NCBI GenBank assembly: GCA_040285855.1
Contig: JAUFOQ010000006.1
Location: 992,001-1,056,000, forward strand
Length of the DNA stretch: 64,000 nucleotides
DNA from: Eukaryota sp. GEM-RC1
Taxonomy: Eukaryota
Direction of reading: 5' to 3'
Shown: in pieces, positions 1 to 64,000 of the stretch
Position numbering within the stretch: the stretch's first letter is position 1
How the letters are laid out: each line of letters starts with the position of its first letter
Notes under the pieces: model-generated
What the model saw: only the letters and a program-made list of their open reading frames with translations
What the model was told of the DNA's origin: nothing
Databases searched by the model: none
Translations under genes and position numbers: made by a program

Positions 1-7
1 CAACTCA

Positions 8-1689
8 ATGGCACCAACCTCTTTACACAACATCAATCTCACAGATGACCAACGTGAGATCTTTAACGCAATCACTACCAGCAGACACAACTTCTTTGTC
101 ACTGGTGGTGCAGGATCAGGAAAATCTTATCTTTTACATGCTCTCAAATACTGGTGGAATAACGCAGGATCTCGTCTCATGCGTGCTAATGGTGAAATCT
201 TCTTCACTGCAACAACTGGGGTTGCCTCAACTGTTTTTGGTGGACAGACCATACACTCACTGTTTGGTTATAAGTTTATGAAAGAAGAAGAATCCATACA
301 TGATGTTATCAAATGTATGCCATCAAATGTCAAAATTTTGTTAAAAAATATTACTCCAAAAAATACAATGTTAATCATTGATGAAATTTCAATGTTATCC
401 TCCAATTTGTTTCAACGGGCGAGTGACATTTTGGGCGAACTTATGCACACGCAAAAATGTCACTCTCCGAAGAAACCATTTGGAGGAATTCAGATAATTT
501 GTTTTGGGGACTTTCTTCAATTAGCCCCTGTTGTGAAAAGTCTTGATGGAAAAGGAAATCGAAAAGTGGTAATTTCTGATTTCGCTTTTTCATCAAGAGC
601 TTGGAACAATTTAAATTTTAAATATTGTGAACTGGCTGGAAGTATTCGTCAGCAATCAGACTCAAAATTTTTTAATTTTCTAAATCAATTGAGATTGGGT
701 CTGTTAGATAATTTTATGAAATCAATTCTGCGTACTCATTTCGAAACAGCAGAATCTGTTGAAAACCCAACAATTTTATACGGAAAGAATACTGATGTTG
801 CTAGAGAAAATTTTAAACAATTCAAACTTCTGGCCAAAATTCAGATTCCATTGAATTTGTAGCTGTTGACAAATTCAATGAATCTGAATTAAAATCTCAA
901 ATCAGAAAAAGAAGTTCTAGATTTCCAGTCAATGAATCTAATTTGGAAAAATATTATGACATTGAAACTTCTGTGCTGACAAGTCGCTTGGATGACTTTG
1001 CTGAAAAAAAACTAGAATGCGTTGTGGGTGGACAAGTGATGTACACTCAAAATAAGCCTGAACTTGGACTAGTTAATGGTTCAAAAGGAGTTATTGTTAA
1101 TTTTTCAGATTCATATATTGATGTTCGGTTCAACGCTGAAGCAGAACCGAAAAGAATCAGTCAGTCAAGGTTTGCTATCGAACACTTGAACGAAATCGGA
1201 AGACCTGTTCAAGTGGCGAAAAGAATTCAGTTTCCGCTAAGACCTTGCTGGGCGATAACAGTGCATCGATCCCAAGGTTTAACAATTGACGGGATTGAAG
1301 TTGCTATCCAGTTTTGGGAATATGCCCAACTTTATGTGACCTTAAGTAGGGTTAGGTCTTGGAGGAGTTTAAAGATTTTAAGTATTGGAAGAAGTTATCC
1401 GGTACCAAATTTGGAATTGTACCAATGGTATTATTCAACTTTTCATCCTGTTAAACCATCCACTATTGATTTGTATGTTTTGGGAAATCAACATTGTCTT
1501 CAACGAGATTTCAATCATTTTAATTCATTGTTTGCAAACTTTTGTGCAGAATCGAGTGAACCAATTATGGATGATGTTGTTGTTCCTGAAATTGTTCATT
1601 GTGTTGATGAAGTTGTTGTTGATAATGTTGATGAACAAATTATTGAAAATAATGATAATCAAATTATTGACTTTGAAAAAATCGTTTAA
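8..1689 (+). CDS. PIF1-family (SF1B) DNA helicase, one frameshift near 828; possibly transposon-borne
   Basis: Walker A TGGAGSGKS, TTGVA..GGQTIHS, IIDEISML, PFGGIQII.FGDFLQLAPV, RQQSD, GLVNGSKG, RIQFPLRPCWAITVHRSQGLT, YVTLSRVR. ORFs 8..862 and 943..1689 join by a frame change. The frame is open to the window edge. Confidence 0.93.
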
Positions 1690-2849
1690 ATCATTTAGAC
1701 AAATCAAATTTATTTGAAACAGAAGCTGTACTATCAGGATCCGATTCTGGTGATGAATCTGATAGTGATACAATTTCAACAAGTTTAGATGATTTTGTTG
1801 TAAATGATGAACTTGAAGAAGATGAAACTAATATTCCTCCCAAATTTATTAATTGTGACTCAATTTTTAACAAAAATTCCCCAGAGATTGGTGTCAATAA
1901 GTCTAAACTTCCTCAGTTACCACGAAGCAACATTACTCTACCATCGCTTCCCCGTTTGAAGAAAACCCCTTTACCAACGAAGAATTTATTATTAAAAAAG
2001 AATGTCAGTGCTGGTATAGAAAGAAAAAGTTCCCAAGTATTTCCTCTTATTGATGATGAAAAGCGATTTTGTCTCAAGGAAGTTCAAACTGAAAGCTTTG
2101 AAAATGAAAAATGTGATTCCATATGTGAATATCAACAAACTGACAATATGACTTATGAAACAATATCATTGTCTCCTATTTTGGAGTATAATCGTGTTGT
2201 TACTTCAAAACAATTGAGAGTGGACTTAACTATTGGAATTCAGTCAATTGTCGATAATGTACTAGATTGTATTGGATCTGAATATGCATCAAGTATGGAA
2301 GTGAAAACAATAAGAAACTGTTACATTACCGATGTGATTAATAGGGATAATGTTGATGAACGTTATTGTAGTGATGTGCTTGTGGAATTGTTTCATGTTT
2401 TGAAAGAGTATTTGAAAAATGATGAAAAGATTGGGATGTGTGTTTTATTTGAATTATATTTAATTTTGAAAAGATTGGAAAATATAGGTAATTTTGATAG
2501 TTTCATTTTGTGTTACACATCTTGTAAAACACATCTTGTATTACAAATCTTGTATTACAAATCTTGTATTACAAATCTTGTATTACAAATCTTGTGTTAC
2601 ACATCTTGTATTACAAATCTTGTATTACAGATCTTGTGTTACACATCTTGTAAAACACATCTTGTATTACACATCTTGTGTTACAGATCTTGTGTTACAA
2701 ATGTTGTATTACAGATCTTGTGTTACACATCTTGTGTTACACATCTTGTAAAACACATCTTGTGTTACAGATCTTGTGTTACAGATCTTGTGTTACAAAT
2801 GTTGTATTACAGATCTTGTGTTACACATCTTGTGTTACACATCTTGTAA
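1677..2849 (+). CDS. Probable C-terminal acidic/low-complexity extension of the PIF1 protein, running into the tandem array
   Basis: The frame of ORF 1956..2849 is open back to the A-run at ~1676-1681 (NLFETEAVLSGSDSGDESDSD..SLDDFVVNDE). The last ~110 codons are tandem-repeat translation. Confidence 0.5.
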   Translation, partial: KNRLNHLDKSNLFETEAVLSGSDSGDESDSDTISTSLDDFVVNDELEEDETNIPPKFINCDSIFNKNSPEIGVNKSKLPQLPRSNITLPSLPRLKKTPLPTKNLLLKKNVSAGIERKSSQVFPLIDDEKRFCLKEVQTESFENEKCDSICEYQQTDNMTYETISLSPILEYNRVVTSKQLRVDLTIGIQSIVDNVLDCIGSEYASSMEVKTIRNCYITDVINRDNVDERYCSDVLVELFHVLKEYLKNDEKIGMCVLFELYLILKRLENIGNFDSFILCYTSCKTHLVLQILYYKSCITNLVLQILCYTSCITNLVLQILCYTSCKTHLVLHILCYRSCVTNVVLQILCYTSCVTHLVKHILCYRSCVTDLVLQMLYYRSCVTHLVLHIL

Positions 2850-2925
2850 AACACATCTTGTGTTACAGATCTTGTGTTTCAAATGTTGTATTACAGATCT
2901 TGTAAAACACATTTTGTGTTACAGA
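2509..2925. repeat. Minisatellite of 12-14 bp variant units (ACATCTTGTGTT / ACAAATCTTGTATT / ACAGATCTTGTGTT)
   Basis: Directly visible array of roughly 30 units sharing an ATCTTGT/ATGTTGT core, with no unique spacers. Confidence 0.95.
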
Positions 2926-3112
2926 AAGCACTTGTAGTTTTGTAAATTCTAATATAAAATAGTCAACAATTCAAAAGATCGAAGGTGTTCTTTTCAGTCA
3001 ACTCTAGACATTAATAGTGAATATCTTTCTTGGCTGGGTTAACACATTGATTAGTGAAGACAGATAAGAGTCATGTCTAGGTCAACAATTCATTACACAT
3101 ACGACACTTTCA

Positions 3113-3200
3113 TTACAAATGTTGTAGTTACAAATGTTGTATCACCAAATGTTGTAGTTACAAATGTTGTATCACCAAATGTTGTATCACCAAATGTTGT
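3113..3200. repeat. 15-bp tandem repeat (AAATGTTGTAGTTAC / AAATGTTGTATCACC)
   Basis: 5-6 units with the same ATGTTGTA core as the upstream array. Confidence 0.9.
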
Positions 3201-3350
3201 ACATGTAGTTATAACTTGGTGTCTTTGTGTCTTCTGATGAATGAAGCTTCATGGACTTGATGTCGTTGACCTTAGTCTCATTCCAGATAGCATCTGATAG
3301 AATTGAAAAATGCAGTCAAAAATGACTGAAGACACAGCAGTGTATTACAC

Positions 3351-3681
3351 GATCAGAGTTGTAGCAAACCAGCAGAGTTGTAGCAAACCTTAGTGTTTTC
3401 CTTTGGAGGATAAGATGTCAATGTGATGTATGTGTAGTAGGATGGTTCTAGTTGCACAACGTTGAGTTTATTCATGACATGGTTGAACACAGTTCACAAT
3501 TCTAAGAACGAATACCTGCAAACACGTCTCTATCTTGAAAGAAGCTCAACACTTGATATCAAACGATGTATGGAATCCATCAAAGAAGGTATAAGTGAAT
3601 CAGTTTGGGGATATGTGGTTATGGGGTGAAGAGTTTTTGGGGTAAAATGATTTTGGGGAGTATGCACCCCAAATGAATTCA
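3351..3681. repeat. Transposon terminus copy 1 (~330 bp), near-identical to 37475..37799
   Basis: Direct repeat that ends sharply at ...CCCCAAATGAATTCA in both copies. Terminal hairpin TTTGGGG-AGTATGCA-CCCCAAA. Confidence 0.9.
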
Positions 3682-3683
3682 AC

Positions 3684-5840
3684 ATGGGTGTTCGCGGTCT
3701 GTTGAGTTTTATTTCTAATCAGCTTAAGGATGATGTTCCTATGCCTTATCTTGAACGTATTAGGATCCACCGGCGTAATCCAACGCCATACCACTTTGCT
3801 GTTGACATGGGAAATTTCAAGGCGTCCCTCCTGAAAGACTTCATACCATTCCGCTCCTCTGGATTCAGTGCAGCCGATATGATGTTCCAATTGAGACAGC
3901 TGTTCTCTAAGTTCAAGGAATGTAATGTCTTCTTTCACTTTTACATTGAAACAATCACCAACGAAGATTTCCTACGCAAAACCTCAAACTTGGATCAAAC
4001 TTACACCGATAAACAGTGTTCCTCTCTCACTCCTGTCAATGCCAAAGTTAGGGATCCCCGTCCAGAAATTTTCACATGGATGATCCTCTCCGCTGCCCTA
4101 GACGTCAATGATCCTAACAGTTCCCACCAAAATTCCATCAGAATTGTTGAGGGTGAAGGAGATCCTTTTCTGGCCAATGCTGTCCAAAGAGGAAGTCTCG
4201 ATGCCGTGCTATCTGAAGATACTTTTGTATTTTTGATGGCTGCAAGCTGGCTTTACTGCGTGGAACGTGGAAGGATGCTTTGAAGAGACTACTCAACAAT
4301 CAGAACGTTGAAATTAATGTTTTCAACTCAACGGAGTTCAAAAGACACATGGGCCTTGGTCAACACGCGCTAATAGACTTTGCAACAATGATGGGTTGTG
4401 ACACCACAAAGCATCTTGCCGGAAACCGAAGTCTCCCAAAAACCCTCGAAAACTTGAATGAAAACTTCATCAAATGGAACGCAAAAATAGCTGCTAACTC
4501 TTCTCTTGCTGATCAAGTGGAAGCAGCACGAGAATTCTATCATTCAGCCAGAAATTCTTCTGATTTCATCGAATGTTCATCTGTTGATGATGCTATTAGA
4601 CAGACACTTCAACTCAAATCTCAAGATCCCACAGATGTCAAAGTACTATCACCATTCTCTTCTGAAACTCAAGAACAAAAAGTGAAGAAATTCTCTTCAA
4701 AGCAATATACCAGGCCTCTTAAACTGGGTATATTTGCGTTGTCTCTCAAAGATGATGGAAGGGACATGATTTGGAATCGTCCATACTACAACCCTGAAAC
4801 AAGCGAAGTTTCTGATTCAGAATTTGACTTTAACCGCCATCTTCCCTTTGCTCCTCCTCCTGACCTTCATAAAGCTGTTACTCTATTGTATCTCTTGGAG
4901 AGTCAGTCTCGGCATGGATCATCAGAAACAAGTTTTGAACCTAATGTCCATCATTCCTGGTTTGAAACGCTTGAATTTATACATAGTGAAAGTCCTCTCC
5001 TCTATCAACTTTGTCTCTACATTCGTTACTTAAACCAACGCCGTGTCTTTTTTACAAGAGGGATCTGAAGAAGAGACGAGGGCTCTACACCACCGTTTAA
5101 TTGACATTGTACTTCTTGCTTTAGTGTCAGTATTTCCTACTTGTGAAGCTAGAATTGATCTCCCAGTGATACAGTTACCTCTCAACTTCGATAGAGCCTC
5201 TATCTACTTATCTACTCTAGGCACTTACTGTGATTGGTTGGCTTATCTAGGTTTCAGTGATATAAGTGGGTTTCTCTCAATCGTGAACACTCAATTTCTA
5301 TCATTTCTACTGTCACTTCCTGAAATTAATGATTACCAGGACAATGAGAATGTCGAGTCTGCTGTAGAATGTGTGTGGAATTTATTGAGGTTAGTTGTTG
5401 AGTCTCGTCAGTTTCACCCACATTGTCGAACACTTTTGGAATTTGTTGTTCGTTTTGCTTTTGCCGACGTACAATGTCCTGCTGTTGCTCTTTCCCATCT
5501 ACCTCCTGTTGTGATTCAGCAGTTCCACTCTGGTTTTCAGAGAATCAAAAATGGAGAAACACGGCGTTTGTTACAAGCTGCTGAAGCTGTCAAAGAACGG
5601 ATCAAAAACCAATCAATTATCCATTGTAAACACGTAATCTCTGCTTCTAACACCACTATCCCCCATCACGTTGCTGTGAAGTGTTGTGACTTGCTCTTTC
5701 TGCATTACAAAGTTGATCTATCCCAATGTTTTGATGGTATTGAAATGGAATTCCTTCGTCGTCTCTATCAAAAACGGGAGTTAAATGGAGAGTATAGAAC
5801 TATTAAGAGGTTCTTTAAACGTCACTATACTAGGAAGTGA
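3684..5840 (+). CDS. Asteroid/FAM120-like PIN (XPG/FEN-type) domain protein, split over three frames
   Basis: N-terminal MGVRGLLSFI, FAVDMGNF, VEGEGDPFLA, AVLSEDT, HMGL..ALIDFATMMGCD. Frame changes near 4215-4280 and ~5050. Confidence 0.75.
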
Positions 5841-6533
5841 TTAGCAATAAATTTCTGATTCTTGTTCTTATTGAAAAGGAAGTTCAAGAGGGGCCTGGGG
5901 TATACAAATGGTGAAGCCAGTTGAGTGTGATTCATTTGAATTTCAAATATACTTGACAAATGATAAATAATTACTTTAGTGAATTACTATCTTTTCTCTT
6001 ACCTAAACTGTTGCAGATAGAATCCAATAATTGTTTTCATTGTTTAAATACTGTACATGTAAAATTTATGACATCAAATCAATCAGAGAGTTTTGCGGAT
6101 AAGTCCCCTCCATAAAACAGAAGTTACAACTAGAGAGGGGGTTTACTTTAACTCAATGGTTTTGAATGACTTTTGACGACTTTGTCCGACTCAAATCTAC
6201 TTACACCCAAAATCTCAAGTCAAGTCCCAGCAATAAGGATTTCATCATGTGCCGTCATAGATAAAACAACCAACTAGACTTTAAAGGGACACATTTTCGG
6301 GGACATGAGACATTGATGGATGGTAAGAATCAACCTGCAAATTTAGAAGTGTGTCAACTCAGTGAAGAGATGACAGATTGCTGAATGACATCATGAACAC
6401 TGAAAATAAGCTCAAAATTCAAATCATCACACAACTTCTATTTGTTGTATTGTAGGTAATAGGTGGAGATACATCGAATTTGATAGTTGAGATGTAATTG
6501 CACGTCATCTCAATTCCTTTCCTCTGTCTTCCC

Positions 6534-7357
6534 ATGTTGGAGAGCCTTGTTGGATTTCTTGCTACTGCAGTGTGTATCGTTTCATATCTTAGCAATGTAC
6601 AACCCCACATTATTGTTAGAAGAACGCGCCAGCGCATTAACGAATATGGAAGGTACGGTCTCGGCTTCTTCTAAACTGCAGCAATATTGTAGTTGCACAC
6701 TGGCACATGTTTAATAGCCTCTTCTACGGATTCCTGATCCTTGATGCGTTTGTGGTGCTCACAAGCGGGGTAGGCCTAATCAGTACATTGTTCTATCTTC
6801 TTACACTACTCTACTATGGATCCGACCCCATGTACATGGAGTACACTCTCATCTCCTTCTACATGTTTGCTCTCGCATTTTTCTCTGTTTACTCATTTGT
6901 TCTTCCTACTGAATATCGATTCCAAAGTGTCCAAATACTCAACATAACCTCCAACGCCTTTTGCACCGTGTTTCTCCTTCAACCAATCATAGCCAGCTTC
7001 CGCACCAAGATCAACTTCAATCCCAAGTATTACACCTACTTTAATGCAGTCAATACCTGGTTATGGGCACTGTACGGGTTCCTAAAGCAGGATGTTGTTC
7101 TGTTTTACCCTCCTCTAGTTCAAGGATGTCTTAGACTGGTTCAGTGTTGGCAAGTTTATTATTATTCCTCAGTAGTTGTCAGTGAAACCAATGTTGAAGC
7201 ACCTTCCGTTGTTGATCCTGATGTTCATGTTCAATCTGAAGTCGCGTTTGACGATACTGATGCTTTGACTATTATTGAACGGTCTATATCCGCTGTTAGT
7301 TTGTCAATGTTGGAGGAATCAGATTTTGGATATGCTAGTGCTGTGGTTAAGGTTTAA
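6534..7357 (+). CDS. SWEET/MtN3-family sugar transporter (intron 6653..6681)
   Basis: Splicing a 29-nt GT-AG intron joins ATG 6534 in frame to ORF 6707..7357. Multiple TM helices; NSLFYGFLILD and NTWLWALYGFLKQD repeats. Confidence 0.8.
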
Positions 7358-7979
7358 GTTCGTAAACTAGAGTAGCTTTTAGTTAGTTATAGATTTTGAT
7401 TTTGATTTGCGCTGGATTGTTGTACCAATAAATATTTAACTCCGCTGTTTGATTCCTGTCCTTTGAGATTCTATCTATAATTGGTGTTAAATTATTATCC
7501 TCAATGACCTCTGCAGCAGCAATGTAAGTATCAGTTTGAGATCAAAGTCAGAACTATGTACAAAAACCACATTGATAAAATTAGATAAACTACTGTAGCC
7601 AAATTCCAATGATTGATGATGATTTTGATTAACCAGTGTCAAGAATAAGAAATTAAGTTCATTTCTTGATGGTGGTGCTTTCAATAAAACATTTAAACAA
7701 TTAAATAAACAAAGGAGTTTGTGTGCTGTGACAAACACACAACAAGAAACTAAATACAACTAGCGGTTATTAACACAAACTATCAAACGAAGTACCTGAT
7801 TCCTACAAGTAGTTGCTACCAAGTAGCAAAACACAGTTGATGGTACTATACTCTAAACACCGCTGGTGCCAATTCCAAATTAGTGATTAAATAACATGAG
7901 TACTTAAGAAAATGTATTCGAGACTTTGATAATAAACATAGCTAACCGCTGTAGAAATCACCAAATGCAATGAAAAGAA

Positions 7980-10285
7980 CTACAACTTCCTCTTTAGAAT
8001 AAAAGAACTAAGCTCATTAACTGAGCTCAAAAGATCGTCTCCAGAAAGATCATCTTCTGAAACTGGTTCATAAGAAAAGATATCTCCACGTTTTCCATTT
8101 TGGATCAATTCCCACGAATCACACGATCTCACATCGTTGTATACCTTCAACTCAAACAAATCTTTCATTTCCTTTCTTGAATAATTCGCATCGTTATGGA
8201 AGACATCAATGAGTGCCTTTGAAAGACTATTCTTGAATTGATGACGTTGGAAAATCTTTTCCTCAATGGTGCCAGTCATGATTAGCTTAAATAAACGTAC
8301 ACTCCTTTTCTGGCCATATCGGTAAATCCTAGCATTGGCTTGAAGATCATCACTGGGATTAAAGGAAGAATCCATAAGGATCAAATTGTTTGCAGTAGTG
8401 AGCGTCAGTCCAACCCCGCCACTTTTACAAGACAAAATGAACACTGGTACTTCAGATCTTTCATCATTAAATATTTGAATATTTTCGTTTCGTTTGTCGG
8501 AATTCGTTTGACCGTCCAAACGTACGAATCTAACTCCCATTTCGTTTAATAAGATCTGTACGAGGTCTAGCGTTGTAGTAAAATTAGACACAATCACAAT
8601 CTTTTCCTTTCGTGACAGACAATCAATCACAATCTTTTTCAAAACTATAAACTTTGGAAAATCTTCCAGTTTTAATTTGGTTAATTCCTTCAAATCCTTC
8701 TCACCAAAATCAACTGCTCCATCATTATCAGACAGCAACTTTGGATAAGTACAGACCTTTCGTAGAAGCATTATCAGAGACAGCGGATCATGGCTTTCTG
8801 ACTGGAACTGTCCTTTAAAGGTCTCAAGTAAGCTGGCGTAAAAGTCCAATTGACATGTTGTTGGTCTCAGAAACAAAACATACTCTGCTCGAGGAGGAAG
8901 TATAGAAACCAGGACTTCAGAAGTTCTCCGTAACACAAAAGACGCAAGTACTTCACTTAGAGCATTTGCTCTGTCATTGGCCAACTGAATCTCTACAGCA
9001 CTAGCACTAGCATCCTGAGATCGTGTAATTACTTGACCATAGACTCTATTGAAGGATTGAAGAGTTCCAAGAATGCATGGATTAACAAAATCAACCAAGG
9101 CGAAAAACTCAGACATGTTGTTTTGCATTGGTGTTCCTGAGATAAATTAAAAAATTAAAGATTAACAATACCAGTGAGGATAATCTTTCTACGAGTAGAG
9201 AAGGATGTTAGAGTCTGGTAGGTTTGAGATGACGGTGTTTTAAGTCGATGGCCTTCATCACAGACAATCAGGCCAATATTATGATTGTTGACTAAAACAT
9301 TGTGTAAATCTGTTGCCCTCAGAGCTTCATAGCTCACAATTAGCACAGGTCTTCTTTTGTTTTGGAAGAAATCTTCTACAATTGATATACGTTGATCCTT
9401 GGTTGATGAAGGATCTAGTACAAGTGGATTCACACGCTCAGTACCCAAAAACTTTAGAAACTCTGACCTCCATGTTTTTAACAAGGATACTGGTGTTACT
9501 ATAAGTACTTTTGATACTAACAGTTGTTTTCTTACAGGATTAACTAATGCCCAAATCAATCCAATCACTGTTAAAGTCTTTCCAAGTCCCATTTCATCGG
9601 CTAGAATGGCTCCAAAATGTTGATTGTCAGCACCATTAGAAAATCCACTTAGACACTTAAACAGAAACTCTATTCCAGTTTTCTGATGAGGTTGTAGCAC
9701 TGCCTCAAGATAGGAATCAATGTCAACTTGACTAGGCCATTTGGTCGCCACTTTCACACCCGAAGCATTTTGAGGTTGGAAAGTTTTGACTTTGCGTATT
9801 TGTGTGGAAATTACCATAGATCCAGATCTCCAAAGTGCTTCAGGGATTTCTTCTAGTAGTTCACATATTCGAGAGGAGAACTCAATGTACCTAAGGTTAG
9901 TGGAGATGATACAAACTGTCCTTCTTTCATTACCAAGTCAGAAGCCTTGAGATGAATGGTTTGAGAGCAAAGTTTCTTCATTTCGGGATCAAAGAGAGAG
10001 AAAAAGCTTCCCGTCAATGGAGAGGAACCCATCATTCAACTTCTTTCTGTCTTTTCCAGACCGTTTATTCCACATAACTTTCCAGTACTGAGGAGAACAC
10101 GGGATTGAAGACGAAACTGTGGGTAGTGACGGTGGAGCAATTTTGGGGATGTGACGAGAGATTGCTGCTTTTGGTTGGGACAAGGATTTCGATTTAGGAG
10201 TAACTGGGAGAGATGAAGAGATGTCATTAGTGCGACCCTTTTTTTGGGCTACTAGAAGAGGCGAAACAAACGCACGCCGTTTCAT
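7980..10285 (-). CDS. RAD54B: RAD54B/Rdh54-like SNF2-family DNA translocase
   Basis: GAILADEMGLGKT, CDEGHRLK, LTG|TPMQN joined by a ~35-nt intron near 9137-9171, RLDG, SGGVGLTL, FNPSDDLQANARIYRYGQ, TGTIEEKIFQR. N-terminal YWKVMWNKRS..KK..DGFL is Rdh54-like. Second probable intron 9853..9890 and a frameshift near 9995. Confidence 0.88.
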
Positions 10286-10717
10286 GAAAATGAGCCGGCA
10301 ATTTCTCTTCAAGAAACCATCATTATATTGTGAATCTGCAAATGCTTAGATGTGGCATTGAGACTGTTGCACTTCGTTCTGTATCGAAACACCACACTAT
10401 TTTGTGATCGTCCAGGTGCACATACGTTTGTTAAGGTAGATCCTTCTGGTAGTATCAAAATTGGACAAGATCTCATTAAACTAAAGTGGTACTGGATATT
10501 GTGGTATCCAAGGGCTTTCTATGTTCATCTCCTTCCTTTTTACTACGATTAAGAGAGCTGATTCTGAAGACTGTTATTCGATGATATTTGTTTATTGTGT
10601 TGTAAATGGAGCACCAGGTTGTGTTGATTCAGTGTAGAATCCTGTTGAAAAAACATAGATTCACACTGTATTGCAGATGAGATTCAACGGTGGTAATCTG
10701 TCAACCGAAACAATCAA

Positions 10718-10791
10718 TCCCGCGTGGCGCAATTGGTTAACGCGTTCGACTCTTAATCGAACGATTGAGGGTTCGAGTCCCTCCGCGGGAG
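10718..10791 (+). tRNA. tRNA-Lys(CTT)
   Basis: Acceptor stem TCCCGCG/CGCGGGA, anticodon arm TTCGA-CTCTTAA-TCGAA, T-arm GAGGG-TTCGAGT-CCCTC, T-run terminator downstream. Confidence 0.95.
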
Positions 10792-10834
10792 AATAATTTT
10801 TAAGCTTCAATTTGAAGCTAAGTTTTTTATTTTA

Positions 10835-11520
10835 AATTAAAAGGATTTTATGTTATAAATTAACGAAATACAAACAACTATTACTTAAAAGATATTAAAT
10901 GATCCACATCTACTCTTGAACTACCACGATACAATTTGTCCAGAATACGATTCAAATACTTTGGGAAACTTCTATATAAGGAAAAAACAATGCGATTACG
11001 CCAAAGAGACTGATTAAAATTTTTCCTATGATCACGGCACAACTTTGAAAAGGCATCAAAGAAATTTTCAGCAGCAAATCCAATATTACCAAGAATTGAA
11101 ATAGCAAACGGAATGAACTTAAAAGAAGAATACAAATTGGAATTCAGTTTGATCATTGTGTCAGAATATGTACTAATCTTTCTTTTTTCAGCTTTGGATA
11201 AATGATTTTCAGTATCACTCGAAACTGAATTCAAATATACTTTAGCACATGGATCAACAGTAGTAAAATCTATCACAGCTTGACAAGAATCAAGATATGG
11301 AACAATGAGATCACCTCGTCGAGAATTGGTAATATTATCATCACTATAATGCTTAAGAAGAGGTTCGATTTTCCCATTAAACCCATGACATTTAAACATT
11401 TCATACGTAACATCACGAACAGCATTGTGTAAAATTGATCTAAACTGAAGAATTTTTTTGCAACTAACAATGTGTCTGAAGTCAGCTTTTGGTCTCTTAT
11501 CACAACAACACATAAAAAAC
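10835..11520 (-). mobile_element. 3' part of an RLE-type (CRE/R2-group) non-LTR retrotransposon: zinc knuckle, restriction-like endonuclease and 3' UTR
   Basis: ORF 10881..11513: C.C..HIVSC, HNAVRD, EP, RRGDL, VIDFT, AEKRK..Y, FIPFAISILGNIG. Confidence 0.85.
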
Positions 11521-11539
11521 CAGTTTTTTTATTTTAAAA

Positions 11540-11712
11540 ATTTGCTACTCTGGAAAAATGAGACATCTTTTGAGATCTACTGCTTCTTCAATTGCTCTAA
11601 ACTTTTGCAGATCTTTTAACAAATTGAGGATTAATTTTTTCGCTTCATTGTTAGAAGTTGATTCAACGTTACCTAGAAGTCATTTGTTTACTTCTGCTCA
11701 TTTTGGTGGAAT
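11540..11712 (+). mobile_element. Probable RT thumb-region fragment of a CRE-type retroelement, inverted relative to the RLE part
   Basis: KMRHLLRS...F...FN..RINFFASLL...HLF....GGM resembles the 'YLLR...FD..LR...LP...GGLG' post-RT region. Confidence 0.5.
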
Positions 11713-12192
11713 GAAAGACAAACGTAGTGTCCACAAGATAAAGTACAAGCATCATCCGAGATGGAGTTACTGCCAATTTTGAGAAACCGTCATCTTTGAT
11801 AGACCAATTTGAAGTGACAGAAAGTTTCTGTTAGAAACCTGGTTCGCTCATTGAAGTGATTTTAAAATCTTCTTTGCTTTTAATTGTTAACACAGATTCA
11901 GTTTCGACCTTTGATGTCTCAAAACAAATTGGGCTATATGTACACTTTTTGCAAGTGTATGGTCCTAATACATGAAGCCACCACATTTTAGACTATTCTC
12001 TTTCTTGATATCTCACCAAATACACATGGGAGACACATATGTTCAAGTACTATGTAACACTAAATGGAATGCATATGAATCATATGTTTCGTGTTGTGAG
12101 AAATTATAGAATTGTGATGATGATGAACTGATTGCAATGCAGAATACAAATTTATGACTTATTAATAATTAACAATACAATACAAATCATGC

Positions 12193-14042
12193 TCAACTAC
12201 TAGGAATTGGTCTAAAATCACGAGAACTCTCAAGATTCTCATTGAGTTTTCCACCAGACAGTTCTCGCGGAACCTTTCCTTTCACCAAATCTGAATAGAA
12301 AACAGAAGCATCACCAGTAACACGTCCTCCAGTCTTTGAAACAGCCTCAGCCATACCTGACAACTGCCCATCCTTAAAGGAGCAGTAAAGAGCAACTCCA
12401 CAAGGAAAAACAACCGTGAACTTGCCTATACGTTTGCCTTCGTTCCAGACACCTTTTGCTTCAATTCCATTTATCCATTCCACACCTTCCCCGTGTTTCT
12501 GATTATTTGAAAATTTACCAATGAATTTAAACTTTGCAACACTATCTTCCAAAACACCTTTACCATGTCGCTTTCCTTCAGCAAACATTCCCTTATAGTA
12601 CTCCCCGTTGGGTCTCGTAAGCTCACCATAACCATGGAATACACCACCAATGAAGTTACCCTTGAAGATAGATCCATCAGCGTACTGGCAGCTGCCTTCT
12701 CCTTCTTTGATACCTTCCCTAAAGGTTCCAGAGAAGCGTTCCCCGTCGATTCCAAGCCAGGAGCCTTGACCATGAGGCTTTCCATTAACCAAATGACCTT
12801 CATAGATACCAGTACTTGAAATGACACGTGCAACACCAGTTCGAGATCCCTCAGAGTCGATCTGACCATTGAAAACAGCATCGTTAGTAATGATTCTGGC
12901 TAATCCAGTGATTTGATCTTGCTGCCACGAAGCAGACGTGACTTCCATTGACTTCTCCTCGTCATTTGATACAGAGACAGCCAGTCCGGGACCATTTCTC
13001 TTATTCTCTGAAACAGTACCAGCAAAGATAGAGATATTAGAGGGGGTGAAAGAGACTTCTGTGCAGTTTCCAACCAATTGATCCTTATCATAAGTTGACG
13101 TGACAGTCGTGGTGACGTCATCAGAAGAGCTCATGCAACTACCAGCTCCTTGTCGTTTTCCTTCCACGAAGTTTCCAACAAAATACGAACCATCAGGAGA
13201 CAGTATAGCTCCAGTACCGTGGGGTCGATTTTGACCGTCCACGTGACCAACGTAGACAGTACCATCAAGAACAAGAGATCTAATATTGGCAAGGGCGGTA
13301 ACTTGGTCAGCAATAGGAGTTTCAGTAGAGTTAGAAGTGAGTTCTGACAGAGCACGGATGCTGTTGGCTCTAATAGAGTGTTGGCTATCGGGAAGTGAGA
13401 CAGAGCGAAGACGGGATTTAAAGAAAGATGGACTTGAGGAGAACTTGGAGATTCCTTTGGCTAGTAATCGAGTGGCTTGCGTGGTAAGATCAAGAAGGTC
13501 ACGGCGGGATGTGGAAGCGTAGTCAGGTGATGACGTGACGGCGGCAAAGAGGATCTCCCCCCAGAAGGTGAAGAGCGTTTTGGATCTAGAGTCCTTGAGA
13601 AAATCTATTCGGTCGCAGAGATCAGGGTGGAATTGGCAGAAGTCGTAGAGGAATGCGAGGAGAGTACCATAAATGGCACGTGATACAGCTGGGAGTAGAG
13701 AGAAGAGTTGAAGCAGAGAACGTTCTTTGTACAACATGTCGGAGTTCTTGCTGCACAGTGTTAACATTTCAGTTCCAAGTGCGGACGAAATCAATGGCGG
13801 GGAGTGTTTTTGGTGTATGAGATGAGGAAGTTGCAAACAACATGAGGATGGATTAAGAAAGTCTCAAATGGATGCGTTTTGTGCTGCTGCCAAGACTTGA
13901 AAGCGTCTCTAAGACGGTGAACTTCCACATCCGACGGAGTTTTAGTAAAATCATCAAAATCTACCGAAGTGTTCGCCAAAAATCGCAAACATTCAGAGAA
14001 GAATGGAGGAGGCGAAGGAAGGTCTAATTGCTCCACTGACAT
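12193..14042 (-). CDS. RhoGAP-like N-terminal domain plus MORN-repeat protein (frameshift near 13835)
   Basis: FFSECLRFL, HRLRDAF, HPHVVCNFL, PPLI, LLPAVSRAIYGTLLAFL are RhoGAP-like. More than 10 MORN repeats (YEGHLVNGKPHGQG, YKGMFAEGKRHGKG). Confidence 0.8.
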
Positions 14043-14115
14043 TGAGATTGAGGATTGAAAAACTTTTGGGTAAAACCTTCTTCAAATAGTTCAAGACAGA
14101 AGAAGTCTACCCTAA

Positions 14116-17100
14116 ATGAGTCTCCTAACAGAGCTAGAAACGCTCCTTAAAGGAGATACTTCTTCCATAACTGACTCAGTTTCTCGTCTTCTTACAAGTA
14201 ATCCTGAATTCTTCTGTTTAACATCTAATCAGTTTCAACATTTCTCTCAGATTCTTGTCACTCTTAATTGGTCTTTGTTATCTAATGAAGCATGTTCAGG
14301 CCTTTCTACTATTCTTCTCCGGGTTCTAGACCATTCTCCTGATCCTCAAACCCTTCTTCCCATTCTGATCTCTATCATTGTCAACGCTTCCTGTTCTAGT
14401 AACATCCTAGACTCTTTGTTCTCTAGATTCACAGTCGATCTTCCAACTACACCTCTCTTTCTTTCATCATTACAGGAATTCTTTACTGTTGAGCCTAATT
14501 GTACCACAATATTGCCCTTTGTTGGGGTTTTGCAGAGGATCTTTGCAGAATTTAGTGCTAATTTGACTCGAATTGATGCTTCAATAGTAGCCATATTAAC
14601 GAATTTGTTTGTTTATGTACTCAGATGTTCACACGTTTTCCCCAAATTCTATTCTTTTTTTAAGAAACTGTTGAATTTAACTCAATCATTGAACATCATT
14701 CTCGATGCTTCCTCGACTGTCATGACGTCAACAGTCTTCTACGATTGTCTTATTCTCTTTCTGCGAATGTTTTTAAATAATTCCCTTGGTCTTGCTCCTT
14801 CATTTATTGAAGACGTGGTTCAATTACCAGGAGTGGACTTGTTTAAGAAGTTGTCCACCATCTCAATCACTCAGAAAGGAGATCTTTACAATATCCAATC
14901 AAATTTGATTTCTGCATTGTCCAATCTATTTCTGTATATAGGTGGAGACGTCGAAAATCAATCTTTTGTGGCGTTTTTTAAATTAATCTTAACGGCTGCA
15001 AGTGCTGATAGCGTGTTTCCCAGAAAATTAAATATTGTAACAAATTTCACTTTCTTTGCCCAGAGATCTGAACTGATTACCATTGATCTCTTTTCATTCC
15101 TACTTCTTGTTATCAACTCTTGTTTTGACCAACTTGACGCTCAGGAATTAAACAAAGTTTCAGATTCTTTGCCAAAAATTACTATCAATGTTGGGTCGAT
15201 TTTCTGCTGTTTGCCTTGGAAAAATATTTCCATCATGGAAAAAACAATTGAAATTTTACAGCATTTTTCATTTCATTCACTTTGTGAAATCGTGTCTGCT
15301 TTTTCTACCACATATTTCTCCACACAAACTAAGTCTGTTCCAATGTCTTCCAAAATTTGTTTCAGTTTCTTACATGGTTTTTGTTCAAAGTATTCCACAT
15401 CCATTTCACACGTGTTAACACTGCCTGTCACGTCACCTTTTGTGCCACGTATTGATGGTGTTTGTCGAGAGTATCGTGATGTATTGCTTTCGGATCCGCA
15501 AGCGATGGTAATTGAGAGTGCTCATCATTTTTTAAACTTTCTATCCAAAATTCCGTCGCTTAACTCATCAGACGCTCTTTATCTTGCTACTTCATTGTTA
15601 GAATTGTCACTTAATCCGACTTTCAAATTGTCTATTGATTCTGAACTCGCTTTCCGCTTAGTTCTTGACTTTGTTGCACTAGATTCAGCGGAGTATTTCC
15701 TTCTCTTTGTTACGAGGTTTTTCTATCATAATCAGAATATTGGGACGACATTTTTAAAATATCTCTGTGAATTTAATTTTTCAGATCAAACTGTGTTTGA
15801 TAAGTTGAGTATTGGTACTTTAGCTTCTATTATCCCAGACAATTACCTTTATTACATACGTGTCTCAATTCCAAAATCTAATTTGGAAACTTCTCTTTTC
15901 GCTTCTATAGTTATGAGATTAATTTGTTTCAAGGCCTTGTTTGTTCTACATGATGGGTTGACACGTCAAGAACCTTCCCCTTTTGATTACAATCTATCCA
16001 GTGAGCGTCATTCAGATAATTTCTCTTGTTTTCTTGTTAATTTCACTCAAAATTTGAAAATTTTTTCTGAGTCAGAAGTGCAAAATCAAGATGACTTGAT
16101 TCAATATCTTTTATTACAAGGTTCTTCTTTTAACCAGTTCTTTCAACCTATATTTAAGAGTCATAATGGTAATCCTTCCACTAAACAGCAATTATCACTG
16201 GCGATTGTGCTTTTGACCATTTCAGTTTTTGAAAATTTTGAAATTTGTGATGAATTGGCCAGTCAGCTTGTTCTTGTGATTTTTCAAATATTTTCATCTG
16301 CTCTTCTTCACTATTCTTGTCCTTCTCAAAGTTTCCCCAATCAAGGCCCAAGTGACACCTGTCAGGTTTGTGTGAACGTCATCAAGCCAATCATTTCTAA
16401 TGTTTTGTCTTTCGTGATTGATAATTGTGATTTACTGTTTTCAGTGCTTTCTGTTGACGATTTTCTTTTGATTGTTGGTACTTGTCTTGATTTCTCTATT
16501 AAATCGCTCAATCAATCAAAAATTCCTACTGAATCAAAGAAGTCTCAATTTGACGTTTTTAACTGTAATTATTCACAAATTTCGTCTGTCATTTGGGGTA
16601 AAATTCCCAAGAAATTTCAAAATTCCGAGTTATCCACTTTGAGCTCATGGATAATCGTAGGTTTAGTTTCATCTCACCTTCTTAATCCACAATCGAATCA
16701 CATCAACAGTCAAATTCAAACCATCTTGCCTCTTTTGAATACCACCGTAAAGTCATGTTTCATCACCCTAAATAAGTTGATTGTCTGTGATTGCGATCTC
16801 AATTTTGATACATTACTTTCCTCTTTCGTTCATTTAGATGACGTGCTACAAGAGTTTGTCCTTCAGCTGATGTTCATCCTTATTTCCATTTATAACCATG
16901 ATTTGATCCCTTCCTTCTCCTCCTTCCTTCTCCAACTTAATCTCCCCAATGTCACAGAAACTCTCTCTGGACTATTGACCAATAATGACGAGTTCTGTGT
17001 TACTGTTGATTTAGCTCCTCTCCTTCCCTTAATGTTACCATTCTTCATTGATTATAACAAAGACTTGGTTTTGGAGCTGGTTTCGAAACGTCTGTTGATG

Positions 17101-20100
17101 TGTTGTAGTTCGAACTTGTCTACTTGTACATTTGAAGTTTTCTTTTTTTCTTCAGTTTCTTTTATTTCTAATAGTCCCCTATCAATGGATCCTTTTCTGT
17201 CCTTTTCTAAGGCAAACTTGGTGTTGTTTAACTTGCTCTATCGCCTGCACTCGTCTGCGAGCTCTACTTTGGCTCTATATTGGTCATATTTCACTAATGA
17301 TCCTGCGTGCTACTCCCCAATCAGTTCGTCAGTACAGCTCACTCAGTTCTGTAAAGAGAAACTGGACTCTTATTTGATTGCTCCGTCAACCCAAAATATC
17401 ACGTTACCTACCATATCACGTCACTACCTTCCGTTTTCTTACTTAATTGAATTAGACAAGTCTGAGAGCTTTAGTTCTATTCTTGATCAAGTGTATTTCC
17501 TACAATATTCAATTTTTCAAAGTCAAAAGAAGTTGTCAATTTCCTTAATGTATCACTTTTTGAAAAAGTGTTTGGATATTTTGTTTTTAGTCCAGCGAAA
17601 TATCAGTTCCAACCTCACTTATTGTACTAAGATATGTAAAACTGGTCTATATCTTCTCCAAAAATCTACAATCAATCAAAATTGATTGATCCTCTTTTCC
17701 ACCGATATTCTGTCCTCATCTTCTCATTTGTCTCTCTTTTAGTTGAAAACCAAACTACGTCTCTTCTTAAAGATTTAATATTCTCTTATCCCATCGTTAT
17801 TACTCTCAACTCTGGTTCTTTCTTTTTGCTTCTCTGCTCATTAATCGATTCACCTAACAATTTCTCACCGGATTTTGTGTTTGCTTTGAAAAAGAATATT
17901 TTTTCAACACAAGAGTTGGCTGAAATGGCCTGGAACTTTCCCTGTTGTTATTTGACTGGTCAGACGCTTTCCACGCAGAAGACACGGGATTTTGTTGCAA
18001 AGATTAGGAATTCCTCAGATGTGTTTGGAAATATTTTAAATATTCGCTCTCTTTTGAATGGTATTGGAAATGATCCTGTGGATATGGTTGGTCGATCATT
18101 TAGTCGAGTTCTATCGTCATTTAGGTCTAAATCAACTGAATTTCAATCAAAAAGTTCAAAACTTACCCTTTCTGCCGACGTTTCGACTCTCTTTTCCACT
18201 ATATTTAAACCTTTTATTGATCACATATCACTTCTACTTTCCAAAATTGGAACTAGGCCTTCCGATTATGAAATTTTTAATACTTTTGTTATCGACATTA
18301 AGTCCTTCTTTAATGTACTTTCAGCTGCACTCCAAGCGACAGCTCAGAATAGGCAGTTTTTCATCAATCATTTGAACTTACTGTTACCTCGATTACGAAT
18401 TATTTTTGCTCCCATCCAATCAGCTTGTTCACAACCCCTTGCTATTCAATCAAATGTAATTGATCAGATTCAAGGTTGCTACTTGCCTCTTTTAGGACAG
18501 AATGGGTTGTATCAATCTTTTTTAATTGATTCAGTTGAATCCAAACTTCCTGTTTTGGCTTCTCAAACAATGCCCCGAATTTTAAATATTTCCACAAGTG
18601 CGGGAAAAGTTTCTCTTCTGGTTAAACCTGCTGATCCCTCTGCTGAAATCACCACATCACGTATTCTAACTGTTCTCGATTGTCTTCTTGCCTATTCTGA
18701 ACAATCAAAACTCCATACTCCCAAATTGATCTCCTTTTCTGATCAGGATTCTGAATCCTGTGCCGTAGGATCTTTCTTATTACCAGGATCGTCTTTAACT
18801 AAGTTAGTTGAGCCCTTCATGTCGCCTTTCAATCAAATCAAACAGGTAAAATCAAAGACAAAATCATCATTTGATAGATGGAAAGTGATGTCATGGATTT
18901 ATTCACCGTGTCAGTTCAAAACCCAATCACTTTTTTGGTCGCTTTCCCCTGATTGGTTGACGTCATCTATCACGTCATGGTTGATTGGTCTAGGTGATCG
19001 TCATTTAGGAAACTTTCTTCTTTCAAACGTATCTCAATCTCCTTCCATTTCCGACAAAGTGATTGTAACCCTTGATTTTGGTCAAGTTCTTGATTGCTCA
19101 CGTTTCCTTCCTGTTCCAGAACAAGTTCCATTCCGACTTTCTCCTTTAATTCTTCGTTCCCTGCCTCCATGGAATCGTGGATCTTATCTCAGTAGCCATT
19201 TAGCCTCATCACTTCAATCACTTGCCAAATTTGACAGTTTGATTGCTAACTGTATGTCATCGTTTAAAACTAATCCACCTCTTCTTGCGTTAAAGAAAAT
19301 CAATCAGCTTCGTGGATCACAATCAATTTGTCAATCAGATTTGACTGGATTTTCTGAGCTTTATAACTCACTATTAGTTACTGTCAAGTGTGTCTCTGAT
19401 ACACGTCATCAAATCAAAGAATTCACAAGAAGTCAATCCAAACAGCTTAAGGTTCTCCAAGACTTCAAAGACGTTGCATCTAAGTCCGATCAATCACTGC
19501 AATCAACTCTTTCCCATCTCAACAAGCTACGTGATGACCTACAATCTCTAATCCAATCAATTCCAATCAACGACACGACTCTTTCCACCATTAACAGTCT
19601 CCAATCACAAGGATTGTCTGCTTTATCAACTCTTTGTCCTTTGATCTCTTCTAATGTCCAACTTTCCGTTCCTAAGGGATTACCTCCAGGATTATTTGGA
19701 AATCCTCAGGAATTAATTAAAAATGTGCGAAAACTGATTTCTGAATATCAAACAATTTTGAAAAACTTTGATGGTCGTTATGGAGATTTCAGTTCAGTAA
19801 AAGTGTTGCAACAATTTTTAAGTAATTTTGATGTTTTCAAACAAGCTATCGAAAAAGGTGATACGAATTTTGTTGTCCTTGAATCTTCCAAATTTTTAAA
19901 CTTCATTGCTTGTCAACCAGAGGATGACGAATTGCGCCAACTGCAGCTTTTCTTCAATATTTATTCTGAAATTCGACAATTTCAATCAACCATCAATCAA
20001 CTATCTAATCTTAATAAGTTACCAGCCACTATTCAATCTATTTTTTCCACTTTTGCTCTCGGTTTTACTAAACTTGACGAACCTTCTGCTAACACCATGT

Positions 20101-21578
20101 TTAACGACTTCTTCCAGTTTGTTTCATCAAATCTATCAGTTTCTGAGGATTTCAATTTTGATCATATCTTAAATTTTGTTTTAGCTGTGGAATTTTTAAT
20201 TTTGATTGTAGAGTTTGTTTTTGATTTGAAGAATGATAATGGTTCCAAAGCCACTGTCCGACTTTATTCAGGATTTTCAACATTTGTGCTCAATTATTTA
20301 ATTTGTGGACATTTTGTCACACTCCATCCTACGTTGGAAATATTTAAATCCAAATTTAATTCTGTATTAAATATTCATCTTTTCGACAAGGAAATGAGTT
20401 ACATCTATTCTGATTTAAAGTATTTTGACTTCTCATGCCATGATCAATCACTGATTGATTGTTTTGGTCTCGTCATGGACAAATTCCTCACGCGTTTCAA
20501 AGACTTGGTTTCAAGCCCGAAAACAACCGCCTCCAAATTTTTAAATTTTTCCGCTTTATTGAATAACAGAATAGCTGCCATCAAGAAGAAATATTCTTTA
20601 CTATGTGAGAACTTCATTAAGGAAAGTGAATTGTCCAGTGTATTTATCAAATATGCTTGGTTCTGGGATCGATTCTATGTGGAGGACATTTTATCACATC
20701 ACACATCTCTTCAGAGTTTAACACCACAGTATTTTATTACAAATTTTAATTCTTCGTTAAAAAACCTCGAAAAATCAATGACGAACCCATTGCTCGATTC
20801 TAATACTAAGAATTCAGTAAGTGTCGCTATTTCTACCGTGAGAATTATTCTGCAATTTGAGTCGTTCAGGAATTTCCAAGGTAAAGTTCCTTTATGTGAT
20901 AGTATCCGTGAATTCATACAAAGACTCAGCAAACACGGTGAAAACCAACTAGAAATGATCCAGTATTCATCTCAAGAGGAAGTTCTGCTCAGAATCAACA
21001 AGAATCTTGAAGACTTGACTGGAGTTTTGACCACTCAATCACGTTCACTAGCTTCTTCTACTGATTCGTTTGCTCGGCAATTCGATAACGTTCTAGTTCT
21101 TCAAGAAATCATTGAAAACGAATCGGAGATATTTGAAAAATTCCAAAACATCGTCTCCATCATGTCATCAATCAAAATTGATTCAATCGACGATTGCTTC
21201 GGGCAACTCGGTCAAGTTCTCTCTTGTTGGCCTGACCTCGACAGCCTTATCGAAGCTTTCTCGGCTCTCGTACTGTCACTCTCCTCTGCATTGTCTACAT
21301 TGTCCGAGTCTAAAGTAGACCAAGATTTAGTATCTCAGAATGTTAAAGATTTCATTCGTGGAGATATCTCAGCTTTTGTTGAGAGGAAGTCCTATGCACT
21401 GACTCAGATTAAAAACAGTTTGCTTAAATTAAGAGGGTTAATTACTGAATTACACCATTTGGATGTTCCTCTGGTTGAGTCTTTGGATATGGAAGAAGTT
21501 GCCACGCGATTAGTAGCTAATGCTTCTAGTATTGATGTGCTGTCACAAATGTACATTGGTTGGATGCCATTTTGTTGA
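14116..21578 (+). CDS. PIKK-family kinase, SMG1-like (frameshift near 17680)
   Basis: Helical N-terminus; IGLGDRHLGN, LDFG, LPVPEQVPFRLS; ~780-aa insertion before the FATC (VLSQMYIGWMPFC*), an architecture typical of SMG1. Confidence 0.8.
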
Positions 21579-22236
21579 TGATGTGATCGTTGATGATGTG
21601 ATTGATGTCTCAAATAGTTTGAGTTGAGCTCCACTTGTACTGAAGTCAGTTGAGATGGCCAATTTTGATTTGTCAGTTGGTTTTTATCAGGTTTTTCCTG
21701 ATAGCTGGGTACTAGTTGATATTTCATTTTTACCAGAGTATTTTGAATTTTCTCGTTTCTAACATTTTAATGCATTAGCTATATTTGTGAATAAATTGTT
21801 ATGTTTAATTTGTCTTCGAAAACCATCTGTAAATGCGTCTCAAGTTAACGGGATTATCGCAGACTTAATGACTTTAGTCGATAAGTATTAGAAACAAAAG
21901 AGAACGGTGTGATCAAGAAGTCATACCTTAGAAGAATCTGTTGCACAATACTTATGGACACGAGTTATGGCATTATACGTTGACGTCCCTTACCTGATAG
22001 CTAAAGAAGTGTTACCAGTGACAACTGATGTACACTACAACTAATTCTTCACAAATGGTACTCATCCAATCATTCAACGACATAATTACATGATAGAGAG
22101 GGACCAAAGTATTAATGTAATCTGTTTGTTCTTGAGATTATTCTGCTACACAACTGTGTTAATTGAAGGGAACTACAAAGTATTACTAGACAGAAACGAA
22201 ACGCCCCACTTTTTTTCGTTTTCCCTTTGCAACTTA

Positions 22237-23437
22237 ATGCTCGATTCTTGTGTTTCACCTACTTCAACTGCTTCCGGTATCACCGAAGGGACGAAAAAAC
22301 CAGTGAATGACATCTCTATTCAGCAAAGTCTGTTGATTTTGATACATCTTCACTTGTTGAAGCGTCGTTTTCAGTATTCAGTGTATGCTGTAGATGTAGA
22401 CGGTGAAGAACTTCATCAACATGTTCTCAATTTGAAGCAAGACCTGGCTCACCACTTTCAGACCATTGGCTACATAAGCAATCTTTTCTTTGATACTGCT
22501 GTATTAGCTGTTAGACTTTTTTCCAAACAACCACCATCCCTATTGCTTCCACAGATCTTGCTCACCTACATTCATTTGCCACTTTCTTTGGAGCAGAGGT
22601 ACGGTCTGTTTCCCTGTACGTTGAAGAGAGATTTAATGTCGAGGAGTATATAAGTAGTTCGGATATCATTTCATCCTTGGATTTAGTCTTGCAACATGGT
22701 AAAGATCTGGAATTCCTCAACTGCAAGTCTTCTCAGTTTTTCTCCAACCTTAGACATCTTCATGTCAGCGTTGATGCCCCTGTTCTTATGCCATTTGTTG
22801 AATTGTTGAAACTTAATACTTCAGTTACCAGCGTTCATTTTAGTTATGAGTATTATGGAGATGAAGGGGCTAGCACTTTTTAGAGGTTTTGAAAGTTAAT
22901 ACCACAATTGCTACTGTTAATTTGAGTTACAACTTTATTAGAAATGAATGTGCTAGATCTGTGGCAGAGGTTTTAAAAGTCAATACAACAGTGACAAGTA
23001 TTGATTTACGTGGAAACTCTATTGGAAATGATGGAGTTACAACACTATCAAATGCATTGTTGGTTAATTCTACATTAACAAATATCAACCTACGTGAAAA
23101 CTCTATTGGAAAAGTTGGAGTGATCGCACTGGCAGATGCGTTAAAAGTTAATTCTACTTTGACAAGTGTTGATCTAGGCAAAACCTCTATTGGTAATGAC
23201 GGAGCTAAAGCATTGGCAGATGCATTGAAAGTTAATGTTACATTAAGAAGTGTTAATTTAGAGGACAACTTTATTACTGCTGAAGGAGCAAGAGCTTTGG
23301 CAGAGGCATTAACTATCAATAATTCATTGACAACTATTAATTTAAGTCGAAATTGTCTTGGAATTGAAGGTTATATGGCACTAGACGAGGTTCAAAAAAA
23401 TAAGGGAATAGTCATAATATTGGTGTCAGAATGTTAA
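22237..23437 (+). CDS. NLRC3/RNI-like 28-residue leucine-rich repeat protein, frameshifted (possible pseudogene)
   Basis: Repeats of the form LKVNTTVTSIDLRGNSIGNDG..ALA.AL; three ORFs in different frames. Confidence 0.85.
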
Positions 23438-23883
23438 AATATTAGAATCAGGTTTCCTGTTTTCCACTCTTCTTTGGTTCTTCAAATGTTAATTATTATT
23501 ATGAATTCTTCTGTTTTTGTGGACTGATCAATCAGTTTATTAATTAAATAAAAGAATGTTATTACTAGTTGTTTGTCTTTCGTTAATTTATAACATAAAA
23601 TCTGTTCAATAAAATAAAAGAAGAGTTAATTTCAAAATACTAGGAGGAATTTTCACAAAGTAAATCATTCATTGCAGCGCTTTTTAAAAGTGAAAACATA
23701 CGAGTTGGAGTGAACCTATTGAAACAATCTGACACCTGATTATGATTATACTACAGAAAAGTCAAGAAACAAAACCACCACAGTGAGTTTGTCCTAATTT
23801 TTCAATTCAGAAATAACCAAGAATTTTTGAAAAAATGCACGATGACATTGCTTTGAGAGTCAAGAATATAATGCCGTGTTACG

Positions 23884-24799
23884 TTACTGAGGTTTCTCCA
23901 ATAGCTTCAATTGACTAAAAGCCAAAGGATTGCCCAAATCAGCAGACTTTTGTAACCAATAATTGGCTTGTGATAGATCTTGCTGAATCCCGCTACCATC
24001 TTTGTAGCATTGACCTACGTTGTACATTGCGTACGAATCACCTAGCTCAGCAGCCTTTCGGTACCACTCTAATGCTTGTGATTTGTCTTGATAAACACCA
24101 TTTCCATCATCATAGGAGACACCAAGATGAACCATAGCTCCACAATGTCCGAGGTCAGCAGCTTTTTGAAACCAATGCACTGCCTGCTTGTAGTCCTTTT
24201 CAATTCCTTCTCCATCGTATAAACAAAATCCGAGGTTATACATTGCCATTGAATCTCCCAATTCAGCAGCTTTTTGATACCAGGAAACAGCCCTTGTTTG
24301 ATCTTTTTCTACTCTTATTGCGTTCTCGTAACAGTAGCCAAGATTGACCATCGCTCTTGAATGACCCAACTCAGCAGCGTTTTTGGAACCAGCTCACTGC
24401 TTGAGCTGGATCTTCTGGAACTCCTTTTGCAAAGAAGTGGCAAAGTCCAAGAGAGAACATTGCATAGCTATCACCCGAATCAGCAGCCTTTTGATACCAA
24501 TAAACAGCCAATGATTGGTCTTGTACAACACCGATTCCGTGTTCATAACAAACACCAAGAGCAGCCATGGCCAGTGCATCACCTAATTCTGCGTTTTCCT
24601 TACACCACTGGATGGTTTTCTCTAAGTTGTTTCTTGCGTTAGGACATGAACAGGCTTTCATGAACCAGTAAACAGCTTGTCTAACGTTCTGTTCAACTTC
24701 ATTTCCTTCAAGAAAGCAGTGCGCTAGACTAACCATTGCAGTTACATCACCACGTTGGGCTGCTTGTTGGTAGGTTTGAATTTTAGAAGTACATGGCAT
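23884..24799 (-). CDS. SEL1-like repeat protein (frameshift near 24372)
   Basis: About 8 repeats of AM.NLG.CY..G.G...D...A..WY.KAA..G. Confidence 0.9.
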
Positions 24800-25643
24800 T
24801 CAATGTTAGTAGTAATGGTGGAAGAAATTCGCATACCAGTACACCTACAGTACCAAACCTCATCTTGAAATACTCTTACTTAACATCTAAACCTTATGAT
24901 CTTCATCTCAACAATGAGCCTCGAAATCTCATCATGTGTCTTTTAGAGGTAGTTTCAATAACATAACTTGATGGGAGACAGAATCTGCAACGAATCATTG
25001 GTATTGTAAAGTTACTAGTTGAGCAGTAAATTGAATGTCAATGATACTTGCAAAAATAGCCGACATTCATATACATATGACGAAAGTTGATCGCAAAGTC
25101 TCCAAAGGATTGCTCTTTTACCATTTTATCCATCAAAATACAAAGAGCAACAAGACAAAATATGTAAAAAAAACATATTTGTTGTTCCCAAGTACATGTA
25201 CGGGTTGTCCTTTCCCCCACTTTGGGCATAACATATTTGTAAATCAAAACAGCATGACTTTGTGAGTCCAATACATTTCAGTTCATATATGGGATGCTTT
25301 CCATCACTAAAGATTGTTTAGTATTATTAAATAAAATATTAATAAATCAAAAATTATGAACCCCAAATTGCTCTGATCTCTCGAATCTGAGATGGTTACC
25401 TGAAAAAATTGAATTGACAATGTAATTATTTGAATACAATGGTATGAAACATTGACCAATCAAATTTGCGAATTAGCCTCCTTGGGTCAAGACCACAAAA
25501 CAAATACCATATACATATAACATAAAACTGATGTCAGGTATTACCACTACTGCCAATACTACAACAGGAAAATTTAAACAGTTATTTTGTTTAGTTCAAA
25601 AAGACAAGTTGGAACGACTACATGTATCTACATCTGTTTGTAC

Positions 25644-25754
25644 TATAGTTGCAAAATACACGGCCAAAAAAATAATACAATACATAATACAGAAAAAATA
25701 CAGAATACATTGTTTATTGTACAAAAATACTGTATTTTGTATTTTGCAACTATG
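25644..25754. mobile_element. 111-bp hAT-type MITE
   Basis: TIR (T/C)ATAGTTGCAAAATACA; flanks GTTTGTAC / GTTTGTAT (7/8 TSD). A related right end lies near 38540-38557. Confidence 0.75.
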
Positions 25755-25769
25755 GTTTGTATTACTTAC

Positions 25770-27222
25770 TGGGACTGTGCAGGTTCTGGTTTAGGTTTCA
25801 AGCCAAACATTTTCTTACCAAACCCAGCTGAACCTAAACCCACAATCCATAACCAAACCAAACCGAAAACGTTTTTTAATAAAACCAAACCACAACTATA
25901 CATTTAGCTAAAATGAATTACATTTAATTTCAAAAACCCTCTGACTCTGATTTACATCTTATATTAACGATCTTAACGCTTACATGGACACTTCTTCTTG
26001 GTAGCCAAGCAACTTCTGTTTGTTGCGAACAAGTTTTTGTTCTGCTGGACGCACAGTTACAGAATTTAGAGCTTCTCTGTCAGATGAAAGATCCATGAAC
26101 CTGTCAGTCTCAAGGATTAGAGACGATTTTGTTAAAAAGAAAACTAACACTACTAGTAGTTGTTTGTGTAACTCGAGCAATGATTTAATAATAACGCTTA
26201 TCTAGTACCATTGTTAATGTTTCAGAACACGCAAACATTGCATGATCGTGTTGCAGTTACTACTTTAGTACATGAGGTGAAGATAAACACACCTTAGACT
26301 TGTCATTCAAATGTTCAGTGGTCATGAGTCTTCTTTTATTGAGAAGAAAGATCATTTCTGATTACAACACAATATGTAAGTTTGCAATTCTTAGACGAGT
26401 ATGTAATCATACACAAAGACATCTTTTGAGTAAAGATATGAAATTATTGATTGATTTTCATCGAATAAAATAGCTCAATGTTAGTTCGGATTAATGCCCA
26501 CTCGACTCGACTAAGCCTCTTACTTCAATCGACTCCACTTTTGTAAGTCGAGTCGAGTCTAAGGTCCAGTGAACTTAGCGTGGAGCGGAGTGCGACTCGA
26601 CTCGGCTGAGTTCAGTTGAGTCCAATTTATTGACTGGTGTTTCAATACTTCAATACAAAAATGTTGTCTTAAAATTACTCAGTTGACTAATTTGAAAGCA
26701 AACTAGAAGATAAGCTGAAGAAATGTGTTGAATTTCAAAACGGATACATATATGCTAGACTTGTCATGGTACCGTAATGAAGTGTTGTCGACGTCTGTTT
26801 TCTCAAATGCAATCGGGTCACGTTAACGCCATTTTCGGTCAAGCTGTCGCAACCCCTCACGACGGGTCAAAGCTAACGTTTCTGAATTTTTGTCGATTCC
26901 GTCATGTGTATGTATGTTAAACTAAATGAGTGTTGGTCAATGAATGTTTATTTCGAAGCTTGAGTTGTTAAAGATATCCTACAGTGATTGTTCCAATTAA
27001 AAGCTTCAGCAAGTTACGGGAAGTCCAATATTGTTGCAAGATTTTTTGTTACGAGTTTTACGGAAGTTGAATCAATCTATTGCGCATCTCTTTAACTATC
27101 AGGGATATATTTCCTGTACATTTGATCCAAGATTTAAGGATGTTCTGCCAAATGAGATCACTGCTTCAGACGTTCAAGAATATTACAGTAGGCTGCTGAA
27201 AGAACACCAATACCACAGCTGA
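25770..27222 (+). mobile_element. Decayed hAT-like remnants (subterminal AAACC and ACTCG repeat tracts; transposase fragment)
   Basis: AAACC-rich tract 25800-25892, CGACT/ACTCG tract 26500-26605, FDPRFK motif in ORF 27031..27222. Confidence 0.45.
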
Positions 27223-28179
27223 CAGAGAGCCATAAGATACCATTCAATTCCTACTGTTCTACTGGAGTTAACGTACGACAGTCAGTTATAGTGTTTTGGT
27301 TAGTGAAGATGATTTGGGGAATATAGACGCGTTGGACATGAATTTATCACTCAAAAGCATAGATGAGGGTGATGAAACACTACAGCTATGGACAACCTCA
27401 CGTCTCGGATCTAATCCTTGACACTGGCGCGAACGATGGAAAGTTTGAGAACCTAGACTATGAGCCGAAACCCGAAGGATCTTCAATAAGAAATGACTAT
27501 TTATCCATGACCGTCTTGGTCAACAAAACCCCCTTAATCGGTACTTGGGACTGCGCCTGCCAAACAAATGGCATTTCAGAAGACCTTCTTAAGGCAAACC
27601 TCACGATTCTACCTTCCAAAATCAATTTTAGACTCGGAGTGAAAACAAACAAAACTGGGTCACCAAGAAACATGTTGACTTAGATATACTCAAGAATGAC
27701 TCCACCTACTCAAGATTCACGCAGCTTACCGAAAACAAGAAGCCTCGTGTTAAGAGTATTATTAGTTTTATTATTCGCCTTCTATTAGCGGATCTAACTC
27801 ATTATCAAGGTCATGAGAGATCCTTTTCCCCTAGATGAAAAGAGAAAGGGTAATGTTATAGCACGTGAGTTAGCACCTTGGTGAAATCCTTTTCACCTTG
27901 TCTTATTCTGTTCCCCTTGAAAAAAAAACAGGTTTACAACAACCTTCGCAAAACTTTCCGGAACTAAGATCAAGGAAGACTTCTTGGAATCACAAAAAAA
28001 GTTTTGATGTTTCTATGTGACCCTAGATCTATCTGTGCAGAACTTGCATCCATGGTTCGATTGGCTAATGCTCCAAATTCCGAACGTTGGGGACTAACTA
28101 ATGAAACGGTTAACACAGTGACACTGATGTTCTTAGGAATACTTGTTTGTTGGTTGTAGACCGCCAGTCCATTTTCTGA

Positions 28180-29880
28180 AACTGAAGACCAGTACCAAGA
28201 ACTTCTTGAGCCAAAATTAACCGATATTTTCCGTGCTGATTTGAAGCAATCCAAAATATTTGACTTAGTTGTGATTTCCAGCCATGCTCTAGTCTACGCT
28301 GCAGAAGTAAAACTTGATCAAGGCAAAGGAGACTCGTTAAGTCAAATCATGCAATAATATGAATTATTTTGGGAAAAGCACAGAAATGTATTCACACAAT
28401 TTAAAAATTGTTGTCGTTTTTGTAGTAAAAATCAAAGATTATTTTCTCAAACTCTATAATGTCTAAGAGTGATCAATTGATCCTCTTCTTGAACTGGAGG
28501 GAAGAAGAACAAAACACTTCTGGTCTGAAAGTAGTAACGACTCTCTACAAAATTTGACAACTACAAATTTATCAATGTTTAAAATAATTAATTGAAATCC
28601 TGGAAATTACTTCCCGAATTATAAAATTAACGACCAACTCAAAAAAAAACAAAGTCATCAAAATTAATAACAATTGCTTTTTCTGATGAAATTCATCCCC
28701 TAGAACAATCAAAGTGTAGCCAATGGTAGGAAGTCTTAACAAATCAATCACGATTCTAGCACTCGTATCAAAAGGTCCGACTCTGATACCAAAGGGAATC
28801 ATCATCACAGACCAATCAGAGAAGAGATCACTATGATATAGGAAAGAACATAACCTGATTCACGATCGTTATAGGAAATAAAGAAAGTATAACGTGTGAA
28901 ATCAACAAAACCACTTGGTGAAGAACCAAAACAATTAACAACATATTCTGAAAAGAAAACTCAAGGTCCTCTTGAATTCTTTGATTTTGTGAATCTTTGA
29001 TGGGATTCAAATTGATTTTTGACCTGGTGACGTTAGATCTGGACGCAACGGTTGATCCATAGTTTGTGTTATAGAAGAATCTGTTGAGACCGTACATTAA
29101 TGTTTTTACATTGTAGTTGGGCAAACGTACTGCAGAGTGAAGTAACGTCATCAATCACATCAGAATTTTGACCTGTTTAGACTGATTTTGATCTCGAAAC
29201 ATCAATAATTAGTGGTTTCTGATCAATATCACCAGAAAAAGTGGAATATCAGGAAATTTAGAGCTTCTACCATCATCAACAAAGTAGCTCAATCAATCAA
29301 TTGGATTGCAATCGGCAATCAGAACAGATTGTTTCCAATTGCGTTCCAAAAGACTGTCCAGAATCAACAACATCACCAAGAGAATCAAAATCAAAATCAA
29401 CATAATCACCATCAATCAAACCCTCAATCAAAAGATCCCTAATGACACACTTATGATAATTGATACCAGCAGAGAACACAATTACTGAGAATTATCGAAT
29501 TAAATCAATTACTCTAGGAATATTAGCAAGAAGTCTCTGGTCATTTGTGAAGTGGTTCATGGTGGGGTAAGTAATAGGACCAATGGAGAGAAACCAGCAG
29601 TTGGTGGAAGCATTGTAAGGGGAAGTGACAATGTTCAAAGAGGATGTGACCTGAAGAGATTCTCCTGGGTGAGTGTAGACGGATGATAGAAGTCTCTGAG
29701 TTCAAAAAGAGGGGATCTTGATGAGAGGTTTAGGAGAGTGAAGTCGTAGCAAGAAAAGGAATCAAGAACAGTATTAGTACGAGCTTTGAAAGAGCCAATG
29801 CTTTGGTCTAGATTGAGACGACAAGAAGACTGGTCGTTGGAGGAGTAGATAGTGAAAGAGAAAGAATTGGCTGAAAACAA
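28180..29880 (-). repeat. Dispersed repeat family, copy A (inverted, partial)
   Basis: Reverse complement of ~47470-49190 and ~56250-57605. Includes a degenerate PD-(D/E)XK ORF at 28180-28440 on the + strand. Confidence 0.9.
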
Positions 29881-29912
29881 TGTTTATATAATCAAACTCT
29901 GCACCATGGATC

Positions 29913-30620
29913 CAGGAATGTAAAATAAATAAATATATTGTACAATAACAATAAATATATTTATTGTTATCTTATTGTGGACATCTCTCTCAACAATATA
30001 TTTATCTTCAAAACTCAACAATATACGATATATTTCAATAAGATAAGATAATTCAAGAACGTTTTTTTCTTGTTGTAACCTGATTTTTTCTTGATGTCAA
30101 TTTTGTATAAAGTAAGATTGTGTTGAAGCATTTGAACTCCAAGGTAACAGAGAACCATGCAATCACGGTGGCTTAAATAAAAGATTGAACAAACGTAAAC
30201 AGCAACGAACTAATCAAGATCCACAGTATATAGATTTAAATTGGATACCTGCAACTAGAAATGAAGATGGGATGCTTTTCAGTCTAGCTCAGAAGGACTT
30301 CAGGAAACACTCAACCAAATCGGAACTCAAAAGCGTTAGGAAAGCAACTTTCCTTGTTGTACAATGTTGATCTGTGGGATCAAACTTCTATTGGAAAAAT
30401 TTAAATAAAGTATCTCACATCTCAATACAATCAGGTTACAAGTGATGAATGTGATCAAATTCTTGCTCTTAGTGATTTGTTACTGTCGTTATTGAAGATA
30501 TATTTATTGTTTTGACTCAAGATAACCAATAAATAAGATAAGATATCAATTCAGACAATATATTTATTGTTGAATGTCAGAAAAACAATAAGATAACAAT
30601 AAGATATTTTTACATTGCTG
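29913..30620 (+). mobile_element. Non-autonomous hAT element (708 bp)
   Basis: TIRs CAGGAATGTAAAATA / CAGCAATGTAAAAATA; perfect 8-bp TSD CATGGATC (29905-29912, 30621-30628); internal YIDLNWIPAT.N...LFS resembles the hAT C-terminal dimerisation region. Confidence 0.9.
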
Positions 30621-30954
30621 CATGGATCAGAATTTTTATCTTCGAAAAACATAAAAAACACCCAAAGCAGGCTTGTAAAAAACGTTGCTCAAATATAACA
30701 AACGTCGTTTTTTACGTTTTTTCGAATTCCATAAAAAACGTTCAAAAGGGGCAACATATGACTTTCATCAGGGTTCTGCTAATAGCCTGAGATTTGTTAA
30801 TGAATCTCGTTTGTAAACAATACAGATTGTAAGGATGTTAGCATGAGAATATCACAATGATACTGTAAGAAAGAAACTTATGTCATTGAAATTGTGCGAC
30901 TACAGTTTTGTAATGAAAAAGCAGAGGTGCTTACCAATTCACTTTCTTTGCAAA

Positions 30955-31389
30955 ATGAGCCAAGTTGTTACAACTTCACCTACCCTTAAACGTCTCTGCT
31001 CTACAGCTTCTATACCTACCCCTTACAGTCCATCACTCAACTCTTCGCCAAAGTTTGACTCCTCTCCTTCTATAAAGCGAACAAGAAAAGAACTCACAAC
31101 TGACCTCTCATACTTTCCTTCGAACAATCCCAAGCCCAAATCACTTCACTCCTTCGTGTCCCGGTCGTGTAAACCGGTTGTTGCTCCAAATGGAAAGCGT
31201 TTCTACTCAGAGGATGATGTACAACAGATACTAGATAACGCTCTGTCGTCGTTTGAAGAGAAGCTCAAATCCAAGTATGATCAGATTCTGGCGGAGAAGC
31301 TTCAGGACCAATACAATTGTTTTGTGACTTTCAATAATGAATATCTGTCGAAGAATGTCGGTAATGGTGATTTATCGTATTATTGCTAA
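30955..31389 (+). CDS. AKIRIN: Akirin
   Basis: N-terminal TLKR and C-terminal EEKLKSKYDQILAEKLQDQYNCFVTFN..Y...SYYC match the akirin conserved tail. Confidence 0.85.
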   Translation: MSQVVTTSPTLKRLCSTASIPTPYSPSLNSSPKFDSSPSIKRTRKELTTDLSYFPSNNPKPKSLHSFVSRSCKPVVAPNGKRFYSEDDVQQILDNALSSFEEKLKSKYDQILAEKLQDQYNCFVTFNNEYLSKNVGNGDLSYYC

Positions 31390-31890
31390 CCTTTGCGTGT
31401 ATAAAAACTTGGTTTTTCTTCAATATTTTCTGCTGTTATTATCTTTCATTTCTATGAAATTCAATTTTTGGATAGAACAAAGAATGAAAACTGAGAAAGT
31501 GTACATGTAGTTTCTATGAAATTACTACAATGTAGGAGTGAACAACAATTTAGCTGATTCATCAGGGCCAATTGAAGTACAGACTTTTATTCAGCACTTG
31601 ATAACAAATGATTGGTGCCATAAAAATGTAAAAAGGATTTTCATCAAAGAAACAGAATCGAACTTTAGTTCGGACCGTTATAATTGTTTTCTTGGTGTTA
31701 TGGTTGAAGTAATAAGCAATTGGAACCGTAACATTCAATCTTTTGGCACAAATGATGCATTAATGATGGGCTTCATGCGACAATGTGTGTGCATTATTAA
31801 TCTTCCATCATATGCTGTCGATTTAGGTTTATTACATGCAGAAGTAGAAATTGTTGAAGAAAAATCTCTCCTCTTTCAACACTTGAACAC

Positions 31891-33007
31891 ATGACTTCTA
31901 CCCCACATCTTCTACCTTTATCAGTCTCTCTTCATTCATGGAATGGCGATTTCTCCAGTATGCCGTAATATCTACTTGTTTATTACAGAAATTGCTTTCG
32001 TCGCAACTGGATCTTCTGATGTTTCAATTTATGAGGTCACTTTCTCTAAACCAACTAATGCCGTCTTCATGTACAATCAATCTCTTTCTGTTCATGCACA
32101 AACCATCATTGGACTCGATTGGTGTGGAGTAACTAATCGAATTGTTACATGTTCAGAGGATTGCTCTGTTCGTGTTTGGCATTTCAACGAGACGTCGAAA
32201 TCTTGGATGGAGAAAATTGTACACACAACCACTCGCGCTGTTCTCAGCCTCCATTGGTCTCCTGATGGTCAACATATAGCTCTAGGACATGGTCAAAAGG
32301 CTGTTTCAGTCTGCTACTTCGATGAATCGAACCAGTTCTGGACCGATGCCAACAGCAGTATCAAGAAGCCACACAAATCGGCAGTTACTTCAGTAGCTTG
32401 GTCTCCTAACAACCAACTAGTGGCTTCTGGTTGCACAGATTGTCATGTTCGCGTGTTCAATCCCTCTGCAAAGAAGGTCATGGCTGACGTGATAATTCCT
32501 TCTTGGGTTGATTCCCTGTCCTTTATAACTAATAACGAGATTGTATTCTCATGTCACAACTCTACACTACACTTTGTCACTATAGAACCATATACTCACG
32601 AAGTGTTGACACTTAAAGGCCTTCCAGAGTCTTGCATTCAAGTTGTTAGCCAAGACGTTATCGTTGCAGGGGGATACGATCGTAACCCACATTTGTATAA
32701 AAGATCTGACGATGGTACCTGGAGTTTCTACTCCGCTCTTGACCAACCAAAGTCCAAGGCTACATCAGCTCTAAGTAAGTTAACAGCTAGCTTTGAACAA
32801 GTTGATGTATCTGGTTCTGCCAAAAAGCCCGATTATTCTCTTAATACCATTCATCAGAATACCATCACGTGTATGTCTTTGATCAAGGGACGTGTGCAGA
32901 AGGAAACATCGAAGGACGATGTGGTGTCTGAAACATTGGTCACGGACACTGTGTTGTGTACTACGAGTTCTGATGGCAAGATGGTGTTATGGAAGCTTGA
33001 GTTGTAA
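31891..33007 (+). CDS. ARPC1: Arp2/3 complex subunit 1 (p41, WD40); intron 31958..31988
   Basis: Spliced N-terminus SLHSWNGDFSKIA..DVSIYE, IIGLDW..TNRIVTCSED, VCYFDESNQFW, IKKPHKSAVTSVAW, TIHQNTIT. Confidence 0.9.
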
Positions 33008-33049
33008 ATTCTAATAATAAATTTATTCTTTTGTTCCTAATGTTATACT

Positions 33050-33203
33050 GTGAATTTCATTCCAAATGCATAAGGACATAACCCTTCACATTTTCATGAT
33101 CTCATGAGCAAGCTCGTAAGCAAACTCATGAGCAAAACTCACAGTTTGAACAAATAAATGTCCGCATTCGCAAAGTCTTTTAAGACGAGCTAACTTCATA
33201 GAT
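33050..33203 (-). ncRNA. Putative Fanzor omega-RNA scaffold; guide would extend into ~33030-33049
   Basis: Directly 3' of the Fanzor stop. 13-bp stem CGAAUGC-GGACAU / AUGUCC-(UUAU)-GCAUUUG; hairpin CUCAUGAGU..GCU-UACG-AGC..GCUCAUGAG; GUCU-UAAA-AGAC hairpin; internal GUGAA complementary to terminal UUCAC. Confidence 0.7.
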
Positions 33204-36087
33204 TCAAGATTCCTGATCTTTCTGGTTTACGTGTGAGTCCTTGGGTACATCTTTCTTAGGCTTATTTGGACAAGTTGCTCTGTTATGTCCAGGTTGAAAA
33301 CATATACCACACTTGTTAGGACCTCTGACTTTTGTTAGAGGACGCTTTGCTTTACCCTTACCCTTACTCACAGTCTTTTTCTTAGGAATCTGATCTGTAT
33401 TCCCGCCATCCACGACAGGTGTTGTTTGAGATTTTGGTCTCTCGAGGATGGCAGGTCTACCTTGACCTTGAATGGTTCCATCTACAATATTGTAAATATT
33501 GATAGCAGAATTGAAGTCTCTATTCCAGAGGACATGACATTTAGCACATTCAACTAAGCCCCATGGTGAGACTTTTTTGCTCTTCAATCTTTCTTTCGAT
33601 AATGGCAACTGGTCAGTCCATTCATCATCAAAGTTACGCTGCACAATATTGTCTAATTGATTGTGTTCCATAATTTCCTTTTTTAATTCTTTTCTCTTCC
33701 TTCTGTAACTTCTTCTTCCAATGAGGATCAGTGACTTTTATCCTTTCAGGATTGGAACAGATACCTTCGTCGTTTCTGGAAACACACGCAGAACAACATT
33801 TGCTGGTCTTAAATTCATCAACTAGGAACACTTTAAATCCAAATTTTTTCAATAATTTCCGAATTGAAGCACCTTTCACAGTAGATGCTTTACCTCTTCT
33901 TCGACGAAAAGCAGTGTCGTTCCAGTCTCCATACCCAACAATGACTTCATCTGGGTTACCAAACTGGAGAGCAAATCTGTGAAGCATGTTTTTTCACTTC
34001 GTTCCTTTCTTGAATACTGTGTTAAGCGTCTACGTCTAAACCACTTTTCTTCGTAAATTCCTGCAGTAGTTCTTTGATCAGTAGTGGGTGATCGTAATAA
34101 GGAACAGGTAATTTCTTTACCAAGAACAAAAGCAGAATACTGAGTCAATTCACAAGATTTACTACCTGGTGAGTTAGAGCCCCATTGATCTAAAATTTGT
34201 TGCCCATTTATGTCAATGCGTCTGCCATCTGGAATGTGAATAAATTGGGTAGAGTATTGTTGTAACCGTTCGGACTCAGATAAACGGTGGAGATTATATC
34301 GTCTTATTTTCTTCTCCAGCTTCCTCTTCTTTCTCTTAGCTCTTTTTCTTTCCTTCCTTGTTTTTTTCTTTTCCATGGAGACTTTTTAATATCGGCATTG
34401 CGCTCCCCAGCAGTGTATCTGAATACTTTCCAATTATCACGATTTTTCAACTTGACAGTTGATGGTTTGTCAATAGTGGGTGCGTCTTTCCAATCCTTCA
34501 ATTCATTTTTTAATTTTTTCAAGCTTCCTTTTTTCTTTGATGATTTTGGAGAAATCTTTCTTCTTCTGAGTTTGGCTGATGTATCGAAACCTTCGATTTC
34601 CTTTTCCTCCTTAGATTTTAAAGAAGCACAGTACATCAAATCATGCTGATTAGGATCAATAGCAACAATTCTTTTTGATTTCAAATTTAAGTTTTGAATT
34701 TCTGTTGAACTCAAAGAATCAATGTACCTTTCAGTACTGGTGTGGTCAACCGCTTTCACCTTCTTATGAGGATTTCCTCTCCCATCAAGCAGATCTTTCC
34801 GCATCATCATTAAACTACAGCTAACTCCATCTGTAGAAATAGAACTGTATTTGAAGTCATGAGACAATGACTTTGGAAGACACTTTGGTTTCAAAACTGA
34901 GTGCCAAATATCTTTTCGAACGTCATCAAAGTTACCTTTAATTTCTGATGTATAAACTTCTTTAAACCATGAAGTATCCAACCTAATATGATTAGGAATC
35001 AATGATTTTGTCAGAGGAAAAGGATTATTGGCAGTAACACCAGTACAAGAGTCTTCAACAAGACGTTTCAAATACACTGCATGACTTAAGAATGTCAAAG
35101 GATCTACTTTTTCAGCATAATAGATTGTTTTTTCCATTTTACCTTCAAAAAAAGTAAACAAATAGTTAAAAAATAGTAAACTCAGTCTAGAATTGGGATC
35201 AAGAAACACTTCAACATCTTGAAAATTAATTTTTGAAATTTCCCCATTAATGATCAACTGTCTGACTTCATTAAGCTTTGTACACAACTCTTGTCGTTGA
35301 TTCTTATCAGTAAGCTTGTTAAGTCTATCTTTTTCAGGGTAACCAAATTAAATACCTGAAAAACATATTCGTGAAAGTGTTCACTCATGTTAGTCTTGTA
35401 ATTCGTTATAATTTCAGTAGCCATGTAATGCAATATACGAGATAAACGATGACTACTGGGAAACACAATCCTATCAAGTCCAACAGATCGAGCAGCTAGT
35501 TCTAAACGAGGAATGTAATGCATCAAGAAGTGTTGAGCAAACTGATTTTGAGTTGAGGCCTCATTTGGTTTAGAAGTTATGTTTGTTAACGATTCTTGTA
35601 CAGTCCTAATATGATTCTGATTGTTTACAAGTTTGTGGTCCCTAATCGTCATCATAGACAACACTTGTTCCATTGATTTCAACGTAAAAAAATTCTTCCA
35701 GTATGGCAATTCAATTTTGGCAGTTTGAATTTTAGTCCAAAGGTCAGGTTCAGGTTAAGGTTCATCACTCGCATCTTCAATATTTTCTAATTTAATAGGA
35801 GGAGTAGCAGCATCGATAGACTCTGAAGGTACATCTGTTTCTTCATCAGTTGACTCATCTGTATCAGAATTCATTTCTTCCTTAACAGTTACATTTGGAA
35901 CAGTAGCAGGCAGTAACTTCTGAATGTATTCTAAAATACCTGAATGGTGAAAATTATGAACAAAAAAATGTTTCAAAAAGAGAGAACCACGGACTCTTAC
36001 TTGGTGAGCTCTCTTAATACGAGATTCAATAAATTTAACCTTCGCTTTGGATACAACATTGTCTAGTCGTTTCTTAACCACTTTCAT
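33204..36087 (-). pseudogene. Fanzor (Fanzor1-like) RNA-guided RuvC endonuclease, ~960 codons, with four frameshifts and one in-frame TAA as assembled
   Basis: RuvC-I VAIDPN (~34655), ISTDGVSCSL, VIVGYGDW (~33930), rearranged RuvC-II VDEFKTSKCCSAC (~33815), zinc finger CAKC, RuvC-III WNRDFNSAINI (~33517). N-terminal VVK..L.....I...H....G.LFL. Confidence 0.92.
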
Positions 36088-37480
36088 TGGTGACTTTGAA
36101 CGTAAGGTTTGCTTTTGGGATCCAATAGGTCAGCCAACAAGTACTCAATCAGAGGTAATTGTTGAATTGAGTTCATCAACAATAGCGGTCTTGTCGATTC
36201 CTTGGCCCAAAGTTCATTTACTTTCTCCAAATTTCTTACAAATTTCTTTTTAATCTTATCGACCTTCACTTTGGGATTGTCTGGAACTAAAACATTAATA
36301 CTGTCAATTATGCCATGCAAGTTTTGGACATTATTGATCAATTGAACTTCATCAGGATCAGAGTCATGATTAAGTTCTTCCAAGCGTTTGACAGTTTCAT
36401 TTTTAGAAAAATTATTCATTTCAAGAAAAATTTGAACAACATTTTCCAAAAAACGGCCACCAGTAAAGACATAAAAATTCTTCAGTACAGCATTCAAATC
36501 GAGACTAAAAAACGGACCAAAAGTTGTTTCCTTACACCATTTGTTGAACCAAAAGGGAATATAGGGTTTAAATTCTGGAAAAGTAAACGTTGTATTGATT
36601 TTGAGGACTTGACAACGTGATACAAGAAAGGGAAATGTATCTAAGTGAAAGTCATAACTCACAAACAATCGTGGACAATGTTGAGTAATGAAGGAGATGA
36701 AGTTTTTAAGCATACTGGATTCACTATCTGAAATATGTAAAGTACACAAATCCAAGTTTGTAGTATCAAAATTGCCATGAGAAAATAAATGTTTTTCATT
36801 AAACTCATTGTGATCAATGATCTGGATGGAAATTGATACAATCGGATCAACAAAAGAATCACGTTTAACTTCTAATTGATCTTCAGCTTCACCTTCAACA
36901 GTTTCAATGTCATCATCATCTTGAACAAGTTGAACATTTTTGCCATTAATTCTTTCTTTTTTGGCAAAATCACTTTGAACATGAATTTAACAAAAAGTTG
37001 GCAGATTGTTCCAAAGTAAAGGGGAATTAAGAAAGTCTTGAATTTGTATTTCTTGTTCGATAGGCTCAGTGTGTAGATTTACTTCCATTTTATGGATTTC
37101 TTCTTGAATTGGCGATGGATACGACATAAAGGAGGCCTGTGATTTTGGTGGTAATTCAGATGGTGGTAATTCAGATGGCGATGATAGTTCAGATGGTGGT
37201 ACTTCAGATGATTCCAATGTGGACATACGGCGGTAAGTCTTCCGTATTGGAGTGCCACCAGTTGAAACAAGGGAGCTGATAGTTCTAAATTGATTTCGTT
37301 GAATTAAAGGTGAACCTCGTGGTGATGGAACATCTGAAATTTTGGCTTTACTTTTTTTAGTGCTTAAACCAGTAGATGTTATAGTGCTAGCAAGACGTGA
37401 ACCTGTGAGAGGAATTGAAGTGGTTGGATGTTCTTTACCGGCAGGAGGTTGAATGGGTAACGATGGTACAATAGGATCAT
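36084..37480 (-). CDS. 5'-truncated ORF with a low-complexity N-terminal part and a family-B DNA polymerase-type 3'-5' exonuclease-like domain; possibly fused to Fanzor
   Basis: Single frame with one TAA at 36987: ...DDIETVE...FVDPIVSISI...ISDSESSMLKNFISFITQHCPRLFVSYDFHLDTFPFLVSR...FSLDLNAVLK...LENVV. The stop overlaps the Fanzor ATG (ATGA). Confidence 0.65.
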
Positions 37481-37799
37481 AGTTGTAGCAAACCAGCAGA
37501 GTTGTAGCAAACCTTAGTGTTTTGTTTTGGAGGATAAGATGTCAATGTGATGTATGTGTTGTAGGATGGTTGTACAACGTTGAGTTTATTCATGACATGG
37601 ATGAACACGGTTCACAAGTCTAAGAACGAATACCTGCAAACACGTCTCTATCTTGAAAGAAGCTCAACACTTGATATCAAAAGATGTATGGAATCCATCA
37701 AAGAAGGTATAAGTGAATCAGTTTGGGGATATGTGGTTATGGGGTGAAGAGTTTTTGGGGTAAAATGATTTTGGGGAGTATGCACCCCAAATGAATTCA
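37475..37799. repeat. Transposon terminus copy 2
   Basis: Near-identical to 3351..3681. Confidence 0.9.
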
Positions 37800-38800
37800 G
37801 CAGTAGTGTAATTACGGGGTTTAACTCATACTTGGCAAAATAGCCGAACAAATACCAGGTAACCATTATTCACTTTGCCTTCTTTTCTAAGTAGAATAGA
37901 AAGCATTTCCAACACATTTTTCAACCATTCCAAGGTTGTAATTCCTCAAAAACATCAAGAAGATTGGGTTGTTCTTCATCATCAGACGAGTTTGTGACAA
38001 CAATTTACTCTTCAAGAACACCTACTAGTACTTGCACTTGCAAATCCAATTCATGTTCCAAGAATATATCTGAATCTAGTCAATCATTTAAGATTGGTGA
38101 TTTTGAGTTAACGATCGCCAAAACTAGTAAGCTCCACGGTAATTACTTTGGGCCTCTTCTAGTTGTATCACTTGATTCGAAATCTTCTGTGTCACTGAAG
38201 AACCTGATCACTGGATATGTTAGTTACAGATGGTATCCTCGTTGTCTTCATCAAAAACACCTTCGTTCTCGAGATGAAGTACATCAACACGAGATCTTTG
38301 ATCATCCCATATGTGCGTACTCCTACTTCCATTGGTAATTAATTAGTGCGTTATGTTTCAAAAATAGGGACAACACGTAGAAATAGATACAATTGAACAG
38401 TACATCTTTATCCAAAGATTGTTCTGGTACCATTTTATTCATAAAAATACAGAAAACACAGCATTAATTCAAAAAAAATACAAAAAATACAGTATTTATC
38501 GAGACTGAGAAAATACAAAAACACAAAAAAATACAGTATTTGTATTTTCCAAGTATGGTTTAACTCTTACATCGGAAGGTGATGACCACGTCTGAATCAG
38601 TCTGATTCAGACAGACTTGAACTATGCCAAAGGGTGTGACTTGATGTTATATAAATGTTACGATCCGCATTTACTATTCCCTTGACGATTTCGTTCAAAT
38701 AATCTTACTTTGAGAGATATTAAAACAGTAAAAGGTTAACGGGTAATCATCTGAGCAAATGACAAGACTCTTACAATACTTAATAAGCACTAGCCACCTC

Positions 38801-39300
38801 TCAAACACTCTCCTCATCCAACAAGGAAACCAATTGTGCATAGAATTGTCCATGGATTTGAGCTTCTTTGGAGAGAGAAACTTCAGACAGTGGAATACTT
38901 AGATCGCTGACTGCATCCATTGCGTGAAGAGTAGCAAGTCTAAGTGTGGCAGAATCTGGAGAAGAGTTTGGATTTTGAGAGATGTTCTTCTGTGCAGCGA
39001 GAGTTAGTATTGACTGGTCCAGAAATTGACAAGAAGAAAGGCCTGTTGGAGGTGAATCCAACATTAAGAAGTCTAGATCTGTATGTCTTTCAGCCTGAAA
39101 GTTTCAGGTGAGTTTCAATAGAGAATTCCTCTTGATCCTCGGACTACTTTAGCTATCAACAACTCCTCATCTCCCGTTTCCTCTGATGTAATATTTGATT
39201 GTAGAGTCTTTGATGATGTACTTTTTTTTGATCACGTTCTTCTCCCCACTTTTCGTCTTCTTTGTCTACCGTGCATTCCTAGCTTCGCCACCTGCAAAGA
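38801..39300 (-). CDS. Hypothetical spliced protein fragment
   Basis: ORF 38801..39064 extends upstream through a plausible GT..TTCAG intron (~39095-39148) into an acidic coding-like stretch. No family recognised. Confidence 0.3.
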
Positions 39301-41167
39301 CAATCTATAACCAATGAAAAAGGAAAACAAGCTGGGCAATTCTGGAAGGAAGGCTCTTAATTCTATTTTGGATGTTTCTAGATGTCTTGTCTTAGTGCTT
39401 GAACAAGGTATCTTATGGTACTCTATCATCCATCATTTTTAAAATATTGTTATCAGGTTTTTATTACGATTGACAGATGTTTGTTTGGTCACCAGTTCCA
39501 GAATACGTTTAATTTCCCTTCCGAGTTTGCCCACCACATGTGATTTTTTAGAATTGTCTATGTTTATGTTAAGTTTACGTACCCTACCCATTTTCAAAGA
39601 AAATTTGACGATTTTAACTTTTCGTAATTATTTTGTTACGTATTTATCATTGTATATTGCAGAAAACGTATTTCACATGTGTTTATCTATCAGAATTCGT
39701 CAATTCTCCAAAATTTACCGATTATATTCACTGAATGGAGCAACGTTTTTTCTACTACTGGCACAGTGTTAATCAACAATCGAATGCACAAGGAACCGTT
39801 ATTCTTTGGCTCGATCCCTAAGTTCTGGTTGAGACTCCGAATTGTTTCAACAGATGACGTATTTCTGCCCTTGCTTGAATGTGTGTTCAAAGCAGCCAAT
39901 GGGTTCTTGTACTCTGATGGTTTAGTTTTTATAGATTCTAACTGAGAAATCTGAACAATGTAATTATTTGATTTATTAAAATTATTTGGACGAGTTGAAC
40001 CTCTATTGCCATCACTATCACCTGACCTACGTTATAAGGACTTTCCATTCGAGTCTCTTGGGGTCAGAGCACTGTACTTGCCACGACGGCATTCAGAAGC
40101 TAGATGACCAGGGATGCCGCAATTGAAACATTTGATTGGGGACTTCTTATTTTGAGACTGTTGAGGTCTACCAAATCTAGGACCTTGATTTCTTGGAGGG
40201 ATGCCACGTTTTCTGGGGAAGTCTTGTCTACCTTTGACAGGGGAGATTACGGGAGGCAGGAGAAGGAGCTACAGCAGTGGATCGTTTGTAGGTCAGCCAG
40301 ATACCTTTGACTTCGTTAAAGAACTGAGGGAGGAGGCTATCATCCGTCTTCAGTTGTTGATTCCAACGAACATGTAGCTCATTCAGAGGTACAATATCTT
40401 GATTGGGTTTAACTTGGATAAGACCACATCAGCGACGGTGGAAGCATGAAAATGCTCTCTTTGGGCAGAATCACTTGAGAGAGATGGGATGGCCATGGAA
40501 CACTTCAGCACTACGATGATGTTGCAGAGATACTTCTCGATTCATTCAAGGGGGTCTTTGGCTCTGCCTAAGCGTACAGCTCTTAAGGCATTTGAGGCTG
40601 CAGTGGTGGAAGAGTATTGACTCTTGTCCACTAACAACCGCCAGATGGATTGTTCAAGAGCAGCAGTACTCTGAGTACCATTGTCGGTGATTGTGTCCAT
40701 CATCCTCCAGATGGAGAGAGTTGTCTGATCGATGAACTCGCTTACCCCTTCTAGGTCCACCTCACACAGGGCTGTTCTAGCAAAATCAAACTTGTTAATG
40801 GGAGAACCAAGCCAAAGCTTCTGTTATCGGGGTGTTTCCTTCTTAATGGGGGATAGTCCAGTCACTTAAGTAGATCCGCTTACCGTAAGTAGCTAAAGGG
40901 TTTTTGCACTTTAAAGATGTTATGTTGTTATCTATAGATGTGTTATTTGTTTTAATTTTAAATATATATTTATTCTCTGATTTCTTGTCATGACCAGGGA
41001 TTCTTAAAGTATGAAAGTACTTTAAGCACTTTCTTCTTAACTACTAGGATGACTCCAACCATCCCGTATACATCTATTCCTTTCGAAAGTAAGAATTAAA
41101 ACATCTTTTATAAAATAGAAACTCACCAAAAACTGCAAAATCTAAACTACACTATACATATCAAGAG

Positions 41168-41666
41168 TAGAGATGTGAAAATACGCTACTCAAGTACTAC
41201 TGAGTAGTTACTCGAATAGAGTATTTGAGTAGAGTACACCGAGTACTACTCGAGTAGTATTCACACTCACTTTTCTGAAGTGTGAGTATATACTCGACTT
41301 TTACTCGAGTACTACTTAACTTATCTTATTTGATTAGTCGAAACTGTCGTATGAATCGATAGTAGGCTTATACTGTAGCGATAAATAAAAGCGATTTACT
41401 TAGCGTCTAGGTGTTACTAATAGATGTTGTTCATTTTGTTTAGTGTATTGGCATGGCTAATCAATCTGAGTGTGTTCAAGCAATGTTGAGTTTAAAATGG
41501 TTAAGCTGAAGTTCATTATCTGATAATTAGATCTTTTTACTACAAATAGAACATTACAGAGGTGTGTTTATTTGCTTGAAAGTCTAATACAAAAGTTTGT
41601 TGATGAGTACCACTTGAGTACTACTCAATGAATCTACTCCGATACTCGAGTATTTTCCCATCTTTA
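41168..41666. mobile_element. hAT-type MITE (499 bp)
   Basis: TIRs TAGAGATGTGAAAATAC / TAAAGATGGGAAAATAC; perfect 8-bp TSD ATCAAGAG; TACTC/GAGTA subterminal repeats. Confidence 0.9.
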
Positions 41667-42098
41667 ATCAAGAGTGAGTCAGTACTCAAGTTTTCACTTT
41701 GTGAAACAGGAGGGTCCAATGTTATTACAGAGCGAGAGGGGGCGTTTTTTAGTAGGTCACACAAAAAAAGTCCTTCCATTGTCCACCTGTTGGGTTAAAA
41801 GATTTTGTGTTTCAACTTGACAGAATGGACGGCGTCACATAGCTTACAGCGGAACCAAGCGCATGTTTCAGTAACTACTTCCACTACTTCACAGAGAGTC
41901 TGCATTCCTAGGAAGGAAGAGACGTCAAAAAAATTGAAGAGAAATTTGAAGAACAAAATTGTAACATGAAGGATCACTTAATTTAAGTGACTTAATACGG
42001 TATGTTAAAGTGTAAAATAAAGTATAAAGTAAAGTAGTTGACACTACTTTACTTTAATTCTGAAAAAGTGGACAGCTTTAGGAATCCCTGATTATGAC

Positions 42099-43490
42099 AT
42101 ACTAGTATGTTCGGTTCAACACGGTGTTGGAAAATATTCATCCCGTGTTGAGTGTTGGCACCAACACGACGTGACATGTCATTCAGCGTTACACGTTGTG
42201 ACGCGTCGAACGTCACGTCGACGTCGCACTGCGTCGACTTCTGATTTCATATTCCACGTCGCGTCACGTCGACTTCAGAATTTTGGCGTCTCGACGCGTC
42301 ACTTATATAAATGTCACTTCATGTTTGAATATGTTGACCCAGTTTATAGTGATTTGTTGACTCCGATTTTTTGGACAAAAGTTTCTCTAGTAGAACTTTG
42401 TATAAACAAGTTGTTTTATTTAATATGAATTTCAATTTTTGGTACAGTGTAGGTATAGTGTAGTTATTGGTCTAGCTGGTATAAAAATATTCAATGACTT
42501 TAATCGTTTATGTCGTTCTAATGACACGGTTTTTAATGGTACTGTATAGATTGATCGAATGATATTTGCTTTTTATAGAAGCATTTTCAAGTACAATGAG
42601 AATAATTTTCACCTAGCGGAATTTGCCTCTAAAATGTCGAAAAGAACGCAAAACATAAATTTGTCTATTGGTCCTGCTGGTGATCAATTTTTCAAGGATT
42701 TCGAAGAATTGTGTAAAGAAAAGAAGCGTAAGTTTAGAATGGCTGAATGGAAAAACCGTATAGTGTTTTCCATATATCGGAATATGCCTTTCTATTTCTC
42801 TAGATTAATTGAGAAATTGTACAAGTTTGGTGTGAAGGTTCATGTAGATAAACGTAATCTTTTACCGGGTGGTGATGACGTCGTTTGGATTTAATCTTAG
42901 TATTATTTGTTTGTTTGTTTTTACAATTTCATAGTTTGTAGAAAGGTTACCTTATTGGGTGCCGAATAAACATCTCTCTAAATTTGTCTTAGTGAGACTA
43001 ATTTCCACTGAGACTAAATGATGTGACCAGTGTATTTATGTTCCATTGATTCCATGTATAGGGATAATTCTCGTGTTGATGTGGAGAAACTAACTTCTTT
43101 CATTTTTTGAATTAGTGTGCACTGTCTTAATTTATTGTTGCAATTAAAGTCTTTAGTTCTGTTGTAATGTCATATGATGAATAATATTGCATTGACAATG
43201 CATTAACACATCTATTTTTTACTCATGTTTCAGCCGAACCAAGTTGATACATTGGAACTGATTTTCAATGATTCCAGAACTGATAACATGCAGATCTTAT
43301 CAATAATCCATCCATTTGAGTAAACTTTGGAGGTAAAACTGGAATTTTTCACCTTTATCCAATATAGTTTTATCAAGAACAGTAGAAATTTACCCAAATT
43401 CATTGAAGTGACATAAAGAATGACTTATCCAACACGTGTTGGACTTCTCGGTAACCGCATTCTACACGTGTTGAGGTGACTCCGAACATA
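42099..43490. mobile_element. TIR element with nested retroelement fragments
   Basis: TATGTTCGG / CCGAACATA inverted ends; flanking direct repeat GATTATGAC (42090-42098, 43491-43499); CAACAC/GTGTTG subterminal repeats. Confidence 0.6.
42466..42894 (+). mobile_element. Two tandem 3'-end fragments of RLE-type non-LTR elements
   Basis: IGLAGIKIFNDFNRLCR..*IDRMIFAFYRS followed by IGPAGDQFFKDFEELCK..WKNRIVFSIYRN; both parallel the C-terminus of ORF 10881..11513. Confidence 0.7.
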
Positions 43491-44252
43491 GATTATGACC
43501 ACATGATTGACTACGACTGTCGTCTGACCTAAGTTTGTTTGCTTTCAGACGATTGTAGTTCAGAAATTCCAAATTTTCTTGTCATTAATAATGCAGAAAA
43601 CTGTTATAAGTGTCGACTCCATTTGTTTCCAGCAAACGTAAGACTTCAATAGCAGTAAAAGAGATGAATAGAAGCACTGAGAATTGTATCTTCCAACAAT
43701 GACTAGGGTAGTATCAATTTAATGATATCAATGGAGACGAAAAAGACATTAATTTAGAATAGTAATGTTCTGTAATTATATATGCTTAAGTGACACCAGT
43801 TGTAGAATCTTCTTTTTCTTACAGAAGTATTATGTGTTCTAATTTAGTGAACAGATTAATGTTTAGTGGGGTTGTGTATTACTGGTAGGCCAATTCTGCA
43901 AAATTAAATGTATATTATCATATATTAAATACATAAGTTGATTCTCTAAGTATACGGTCTGTTACTTCACAATCAGAGAACACCAAAATATTTTTGATAA
44001 AATTAAATGTATATTAATATACTAACCGATTACCATTAAGAATCAACAGTTTCAATTAGATCTCCAAGGCAAATTTAACGCGAAAACATACTGAAAATAC
44101 GAAATTGTCTGAACACTCGCTTAATAAATATGATTTTACTATGAACTTCACGTTCTGCAAATACATTGCTATCAACGTGTGTTTTGGAAAGTGAAAGAGT
44201 TTACTCAAAAAATGCAACTCGAACATAATCTTTGGACTCAATTTCTCTGTCA

Positions 44253-44993
44253 ATGGCACGACTTCCTCAAAATCAACAACAAGCTCTTGACAGCTTTCAA
44301 GCCGTTGGCCATGCTTCCCGATCTGAAGCTCTCCGGATACTTCGAGAACATAACTTTGATGTACAAGCATCTCTTAATTACTTTTTCTCTGTTTCACCTT
44401 CACCTGAAGAAGACATGACACAAATGGAACAAGCTTTCCGAAAATATGCCGTTACCGTCAATGACACCGATATCATCACTTTTGAAGGATTTAGTAGGCT
44501 TTCATCTGATGTTGGACTTCCGATGGATGACATCAGATGGCTTATCTTTCTTTGGAAAGGCGATGCCTCACAAATGGGTGAGATCACACAGGAAGAGTTT
44601 CTAACGGGTTGTAAAGCCTTAGGAGCCTACAACTTCCCTCACCTACAGCAAAAGCTTGCGGACTGTAACAACATCATTGCAAATCGCCGATCCTTCTCAG
44701 ATTTCTACAAATGGCTATTCGGATATCTTAAGGAATCTCCGGACCATAGATCTATTGTAGTTGCCCATGCTGAAGTCGCTTGGAGGAAACTGTTTGCTGA
44801 TTGGTCATTACTGGAAGACTGGATAGACTTTGTGAAGAACCACCGTAAGTTGAAGTTAATTAATCGTGATTTATGGACAGAATTGTTTGGGTTCATTAAT
44901 ACAGTGGGTAGTGATCTGAGTAAGTTCTCAGCTGACGATGCTTGGCCTTCTGTCATTGATTCGTTTTGTGATTGGAAGATGAAGCAGCAATAA
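44253..44993 (+). CDS. DCN1: DCN1-like neddylation co-E3 (UBA-like plus PONY domain)
   Basis: UBA-like N-terminus; MGEITQEEFLTG, DFYKWLF, INRDLW, DDAWPSVIDSF. Confidence 0.92.
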   Translation: MARLPQNQQQALDSFQAVGHASRSEALRILREHNFDVQASLNYFFSVSPSPEEDMTQMEQAFRKYAVTVNDTDIITFEGFSRLSSDVGLPMDDIRWLIFLWKGDASQMGEITQEEFLTGCKALGAYNFPHLQQKLADCNNIIANRRSFSDFYKWLFGYLKESPDHRSIVVAHAEVAWRKLFADWSLLEDWIDFVKNHRKLKLINRDLWTELFGFINTVGSDLSKFSADDAWPSVIDSFCDWKMKQQ

Positions 44994-45728
44994 ATTATGT
45001 ATCGGAATTGTATGAACTTTCTTTGTCTTCCATAAACTAAAACATATAATTACAATTGATTTAAAAATGCGTAAATACTTCTAACATTATTCTAATCCGA
45101 ACTACTTAATAACTAATGCACCCACACTACACGCACTCTAGACGTCACACAGTATTATGCAGTACATAGTTTATCTCCATTGTTGATGTGCTATTCGTTA
45201 AAACGAGGCTTCTTCTTGTTTGACAAAACTCTGTCTGAAAGACTCTTTTGTTCACTGTTTACGTTCCCTGTACAAGGAAGAGTATGATAAGTGTGGTGTA
45301 TAAGACTTCGTATTGTACATCATGACTCTTCACTACGTCAGTTGCTCCAACACTGTTAGCCAAAGGTAATTGTATAGTCTCCAGTAGGATAATTTCCATT
45401 TATAAACTCCTTTTACCCTCTTTCATCCATATCAAGGTATCAACACATCACTATTAAAAAAGTGAATTTGAAGACGAATTCTTCTAGAAAAATGGCTCTC
45501 GAGACTTTCACAGAGCTATTGTAAAGTTTTCAATTAATGCAATTTTGTGTATTGGGTCATAGTAACACTGTTTTTTGGAGCCCTATTTGGAATTGGATTA
45601 TCATTATGTTACAACCATAGTTTTCAATTAATAGCTTCATGTCTCAGTAATTCCTAGAATTATTAGAGGTACATGAAACATCCATCTTCAATTTGTACAT
45701 TTAATGAGTATATATTATTTGTAATAAT

Positions 45729-48700
45729 TGTCACGCAAAGTACATGTTTGTGGTAAAGTGATCAAACCCACAATCAGAGAAACTGATCTAGTTATCCTTA
45801 GAACAAACACCGCTACGGTTCAAACAAACATCTTGGCGTCTTCTTGGAACATCAATAATCAGGGGTGGGGAAAATTGGATTGGCAATCCAATATTTCCAT
45901 TATATTAATATATATTGATACCAATATACAATTGGTAATCTAGGTCGTGTATTGTACATTCTGTTCTTAATTGTTATAGTGCACTATATTGGTAGTCTTG
46001 TTTTCATATTGATTTCACACGAAACTATATTCTTCTATATCTGTTGGTATTTTCTCGTCTATTGCTACTATGAGAAAGCTATCAAATATGGATTTGATAC
46101 TGTTTTTTCGTGAACATCGCTTTGGGAAAGGAGAATATTAGCAGTTATGTTAACCTCAATTTTTTTTCCAGGGCGTTTCTCCTGCATAAAAAAAGTCGTT
46201 AAGGCCTGCAGTTGTAATTGCACTACAAAATCACACTTTGGGACTTCCAGATTGTCTACACAATTTGTGATCAACATTGGTGTGCAGCAAATGAAGAAAC
46301 TAGTGATGACGAGTGAGTTTGTCATTAGTACCTATGAAGAATTAAACCATAAAATGACGTGTCATTTGTTGTTTCAAAATGTAACATAACACTTAAATTC
46401 ATCAATGAGAATGTTTCAAATCAGGGCCTGGAAAAATTGAATTGCCAATACAATTACTTGGACACATTGGTATGAACCATTGATTGGCTCAACATAAATC
46501 ATTGAAACATTGATTGATATAATGTTCAAACATTGCAACATTGGCCAATTGTATTTTGCGAATTATCCTATTTGACTCAACACTACAAATCGCACCACCA
46601 ATATGCAGCTGATGTAGATAGTCGTATTAACATGTTCTTTGCGAACAAAATACATAGATCGTATGATTTGGCTGTTCTACTACTAGTAGTAGTGGTAATA
46701 CTTGAAATATTGGGCCAATATCACTCATTGAAACATCGTTTCGACCAATATCTAACATTCAAACATTGATTGGGCCGATATCTAACATTCAAACATTGAT
46801 TGGTTTCATTTGAAACATTGTCATTGGCATTTAAATACCAATCATTGACATTGGCAGCCTGGTTTCAAATGTCACCTTGTCAAATGCTCATCAATCTTGT
46901 CATGTCACTCTATCTACAAATTCTACAACATCAAACCCAAGGACGTATTTCCTGAAGTCTTGTTCATGCCTTTTGTTGTTAATGACAATGTCGCTTCCTT
47001 CTCCGATGATTGCTTCTATTCTGTTGTCTGCATCGCATCAACCATTCTGGATTCAATGCTCGATAGTACTCCCCAGTATTTTGGTTCCAAACCCAAAGTT
47101 TCCTTGTCAGTTTGAATTAAGAGATTGCTGTCCAACAGCCAAAGTACCTTAGAATGTGCTTCTCTTGCACTTTTCTACCTCAACAAACTCCAAAAGTCCT
47201 GTCCCCATCTTCGATTCACTGGAAGTCTATATTCGTCGTTTGTATATGGTTGCTTTCATGCTATATATATTTGAACTCAATAGAGCTAATCCTGTCGCCT
47301 TTCTACCATCCTTCAATCTCTTTCATGTACAGCTACAGACTTCAATGTCTCTTTCTTCACTGACTTTTCAGTTGATGATGTCTACCCACAATCTTCAGTT
47401 TCTTTTCCCAAGTCTTTTGGGATGATGACTCTGCTTCGAAATGATCTTCTGAATCTAACTACTTAAATTCTGGGACTTTTACAACCACAATCTACTCCTC
47501 CAGACCAGTCTTCTTGTCGTCTCAGTCTAGACCAAAGCATTGGCTCTTTCAAAACTCGTACTAATACTCTTCTTGATTCCCTCTCCTGCTTTGACTTCAC
47601 TCCCCTAAACCTCTCATCAGGATATCCTCTCTATTTGAACTCAAAGACTTCTCTCATCCGTCTACGCTCACCCAGGAGAATCTCTTCAAGTCACATCCTC
47701 TTTGAACATCGTCACTTCCCCTTACAATGCATCTACCAACTGCTGGTTCCTCTCCATTGATCCTATTCCTTACCCCACCATGAACCACTTCACAAATGAC
47801 CGGAGACTTTATGGTAATATTCTTAGAGTGATTGATTTAATTCGATAATTCTCAATCACAGTATTTTCTACTGGTATTAAGTATCATAAGTATGTCATTA
47901 GGGATCTTTTGATTGAGGGTTTGATTGATGGTGATTATGTTGATTACTATTTTGATTCTTCTGGTGATTGTTGTTGATTCAGGACAGCTTTTTGGAACTC
48001 TATTGGAAACAATCTGTTCTGATTGCAATCCAATTGATTGATTGAACTACTTTGATGATGGTAGAAGCTCTAAAGTCCCTGATATTCCACTATTTCTGGT
48101 TATACCGATCGGAAATCACCATTTTTTGATGTTTCGAGATCAAAATCACTCTAAACAGGTCAAAATTCTGATGTGATTGATGACGTTACTTCACTCTGCA
48201 ATTCGTTTACTCAACTGCAATGTAAAAACATTAATGTACGGTCTCAACAGATTCTTCTATAACACAAACTATGGATCAATCGTTGCGTCCAGATCTAACG
48301 TCACCAGGTCAAAAATCACTTTGAATCCCATCAAAGGTTCATAAAATGAAAGAATTCAAGAGGATCTTGAGTTTTCTTTTCAGAATATGTTGTTAATTGT
48401 TTTGGTTCTTCACCAAGTGGTTTGTTGATTTCACACGTTATACTTTCTTTATTTCCTATAACAATCGTGAATCAGGTTATGTTCTTTCCTATATCTTAGT
48501 GATCTCTTCTCTGATTGGTCTGTGATGACGATTCCCTTTGGTATCAGAGTCGGACCTTTTGATACGAGTGCTAGAATCATGATTGATTTGTTACGACTTC
48601 CTACCATTGGCTACACTTCGATTGTTCTAGGGGATTAATTTCATCAGAAAGTCGACATTGTTTTTAATTTTGACGACTTTAGAGAAGGTAAGTCCTATTA

Positions 48701-49223
48701 CGAGTTTCAACCTTCATCACAATCTCAATTTGAAATTTGCATTTCAGGAAGTAATTTCCTGGATATTGAATTTAACTCATATCAATTAAATACTTTAAAT
48801 TCGATTTTTTTATTGTTTTCAAACATTTTATATATTGGTAATTGTCAAAATTTTGTAGAAAATCGTTACTACTTTCAGACCAGAAGGGTTATGTTCAACT
48901 TTCTCTCTAGTTCAAGAAGCTCTTAGAATGTGAGAAAATAATCTTTGATTTTTGCTAAAACAACGTGTCGAACACAACAATTTTTAAATTGTGTGAATAC
49001 ATTTCTGTTCTTTTCCCAAAATAATTCATAATACTGCATGACTTGAGTTAATGAGTCTCCTTTGCCTTGATCAAGTTTTACTTCTGCAGCGAAGACTAGA
49101 GCATGGCTGGAAATTACAGCCAAGTCAAATGTTTTTGATTGCTTAACATCAGTACCGAAGATATCGGTTAATATTGACTCAAGAAGTTCTTGTCATTGTT
49201 ATTGCTTAAGTTTTGCAACATCG
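45729..49223 (+). repeat. Dispersed repeat family, copy B
   Basis: Colinear with 54941..57636 and inverse to 28180..29880. Confidence 0.9.
46422..46861. mobile_element. ~440-bp TIR insertion within repeat copy B
   Basis: CAGG...CCTG ends; flanking direct repeat (G)TTTCAAAT; absent from copy C (empty site near 55645-55660). Related fragment near 25400-25470. Confidence 0.75.
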
Positions 49224-50924
49224 GTCATTTGAACTGCTTTTCGCACGCAGAGATGCTGAGAATTTGGCAGGGGGGAGTCTAAGGTAGAAGATATGCTAGT
49301 TGGATGAGTTTTTCCAGCGTCAATGAACCAGGATTCTCATTATAATAATACTGGTACTTACCAGCCCAAATTGGAAGTCCTTGGAAACGTTGTTGTTGTT
49401 TAACCTCAGGAAAGTCATCCTGGAACTGCATAGGAGTTAGAAGGAAATAAGGGGTTAATGACAACCGCATAACGTCATTGTGAGGATCATTTATGGACGG
49501 TAAGTATTCAGAGTTTGATCCAGGAACAGTATTCAGTCCATCGGAATTACTGTATGTAACAACAAGAATTCTTTTACCGTATTCCAACGTATTCTTCTTT
49601 TTGATATTCTTTTCTGTTAACCAGCACCTATTATATATTATTAAATACTATTTATTGATGATACAAAAACAACAACTCTTCAATAAGGTTAGGATTCACA
49701 ACAATACGGTCTTTTGGTTCATCTTCAAGAATGTCATAGTCCTCATCTTGAGGTTCAGCAATAGGATGATCAATTTCCCAGGGGATCACAAGAACATTTT
49801 CAAACATCTGCTCCACTCTTCATTGTTGGAATTAAATGTCCGACAAATCACCAAGCATTGCCAGACATGTGTCTAGAACAATTTGTTTTTTAAATGAATA
49901 CTGGCCTTGGTATCGGTGTTGTTTTACAACGATACTGATCAAAATTGTGAAATTAACAAAATAACAGAAATTAAAGTTTGTATTAGGATATAATTAAAAT
50001 GAGAGTAAGTACATGGCTTGACATTGAATTACGATTGCAATAAACAGATTCGTTTTTTGACGGTGTTGGTGCTTCAGGATCAAGACGAAAAAGGTCATAG
50101 ACTGGATGTGGGGAACGGACTATATGATAAAAGAACTACAACACGTGTTTATGTAAGAATACGGTATTCTCGCACGTGTTCTGCCGTACTCCGTACGCAC
50201 ACGCAGGCTTGCCACTTGATAAAAACCGTTTAAAACGATTTGTATTCTTGTCAACGTATTGTATATACTGGATTATATTCTACTTTTCGCAATTAGGTAG
50301 TTCGTTTGATAATTTGTTTTAATTGTGTTTGTTTATTTGTTTTTTTCTTATTATGTGTTTTTCTCCGCACATAAATCCGTTTTTTTTATTCTGGATTGAC
50401 ACAAAAAGCATGACTTTCTACTCCATTTTTGTCTTAATGTGATAGGTGTTATGTCATGTAAGTTGTTTCTGACCAAGAAAAACTGAAACAAGGCAAGAGT
50501 ATTGGTTGGTGATACTACTCCCCTCCCAGTACAGCACGTGCTCTTTGGTTCTGTATCTGAGTGAAACTACCTTCAAGTGCACTCGAACAGTGTTCCTGTT
50601 GCATACACCTTGGTATCTTCCCGTCCTGAACACGTGATCATCGTTAGATGAGCACTGTACTTCATCTCCTTGGTATTATCCTTCCAATCTCAAAAGAACA
50701 TAGCTGTAATGATCGAACTATGAAAGATTTGGGTGATGAAAAGGAAATGAGAAAAAGAAGTGAAAAGTTGAAAAAGTTGATCTGCCCTTTTTATTAAATT
50801 CGAAAAAACGTTTTTATTTTTGAGTAACGTTTCCTACAAGCCTGCGCGCACGTGCGAAATACGTGAGGCAACTGAATAACACGTCCGCATTTCGAACTAT
50901 GGTTACAAACGACCCCCTCCCACT

Positions 50925-51293
50925 TCATTCTATTCCTGTTAATCTGAGCTTATTCTGATTCTTGTTGGATAAGCCGAACCTTCTTTCGTTAATGAAACAG
51001 ACTTTTTTAAGAATATTTTAGAAATTTCGAGAGTACAACTTCGAATTGTAATTACGTTGCCAATGTGCGTTCTAAAATGTACTGGACTTGCCACGTTTAC
51101 ATTAAGTAATCATTTTTACATAAATGCCAAATTGAAATTTGATTTAGGAATATTGAGAAAATGTTAACAAATGACAACAAGGGCGGTTAAACGCAACTCT
51201 TGTTGAGTACTGAACTCGACTTCATTGTGATGTTTGTCTTCCAGAACTTCTAATTTAGTATTTACAAGTTCCTGCAATCTCAAAAAACTCAAT
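50925..51293. repeat. ~370-bp dispersed repeat, inverted copy at ~58325..58690
   Basis: Visible reverse-complement similarity (e.g. GTGCGTTCTAAAATGTACTGGACTTGCCACGTTTACAT). Confidence 0.85.
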
Positions 51294-52075
51294 ACTGTAT
51301 ATATCTTTTGAACAGCCAAGATCGTCCCTTAGCTGTGGATATACTGTCTTTTTAAACGTGACTTTTGTTTTAAAAGGATTAATGGTTGATACACGTGAAA
51401 ATCATGCAAAATTATATAATTCCAGAAAAAACTCTGACTTGTTCTTTGTGAACTGTTTCAGAGTGTGACTACACACAAAATGTTGTTGCTGATTCATCAA
51501 CAAAATTGGAAAACAAAGTGGCAAAGAAAAAAGGAGCTAATACCCTTATATGGACATAGAATCCTGTCATCATGTTCTTTTGACTCATATTACTGCAAGT
51601 AAGTTATGAGTTACTGTACATGTATTGTTTTATTAGAGACTCTTTGTATTGGTCATATTGGCAATGTATTGCTAATCACAATCAGTCGACCAATCAATAT
51701 TGGATTATCAATTCTATATTGACCATCCCTGGTAATAGTACTCGACTAATTCTGAAACAATTGAGCAGGAAACAATCCTACATTGAAGCCAAAAGATACA
51801 TATTATGCTCTCACAACATCAGAATACATTTAGTAATTTCGACTTACAATACTTTAATACAGAAAATGGTGTCTTAAAATTACTCAGTTTGACTAATTGG
51901 AAAACAAAAAAGAAGATAAGCTGAAGAAATGTGTTGAAGTTCAAAACGGATACATATATGCTATAATAATCCTTTTGTTTGATTCCAACTGTCATGCTCA
52001 TGTCTTGGATTCGTCCAAGTCGTTGTTGAAAACGAAGTTGGATTCGTTGTGTCCAAATTTCGGGATTCATTTCTA

Positions 52076-53901
52076 ATGCTTCATCTAAACTGTTCGATCT
52101 GTGAAACTATCTACAAAGATACTTGTACACTGCCCTGTGGTCACTGTTTTTGTCTTCCATGTATTACAGAATGGCTCAACTTAAACCAAAACTGTCCAAA
52201 TTGTCGTAGAGCCGCCTGTCTCAACGATGTGATTGCTTGCTACGCTCTTCGAGAAGCTGTGGAGGTTATTGCTAAAAACCCCGCATCGTTGCCTGAAATT
52301 TCATCCAAAGACATCAGTTTTGATCTTCATAATGAATTGGGTAATGGATCAGCGGAACTGTTTATCTTTGTGAATGGGCTGGCTCCTCTGTTGCTCTAAA
52401 ACTAGTCCGCAAAACTGACCAGAGCGAAGCAAAACTCTTACAGGAAGTCTCCCACATGGCCTCTCTGTCCCATCCTTTTGTCCTTCGAGTGTTTGGTATA
52501 ACCAGACTTCCGAAGCACATTGGTATCTTGATGGAACTTGGTTCTGGACATTTACAAGTTCCAACATCTCTTTCTCCCACCACCCTTGCTCAAGCTATTG
52601 ATGTATGTACCGCTGTCCAGCATTTACATTCAAAAGGTTTAGTTCATCACGACATAAAACCCCAGAATATAGTTTGGGTGAATTCTCAGGTTAAGCTCGC
52701 TGATTTTGGTTCTTCTCGATCTGTTGACAACTACACTTCTACACTTCAGATCACCCCTAAATACACTCCTCCGGAAGCTTTTGACAAGATTTATAGCCCA
52801 GCTTTTGATGTTTATAGCTTGGGAATATTGTTTTATGAAATGTTTGCCAATAGACTTGCTTTTGAACATATGGGTGTTCTTCAAGTAGTTATGGCTAAAC
52901 AAAAAAAACATTCATTTAGTTTCCCTGATGGTTTTCCTAAGTCAATTTCATCTTTGATTAACAAATGTCTTTCAGTTAATCCTAGTGAAAGACCTTCTAT
53001 TAAAGATGTACTGAAAGAACTAAATGAGATTAATCGTGTTGAATCATCAATACCGCCCATCCAACCTGTTCAACTGACGGTTTTCTTCAAAATTTCCAAA
53101 CAGACCTTAACACTGAAATTACGCCAAGATGAAACTATTGAAGCAATTAAGGAAATGCTCTACCAAAGAGAACACTCCCTTTCTCCTTCCAGACTCATTT
53201 GGACTGGAAAGGTATTGGAAGATGAACGCAGTCTGCAGGACTACGGTATTCAAAATAACTCCACAATATATGTACAACCTCTTCTGTGTATCTCTCAGTT
53301 GCTAACGGTGTTAACGGAAACTGGGAGCAGAATAGAATTGTGTTTGGGAGAATTTGGAGACACAGTTGCACATATTAAGGATAAGATACATGAGAAGAAA
53401 GGAATTCCTGTCTCGACTCAATGCATTAAAGACGGTGATGGTGTTATCCTCGGTGATCACGTGTTCATCAATCCTTCCGAAGCCTATACCCGTGGTGGGA
53501 AGTTTGTAGACGTATTTGACAAGACACTCATCCAGGATTACCGTCATACTGATGTACTTCATCTGGGTGTTCTGCTTCCCAAGGTTCAACAGCGATCTCG
53601 TGGGATTCCAAGTAATGCGGATCTATCACCTTATCATTCACTACCTGTTCAAGTCGTGCCTTTTCAGTTCCAGTTTTACACTCCTGACAGTAGTGCAATT
53701 TGTTTAGCGGGTTCATTCTCAGCTTGGCATGTGATACCAATGGTGTATGATGATCATGATCACTGCCATAGGCTTGTACTTAACATTCTTACAGGTGAAT
53801 CTCATCGATTCAAGTTCACTGATGGGAAGCAATGGTTCCTTGGGAAATATGACACAGCTACGGATGAACATGGCAACACAGTCAATATCTTAACTTTGTG
53901 A
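52076..53901 (+). CDS. RING (C3HC4)-protein kinase-ubiquitin-like(x2)-CBM48 multidomain protein (frameshift near 52352)
   Basis: CSIC..LPCGHCFC..C..CPNCR; VALK, HHDIKPQN, LADFG, DVYSLG; RLIWTGKVLEDERSLQDYGIQNNST; DTVAHIKDKIHEKKGIP; LAGSFSAW...RFKF..G.W...DEHGNTVN. Confidence 0.85.
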
Positions 53902-54940
53902 GCAATATTTTTTAGAGTACTTAAAATGACTTCAGATAACTTTGTTATTGGTATTTTGTTATATATAATTTCTCAAACGAATGATAAAAAGACATGAAGG
54001 CATCAACCAGTTCAAGGCGTTCTGATATATAAACAATGAAGCATATGTAACTGTCAATATATCGAGATCACTTGGTTGATTGGATTTTTGTATTTCTAGA
54101 AACATTCTACTAGTACTGTGTCATATAAACAGATCCTACTACAGGTACATGTCTACAAATATCTTCAAAAATAATTACATTTGGCAAATAAACTGACAAT
54201 TGTGGAAAAAAGACACCATAATTATTATTTGAAGTGTCCGGAGTATCGAGAACCGATCAGTAAATTGATTATCTCAAAGGTGATTCAACTGGTTCAACTT
54301 TGGAGTGAAAGCCATGTGGTTTAAACATGGAATAACAAGAATCACGTATACCAAAACGAACATGAATAACTGAACGTAGTAAAATTAAAAACGACAATTA
54401 GCTATATGACAAAAACCCCATTAACTGGACAAGAGCAAGTTGAAAAGTTTAAGAAATTTACAGGCCAAATAGCCAATCGAATATGCATTTTGATCATCCA
54501 GGCTCCATCAGACAAATACAATCAAAACACCTGTGGAATTTGAAAAATAAATCCAGAAGGTACACTATTACAAAGGTCAATTAAAAAGCAGCGAACTTGG
54601 GACTATTAGTTTTAGCAAAGCTAATACGATTAAAGTCTAAGAGTTCAAACTCATTAGTCAATATATTTTGTAGTTTACATACAAGAGATGGTGGAGATGA
54701 ATTATTTCTTGAAGGAGTCTCCTTTAAGTGAGCAGGTAACACAGATTCCCACATTTCGGGAGAAAAAAAAGTTCGGGTCATGTCAATATCAAATTGAACA
54801 ACCACAGTGTTGTTCAATTACTGGGTTCATGTCTCAGGAATTCCGACAATTACGACTACTGCAGTAACTCCTGACTTTACTAGAGGTATGTGAAACAGCG
54901 ATCTTCAAATCGTACACGAGTGTTTAGTATCAATAAAAAG

Positions 54941-57636
54941 TGTCACGTAAAGTACACGATTGTGTCACAGTGACAAACCTTCAATCCGAGAAACTGATCT
55001 AATGTTGTTCTAAACAAGCACAGCTACGTTTCAAATCAGGATCTTGACGTCTTCTTGGAAAACAAATAATCAGGGGTGGGAAAAAATGTATTGGCAATCC
55101 AATATTTCCAATATATTGCAAACAATAGACCATTGGTGATCTAGGTTGTGTATTGTACTGGTTCATATTGTTTTAATGGTTATATTGCACTAAATTGTTA
55201 GTATTGTTTTCATATTGATTTCACACGGAAAAATATTTTTCTTTATCTTTTCCGTCTTTTCTCATCTACTGCTACTATAAGAAAGCCCTAAAATATGGAT
55301 TTGATACTGTTTTTTCGTGAACACTGCTTTGGGAAAAGAGAATATTAGCAGTTATGATAACCTCAATTTATTTCCAGATACTTCAGTGGAAGTAGAGCGT
55401 TTCTCCTGCATAAAAAGAGGTCGTTTAGGATTGCAGTTTGTAATTGCACTACAAAATCAAACTTTGGGACTTCCAGATTGTCTGCGCAATTTGTGATCAC
55501 CATTGGTGTGCATCAAATGAAGAAACTAGTGATGATGAGTAAGTTTGTTATTACTACTAGTAGTAGTACCTTTGAATAATTAAACCATACAATAACGTCA
55601 TTTGTTGTTTCAAAATAATTACATGTACATCACACTACATGTAGAATGTTTCAAATATCTCTCATCAATCTTGTCATGTCTCTACAAATTCTGCAACATC
55701 AAGGCCAAGAACGTATTTCCTGAAGTCTTGATCATGCCTTTTGTTGATGACAATGTCACTTCTTTCTCCGATGATTGCTTCTATTCTGTTCTCTCCATCG
55801 CATCAACCGTTCTGGACTCAATGCTCGATAGTACTCTCCAGTATTTTGGTTCCGAACCCAAAGTTTCCTTGTCAGTTTGGATTAAGACATTGCTGTCCAA
55901 AAGCCAGAGTACCTTAGAATATGCTTTTCTTGCACTTTTTCTACCTCAACAAACTCCAGAAGTTCTATCCCCATCTTCGATTCACTGAATTCTATATTCG
56001 TCGTTTGTATCTGGTTGCTTTCATGCTATATATATTTGAACTGAAGTCTGCTAACTGTTGCTTCATCCTTCAATCTCTTTCATGTACAGCTGCAGACTTC
56101 AATGTCTCTTTCTTTACTGAACATTCAGTTGATGTTGTCTATTCACAATCTTTTGATTCATTTTCCCAAGTCTTTTGGGATGATGACTCTGCTTCGAAAT
56201 GTTCTTCTGAATCTATGTATACACATTACTACTTAAATTCAGGGACTTTCTCTTTCACTATCACTATCTACTCCTCCAACGACCAGTCTTCTTGTCGTCT
56301 CAATCTAGACCAAAGCATTGGCTCCTTCAACACTCGTACTAATACTCTTCTTGATTCCTTTTCTTGCTACGACTCCACTCTTCTAAACCTCTCGTCAGGA
56401 TCCCTTCTTTTTGAACTCAAAGATTTCTCTCCTCCGTCTACGCTCACCCAGGAGAATCTCTTCAAGTCACATCCTCTTTGAACATTGTCACTTCCCCTTC
56501 CCCTTACAATGCTTCCACCAACAGCTGGTTCCTCTCCATTGATCCTATTCCTTACCCCACCATGAACCACTTCACAAATGACCAGAGACTTCATGGTAAT
56601 ATTCTTAGAGTGATTGGTTTAATTCGATAATTCTCAATCACAGTATTTTCTACTGGTATTAAGTATCATAAGTGTGTCATTAGGGATCTTTTGATTGAGG
56701 GTTTGATTGATGGTGATTATGTTGATTACGATTTCGATTCTCTTGGTGATGTTGTTGATTCTGGACAGTTTTTTGGAACTCAATCGGAAACAATCTGTTC
56801 TGATTGCAACCAATTGATTGTTTGAGCTACTTTGATGATGGTAGAAGCTCTAAATTCCCTGATATCCCACTGTTTCTGGTGAAATTCATCAAAAATCACC
56901 AATTATTGATGTTTCGAGAGTTTAAACAGGTCAAAATTTTGATGTGATTGATGACGTTACTTCACTCTGCAGTTCGTTTACCTAACTCCAATGTAAAAAT
57001 ATGACAATTTTGAAATATGTCGATTGGTATTCCTCTTTTTCATTAATCCTGGTGATAATTTAGAATTTTTCAATTTCATCTTTGATGAACCGTGGGAAAT
57101 CACTGTTGATGTTGTTGATGATGATGATGTTTCTTTTACTTTTCTTTAATTCTCTCACTTCAGGAAGCAATTTCTTGGATTTCGATTCTAACCCATTTCA
57201 ATTGATTATTTTACTTTTATTAAACATTTGATAAATTTGTAATTGTAAAATTTTGTAGAAAGTCGTTACACTTTCAGACCAGAGAGTTTGTTTTGATCAA
57301 CTTTCCCTCCAGTTCAAGAAGCTCTTAGACATTATAGGGTTTGAGAATATGATCCTTGATTTTTACTAAAAAACGTGTCGAACACAACAATTTTTAAATT
57401 GTGTGAATACATTTCTGTTCTTTCCCAAAAATAAACCATAATACTGCATGACTTGACTTAACGAGTCTCCTTTGCCTTGATCAAGTTTTACTTCTGCAGC
57501 GAAGACTAGAGCATGGCTGGAAATTACAACTAAGTCAAATGTTTTGGATTGTCCAGCATCAGTATTATCGAAGTTATCGGTTAAGATTGACTCAAGAAGT
57601 TCTTGTCATTGTTATTGCTTAAGTTTAACAACATCG
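54941..57636 (+). repeat. Dispersed repeat family, copy C
   Basis: Colinear with 45729..49223, with an internal deletion and lacking the 46422 insertion. Confidence 0.9.
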
Positions 57637-60023
57637 CAGAGAATGTAGATTGATATTTATACAGTACATCTAAGACTTGAATTTTTCCACAATTTGGACA
57701 TTCAGTATTGACACAGCATTTGAATAGACTGTCAGTATAAGAGTGATTCAATGGAAAAGGCTGGCGACCACCAACATCACGTGATCTGATTGAGGATTCA
57801 GATCAGCAACTAAATCTCGTTGGACGTTAACGTCGATATTGTTTTCTTGAATCACAGTCTTTTGAGTGATACAATTCTGCTTTACCAGATCTTGATTTTT
57901 GGATCGCAACTAATACTTCCTGAGATCTTATGAGTGAATCAATCCAGTAATTTGAAGTAGTACTTGAAGTGTTTAAATATTCTTCAAGAAACCTCCTTTC
58001 GTGCATTTGATTGGTTCAGGTAGTATTCCTTTCATTGTGGTAATCTTGCAAACAGATTTGTTTCCCCGCATCCGTATACAGTTCTTAAGGGATTAACGAT
58101 TTTTTCAGTGGTTAATGAGTAATCCAAAGAATCATAAATATTGAATAATAATACATTTGCTTCATTTAGAAACAATTCAATTAGAATTCAATGATCAGTT
58201 TCTTCATGGCCAATCATGTCTTGGTACCAATTTACACTGGTGCAAGAATTCTTATTCCTGGTTTTAGCATATCGACAATAGCCTTACCAGAATGTAGTAC
58301 ATGGAAAATTGGATCACTTAATAATTGTTGAGTTTCTTGAGATTGCAGGAACTTGTACCTACTAGATTTAAAGTTCTGGAAGGCAAACATCACAATGAAG
58401 TCGAGTTTAGTACTCCACAAGAGTTGCGTTTTGCCGTCCTTGTTGTCATTTGTTAACATTTTCTCAATATCACTAAATCAAAATTCAATTTGGTATTCAT
58501 GTAAAAATGATTACTTCATGTAAACGTGGCAAGTCCAGTACATTTTAGAACGCACATGGGCAACGTAATTACAATTCGAAATTGTACTCTCGAAATTTCT
58601 AAAACATTAAAAGCCTGTTTTATTAACGAAAGAAGGTTGAGCTTATCCAACAAGAATCAGAATATGCTCAGATGAACAGTAATAGAATGTAGTGGTATAG
58701 TGGTTTGTTGAACTATGATGGAATTGATATGGGAGAACTTGTAGAAGGAAGTAGATGAATGAACTTCATCAGTGTCTTCATAGGGTTCAACTACTAGTCA
58801 TACACATTATGGTAGTCAGGACGGTAATTAAAAGAGGATGGGAAACGTCCAAGGTCATACATCTGCATAATTTAAACAGTATGAACCAATCGTATCAAAA
58901 ATATAAACATTAGACTTTATTTACTATCTCTAATAAATGTAGAAAGATCTACTCAATTAAAACAAAACTTTTTACCATAGAATGCGAATTGCAATGGAAT
59001 GTTTCTCAACAGTTGAGTCATTTTTAATTAGTCTCATGTCTACAATTGATTTTGTCCTCGGAAAAATCAAAATTATTGGGTATTCACTCATATATTTGGG
59101 GTTTCGAATCAGCTGTGTGTACATTATGAATCAAAACAATTGATGTGTCAATTTTGTGCTGTGATTGTTTTAATTTTGGTAATCGAAGATGTAGCGCTAG
59201 TGTTACGCTTTAATCGTAAATTTATTGTTGTAGATGTACTATGTCTAACTAATTAAGAACATAATTTCTAAAAACTCAATTAAGACATATAATGACGCAA
59301 AGGTAACAACAGTACCTTAAGTAACATTTGATTAATACCACAACAAATTTGAATAATTTGAATTAAGAAATCCCACACCAGACAGTAATTGTCTTCGCAA
59401 ATTGAGGCCACTAAGAAATTTTATTTTTTGGCTCTTACCAGTACTGGTAGAAATTAAATATTTCGTTGTAATAGTACCCGACTTGATTTGATTTCTTATA
59501 GTGTTGCCCTTGCAGCACAGCAAAGTTTTGAAAGTTATTACTTTTGGTACAGGACACAGTGATGTGAATTGGTCAGCAATACAATTGGTTGTTCCAGTCA
59601 TATGTAACAAGTTTTACTATTTATGATTTTTGGATACAATGTATTCCATATTTAGTATTTTATGTGATTCCAAAGTTGTAGTGCAGTGAGTACAGCTAAG
59701 ACAGGGTTTAGTTTAAATCTTAAACAAATCAACAAAAATGAAAATCAGAACTTTGAAAATCAATCATCATTTCATTTATGATTGGTGAATATATATTCGG
59801 TGATGATTGAAGATCTGGAATAACGTTTGTGAACAACCATCTGGAATGTGGTAATACTCAGAGCAAACGATGTAAAATTCAAAGTTATTAAAATATTCTG
59901 AATTGAAGTGTTCTGTACTAAAAAGCCAACAAGCAACAACATTTTTTATAAATTGTTTTAATTATAATTTGAGTAGAATACAGATACATATACACAAAGA
60001 AAACTAGACAAAAATTTAGAAAT

Positions 60024-61220
60024 TTAATTAAAAGTAACTACAGTGGGCTTGAACACAGTGTTTCCGTGGTCGACCACACTCAAACCAAGTTGATTTTGGG
60101 CATTGTACCCAAAACCATACAAAACACCACTCTCTGACAATGCTAACGTATGATAAGGACCCGCTTCAATCTCCTTAATAGGTTCTGGAAGGTCAATTTC
60201 AATCAACTCAAGGGATCGTGTAATTATAAGTATACCAAGTTGTCCAGATATGTAAGAACCGCAGACGAAGACTCTGCCATCTTTTAAAAGAATTACCGAG
60301 TGATCATAGCCACACTTGATGGATTTAATTGTTGTTGAAAAGTCAAAATCCACAGGGGTGACTTCGCACACGGCTCGATTACATTCAAACCCCAGTTGTC
60401 CACAATCATTGGACCCCCACCCTAACAAACTTCCTGTTTGGGTGACGGCCATGCAGTGGGCATAGCCAGAAGCTATGAGCTTTACATTGGAGAGAATCCT
60501 TCGTACGGGATCAACACAATGAACGACCCGTCCAAACTCATCGGGGTCTCTCTGGTCTCCAACCTTGCAATCGAGGCATTGACCAAAAAGATTTGACCCA
60601 GAGACATATACATCACCCTGATAGGTTAGAAAGAGGTGGTGGTAATCACCAGCAGCAATTGCCTTCACTTTAAAAGGTAAATCAACGAGTTTAGGTGATT
60701 TCACGACTTGGGTTGGAGGTAAACCCATTCCAAGTAGGGAGAGCTTGTTACCTCCATAGACAAAGACATTTCCTTCCTCATTCAGTAAAAGAACTGAATC
60801 AATGCTGCTTGCAGTTTCGACAACTCCAGACACTTCTCTGATTAGAGTTGGTGACTTTGGATGTAGGTGATACTTGTCTTTAAATCCCCATACCCAGGCT
60901 CTCATTAAGGAATCGATAAATATTGTGCTGTCACTATAACTCTGAACAGACGTTATACTAACAGGTTCTGGAAGGGTGAAGAGAGTTGATGGACTTTCAG
61001 CATCTGCTTTGTAAGCATCGTTTGAATGTCCAGGGATCGCACCTAGACCATAAGTGTGGTTGCTCAAAAACCAAGAGAAGTGGTACCCGGCAGCCAAGTG
61101 GCGAGTAGGATTGCATTTCAAGGTTGGAACAAGAATAGCAGAGTCAGAGTCAAGAGGTGGGGGTGATAGGTTGGAAGATGGCGGATACAATGGTGTTTGT
61201 GATTTCAGGAGAAACAACAT
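60024..61220 (-). CDS. RCC1/BLIP-II repeat protein
   Basis: IAAGDYHHLFL..G.VY.SGSN..GQ, IASGYAH, IKCGYDH, IEAGPYHTLAL..G.N..NQLG. Confidence 0.9.
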   Translation of the reverse strand: MLFLLKSQTPLYPPSSNLSPPPLDSDSAILVPTLKCNPTRHLAAGYHFSWFLSNHTYGLGAIPGHSNDAYKADAESPSTLFTLPEPVSITSVQSYSDSTIFIDSLMRAWVWGFKDKYHLHPKSPTLIREVSGVVETASSIDSVLLLNEEGNVFVYGGNKLSLLGMGLPPTQVVKSPKLVDLPFKVKAIAAGDYHHLFLTYQGDVYVSGSNLFGQCLDCKVGDQRDPDEFGRVVHCVDPVRRILSNVKLIASGYAHCMAVTQTGSLLGWGSNDCGQLGFECNRAVCEVTPVDFDFSTTIKSIKCGYDHSVILLKDGRVFVCGSYISGQLGILIITRSLELIEIDLPEPIKEIEAGPYHTLALSESGVLYGFGYNAQNQLGLSVVDHGNTVFKPTVVTFN

Positions 61221-61525
61221 GCTGTTGCTCTTCCTCTTCTTGTACACGTTGTTTTCTCGGACTTAAAAAGCTAAGAAAACTAGATAGACGTTTCATGATG
61301 TGAAATAATTAGGGATGGTTCGGTTCAGTATTGGTGTGAACTGTTGAATCAGATCATGGTTCAGTCTAGGTTCAGTTTAATAAATAGGGCCTTTCACAAA
61401 AATACCAGTGACAACATTTTTATTTTTCAAAACTACCATACCCACATCAAATATACCAGTGAAGAATAAACCTTCCTTCTAAGCTTCTTTATTATGACTT
61501 TTGCTGACATATCTAAGATAATAAA

Positions 61526-63890
61526 CTAAAACTCATACACACTACGGTGCCGTTTCTTCTTTGGTGCTCCGACGCCACGTTTTACATCAGGAGGACTTAA
61601 AGGAGTAGCATTGCTTGTCCAAACACTTCTATCTCGGGGAGGAACTACCCAACTCTCATAAATCTTACTCTGAGTCTTCCTCGCAAAACATTCATCTACG
61701 TTCTCCAAGGGCTTTGAGTTAACCGACATTAAAGCCATACAGGCATGAATACATAGAATGGCTTCTGTTTGCCATCTTCCGCAGTCACAATTTTGCTGAT
61801 CCAAATCGACAATATAGATTCTTTGTCTTTCATCAGTTACTTCAATAAATCTCCCATTGTTATGAGCTGTCATCATCCGAGCTTTCCCAATTCTTCCCTC
61901 CATTGTGGTCATAACAGATGGAACGAACTCCATTGTGGATTCACTTGACGCCTTTGCGTACTTCTCTTGTCAATCTCTCATTTTTTCCCGAATAGATTCC
62001 AGTAGAGGGATTAATGGAGCTCCTTTAGTTTCACGTATTACAGAGTTGAAACTCTCGGAAATATTAGATGTTAAATGACCATACCGACAACATGGAAAAT
62101 GACACAAAGTCCAGTGTTCCTTGATATCCATTAGCATGTCGGGAGCTTGACGACTAAGAATTCTGATTTTTTGCATTACAATCAGGAAGTCTTCTACCGT
62201 TGTACTTCCAGCAGCCTGCCAAATTAGTTTCATAAGACCTCTTTTCTGAAATTTCTTAAACAATTACAGTAAACAGTGTAATTAGTGTGGACCACACTAA
62301 TTCTATACAAATTTTTCAGCATCGAAAATTAGAATTAGTGTGGTCCATACTAATTGTTACCCTTACTAATTCTAATTCTTATTTATTAGTGTGGTCCACA
62401 GTAAATTCAGATATTATAAATTAGTGTAGTGTATTAAAAGTCAATTTGTTGAGCTATACAAAAATCTACTCGTCAATATCATCATCATCATTTGTTGTTC
62501 CTCAGGCCAACTATCTGGCTTCAATCCTAGAAAGTTTTTAAAAATAGAAGTTTTGCCGGTATTTGTCAATGATAAGTTGGGGTTCTGGCTTGAGCTGTGA
62601 CTCTTCCCATCTCCTAGTAGTGTTCAATGCAAGACCACATAAGATCATTGCCTTTCTTGGATACGTTAACCCCTCTTCATCACGTTGCTCATTCAGTTTC
62701 TGGATGAATCTTGATACTAGTTCCAGAAAGTATTTCTCTTAAGTTTACCACTTTTTCCCAATTCTCATTCTCAATCAGAAGTTGTGTTAAGCTTTTGAAG
62801 AGCAGCCAGAATGGGTGAGCCACAAACCATTAAGAGTGAAAGAGCTTACTAATTTCATTGTTCACATACAATCAAACTATTATATCACTAATTTCATACT
62901 TTTGTAGGAAGGTTACGGTTGTATAAGGTTGTATATTCACTCTGTAGTAGTGGTACTGTAGTTTCATTTGTAAACAAAGTTGTATTGTAGTAGTATTCAC
63001 ACTATTTCATTATAAAATAATCAATAATTGAAGAAGGAAAATTAGAATTAGTGTGGTCCACACTGATTGTTGACCTTACTAATTTTAAATCCACACTAAT
63101 TACACTGTTTACTGTAGCCACCAAATGGCGGACACAATATCCATGAGGTTTGTTGTTGCTAAATATCTCACTGATACTGGACAACAACCCCTTTTGTCGG
63201 TCTGACAAGAATATAACTTCATTGAGTGGCACTTCAACACACTCCATCCACTTTTTAAATGTGTAAAAAAGTACTTCCAATTGCTAGTGTTCTCCACAGA
63301 AACAACTAAATAACAGAGAGGGTACACATGGCCATCTGCATCTAGAGTAGTAGCAGTTAGCAAAATTCTTCTGTGTTTTGAGAAAAGATGAGTCCCATCG
63401 ACTGAGATAACTTTGCGGCAATGTCGAAGGGCCTCAAATCTTGGCTTCAGTCCAATAAAACAACGTTGAAAAACACCATCATCATCTTCCAGATTGATTT
63501 CAGATCCAGGATTTCTTTCTTCTAATTCATCTAGATAAGCAGGAAGATCAATATAAGAATCTTCAGGTGAGCCATAAGTGGAGGCAAGAAGTCGATTACG
63601 TGCTCTATACGCACAAGCAGTAGATGTATCAACAGCATACAAGGTCTTCATAGCAGCTACGATATCATTGGCTGTTATATTTCTGTTGTGGGAGCACATA
63701 TCCATGAAGAAAGGATGGGAAGAAATAAAGGTCGCTGTAGCGTTTTTATGTTTGCAAGACTGCAGTGCAGAGCAAGAGTGTTCGACTAGTGTAGTAATGT
63801 ACCAATTATCGTCTTGTCTTTTATGACTGTTCAAAGAAAACGTGCAAACTGCCACTGTACAGCGAATCAAAAGCCTTGTGGTGTCTGAGT
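61526..63890 (-). pseudogene. MULE DDE transposase with SWIM zinc finger, disrupted
   Basis: VISVDGTHL, FLSDRQKGL, CVRHL, TSNISESFN, SWIM CDCGRWQ...LCIHA; frameshifts plus a nested insertion. Confidence 0.9.
62267..63114. mobile_element. Non-autonomous Tc1/mariner-pogo-like element nested in the MULE transposase
   Basis: Perfect 25-bp TIR CAGTAAACAGTGTAATTAGTGTGGA, TA on both flanks, internal ATTAGTGTGG repeats. Confidence 0.9.
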
Positions 63891-64000
63891 GAGTAGTTTT
63901 TAAGCATCACTGGTATTTTTGAAGAAGCATGGTATAAGTGTAATTCCGAATTTTCGTTGACTGGTATTTCTGTAATAATCCCTAATAAATACACTCAACA

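Follow-up and report, generated by a model that had tools for sequence, protein, structure and literature searches.

The DNA window analysed here, the whole stretch of 64,000 nucleotides from Eukaryota sp. GEM-RC1, contains two loci that end in the same G-rich sequence. The first consists of a PIF1 helicase gene followed by tandem arrays and by a segment of about 330 bp with a terminal hairpin. At the second locus, the same segment is joined to a broken gene for an exonuclease-like domain and a Fanzor nuclease, beyond which lies a predicted structured RNA. The coordinates of all features are given in Table 1.

Table 1. Features of the two loci and of their flanks, in window coordinates
Feature	Position	Strand	Description
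PIF1 N-terminal half	8..862	+	own ATG at base 8
PIF1 C-terminal half	817..1689	+	
PIF1 acidic, then helical tail	1677..2500	+	end approximate
14-bp tandem array	2504..2923		30 units, near-palindromic TTGTA..ACA core
15-bp tandem array	3113..3201		related core; x5.7 at 3116-3201
Subterminal DNA	3207..3239	-	minus-strand reading equals residues 2-12 of P0265, a paralogous Ulp1-linker model
Shared end, copy 1	3354..3681		two 19-bp units, unique middle, G-tracts, hairpin, terminal GAATTCA
Terminal module	3596..3681		G-tracts, hairpin, and 15-nt inverted pair (3596-3610 / 3667-3681)
Right flank, XPG-like	3684..4283	+	likely host gene; weak XPG_I match on next frame
Far flank, WD40 host gene	31895..33007	+	stop codon bounds far end of Fanzor element
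Predicted omega-RNA scaffold	33049..33143	-	three-way junction; candidate far end of Fanzor element
Fanzor1 gene, in pieces	33204..36126	-	frameshifts and one stop; RuvC D, E, D, C4 zinc finger, C-terminal zinc knuckle
Linker and exonuclease-like domain	36087..37475	-	Ser/Pro/Thr linker, PolB-type; one in-frame stop
Shared end, copy 2	37478..37799		an internal deletion fuses it with the Ulp1-exonuclease-Fanzor gene at codon ~273

The initial annotation had placed a PIF1 gene ahead of tandem arrays, and this order was borne out. The Pfam family PF05970 matches positions 2-859 (E=5e-33), weak matches to Pif1 2B, SH3, and UvrD_C domains fall on 817-1686, and both the 14-bp and the 15-bp array were located downstream. 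Two frameshifts, one in an A-run near 835 and the other in an A-run near 1683, split the gene among three frames. Because the shifts sit in A-runs and the tail is in frame with the helicase in the paralogues P0139, P0315, and P0277, some of these breaks may be assembly errors. The PIF1 family comprises 41 gene models in two subfamilies, 58-100% identical to the window protein and grouped into five 90% clusters of 14, 2, 1, 5, and 19 members; the next matches are only about 31-41% identical. The single-copy gene that had been named as the counter-case to a mobile element is thus not what the genome contains. All close relatives with an organism label are gene models of Eukaryota sp. GEM-RC1, and no close match is labelled as coming from either of two related assemblies that hold Fanzor, most matches carrying no label.

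The predicted protein starts at the N-terminus of the helicase in 27 of 37 models, later in the remaining 10, and earlier in none; judged from these sequences, PIF1 is a stand-alone protein with its own start. A profile constructed from nine copies scored 155.6 bits on cellular Pif1 versus 77.4 on Helraiser. In phylogenetic trees built from 99 and 100 usable sequences out of 250 (60 random picks and one Helentron-like sequence), the family occupies a long branch with no supported sister and did not fall within the clade of named eukaryotic PIF1s. The Helitron Rep family, under the accession that we take to be its own, is absent from all 120 longer matches listed for PIF1. No AP endonuclease domain was detected by Pfam in P0139, P0277, P0283, or the tail of the window PIF1, and this tail had no usable match in the Atlas.

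In a global alignment of 3354-3681 with 37478-37799, 313 of 328 columns are identical, and a blastn self-search pairs 3351-3684 with 37475-37802 on the same strand (95%, E=4e-151), in agreement with the earlier claim that the PIF1 and Fanzor loci have in common a segment of about 330 bp terminating at the identical base. The final 117 nt of both copies are the same, and divergence starts directly past GAATTCA. The two DNA copies of the end considered here, both within the 64-kb window, belong to separate elements and run in the same direction. With PIF1 on the plus strand and Fanzor on the minus strand, the two genes lie on opposite strands relative to the common end, as had been supposed.

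The terminal module contains four GGGG tracts (3607, 3623, 3639, and 3655; through 3658) with an exact period of 16 bp, and a canonical G-quadruplex motif occurs in the window only at this module and at its copy (~1.5e-4 expected). The proposed terminal hairpin is present at 3652-3673 with a 7-bp stem, but its fold is no stronger than that of shuffled sequences (z -0.35 to -1.93). The last 15 nt of the end recur further inward, in inverted form, at 3596-3610. The 14-, 15-, and 19-bp units have a near-palindromic core in common, and the arrays together with the G-tracts may act as protein-binding origin sites. Exact searches of metagenome and viral contigs for the terminus returned no match.

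The window Fanzor is classified as Fanzor1 by its motifs and its structure matches. All three PDB matches are Fanzor1 proteins (best 8gkh, SpuFz1, E=1e-20). The RuvC residues D, E, and D are intact in the 644-aa Fanzor paralogues; RuvC D-E-D, the C4 zinc finger, and the RD motif align in P0324, P0330, P0331, P0342, and P0484, and the Fanzor1 motifs also occur in the window pieces, the C-terminal one of which is a member of a 26-member cluster. The window linker-exonuclease is matched by 29 models of the Ulp1/exonuclease region in 10 clusters. The order of domains in paralogues is tandem repeats, 2A, one or two Ulp1, Ser/Pro/Thr linker, PolB exonuclease-like domain, and Fanzor N-terminus, with the 2A-type pattern D(I/V)ExNPGP in 16 collected proteins, one of them with a variant. 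The closest matches of the exonuclease domain are Pol delta and archaeal/phage PolB. The intact Fanzor anticipated in the initial annotation has its counterpart in intact-looking genes at other loci; in particular, P0342 of Eukaryota sp. TZLM3-RCL combines 2A, linker, exonuclease, and Fanzor, without Ulp1, in one intact frame of 1473 aa. The acidic catalytic residues of the exonuclease are intact in P0342 and are not aligned as D/E in the GEM-RC1 copies. A single-sequence AlphaFold model of P0324 had a pLDDT of 35.9 and was set aside. A scan for related loci revealed one ordinary transposase-linked Fanzor locus, which has neither exonuclease nor PIF1, and no viral Fanzor locus.

The shared segment had been described as capping the Fanzor element; it meets the Fanzor gene at a deletion junction inside the coding region and not at the natural start of the gene. 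The window locus is an internally deleted copy in which the end has been joined to the linker, since it covers only residues 273-736 of P0260 and no Ulp1 coding DNA was found right of 37799. We rejected the reading that the segment had inserted within the gene, upstream of Fanzor, and had duplicated TCA, as the gene does not resume past 37799. The TCA itself is not derived from the gene, because paralogues have Ala, not Asp, at the junction.

The P0265 match in the subterminal DNA (11 residues, 3239-3207) breaks off where the 15-bp array of the window begins, and the 38-residue repeat of P0265 itself begins at the same point. In tblastn this match has E=0.38 and links the window to one predicted gene model, and other collected proteins have single 6-residue matches at most to the same DNA. 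Since residues of an Ulp1 model equal window DNA that lies inward of the 330-bp segment, the shared end is likely longer, about 480 bp, and the independent small element that had been named as the other counter-case is largely refuted. The alignment of the two copies and the P0265 link agree with the earlier proposal that both loci derive from one element family, and such a family sharing the end is very probable. On the outer side, the XPG-like frame begins 2 nt past the end of copy 1; its first model forms a one-member cluster, and 3681 is therefore likely the true boundary of the element. The XPG-like label is based on a sub-threshold Pfam match and on an N-terminal motif that we take to be XPG-like, and this flank has no meaningful PDB match.

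Downstream of the Fanzor stop, the region 33049-33150, whose bounds were set after the first fold, has a fold z-score of -4.38 (0 of 200 shuffles). The modelled scaffold at 33049-33143 may be the omega-RNA of the Fanzor element; it finishes 42 nt from the stop of the host gene and has no Rfam match. The candidate guide at 33029-33048 has no other match in the window with fewer than two mismatches in 15 nt. A match of the far end to the terminus at 33049-33075 is weak, being equalled by 63 of 6396 tiles; beyond it there is no hairpin (z 0.27), and the far end is not fixed by further copies. If the element ends near 33049, it has no target duplication.

The proximity of the two genes elsewhere was analyzed through locus tags, which carry order only, without strand or distance; their order is compatible with inverted ends that enclose first Fanzor and then PIF1, both genes on the same strand. 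The analysis took in 15 of 19 PIF1 and 15 of 26 Fanzor members of the largest clusters, with two second accessions left out, and assumed a genome of 14,000 tags, a value that agrees with the available part of PMC11316075. Window-type Fanzor models lie within three tags of PIF1 at 0 of 48 loci. Of 11 loci with divergent Fanzor/exonuclease models, 3 have a PIF1 two or three tags away, against 0.09 expected, with P about 1e-4 for a split between divergent and window-type models that was made post hoc, with the pairs already seen, among 36 comparisons. Pooling of all loci gives 3 of 59 versus 1.05 expected (P=0.09). Control repeats clump too: 4 of 13 such models have a Fanzor model no more than 10 tags away (P=0.02). 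All three pairs lie beside a PIF1 of subfamily B, each pair on one contig.

The assignment of the loci to Helitron2 or Helentron, as put forward in the initial annotation, was not sustained: PIF1 is stand-alone, lacks an AP endonuclease tail, and scores higher on cellular Pif1 than on Helraiser. The fused RepHel of these groups is not seen, none of the 37 PIF1 models extending upstream of the helicase, and no Rep or other mobilising gene was found in the 37 of 67 window ORFs scanned against Pfam. At the candidate far end, the search for a 3' ATIR 20-30 bp from the end with a hairpin behind it gave the weak match at 33049-33075 and no hairpin. The 3' hairpin followed by CTRR that is typical of Helitron1 is absent, both copies finishing in GAATTCA. 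Genes of Polintons, transpovirons, or Tlr1 (protein-primed polymerase or its remnant, integrase, capsid) are found at neither locus within the window. A Helitron2-like 5' end can be recognized on the minus strand: it reads TGAATTCA, starts with T, and has a 7-bp stem and an inner inverted copy, with a fold z-score of only -1.67. The flank fits a T-T insertion site in one of the two copies, and only with the end shifted by one base. What we describe is one new family of Fanzor1-bearing elements that, by analogy, would work like Helitron2 with Fanzor passengers, without having earned the Helitron2 label.

We propose that both loci are damaged members of this family. Some members would have the common G-rich end downstream of a stand-alone PIF1, and others would have it upstream of a 2A-Ulp1-exonuclease-Fanzor1 gene. 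In the parent, inverted copies of the end may have enclosed both genes on the same strand, the Fanzor arm first and the PIF1 arm second. Movement would likely proceed by strand-displacement copy-and-paste, where a separate nicking enzyme is predicted to cut at the G-rich end, PIF1 likely peels the strand and unwinds the G-rich origin, and Fanzor likely cuts empty alleles, so that the element is retained. We infer every step of this movement; strand displacement is suggested by the presence of a 5'-3' helicase, as in Helitrons and Polinton-type elements, both of which carry a helicase according to the available parts of PMC8788227 and PMC5499653. The family also resembles HUH elements in that its structured end is constant, internal deletions occur, and a target duplication is not evident. 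Taken as a whole, with the roles of the nicking enzyme, PIF1, and Fanzor included, the proposal stands about evenly between right and wrong.

The alternative that survives best, although unlikely, is a linear Polinton-, transpoviron-, or Mutator-like element that bears long inverted repeats at its termini and is mobilised in trans by a DDE transposase or integrase, with PIF1 and Fanzor as cargo of the arms. An inverted repeat of ~480 bp with Fanzor reading inward and PIF1 outward would suit the geometry, and the 13 viral PIF1 loci in the related-locus scan, at about 30%, have giant-virus genes as the nearest viral PIF1s. The available part of PMC5499653 describes a Polinton whose PIF1-clade helicase stands alone, and according to that of PMC10432273 the ends of Spu-1 Fanzor elements enclose no transposase. 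However, there is no integrase, polymerase, or capsid match near either locus, the window Fanzor element bears only one such end, and a target duplication is missing for an end near 33049.

A quite improbable reading dispenses with a transposase: an element with long inverted G-quadruplex-forming ends, encoding its own PIF1 and an RNA-guided Fanzor fused to a resecting exonuclease and a SUMO-type protease, would spread by guided breaks made by Fanzor and the exonuclease, into which PIF1 would drive break-induced copying. PIF1 acts in break-induced replication. Only one or two gene models separate Fanzor from PIF1 in the three tag pairs, which leaves little room for Rep, the PIF1 models 6867 and 6869 are just two tags apart, and the exonuclease motifs of P0342 are intact. 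On the other hand, a guide derived from the flank would target only the empty allele and leave the dozens of dispersed loci unexplained, and Rep may be unannotated, because the gene models of the named assembly were predicted after repeat masking, as stated in the available part of PMC11316075. Very unlikely is a true Helitron2 or Helentron with a break in RepHel immediately upstream of the helicase. The T at the start of the minus-strand end and the hairpin formed by its first 15 nt recall Helitron2 5' ends, a reversed RepHel orientation is known (both in the available part of PMC3627910), and P0142, a protein that combines a helicase with an endonuclease, reaches 117 bits against the window PIF1; yet the 27 models that begin at the helicase come from two subfamilies, with none beginning earlier, the profile prefers cellular Pif1, and both an endonuclease tail and a hairpin beyond the far-end match are lacking. 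Least probable of all is an independent small element of 330 bp that inserted next to PIF1 and within the Fanzor gene, for although both copies start after GATCA and finish in TCA, resembling a 3-bp duplication, the interrupted gene does not resume, the TCA does not come from it, the inner DNA is also tied to P0265, and the 19-bp units have the core of the arrays.

How Fanzors help their transposons is an open question in the available parts of PMC10432273 and PMC10288648. With its dozens of near-identical copies, this young family offers many pairs of guide and empty site for testing the benefit of Fanzor to its transposon, and Fanzor1 is paired here with a helicase-bearing sister element. 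P0342 naturally joins a PolB-type exonuclease to a presumably RNA-guided nuclease, in one intact frame and with every catalytic motif present; this fusion can be assayed directly and is relevant to the design of genome-editing tools. The combination of Fanzor with Pif1, an exonuclease domain, Ulp1, or a Polinton helicase was not found in the available parts of the literature searched, including PMC6338049 and PMC10288648. The word "exonuclease" is absent from the main texts of the Fanzor papers PMC10711439, PMC10530073, and PMC10432273, and Fanzor is unmentioned in the available part of the main text of PMC11316075 on the named assembly.

The copy-and-paste family favoured here can be compared with several known systems, as far as these are covered by the available parts of the cited papers. 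Similarly to CRe-1, -2, and -3, the non-autonomous Fanzor1 elements related to Helitron2 in Chlamydomonas (PMC3627910), it shows a long 5' end common with a helicase-bearing parent, a hairpin at this end, and internal deletions. The CRe parent has a fused RepHel, whereas PIF1 is stand-alone here and no Rep is seen; the 3' ATIR plus hairpin and the TTTT target of the CRe elements were not seen, and exonuclease, Ulp1, and 2A form one gene with the Fanzor. Internal tandem repeats, a terminal stem-loop, a PIF1-family helicase, and deletion derivatives are in common with Helentrons and HINE/DINE-1 (PMC4067079, PMC11417382). The family differs from them in the lack of a Rep fusion and of an AP endonuclease and in the G-tract array at the end, and their T-T target is found in one of two copies at best. 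With Polintons, transpovirons, and Tlr1 (PMC5499653) it shares an SF1B helicase, a PolB-derived domain, and possibly long inverted ends. No capsid, ATPase, or integrase is seen here, and the PolB remnant of the Polinton type is a polymerisation domain fused to the helicase, whereas here an exonuclease domain is fused to Fanzor. Finally, like Spu-1 with SpuFz1 (PMC10432273; 8gkh), the family has a structured RNA predicted in the interval from stop codon to right end, many copies, and no internal transposase. Spu-1 is a 2-kb element with short IRs and a lone Fanzor of about 640 aa; the family described here has a polyprotein of 1500-2000 aa and a helicase-bearing sister.

Among the paralogous Ulp1-bearing protein models P0261, P0269, P0265 and P0290, different subfamilies have exchanged Ulp1 cassettes as well as N-terminal repeat units, the latter 33, 38 or more residues long, which suggests recombination between copies. 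The tail of the PIF1 helicase carries an acidic motif, F..E...SG.DSGD.....DF (window positions 1700-1830), that is conserved in both PIF1 subfamilies and for which neither a protein family match nor an Atlas match was found. Three subfamily-A PIF1 models (locus tags 006863, 006867, and 006869), located on one contig within a span of at most seven tags, are possibly tandem copies.

The window contains several other repeats and transposon-like stretches.

Other repeated and transposon-like features of the window
Feature	Position	Strand	Remark
Non-LTR retrotransposon-like remnant, restriction-like endonuclease end	10881-11528	-	by resemblance
Non-LTR retrotransposon-like remnant, restriction-like endonuclease end	42550-42894	+	by resemblance
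MITE-like stretch	29910-30625		several inverted repeat pairs, spacing ~600 nt
Three related repeats, 1.7-3.6 kb	28196-29865, 45611-49223, 54798-57636		77-89% identity
MULE transposase with SWIM finger, broken	61526-63906	-	

The MULE locus includes inverted repeats (62265-62378 and 63037-63116), and the window self-search revealed no similarity between this locus and the shared end, the G-rich terminus found beside both PIF1 and Fanzor. Among the window ORFs scanned, the three related repeats had neither a long ORF nor a Pfam match. The right flank of the Fanzor-side copy of the shared end (38411-38451) has an A-rich short repeat in common with positions 25101-25142, and may itself be repeat DNA.

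The minus-strand retrotransposon-like remnant falls in a cluster of 14 members, and a tRNA gene (10718-10791) is located 90 nt away from it. Positions 42930-42977 match the C-terminus of the Fanzor model P0340 in 15 of 16 residues, and the tag neighboring another Fanzor model, P0335, is a remnant of the restriction-like endonuclease type. Fanzor elements may serve as insertion sites of this type of repeat. The motif of both remnants is presumably that of the restriction-like endonuclease of a non-LTR retrotransposon.

Follow-up and report, generated by a model that had tools for sequence, protein, structure and literature searches.

A front-truncated Fanzor1 copy in Eukaryota sp. GEM-RC1, from a family whose nuclease is predicted to be fused to a DNA polymerase-type exonuclease domain

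The minus strand of the DNA analysed here (the window; 64,000 nucleotides of contig JAUFOQ010000006.1 of Eukaryota sp. GEM-RC1, which also holds eukaryotic host-type genes) carries what is, from its sequence, almost certainly a Fanzor1 element. The copy is probably a front-truncated member of a multi-copy element that places an exonuclease domain and the nuclease in a single frame. The class assignment rests on best matches, which in the structural database are SpuFz1 (Spizellomyces punctatus, SPu-1; PDB 8GKH) and PpFz1 (Parasitella parasitica; 9CF0). A 347-residue piece of the window protein matches SpuFz1 (E = 1e-7), a 119-residue piece matches PpFz1 (E = 1.1e-4) and SpuFz1 (E = 4.2e-4), and the paralogous record P0035 matches both more strongly (E = 1.7e-15 for SpuFz1 and 2.3e-10 for PpFz1). 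Three of the four matches to a family profile are Fanzor1 structures (SpuFz1, PpFz1 and GtFz1), and TnpB, Fanzor2 and Cas12 are all absent from its matches at E values of up to 1. The Fanzor call of the sequence-only reading is thus borne out by solved structures.

The Fanzor1 core (33435–36108, minus strand) contains charged insertions, and its WED, REC, RuvC and TNB domains are assigned by homology. The RuvC-I Asp (34655–34657) lies in an IDPN motif that aligns with that of SpuFz1. RuvC-II is rearranged (33814–33936): GYGDW (33936–33922) has Gly at the canonical site, and the relocated Glu (33816–33814, in DEFKTS) follows 38–40 residues later and six residues ahead of the first CxxC, the ExxxxxxCxxC pattern given in a section of PMC10711439. 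The RuvC-III Asp (33516–33518) was read from the motif NRDF. A definition of Fanzors in the text of PMC10530073 lists a RuvC-I Asp, Gly or Pro at the canonical RuvC-II site, a Glu about 45 residues on and a RuvC-III Asp; the window copy has the two Asp residues, the Gly and the later Glu, so that the rearranged site and the D/E/D triad first noticed by eye are both present. The parts of the published motif D-X(125,275)-[TS][TS]-XX-C4 finger-X(5,50)-RD also occur in order, with a D-to-TS spacing of 281–284 residues that slightly exceeds the published range because of the charged insertions. Both CxxC pairs of the proposed zinc finger were found (CSAC, 33795–33784; CAKC, 33548–33537), but they lie about 80 residues apart, and RuvC-III is followed by a CCHC zinc knuckle in a tail beyond the Fanzor core (33270–33311; Pfam zf-CCHC_2, E = 0.0027, below the cut-off). 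The knuckle is present in 19 of the 24 C-terminal records examined and missing from the proteins of a second species, Eukaryota sp. TZLM3-RCL. In three paralogous records, 95.5–96.1% alike, all three catalytic motifs fall within one 644-residue stretch.

The core forms the C-terminal part of one broken reading frame (33204–37475, minus strand; stop codon 33206–33204) that encodes a linker, the exonuclease, Fanzor1 and the CCHC tail in about 1,425 residues, with X at seven breaks. The frame had been read as an ORF of about 960 residues; the pieces from 36090 downwards do give 961 codons, but beyond 36100 the frame runs on through a fifth frameshift (A-run 36116–36113) and a second TAA (36989–36987) to 37475. 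The read-through is 92% identical to residues 389–987 of the paralog P0055 and 93% identical to residues 1–644 of P0035. Upstream of the exonuclease lies a low-complexity Pro/Ser/Thr linker (36996–37475), and homology starts abruptly at 37475, which corresponds to residue 389 of P0055 and is where the tblastn alignments of P0044, P0053, P0054 and P0055 all begin. The loss of the 5' module from this copy is certainly real.

The breaks comprise five frameshifts, where four had been counted before, and two stops. The frameshifts lie in A-runs at 36113–36116 (the exonuclease–Fanzor junction; open in five records, the same shift in P0044), 35330–35334 (open in all four covering records, all of a 55–70% subfamily), 34369–34372 (open in all four records, in two through a nearby compensating shift), 33989–33994 (open in six, the same shift in P0041) and 33690–33693 (open in 13, the same shift in P0030). 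The in-frame TAA at 36987–36989 sits at the boundary of a T-run and an A-run and is Leu in all four covering paralogs. The TAA at 35755–35757 had been taken for a genuine GAA-to-TAA lesion; the one covering paralog (P0055, EPKPEPD) has Lys there, not Glu, and the codon lies at a T/A run boundary and is therefore not clearly a real lesion. Recoding of TAA was rejected, as the paralogous residue differs between the two sites (Leu and Lys) and host ORFs use TAA as their stop; programmed frameshifting was rejected, as the frame is open in most relatives at the shift sites.

Because every break lies at an A/T homopolymer run or a T/A run boundary and all are open in relatives, most of them are probably assembly artefacts, in agreement with the origin first suggested for them. 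The assemblies behind the named relatives were made from Nanopore R9 reads with Illumina correction, according to a passage of PMC11316075. Alternatively, the window copy could be a real pseudogene of the same family and architecture, broken by true slippage and point mutations, which we consider the less probable reading by a clear degree. Homopolymers also mutate in vivo, the 5' module has truly gone, the GEM-RC1 records all fall short of full length, and the three frameshifts that recur in other records (P0044, P0041 and P0030) fit inherited mutations as well as systematic error. Against decay stand the position of seven out of seven breaks at homopolymer runs or their boundaries in a copy that is still 92–94% identical to its paralogs and retains its catalytic residues, and the same kind of breakage in nearby host-type genes, which likewise shift frame across overlaps bearing homopolymers.

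The domain preceding the Fanzor core (36111–36995, minus strand) is a family-B DNA polymerase-type (DEDDy) 3'–5' exonuclease domain (Pfam PF03104, E = 2e-7, above the cut-off). Its best matches in the ESM Atlas are all PolB exonucleases (score 0.96). An index-free search of 1.84 billion proteins with the exonuclease piece returned eight relatives, all eight with PF03104, and P0051 matches Pol delta (E = 4e-4). The sequence-only reading had overlooked this domain, as well as the leader with 2A and Ulp1 that fuller family members have and the window copy lacks. Alignment with intact relatives shows the catalytic acids of the window domain to be replaced: D-x-E of ExoI is H-V-Q, the ExoII Asp is Thr and YxxxD of ExoIII is FxxxL. 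A DDIET motif was rejected as ExoI, as the alignment puts ExoI at IHVQ. The ExoI, ExoII and ExoIII residues are complete in P0051, P0061 and P0063; at the level of aligned residues, the exonuclease is shown to have lost them in the family of the window copy and to have kept them in the TZLM3-RCL family. In the larger family the exonuclease is dead, which is an argument that this activity can be dispensed with. Single-sequence AlphaFold2 models were unusable (mean pLDDT of 35.7 for the 300-residue exonuclease piece and 35.8 for P0062).

Exonuclease and Fanzor are very probably one fused polypeptide in the family. P0051 and P0061, from Eukaryota sp. TZLM3-RCL, are single uninterrupted public records of 1,473–1,479 residues with the exonuclease and a complete Fanzor (motifs FDVET, GYNCDKFD, YCxND, IDPN, GYGDW, EYRTS and NRD). 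All the relatives come from automated gene prediction, and in these two a called intron might mask a break. Two adjacent genes, or a chance Fanzor insertion into a polymerase fragment, might have been joined by software; the window copy and P0044 both break off at the junction, and gene models may splice across breaks. This is most improbable, since the junction is read through in five records, three of which (P0045, P0055 and P0056) follow the window DNA residue for residue with none missing. Further, the same domain order occurs in the TZLM3-RCL family (29% identical) and, within GEM-RC1, in two more distant subfamilies, P0001/P0005 and P0046/P0057/P0060, and the polymerase catalytic domain (PF00136) has no match in any record.

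The fuller relatives extend the fused protein at its N-terminus. A 2A-type motif, DLTADG-DIESNPGP, is present in P0044, P0047, P0054 and P0055; P0051 and P0061 have DG-DVEANPGP and P0063 has an NLGP variant. The class described in part of PMC12846837 has a D(V/I)ExNPGP core with DLTxDG upstream. The relatives' motif has the core and a supportive upstream motif in both species, so that ribosome skipping (StopGo) is predicted. The Ulp1 protease domain PF02902 scores above the cut-off in P0044 and P0055, where visual inspection also picked out His, Asp and Cys motifs; it scores below the cut-off in P0047 and has no match in P0051 or P0061. Judged by these motifs, fuller family copies likely carry a ribosome-skipping peptide and some of them a SUMO protease. 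The window contains no ExNPGP anywhere and no match to the N-terminal parts (leader, 2A and Ulp1) of P0044, P0053, P0054 or P0055.

The family is represented in Eukaryota sp. GEM-RC1 by about 35 C-terminal records, most of them 88–95% identical, which fall into six clusters and lie on ten or more contigs; among the relatives collected, no GEM-RC1 record covers the whole protein. Outside the skoliomonads the nearest relatives are virus-type Fanzor1 proteins (L001 and the P0002 cluster; 28–32% identity). A search for near-length homologues with the exonuclease piece found none among 657 candidates, a scan of a metagenome collection with P0035 none in 35 stretches, and viral collection scans none in two stretches (query P0051) or 73 (alignment A4). 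Alignment A4 gave one locus out of at least 596 metagenome stretches. Residues 270–1473 of P0051 found only viral Fanzor-like clusters in the ESM Atlas (scores of 0.75–0.76), which serve as a lead only. Our literature searches found no report of the exonuclease–Fanzor architecture, and no paper that joins 'Fanzor' and 'metamonad', the group in which these Fanzors are placed.

Downstream of the stop codon, the non-coding tail (33048–33203, minus strand) is a candidate omega-RNA scaffold that would include the right end of the element. The structure proposed for it was supported by folding: 33050–33150 gives the best fold (z = -3.74, equalled in none of 200 shuffles), 33040–33159 gives z = -4.98 and the whole 157-nt tail gives z = -2.61 (four of 200 shuffles). 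An Rfam scan of the tail assigned no family (a single chance-level match, E = 0.12). From the anatomy of Fanzor loci outlined in parts of PMC10432273 and PMC10711439, the predicted guide is the host flank at 33028–33047 (minus strand), which starts with TA. A WD40 gene (31895–33007, plus strand) converges on the element, and the guide lies in non-coding sequence 3' of that gene, about 40 bp beyond its stop codon.

The ends of the element are less clear. An imperfect inverted repeat (22/28) pairs a left arm (37803–37779) with a right arm (33072–33048), has TA beside each arm (37805–37804 and 33047–33046) and would set the ends at 37803 and 33048. Such a repeat arose by chance in six of 1280 sequence windows when the left 30-mer was picked after alignment and in 159 of 1280 when the left end was fixed independently (that is, 0.005–0.12), and in 122 of 2816 in a 90-nt test. 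The earlier claim that both ends are visible is weakly supported and that of a complete element is not supported: the copy is front-truncated and the repeat imperfect. The putative left-end segment (37476–37803, minus strand) is about 330 bp of non-coding DNA with a short G/C hairpin near its start, and its inner edge adjoins the middle of the family ORF directly. It is 95% identical over 334 nt to 3351–3684 of the window.

This segment may be the element's true end or it may be foreign to it. It is possible, though we would not favour it, that a separate short repeat or another element's end has taken the place of the original left part; the Fanzor element would then show no left end in the window, and its carrier might be MULE-, Helitron2- or Ginger-like rather than of a TA/TIR type. 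The second copy (3351–3684) has neither TA, right end nor Fanzor sequence, and is followed by tandem arrays instead of the family leader; a MULE transposase remnant lies inside the window; and, in the portions of the sources consulted, Ulp1 domains travel in Ginger1 and Mutator transposases (PMC2836005), and MuDR and Helitron2 elements host Fanzor1 (PMC3627910). On the other side, the outer edge of the segment falls within a few bases of the left repeat arm, whose partner lies in the structured 3' tail, both arms are flanked by TA, and an internal deletion would predict the same junction. TG...CA (Ginger-like) termini were rejected, no direct target duplication accompanying such ends. A reading of the Pif1 ORF at the start of the window as a Helitron that shares the left segment gained no support, the Rep domain not being visible and the segment having no CTRR end. 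The carrier is likely a non-autonomous element moved in trans by a TA-targeting transposase. A Tc1/mariner transposase was absent from those window ORFs that were scanned. The one relative resolved at the DNA level, L001 (32% identity), is of Tc1/mariner type: it encodes a DDE_3 transposase and has 28-bp TIRs flanked by TA; L001 is distant and its ends therefore say little on the GEM-RC1 family.

SpuFz1, PpFz1 and the GEM-RC1 protein have DPN, the Gly with a relocated Glu, the C4 finger and NRD in common. Like SPu-1 as portrayed in parts of PMC3627910 and PMC10432273, the GEM-RC1 element is transposase-less and multi-copy and has a non-coding 3' tail from the stop to the putative right end; the TA flanks of SPu-1 are putative as well. 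SPu-1-1p has 633 residues and clear inverted repeats of 30–33 bp, whereas the GEM-RC1 copy has about 1,425 residues and only an imperfect repeat. The GEM-RC1 family adds the N-terminal PolB-type exonuclease, the 2A motif, the Ulp1 domain and the CCHC tail, and its full copies are longer. The virus-type Fanzor1 proteins in Tc1/mariner elements (PGv-1 type; L001 and the P0002 cluster) have about 670–700 residues and no exonuclease domain, and L001, unlike the GEM-RC1 copy, has its own DDE transposase plus an AAA cargo gene, each in a separate ORF. Dada transposases of Laccaria and Ectocarpus likewise combine a DNA-transposon enzyme with a DEDDy 3'–5' exonuclease, for which processing of cut 3' ends is proposed in a passage of PMC3706591; there the exonuclease lies inside a DDE transposase, whereas in GEM-RC1 it is PolB-type and N-terminal to a RuvC nuclease that is predicted to be RNA-guided. 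Non-LTR retrotransposons also have a 2A-like motif, placed close to the N-terminal end of a long ORF (PMC3708506, in part), and Ginger1 and Mutator transposases have the C48 protease fused to the transposon enzyme (PMC2836005, in part), the same module as the Ulp1 of the relatives. Our literature searches found neither 2A nor Ulp1 reported with Fanzor or TnpB, nor 2A in a DNA-transposon-type element.

Retention of the element through RNA-guided cleavage of the donor sites that it has left seems somewhat more probable than not. The 3' tail and the TA-starting flank would be transcribed together to give the omega-RNA and guide; once the element has departed and the site has been re-joined, the nuclease would cleave it about 20 bp inside the right flank, and the element would be restored by repair that uses the sister chromatid as template. 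On the TAM side, the end of the break might have a short 3' tail mismatched to the donor, which an active fused exonuclease could trim so that copying starts. This trimming function is proposed tentatively; the dead exonuclease of the GEM-RC1 family might at most bind DNA ends. The 2A peptide would free the enzyme from its hydrophobic leader during translation, and Ulp1 might deSUMOylate host proteins that act in repair or silencing. The proteins could instead be domesticated or defensive effectors, cutting invading DNA or silencing elements while the exonuclease degrades the ends; in favour of this, a large protein that combines a deSUMOylase with a nuclease among its several domains has been retained in two species at 29% identity. 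Such a role is improbable given dozens of dispersed copies that are 90–96% identical, typical of recent transposition, and a guide position that is ordinary host flank.

On a further reading, skoliomonads have a lineage of giant Fanzor1 polyproteins in which an active proofreading-type exonuclease processes the cut ends, with release by ribosome skipping of the viral kind and an optional SUMO protease; we put this at slightly under an even chance. If true, it would be a natural counterpart to engineered Cas–exonuclease fusions and would show StopGo at work in a Fanzor element for the first time. The Fanzor1 proteins compared (SPu-1-1p, P0002 and L001) are single-purpose nucleases of about 630–700 residues. 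StopGo recoding is rare in cellular genes, according to part of PMC12846837, and a working 2A would widen it to Fanzor-type elements; an exonuclease that acts on Fanzor cuts would make the protein a naturally evolved nuclease–exonuclease editor. The exonuclease, of which one species has an intact form and another a dead one, provides a natural comparison for what follows a Fanzor cut and for copy-back of the element, and the uninterrupted public records P0051 and P0061 make direct testing possible.

The minus-strand element belongs to a multi-copy Fanzor1 family, of which it is a truncated member. The Fanzor motifs claimed by the sequence-only reading are present on the minus strand where it placed them, and its Fanzor1 assignment is borne out by these RuvC motifs together with matches to the known Fanzor1 proteins SpuFz1, PpFz1 and GtFz1. 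In a search of solved structures, a 347-residue piece matched SpuFz1 with the RuvC-I motif aligned (E = 1e-7) and GtFz1 more weakly (E = 0.028), and a 119-residue piece gave alignments to PpFz1 and SpuFz1 that span the GDW and DE(F/Y)(K/R)TS motifs. A profile built from six relatives matched four solved sequences at E values of up to 1, three of which are Fanzor1 proteins; the fourth is Dicer (E = 0.1). The relocated Glu lies six residues ahead of the first CxxC and so conforms to the rearranged pattern (PMC10711439, PMC10530073). The D-to-TS spacing of 281–284 residues is slightly greater than the 125–275 of the original Fanzor1 motif (PMC3627910). The full catalytic triad falls within 644 uninterrupted residues in three records.

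While the identity of the element stood, its domain content did not: a PolB-type exonuclease ahead of the nuclease had gone unseen. The upstream 300-residue ORF (36084–36986) matches DNA_pol_B_exo1 above the Pfam cut-off (E = 2e-7), its PDB matches are weak but nearly all to family-B polymerases, and in the Atlas it matches PolB exonuclease clusters at 0.93–0.96. A search of 1.84 billion representatives recovered eight proteins for the exonuclease piece, all eight of which carry PF03104 and are assigned by name to Eukaryota sp. GEM-RC1 or TZLM3-RCL. Both are handled as Skoliomonas species in PMC11316075, and the host is therefore likely to be a skoliomonad metamonad. The junction between exonuclease and Fanzor is crossed in one frame by five records, and one record stops there as the window copy does. 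Read with X at its breaks, the window copy gives 1425 residues starting at 37475, which are 92% identical to residues 389–987 of the relative P0055 and 93% identical to P0035, a 644-residue GEM-RC1 record. In the TZLM3-RCL proteins P0051 (1473 residues) and P0061 (1479 residues), a complete Fanzor shares a single record with the exonuclease; both proteins are 29% identical to the window copy over the core. The predicted family architecture is thus a family-B polymerase-type exonuclease fused ahead of the Fanzor nuclease, to which fuller copies add a 2A-type peptide and a Ulp1 protease.

In the alignment, P0051, P0061 and a third TZLM3-RCL protein, P0063, retain the ExoI, ExoII and ExoIII motifs D-x-E, NxxxFD and YxxxD; the window copy and its family have H-V-Q, T and FxxxL at these sites. 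On this alignment the fusion is therefore common to both species, and exonuclease catalysis is predicted to have been lost in the GEM-RC1 lineage. The best solved polymerase for P0051 is Pol delta, at an E value (4e-4) too weak to name the donor of the exonuclease.

The C-terminal piece retrieved six clusters; together these comprise 35 records, which lie on at least 10 contigs and of which 24 were examined. Of the 63 fetched proteins, 25 agree with the read-through to at least 85%. The window copy is broken by five frameshifts, each of one base within an A-run, and by two TAA stops, both where a T-run meets an A-run. At one stop the paralogs have Leu (four of four records). At the other, 35755, which had looked like a real lesion (likely GAA>TAA), the paralog residue is Lys (one of one), and that claim is not upheld. 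Host-type genes in the window are split similarly: five pairs of overlapping ORFs, one of which may be an intron, shift frame across overlaps with runs of at least four bases. Such homopolymer-bearing overlaps occur in a Pif1 helicase gene (2–1689), an XPG-like gene (3651–5840), what is presumably a PI3K-like kinase gene (14116–21578) and an LRR gene (22515–23437), consistent with assembly indels. The assemblies of the named relatives are Nanopore R9, Illumina-corrected (PMC11316075). The breaks could instead be real, and three of the frameshifts do recur, each in one other record; we nevertheless consider that the breaks in the window copy are probably for the most part assembly artefacts.

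The leader modules are found in some of the relatives. DLTADG-DIESNPGP occurs near the N-terminus of the GEM-RC1 relatives P0044, P0047, P0054 and P0055, and DG-DVEANPGP in P0051 and P0061; DLTxDG is one upstream class of StopGo elements (PMC12846837), and 2A-like motifs sit close to the N-terminus of retrotransposon ORF2 (PMC3708506). A Ulp1/C48 domain follows the 2A-type motif above cut-off in P0044 and P0055 and had no match in the TZLM3-RCL proteins. A C-terminal CCHC knuckle is present in 19 of 24 C-terminal GEM-RC1 records and absent from the TZLM3-RCL proteins. P0047 appears to carry two Ulp1-like domains, two CCHC knuckles are found in each of the records P0043 and P0024, and records of the P0046 cluster begin just ahead of the exonuclease; across P0047, P0045, P0043, P0024 and P0046 the leader and tail look modular.

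In the window, homology to the relatives begins at 37475 and the leader modules are missing, with no ExNPGP in six frames. The reading that we moderately favour is that the window copy has lost an internal segment reaching from its left end to residue 389. The left 330 bp recurs at 3351–3684 with 95% identity, which sets the outer edge at 37799–37802. This second copy is without TA, a right end or any Fanzor sequence, and a somewhat less probable reading is that the left 330 bp is foreign to the Fanzor element. The outer edge of the second copy lies 2–5 bp from the codon at which an opposite-strand XPG/asteroid-like gene apparently starts, and 15-nt and 14-nt tandem arrays (2407–2994 and 3113–3201) take the place of Fanzor sequence. 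For the window element, an imperfect inverted repeat pairs 37805–37779 with 33046–33072 (22 of 28 positions, TA outermost on both sides) and tentatively suggests ends at 37803 and 33048. Its chance level was 122 of 2816 windows in one test, and 6 of 1280 with, or 159 of 1280 without, six alignment-found bases in the left 30-mer. TA ends receive mild support by analogy from L001, the locus of a distant Fanzor relative (32% identity), where a Tc1/mariner-type element (34–7371 of that locus) with 28-bp TIRs and TA flanks contains a DDE_3 transposase, a 1208-residue AAA-domain cargo gene and a 700-residue Fanzor.

Compared with shuffled sequences, the 157-nt tail beyond the stop is better folded (z = -2.6), and its last 101 nt more so (z = -3.7; 0 of 200 shuffles as good), with a short tandem palindrome contributing part of the signal; a second structured stretch (33400–33519, z = -3.9) lies inside the ORF. 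Rfam gave no match for the tail. As the SpuFz1 omega-RNA is the region between the stop and the right repeat (PMC10432273), the tail is a fair candidate for an omega-RNA, not more.

The nuclease would most likely act, as in other Fanzor1s, by cutting the empty donor site, whereupon repair would copy the element back, a role that is proposed, not proven (PMC10432273). Since the cut made by Fanzors lies close to the far end of their target (PMC10530073), the TAM-side end would be left with a short 3' tail mismatching the donor. An active fused exonuclease would remove this tail in cis. In yeast repair, proofreading exonucleases trim short non-matching 3' tails. The DEDDy domain that certain Dada transposases carry has been proposed to process ends in a similar way (PMC3706591). 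Since catalysis is predicted to have been lost in the larger family, exonuclease activity would not be required for spread.

Titles and the starts of abstracts revealed no natural Fanzor–Ulp1 fusion, and the Fanzor and exonuclease literature since 2023, as far as its accessible parts extend, comprises engineering papers and reviews with no natural fusion found. The literature searched also gave no 2A-like peptide in an element of the DNA-transposon type. Fanzors often bear extra domains (PMC10530073, fig. S1B); exonuclease, DNA_pol_B and Peptidase_C48 were not found in the two text supplements of that paper, the figures of which could show such a fusion. A search that left out most subscription journals and Repbase found no report of Fanzors in metamonads. 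The interest lies with the family, chiefly the intact TZLM3-RCL proteins, more than with the window copy.

Elsewhere in the window, a repeat of 1.7–3.5 kb is present in three copies with 79–89% identity (28196–29865 on the minus strand, 45645–49223 and 54862–57636), and two ORFs of one copy had no Pfam match. Two short repeats occur in two copies each at about 91% identity (50920–51292 and 58328–58695; 26640–26757 and 51844–51963). A minus-strand ORF (10881–11528), with no Pfam match, resembles what we take from its motif to be the restriction-like endonuclease end of a non-LTR retrotransposon, and a broken MULE transposase with a SWIM finger lies at 61526–63906 on the minus strand. By eye, two overlapping plus-strand ORFs (51983–53901) encode a RING finger followed by kinase, ubiquitin-like and carbohydrate-binding-like domains.

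What the first reader, a model, noticed from the sequence alone, without database searches (positions are those of the whole stretch)
36084..36986. Family-B polymerase-type 3'-5' exonuclease domain directly upstream of, and probably fused to, Fanzor
Seen: extending ORF 36084..36755 upstream gives DDIETVE...FVDPIVSISI...LHISDSESSMLKNFISFITQHCPRLFVSYDFHLDTFPFLVSRC...SLDL...LENVV. This parallels the Pol delta/epsilon proofreading domain (ExoI DIE; DPVIQI; E..LL..F..F....PD...YN..FD.PYL..R). ExoII is degenerate and no polymerase domain follows. The stop overlaps the Fanzor ATG (CACCAATGAAAG), and adding one A gives ...SHQMKVVK, the same kind of junction that splits the PIKK and PIN genes in this window. 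Inference: an exonuclease-Fanzor fusion in which the extra domain could trim or bind cut DNA ends. I know of no description of this architecture, but cannot search.
Basis: partly seen in the sequence, partly recalled or inferred. Interest (0 to 1): 0.9.

Follow-up and report, generated by a model that had tools for sequence, protein, structure and literature searches.

The report
Fanzor with built-in proofreading exonuclease
This is a broken copy of a jumping gene from single-celled protists whose intact relatives join an RNA-guided-type DNA cutter (Fanzor) and the end-trimming part of a DNA polymerase in one protein, likely a natural cut-and-trim enzyme.

Summary
The fusion is real. 36087-36986(-) is a family-B polymerase exonuclease domain (Pfam above cut-off; fold closest to Pol delta), and no polymerase domain follows. 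Of 15 near relatives from Skoliomonas sp. GEM-RC1 that reach the junction, 14 read straight into Fanzor1. A second Skoliomonas species has six unbroken 1394-1494 aa proteins: 2A-like leader, linker, exonuclease with all four catalytic acids, complete Fanzor1.

The missing A lies in the run at 36113-36116, not near 36087. 'DDIETVE' lies in a disordered loop; the true ExoI reads H-x-Q, so this copy's exonuclease is predicted dead.

The window copy is 5'-truncated (no 2A or Ulp1 protease, which full copies carry). It has five frameshifts at A-runs and two stops, partly likely assembly errors.

Most likely role (inferred, about 0.4): after the RNA-guided cut, the exonuclease trims the mismatched 3' tail so that homologous repair can copy the element back. 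Its inactivation in one lineage shows catalysis is dispensable there. My paper searches found no description of this fusion. Guide RNA, element ends and activity are untested.

The parts
37475..37802 (+). 334-bp dispersed repeat that abuts the 5' truncation point of the element; not part of the ORF
   Evidence: 95% identical to 3351-3684; protein homology to full copies stops at 37475
36996..37475 (-). S/P/T-rich linker of the fusion ORF; full copies have a 2A-like leader and a Ulp1/C48 protease upstream, absent here
   Evidence: tblastn of P0001-P0018, mostly 86-96% identity; PF02902 in 11 of 19 relatives; no 2A or HWGL motif in any window frame
36987..36989 (-). in-frame TAA where relatives have Leu (FCLIHVQ)
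36117..36995 (-). family-B (Pol delta-like) 3'-5' exonuclease domain, predicted inactive in this copy: ExoI H/Q at 36983-36975, ExoII T at 36638-36636
36113..36116 (-). A4 run, one base short of the frame read by relatives: the exonuclease-Fanzor junction
33438..36112 (-). Fanzor1 core in pieces; RuvC acids present: D 34657-34655, E 33816-33814, D 33518-33516; C4 zinc finger. Breaks: TAA 35757-35755, frameshifts at A-runs 35334-35330, 34387-34383, 33994-33989, 33684-33679
   Evidence: the 35330 break is pinned by relatives P0026/P0037, the last three were placed by eye at the A-run nearest the frame change
33204..33437 (-). C-terminal tail with a CCHC zinc knuckle (33311-33270), not present in the TZLM3-RCL copies
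33040..33260 (-). expected place of the omega-RNA and right end of the element (inferred from Fanzor biology; not shown)
   Evidence: folds at z -1.89, 7 of 200 shuffles as good: weak; no relevant Rfam match

Best explanation
The locus is a truncated, broken copy of a multi-copy element of Skoliomonas-type metamonads whose single ORF fuses a family-B polymerase 3'-5' exonuclease domain directly to a Fanzor1 nuclease, and the domain likely serves to trim, or in this copy's lineage only to hold, the 3' DNA end left by the predicted RNA-guided cut. SHOWN: one ORF of 2A-like leader, (Ulp1 protease in GEM-RC1), linker, exonuclease domain, Fanzor1, with 25 residues between the ExoIII Asp and the strand taken as the first of Fanzor; all four exonuclease acids and three RuvC acids in six TZLM3-RCL proteins; ExoI D/E and ExoII D lost in this copy's subfamily. 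INFERRED: (1) 2A skipping removes the ~36-aa leader and leaves exonuclease and Fanzor on one chain. (2) An omega-RNA from the right end guides cutting of the empty site. (3) The TAM-side end then carries about 16-17 nt of target sequence that does not match the filled allele, where the element follows the TAM. (4) The tethered exonuclease removes that tail so repair synthesis can copy the element back (restorative homing). (5) In the GEM-RC1 lineage catalysis was lost and the fold is kept as an end-binding or structural module. My odds: fusion 0.97; active exonuclease in TZLM3-RCL 0.7; this copy's domain inactive 0.9; tail trimming as the main role 0.4.
For: Read-through in 14 of 15 GEM-RC1 and 8 of 8 TZLM3-RCL proteins that reach the junction. 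Six unbroken ORFs, 90-95% identical to each other, with FDVET / GYNCDKFD / YCxND and GIDPN / VNEY / NRD. PF03104 passes its cut-off in all six and PF07282 in five, P0057 at 26.2 against 26.3. The read-through sequence equals the window DNA plus one A with no residue missing, so no called intron makes it. The family profile finds only Fanzor1 structures (E 2.6e-47 to 9.8e-29) and Pol delta first for the exonuclease (E 8.7e-12). The two isolates are the most divergent of the genus, 88% SSU identity (PMC11603281 passages). GEM-RC1 subfamilies at 34-42% identity to this copy keep the domain in frame. Only one 2A motif per protein, upstream of the domain. SpuFz1 cuts the non-target strand after base 16-17 (PMC10432273 passage). 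Pol delta proofreading can resect up to 40 nt from an invading 3' end, and non-homologous tails trigger heteroduplex rejection in yeast (PMC10868807 passages). Restorative homing is shown for TnpB; for Fanzor1 the review lists only sequence-specific cutting (PMC13565253 passages).
Against: No activity, guide RNA, element end or transcript was seen. All GEM-RC1 subfamilies retrieved lack most catalytic acids yet spread, so exonuclease catalysis is not needed for propagation. No full-length GEM-RC1 protein was found: a search of 609-2000 aa proteins with the window's REC/RuvC-I piece gave 2 hits, none from this subfamily. The slip at 35330-35334 is shared by the window and all 4 subfamily proteins that reach it, so it could be inherited. 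Two gene models (P0010, P0019) start at the internal MKVVKK Met. The exonuclease diverges faster than the Fanzor part (41% against 57-59% between subfamilies). Conserved acids in copies 90-95% alike are weak proof of selection. A 3'-5' nuclease could also destroy the 3' ends that homologous repair needs. The AlphaFold model of the Fanzor part failed (pLDDT 35), so reach from the tether to the cut end is untested. ExoIII in this copy is not pinned: MAFFT gives Leu, VIA range ends point to S273-Q276, and a Y-x3-D (YLLAD, 282-286) lies about ten residues further on.
Confidence: 0.5

Rival explanations
1. The domain is mainly a non-catalytic clamp or structural module: it binds single-stranded or frayed DNA, or stabilises the Fanzor N-terminus, and the acids in TZLM3-RCL are an ancestral leftover.
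For: GEM-RC1 subfamilies lost the acids in different ways (H/Q, E/K, E/R, D/K at ExoI; T or L at ExoII) but kept the domain in frame. 19 columns are invariant among 9 aligned sequences, including the W, GPF, Y-F-GR-L-N block.
Against: All four acids and the ExoIII Tyr are intact in 7 of 7 TZLM3-RCL proteins that cover the whole domain, and the divergent P0024 keeps ExoI D/E and ExoII D.
Confidence: 0.22
2. Cut and chew: the exonuclease erodes both ends to stop re-ligation and force deletions or DNA destruction, as engineered TREX2-Cas9 fusions do, for example against empty alleles or invading DNA.
For: Intact DEDDy motifs on the same chain as an intact RuvC. Engineered exonuclease fusions exist (search listing and abstract start only: PMC13370227).
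Against: Deleting the target gives the element no copy; no viral or defence context seen; isolated proofreading domains are usually weak and non-processive (recalled).
Confidence: 0.12
3. The domain is a captured Pol delta fragment carried as a passenger by a gene-capturing element (Helitron-like) with no role in Fanzor function.
For: The same ORF swaps other modules freely (Ulp1 present, doubled or absent; zinc knuckle present or absent). Ulp1 is a known Helitron-captured domain (PMC11417382 passage). 5'-truncated Fanzor1 copies are known from Helitrons (PMC3627910 passage).
Against: It is the one N-terminal module found in both species and in every GEM-RC1 subfamily retrieved, in frame and abutting the Fanzor core, at 31-42% identity.
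Confidence: 0.1
4. The exonuclease matures the 3' (guide) end of the omega-RNA rather than acting on DNA.
For: DEDD folds include RNases (lower VIA rows, Z 7-8); the omega-RNA needs a defined 3' end (recalled).
Against: All top sequence and fold matches are DNA-polymerase proofreading domains (Z 12.6-15.5).
Confidence: 0.06

Closest known systems
Fanzor1 (SpuFz1, PpFz1, GtFz1)
   Same: RuvC D/E/D, E six residues before the C4 zinc finger, RD after it; profile hits to 8gkh, 9cf0 and 9cer only; multi-copy, no transposase in the ORF
   Different: About 1310-1370 aa after the 2A against 400-700 aa quoted for Fanzors (PMC10432273 passage); N-terminal PolB exonuclease, 2A-like leader, optional Ulp1 and zinc knuckle; ~80-aa insert within the zinc finger; D-to-TS spacing 279-281, just over the published 125-275
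DNA polymerase delta proofreading domain (family B, DEDDy)
   Same: Fold and ExoI/II/III order; best hit by profile, Foldseek and VIA
   Different: No polymerase domain; ~45-aa acidic insert after ExoI; fused to an RNA-guided-type nuclease; acids lost in GEM-RC1-type copies. Host delta versus giant-virus PolB origin is unresolved (ASFV and T4 are within 1 Z unit)
Cas2-DEDDh of type I-E CRISPR (8fyc) and engineered TREX2-Cas9
   Same: A 3'-5' exonuclease tethered to a DNA-processing protein to trim ends; 8fyc DEDDh matches at Z 10.1
   Different: Cas2-DEDDh trims prespacers in adaptation (recalled) and is DEDDh; TREX2-Cas9 is artificial (search listing only)
2A-like peptides of APE-type non-LTR retrotransposons (L1Tc, Ingi, CR1, L2)
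   Same: GD[V/I]ExNPGP near the ORF N-terminus (PMC3708506 passages; motif in 19 of 42 proteins, one with L for P)
   Different: Here it precedes a protease/exonuclease/Fanzor ORF with no reverse transcriptase or APE; the motif alone does not prove skipping (same paper)

Membership tests
Fanzor1 | RuvC triad D, E, D with E about six residues before the zinc finger | tested here: met
   window IAIDPN-type D, VDEFKTSKC, NRDF; six TZLM3-RCL proteins; criterion from PMC13565253 passage
Fanzor1 | D-X(125,275)-[TS]-[TS]-X-X-C4 finger-X(5,50)-RD motif | tested here: inconclusive
   all elements present in order; D-to-TS spacing 279-281, 4-6 over the published range; finger-to-RD 5
Fanzor1 | closer to Fanzor1 than to Fanzor2/TnpB | tested here: met
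   profile A2 hits three Fanzor1 structures at E <= 1e-28 and nothing else under E 0.6; the profile includes 11 stand-alone relatives; P0025 alone hits SpuFz1 at 6.8e-7; no tree built
Fanzor1 | omega-RNA from the element's right end, TAM, RNA-guided cleavage | not testable with these tools
   no DNA of other copies, no reads; fold z -1.89 only
Family-B polymerase exonuclease domain (fold) | DEDD/RNase H-like fold with PolB profile match | tested here: met
Active DEDDy exonuclease, window copy | ExoI D-x-E, ExoII N-x3-F/Y-D, ExoIII Y-x3-D | tested here: not met
   ExoI H-x-Q, ExoII D to T; ExoIII position uncertain
Active DEDDy exonuclease, TZLM3-RCL copies | ExoI D-x-E, ExoII N-x3-F-D, ExoIII Y-x3-D | tested here: met
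   7 of 7 proteins covering the domain; sequence motifs only, ExoII aligned to Pol delta, no structure or assay
Whole family-B DNA polymerase | polymerase (palm/fingers/thumb) domain after the exonuclease | tested here: not met
   no PF00136 in the window ORFs or relatives scanned
2A ribosome-skipping peptide | GD[V/I]ExNPGP motif | tested here: met
   relatives only; deleted from the window copy
2A ribosome-skipping peptide | skipping activity | not testable with these tools
   needs a translation assay
Ulp1/C48 protease (GEM-RC1 copies) | Pfam match and His/Asp/Cys triad | tested here: met
   PF02902 above cut-off in 11 of 19 proteins; HWGL, D, NDCG motifs; a second type has Ser for Cys
Helitron or other named transposon superfamily | transposase, termini, target-site signature | not testable with these tools
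   no transposase in the ORF; no terminal repeat found around the copy; no genome held

The most novel reading that the evidence does not exclude
Skoliomonads carry a natural cut-and-trim RNA-guided nuclease: a 2A-processed Fanzor1 that captured the Pol delta proofreading domain and uses it to remove the non-homologous 3' tail of its own cut, so the element completes homing with less host help, and whose exonuclease was later silenced in one lineage.
Probability: 0.35. Interest if true: 0.9.

Novelty: new variant of a known kind. Interest (0 to 1): 0.77.

Why it matters
The biological role of Fanzor cutting is stated as unknown (PMC10432273 passage). An end-processing enzyme fused to a Fanzor points at what happens after the cut, and it gives a clean test: an intact fusion, a one-residue dead mutant, and a naturally dead sister lineage. 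It is also a natural counterpart of engineered exonuclease-Cas fusions, and six unbroken sequences are ready to express. It extends Fanzor1 to metamonads (0 papers held both terms) and puts a 2A-like peptide and a Ulp1 protease on a Fanzor ORF.

Tried and rejected
No genome is held for the window. No sequencing run was listed, which is no evidence either way; read laying could not be used.

Relatives outside Skoliomonas: none among 1.84 billion representatives (8 hits at E <= 0.001, all from the two isolates). Metagenome scans with the window ORF and P0058 found none. Viral scans gave none with P0025 and one ordinary whole PolB with alignment A1. The region search of P0025 added one more TZLM3-RCL cluster and one ordinary PolB. 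These searches are word-limited, so absence is weak. The Atlas search with P0025 gave no usable hit.

The AlphaFold model of P0033 failed (pLDDT 34.6) and was not searched. Rfam gave one chance snoRNA match. No convincing terminal inverted repeats. One search was a crude break-mapping script (substitutions stopped it early) and was redone. In one search one look-up motif was mistyped, so its window D-to-T spacing is void; the RuvC-II position was read.

Rejected: an intron at the junction (no residue is missing in the read-through); Fanzor inserted into a host PolB gene (no polymerase remnant, multi-copy, intact fusions); DDIETVE as ExoI. Programmed frameshifting is unlikely for the junction (14 of 15 read through) but not excluded for 35330-35334. 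Earlier scan findings: nothing.

Literature: 10 searches; no title or abstract start described this fusion. 'Exonuclease' occurs 0 times in the main text of PMC10711439, PMC10530073, PMC3627910, PMC10432273 and PMC13565253 and in 2 supplement files of PMC10530073. That paper's fig. S1B of extra Fanzor domains is a figure I could not see; other papers' supplements and subscription journals were not searched.
Full report
OBSERVATION. The frame 36084-36986 on the minus strand is open for 300 codons. It is a family-B polymerase exonuclease domain by four routes: Pfam PF03104 above its cut-off, the ESM Atlas (0.96), and an AlphaFold model (pLDDT 61) whose best solved matches are Pol delta by Foldseek and VIA-align (Z 15.5). 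No polymerase domain follows. Downstream pieces match the TnpB/Fanzor zinc-finger family weakly on their own and align in order along full Fanzor1 relatives.

THE FUSION. A search of longer proteins gave four hits, all named Eukaryota sp. GEM-RC1, three at 95-97% identity. Their clusters hold 19 proteins. The exhaustive search added five more and the Fanzor-side search one more family member plus a stand-alone relative; a region search added a further cluster. In all I examined 31 GEM-RC1 and 11 TZLM3-RCL gene models. Both are Skoliomonas isolates, free-living anaerobic metamonads and the most divergent pair of the genus (PMC11603281, passages). Of the 15 GEM-RC1 proteins that reach the junction, 14 pass it in frame: 8 from this copy's subfamily, 3 from a subfamily at 41% (one, P0004, ends a few residues later) and 3 from one at 34%. 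P0001 has the same slip as the window. Of the other 16, most end before or start after the junction; P0010 and P0019 start at the internal Met. In TZLM3-RCL 8 of 8 proteins that span the junction read through, and six (P0025, P0032, P0052, P0056, P0057, P0058; 1394-1494 aa) are unbroken through all catalytic motifs.

ARCHITECTURE. Full copies read: short leader ending in GD[IV]ExNPGP; a Ulp1/C48 protease in GEM-RC1 only (PF02902 in 11 of 19); an S/P/T-rich linker; the exonuclease domain; Fanzor1; and, in the window, a CCHC knuckle. The motif fits the 2A consensus known from non-LTR retrotransposons (PMC3708506, passages) and occurs once per protein, upstream of the domain, so skipping would not separate exonuclease from Fanzor. 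In TZLM3-RCL 25 residues separate the ExoIII Asp from the strand I take to be the first of Fanzor (assignment by eye against P0027). The family profile matches only SpuFz1, PpFz1 and GtFz1.

ACTIVE SITE. TZLM3-RCL copies have FDVET, GYNCDKFD and YCxND in 7 of 7 proteins that cover the domain. The window does not. Five polymerase structures begin their alignment with model residue 1 one position before their first ExoI Asp (residue numbers recalled), so the ExoI positions are His and Gln, as MAFFT also gives. The ExoII Asp is Thr. ExoIII is less sure: MAFFT puts Leu253 there, the VIA range ends suggest Ser273-Gln276, and a YLLAD at 282-286 lies one helix later. Loss of three acids is enough to predict inactivity (established DEDD chemistry). 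Other GEM-RC1 subfamilies lost them through other substitutions; P0017 and P0023 keep the first Asp only. The RuvC triad is intact in the window and in all six full copies.

STATE OF THIS COPY. Homology to full copies stops at 37475, where a 334-bp repeat begins that recurs at 3351-3684. No 2A or Ulp1 motif exists in any window frame, so the copy is 5'-truncated. It has five frameshifts and two TAA stops. All five shifts fall at A-runs of 4-6 bases, which cover 5.5% of the element; two are pinned by relatives and three placed by eye, so no p-value is claimed. Among 18 subfamily proteins, 5 show a clear terminal frame switch, all at runs of 6-7 A or T; 3 gave weak switches; 10 showed none in the last 30 residues, 5 of which share a window slip further up. 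The assemblies of the named isolates were nanopore with short-read correction (bioRxiv 2023.05.03.539051, passages and section 5). Homopolymer miscalls in repeats are therefore a likely cause of many breaks (inference). The PIKK gene in the window also shifts frame across A-runs. Real decay cannot be separated from error without reads, and the 35330 slip is shared by all five copies that reach it.

MECHANISM. Shown: the architecture and the residues. Inferred: TnpB restores its transposon by cutting the empty site and provoking gene conversion, and Fanzor is proposed to do the same (PMC13565253 and PMC10432273, passages). SpuFz1 cuts the non-target strand 16-17 nt from the TAM. The TAM-side 3' end then ends in target sequence, while the filled allele has the element's left end after the TAM, so the invading end carries a non-homologous tail. 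In yeast such tails provoke rejection and need clipping, and Pol delta proofreading can chew back up to 40 nt (PMC10868807, passages). A tethered delta-like exonuclease fits that step. Against it: GEM-RC1 lineages spread without catalysis, and geometry is untested because the Fanzor model failed. I give tail trimming about 0.4 as the main role, a non-catalytic clamp 0.22, cut and chew 0.12, passenger 0.10, RNA trimming 0.06. How the element moves is unknown: no transposase lies in the ORF and no ends could be defined. Ulp1 capture and 5' truncation recall Helitrons (PMC11417382 and PMC3627910, passages; section 12 of the latter), which is a lead only.

NOVELTY. Ten paper searches and term counts in five Fanzor papers found no exonuclease-Fanzor fusion (calls listed under Tried and rejected); one figure listing extra Fanzor domains could not be seen. 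PMC11423790 and PMC6338049 were seen as passages only and did not describe it. The proteins are deposited as hypothetical. Fanzor1 and PolB exonucleases are both well known, so this is a new variant of a known kind. The family appears confined to two isolates of one genus in the collections searched.

VERDICT. Real, conserved across two species, intact in one; the window copy is a dead-exonuclease, truncated member. Interest 0.77.

Noticed in passing
window 3351-3684 and 37475-37802: A 334-bp repeat (95% identical) ends two bases before the ATG of an XPG/PIN-like gene in one place and abuts the Fanzor element's truncation point in the other; both copies start just after GATCA.
   Followed up: partly
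window 3651-5840 (+): XPG/PIN-like gene split over three overlapping ORFs; the first shift lies across T-runs; weak XPG_I match, E 0.007.
   Followed up: partly
window 14116-21578 (+): PIKK gene (PI3_PI4_kinase, FATC) in two ORFs that overlap across an A5 and an A4 run at 17660-17681; long extension between kinase and FATC.
   Followed up: partly
window 23884-24799 (-) and 9146-9170 (-): Sel1-repeat gene with a one-base excess next to an A5 run; SNF2 helicase split by what reads as a ~35-nt GT-AG intron.
   Followed up: no
window 817-2925 (+): C-terminal part of a Pif1-like helicase followed by a tandem array at 2504-2925; possibly a Helitron remnant.
   Followed up: no
window 28196-29865, 45611-49223, 54798-57636: Three diverged copies (77-89%) of a multi-kb repeat with few long ORFs; unidentified.
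   Followed up: no
window 61526-63906 (-): MULE transposase and SWIM finger fragments with short direct and inverted repeats around 62265-62378 and 63037-63116.
   Followed up: no
window 10881-11528 (-) and 40130 (-): An ORF with no Pfam match that recalls a restriction-like endonuclease end of a non-LTR retrotransposon (recalled resemblance); a separate CCHC knuckle at 40130.
   Followed up: no
P0021, P0003, P0004: A GEM-RC1 subfamily carries two tandem Ulp1-like domains, the second with Ser in place of the catalytic Cys; P0003 joins that domain to a window-type exonuclease, suggesting recombination between subfamilies.
   Followed up: partly
window 31895-33007 (+): WD40 gene (looks like Arp2/3 subunit ARPC1; name recalled) ends about 200 nt from the Fanzor stop, tail to tail, so any guide would come from its 3' region.
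   Followed up: no
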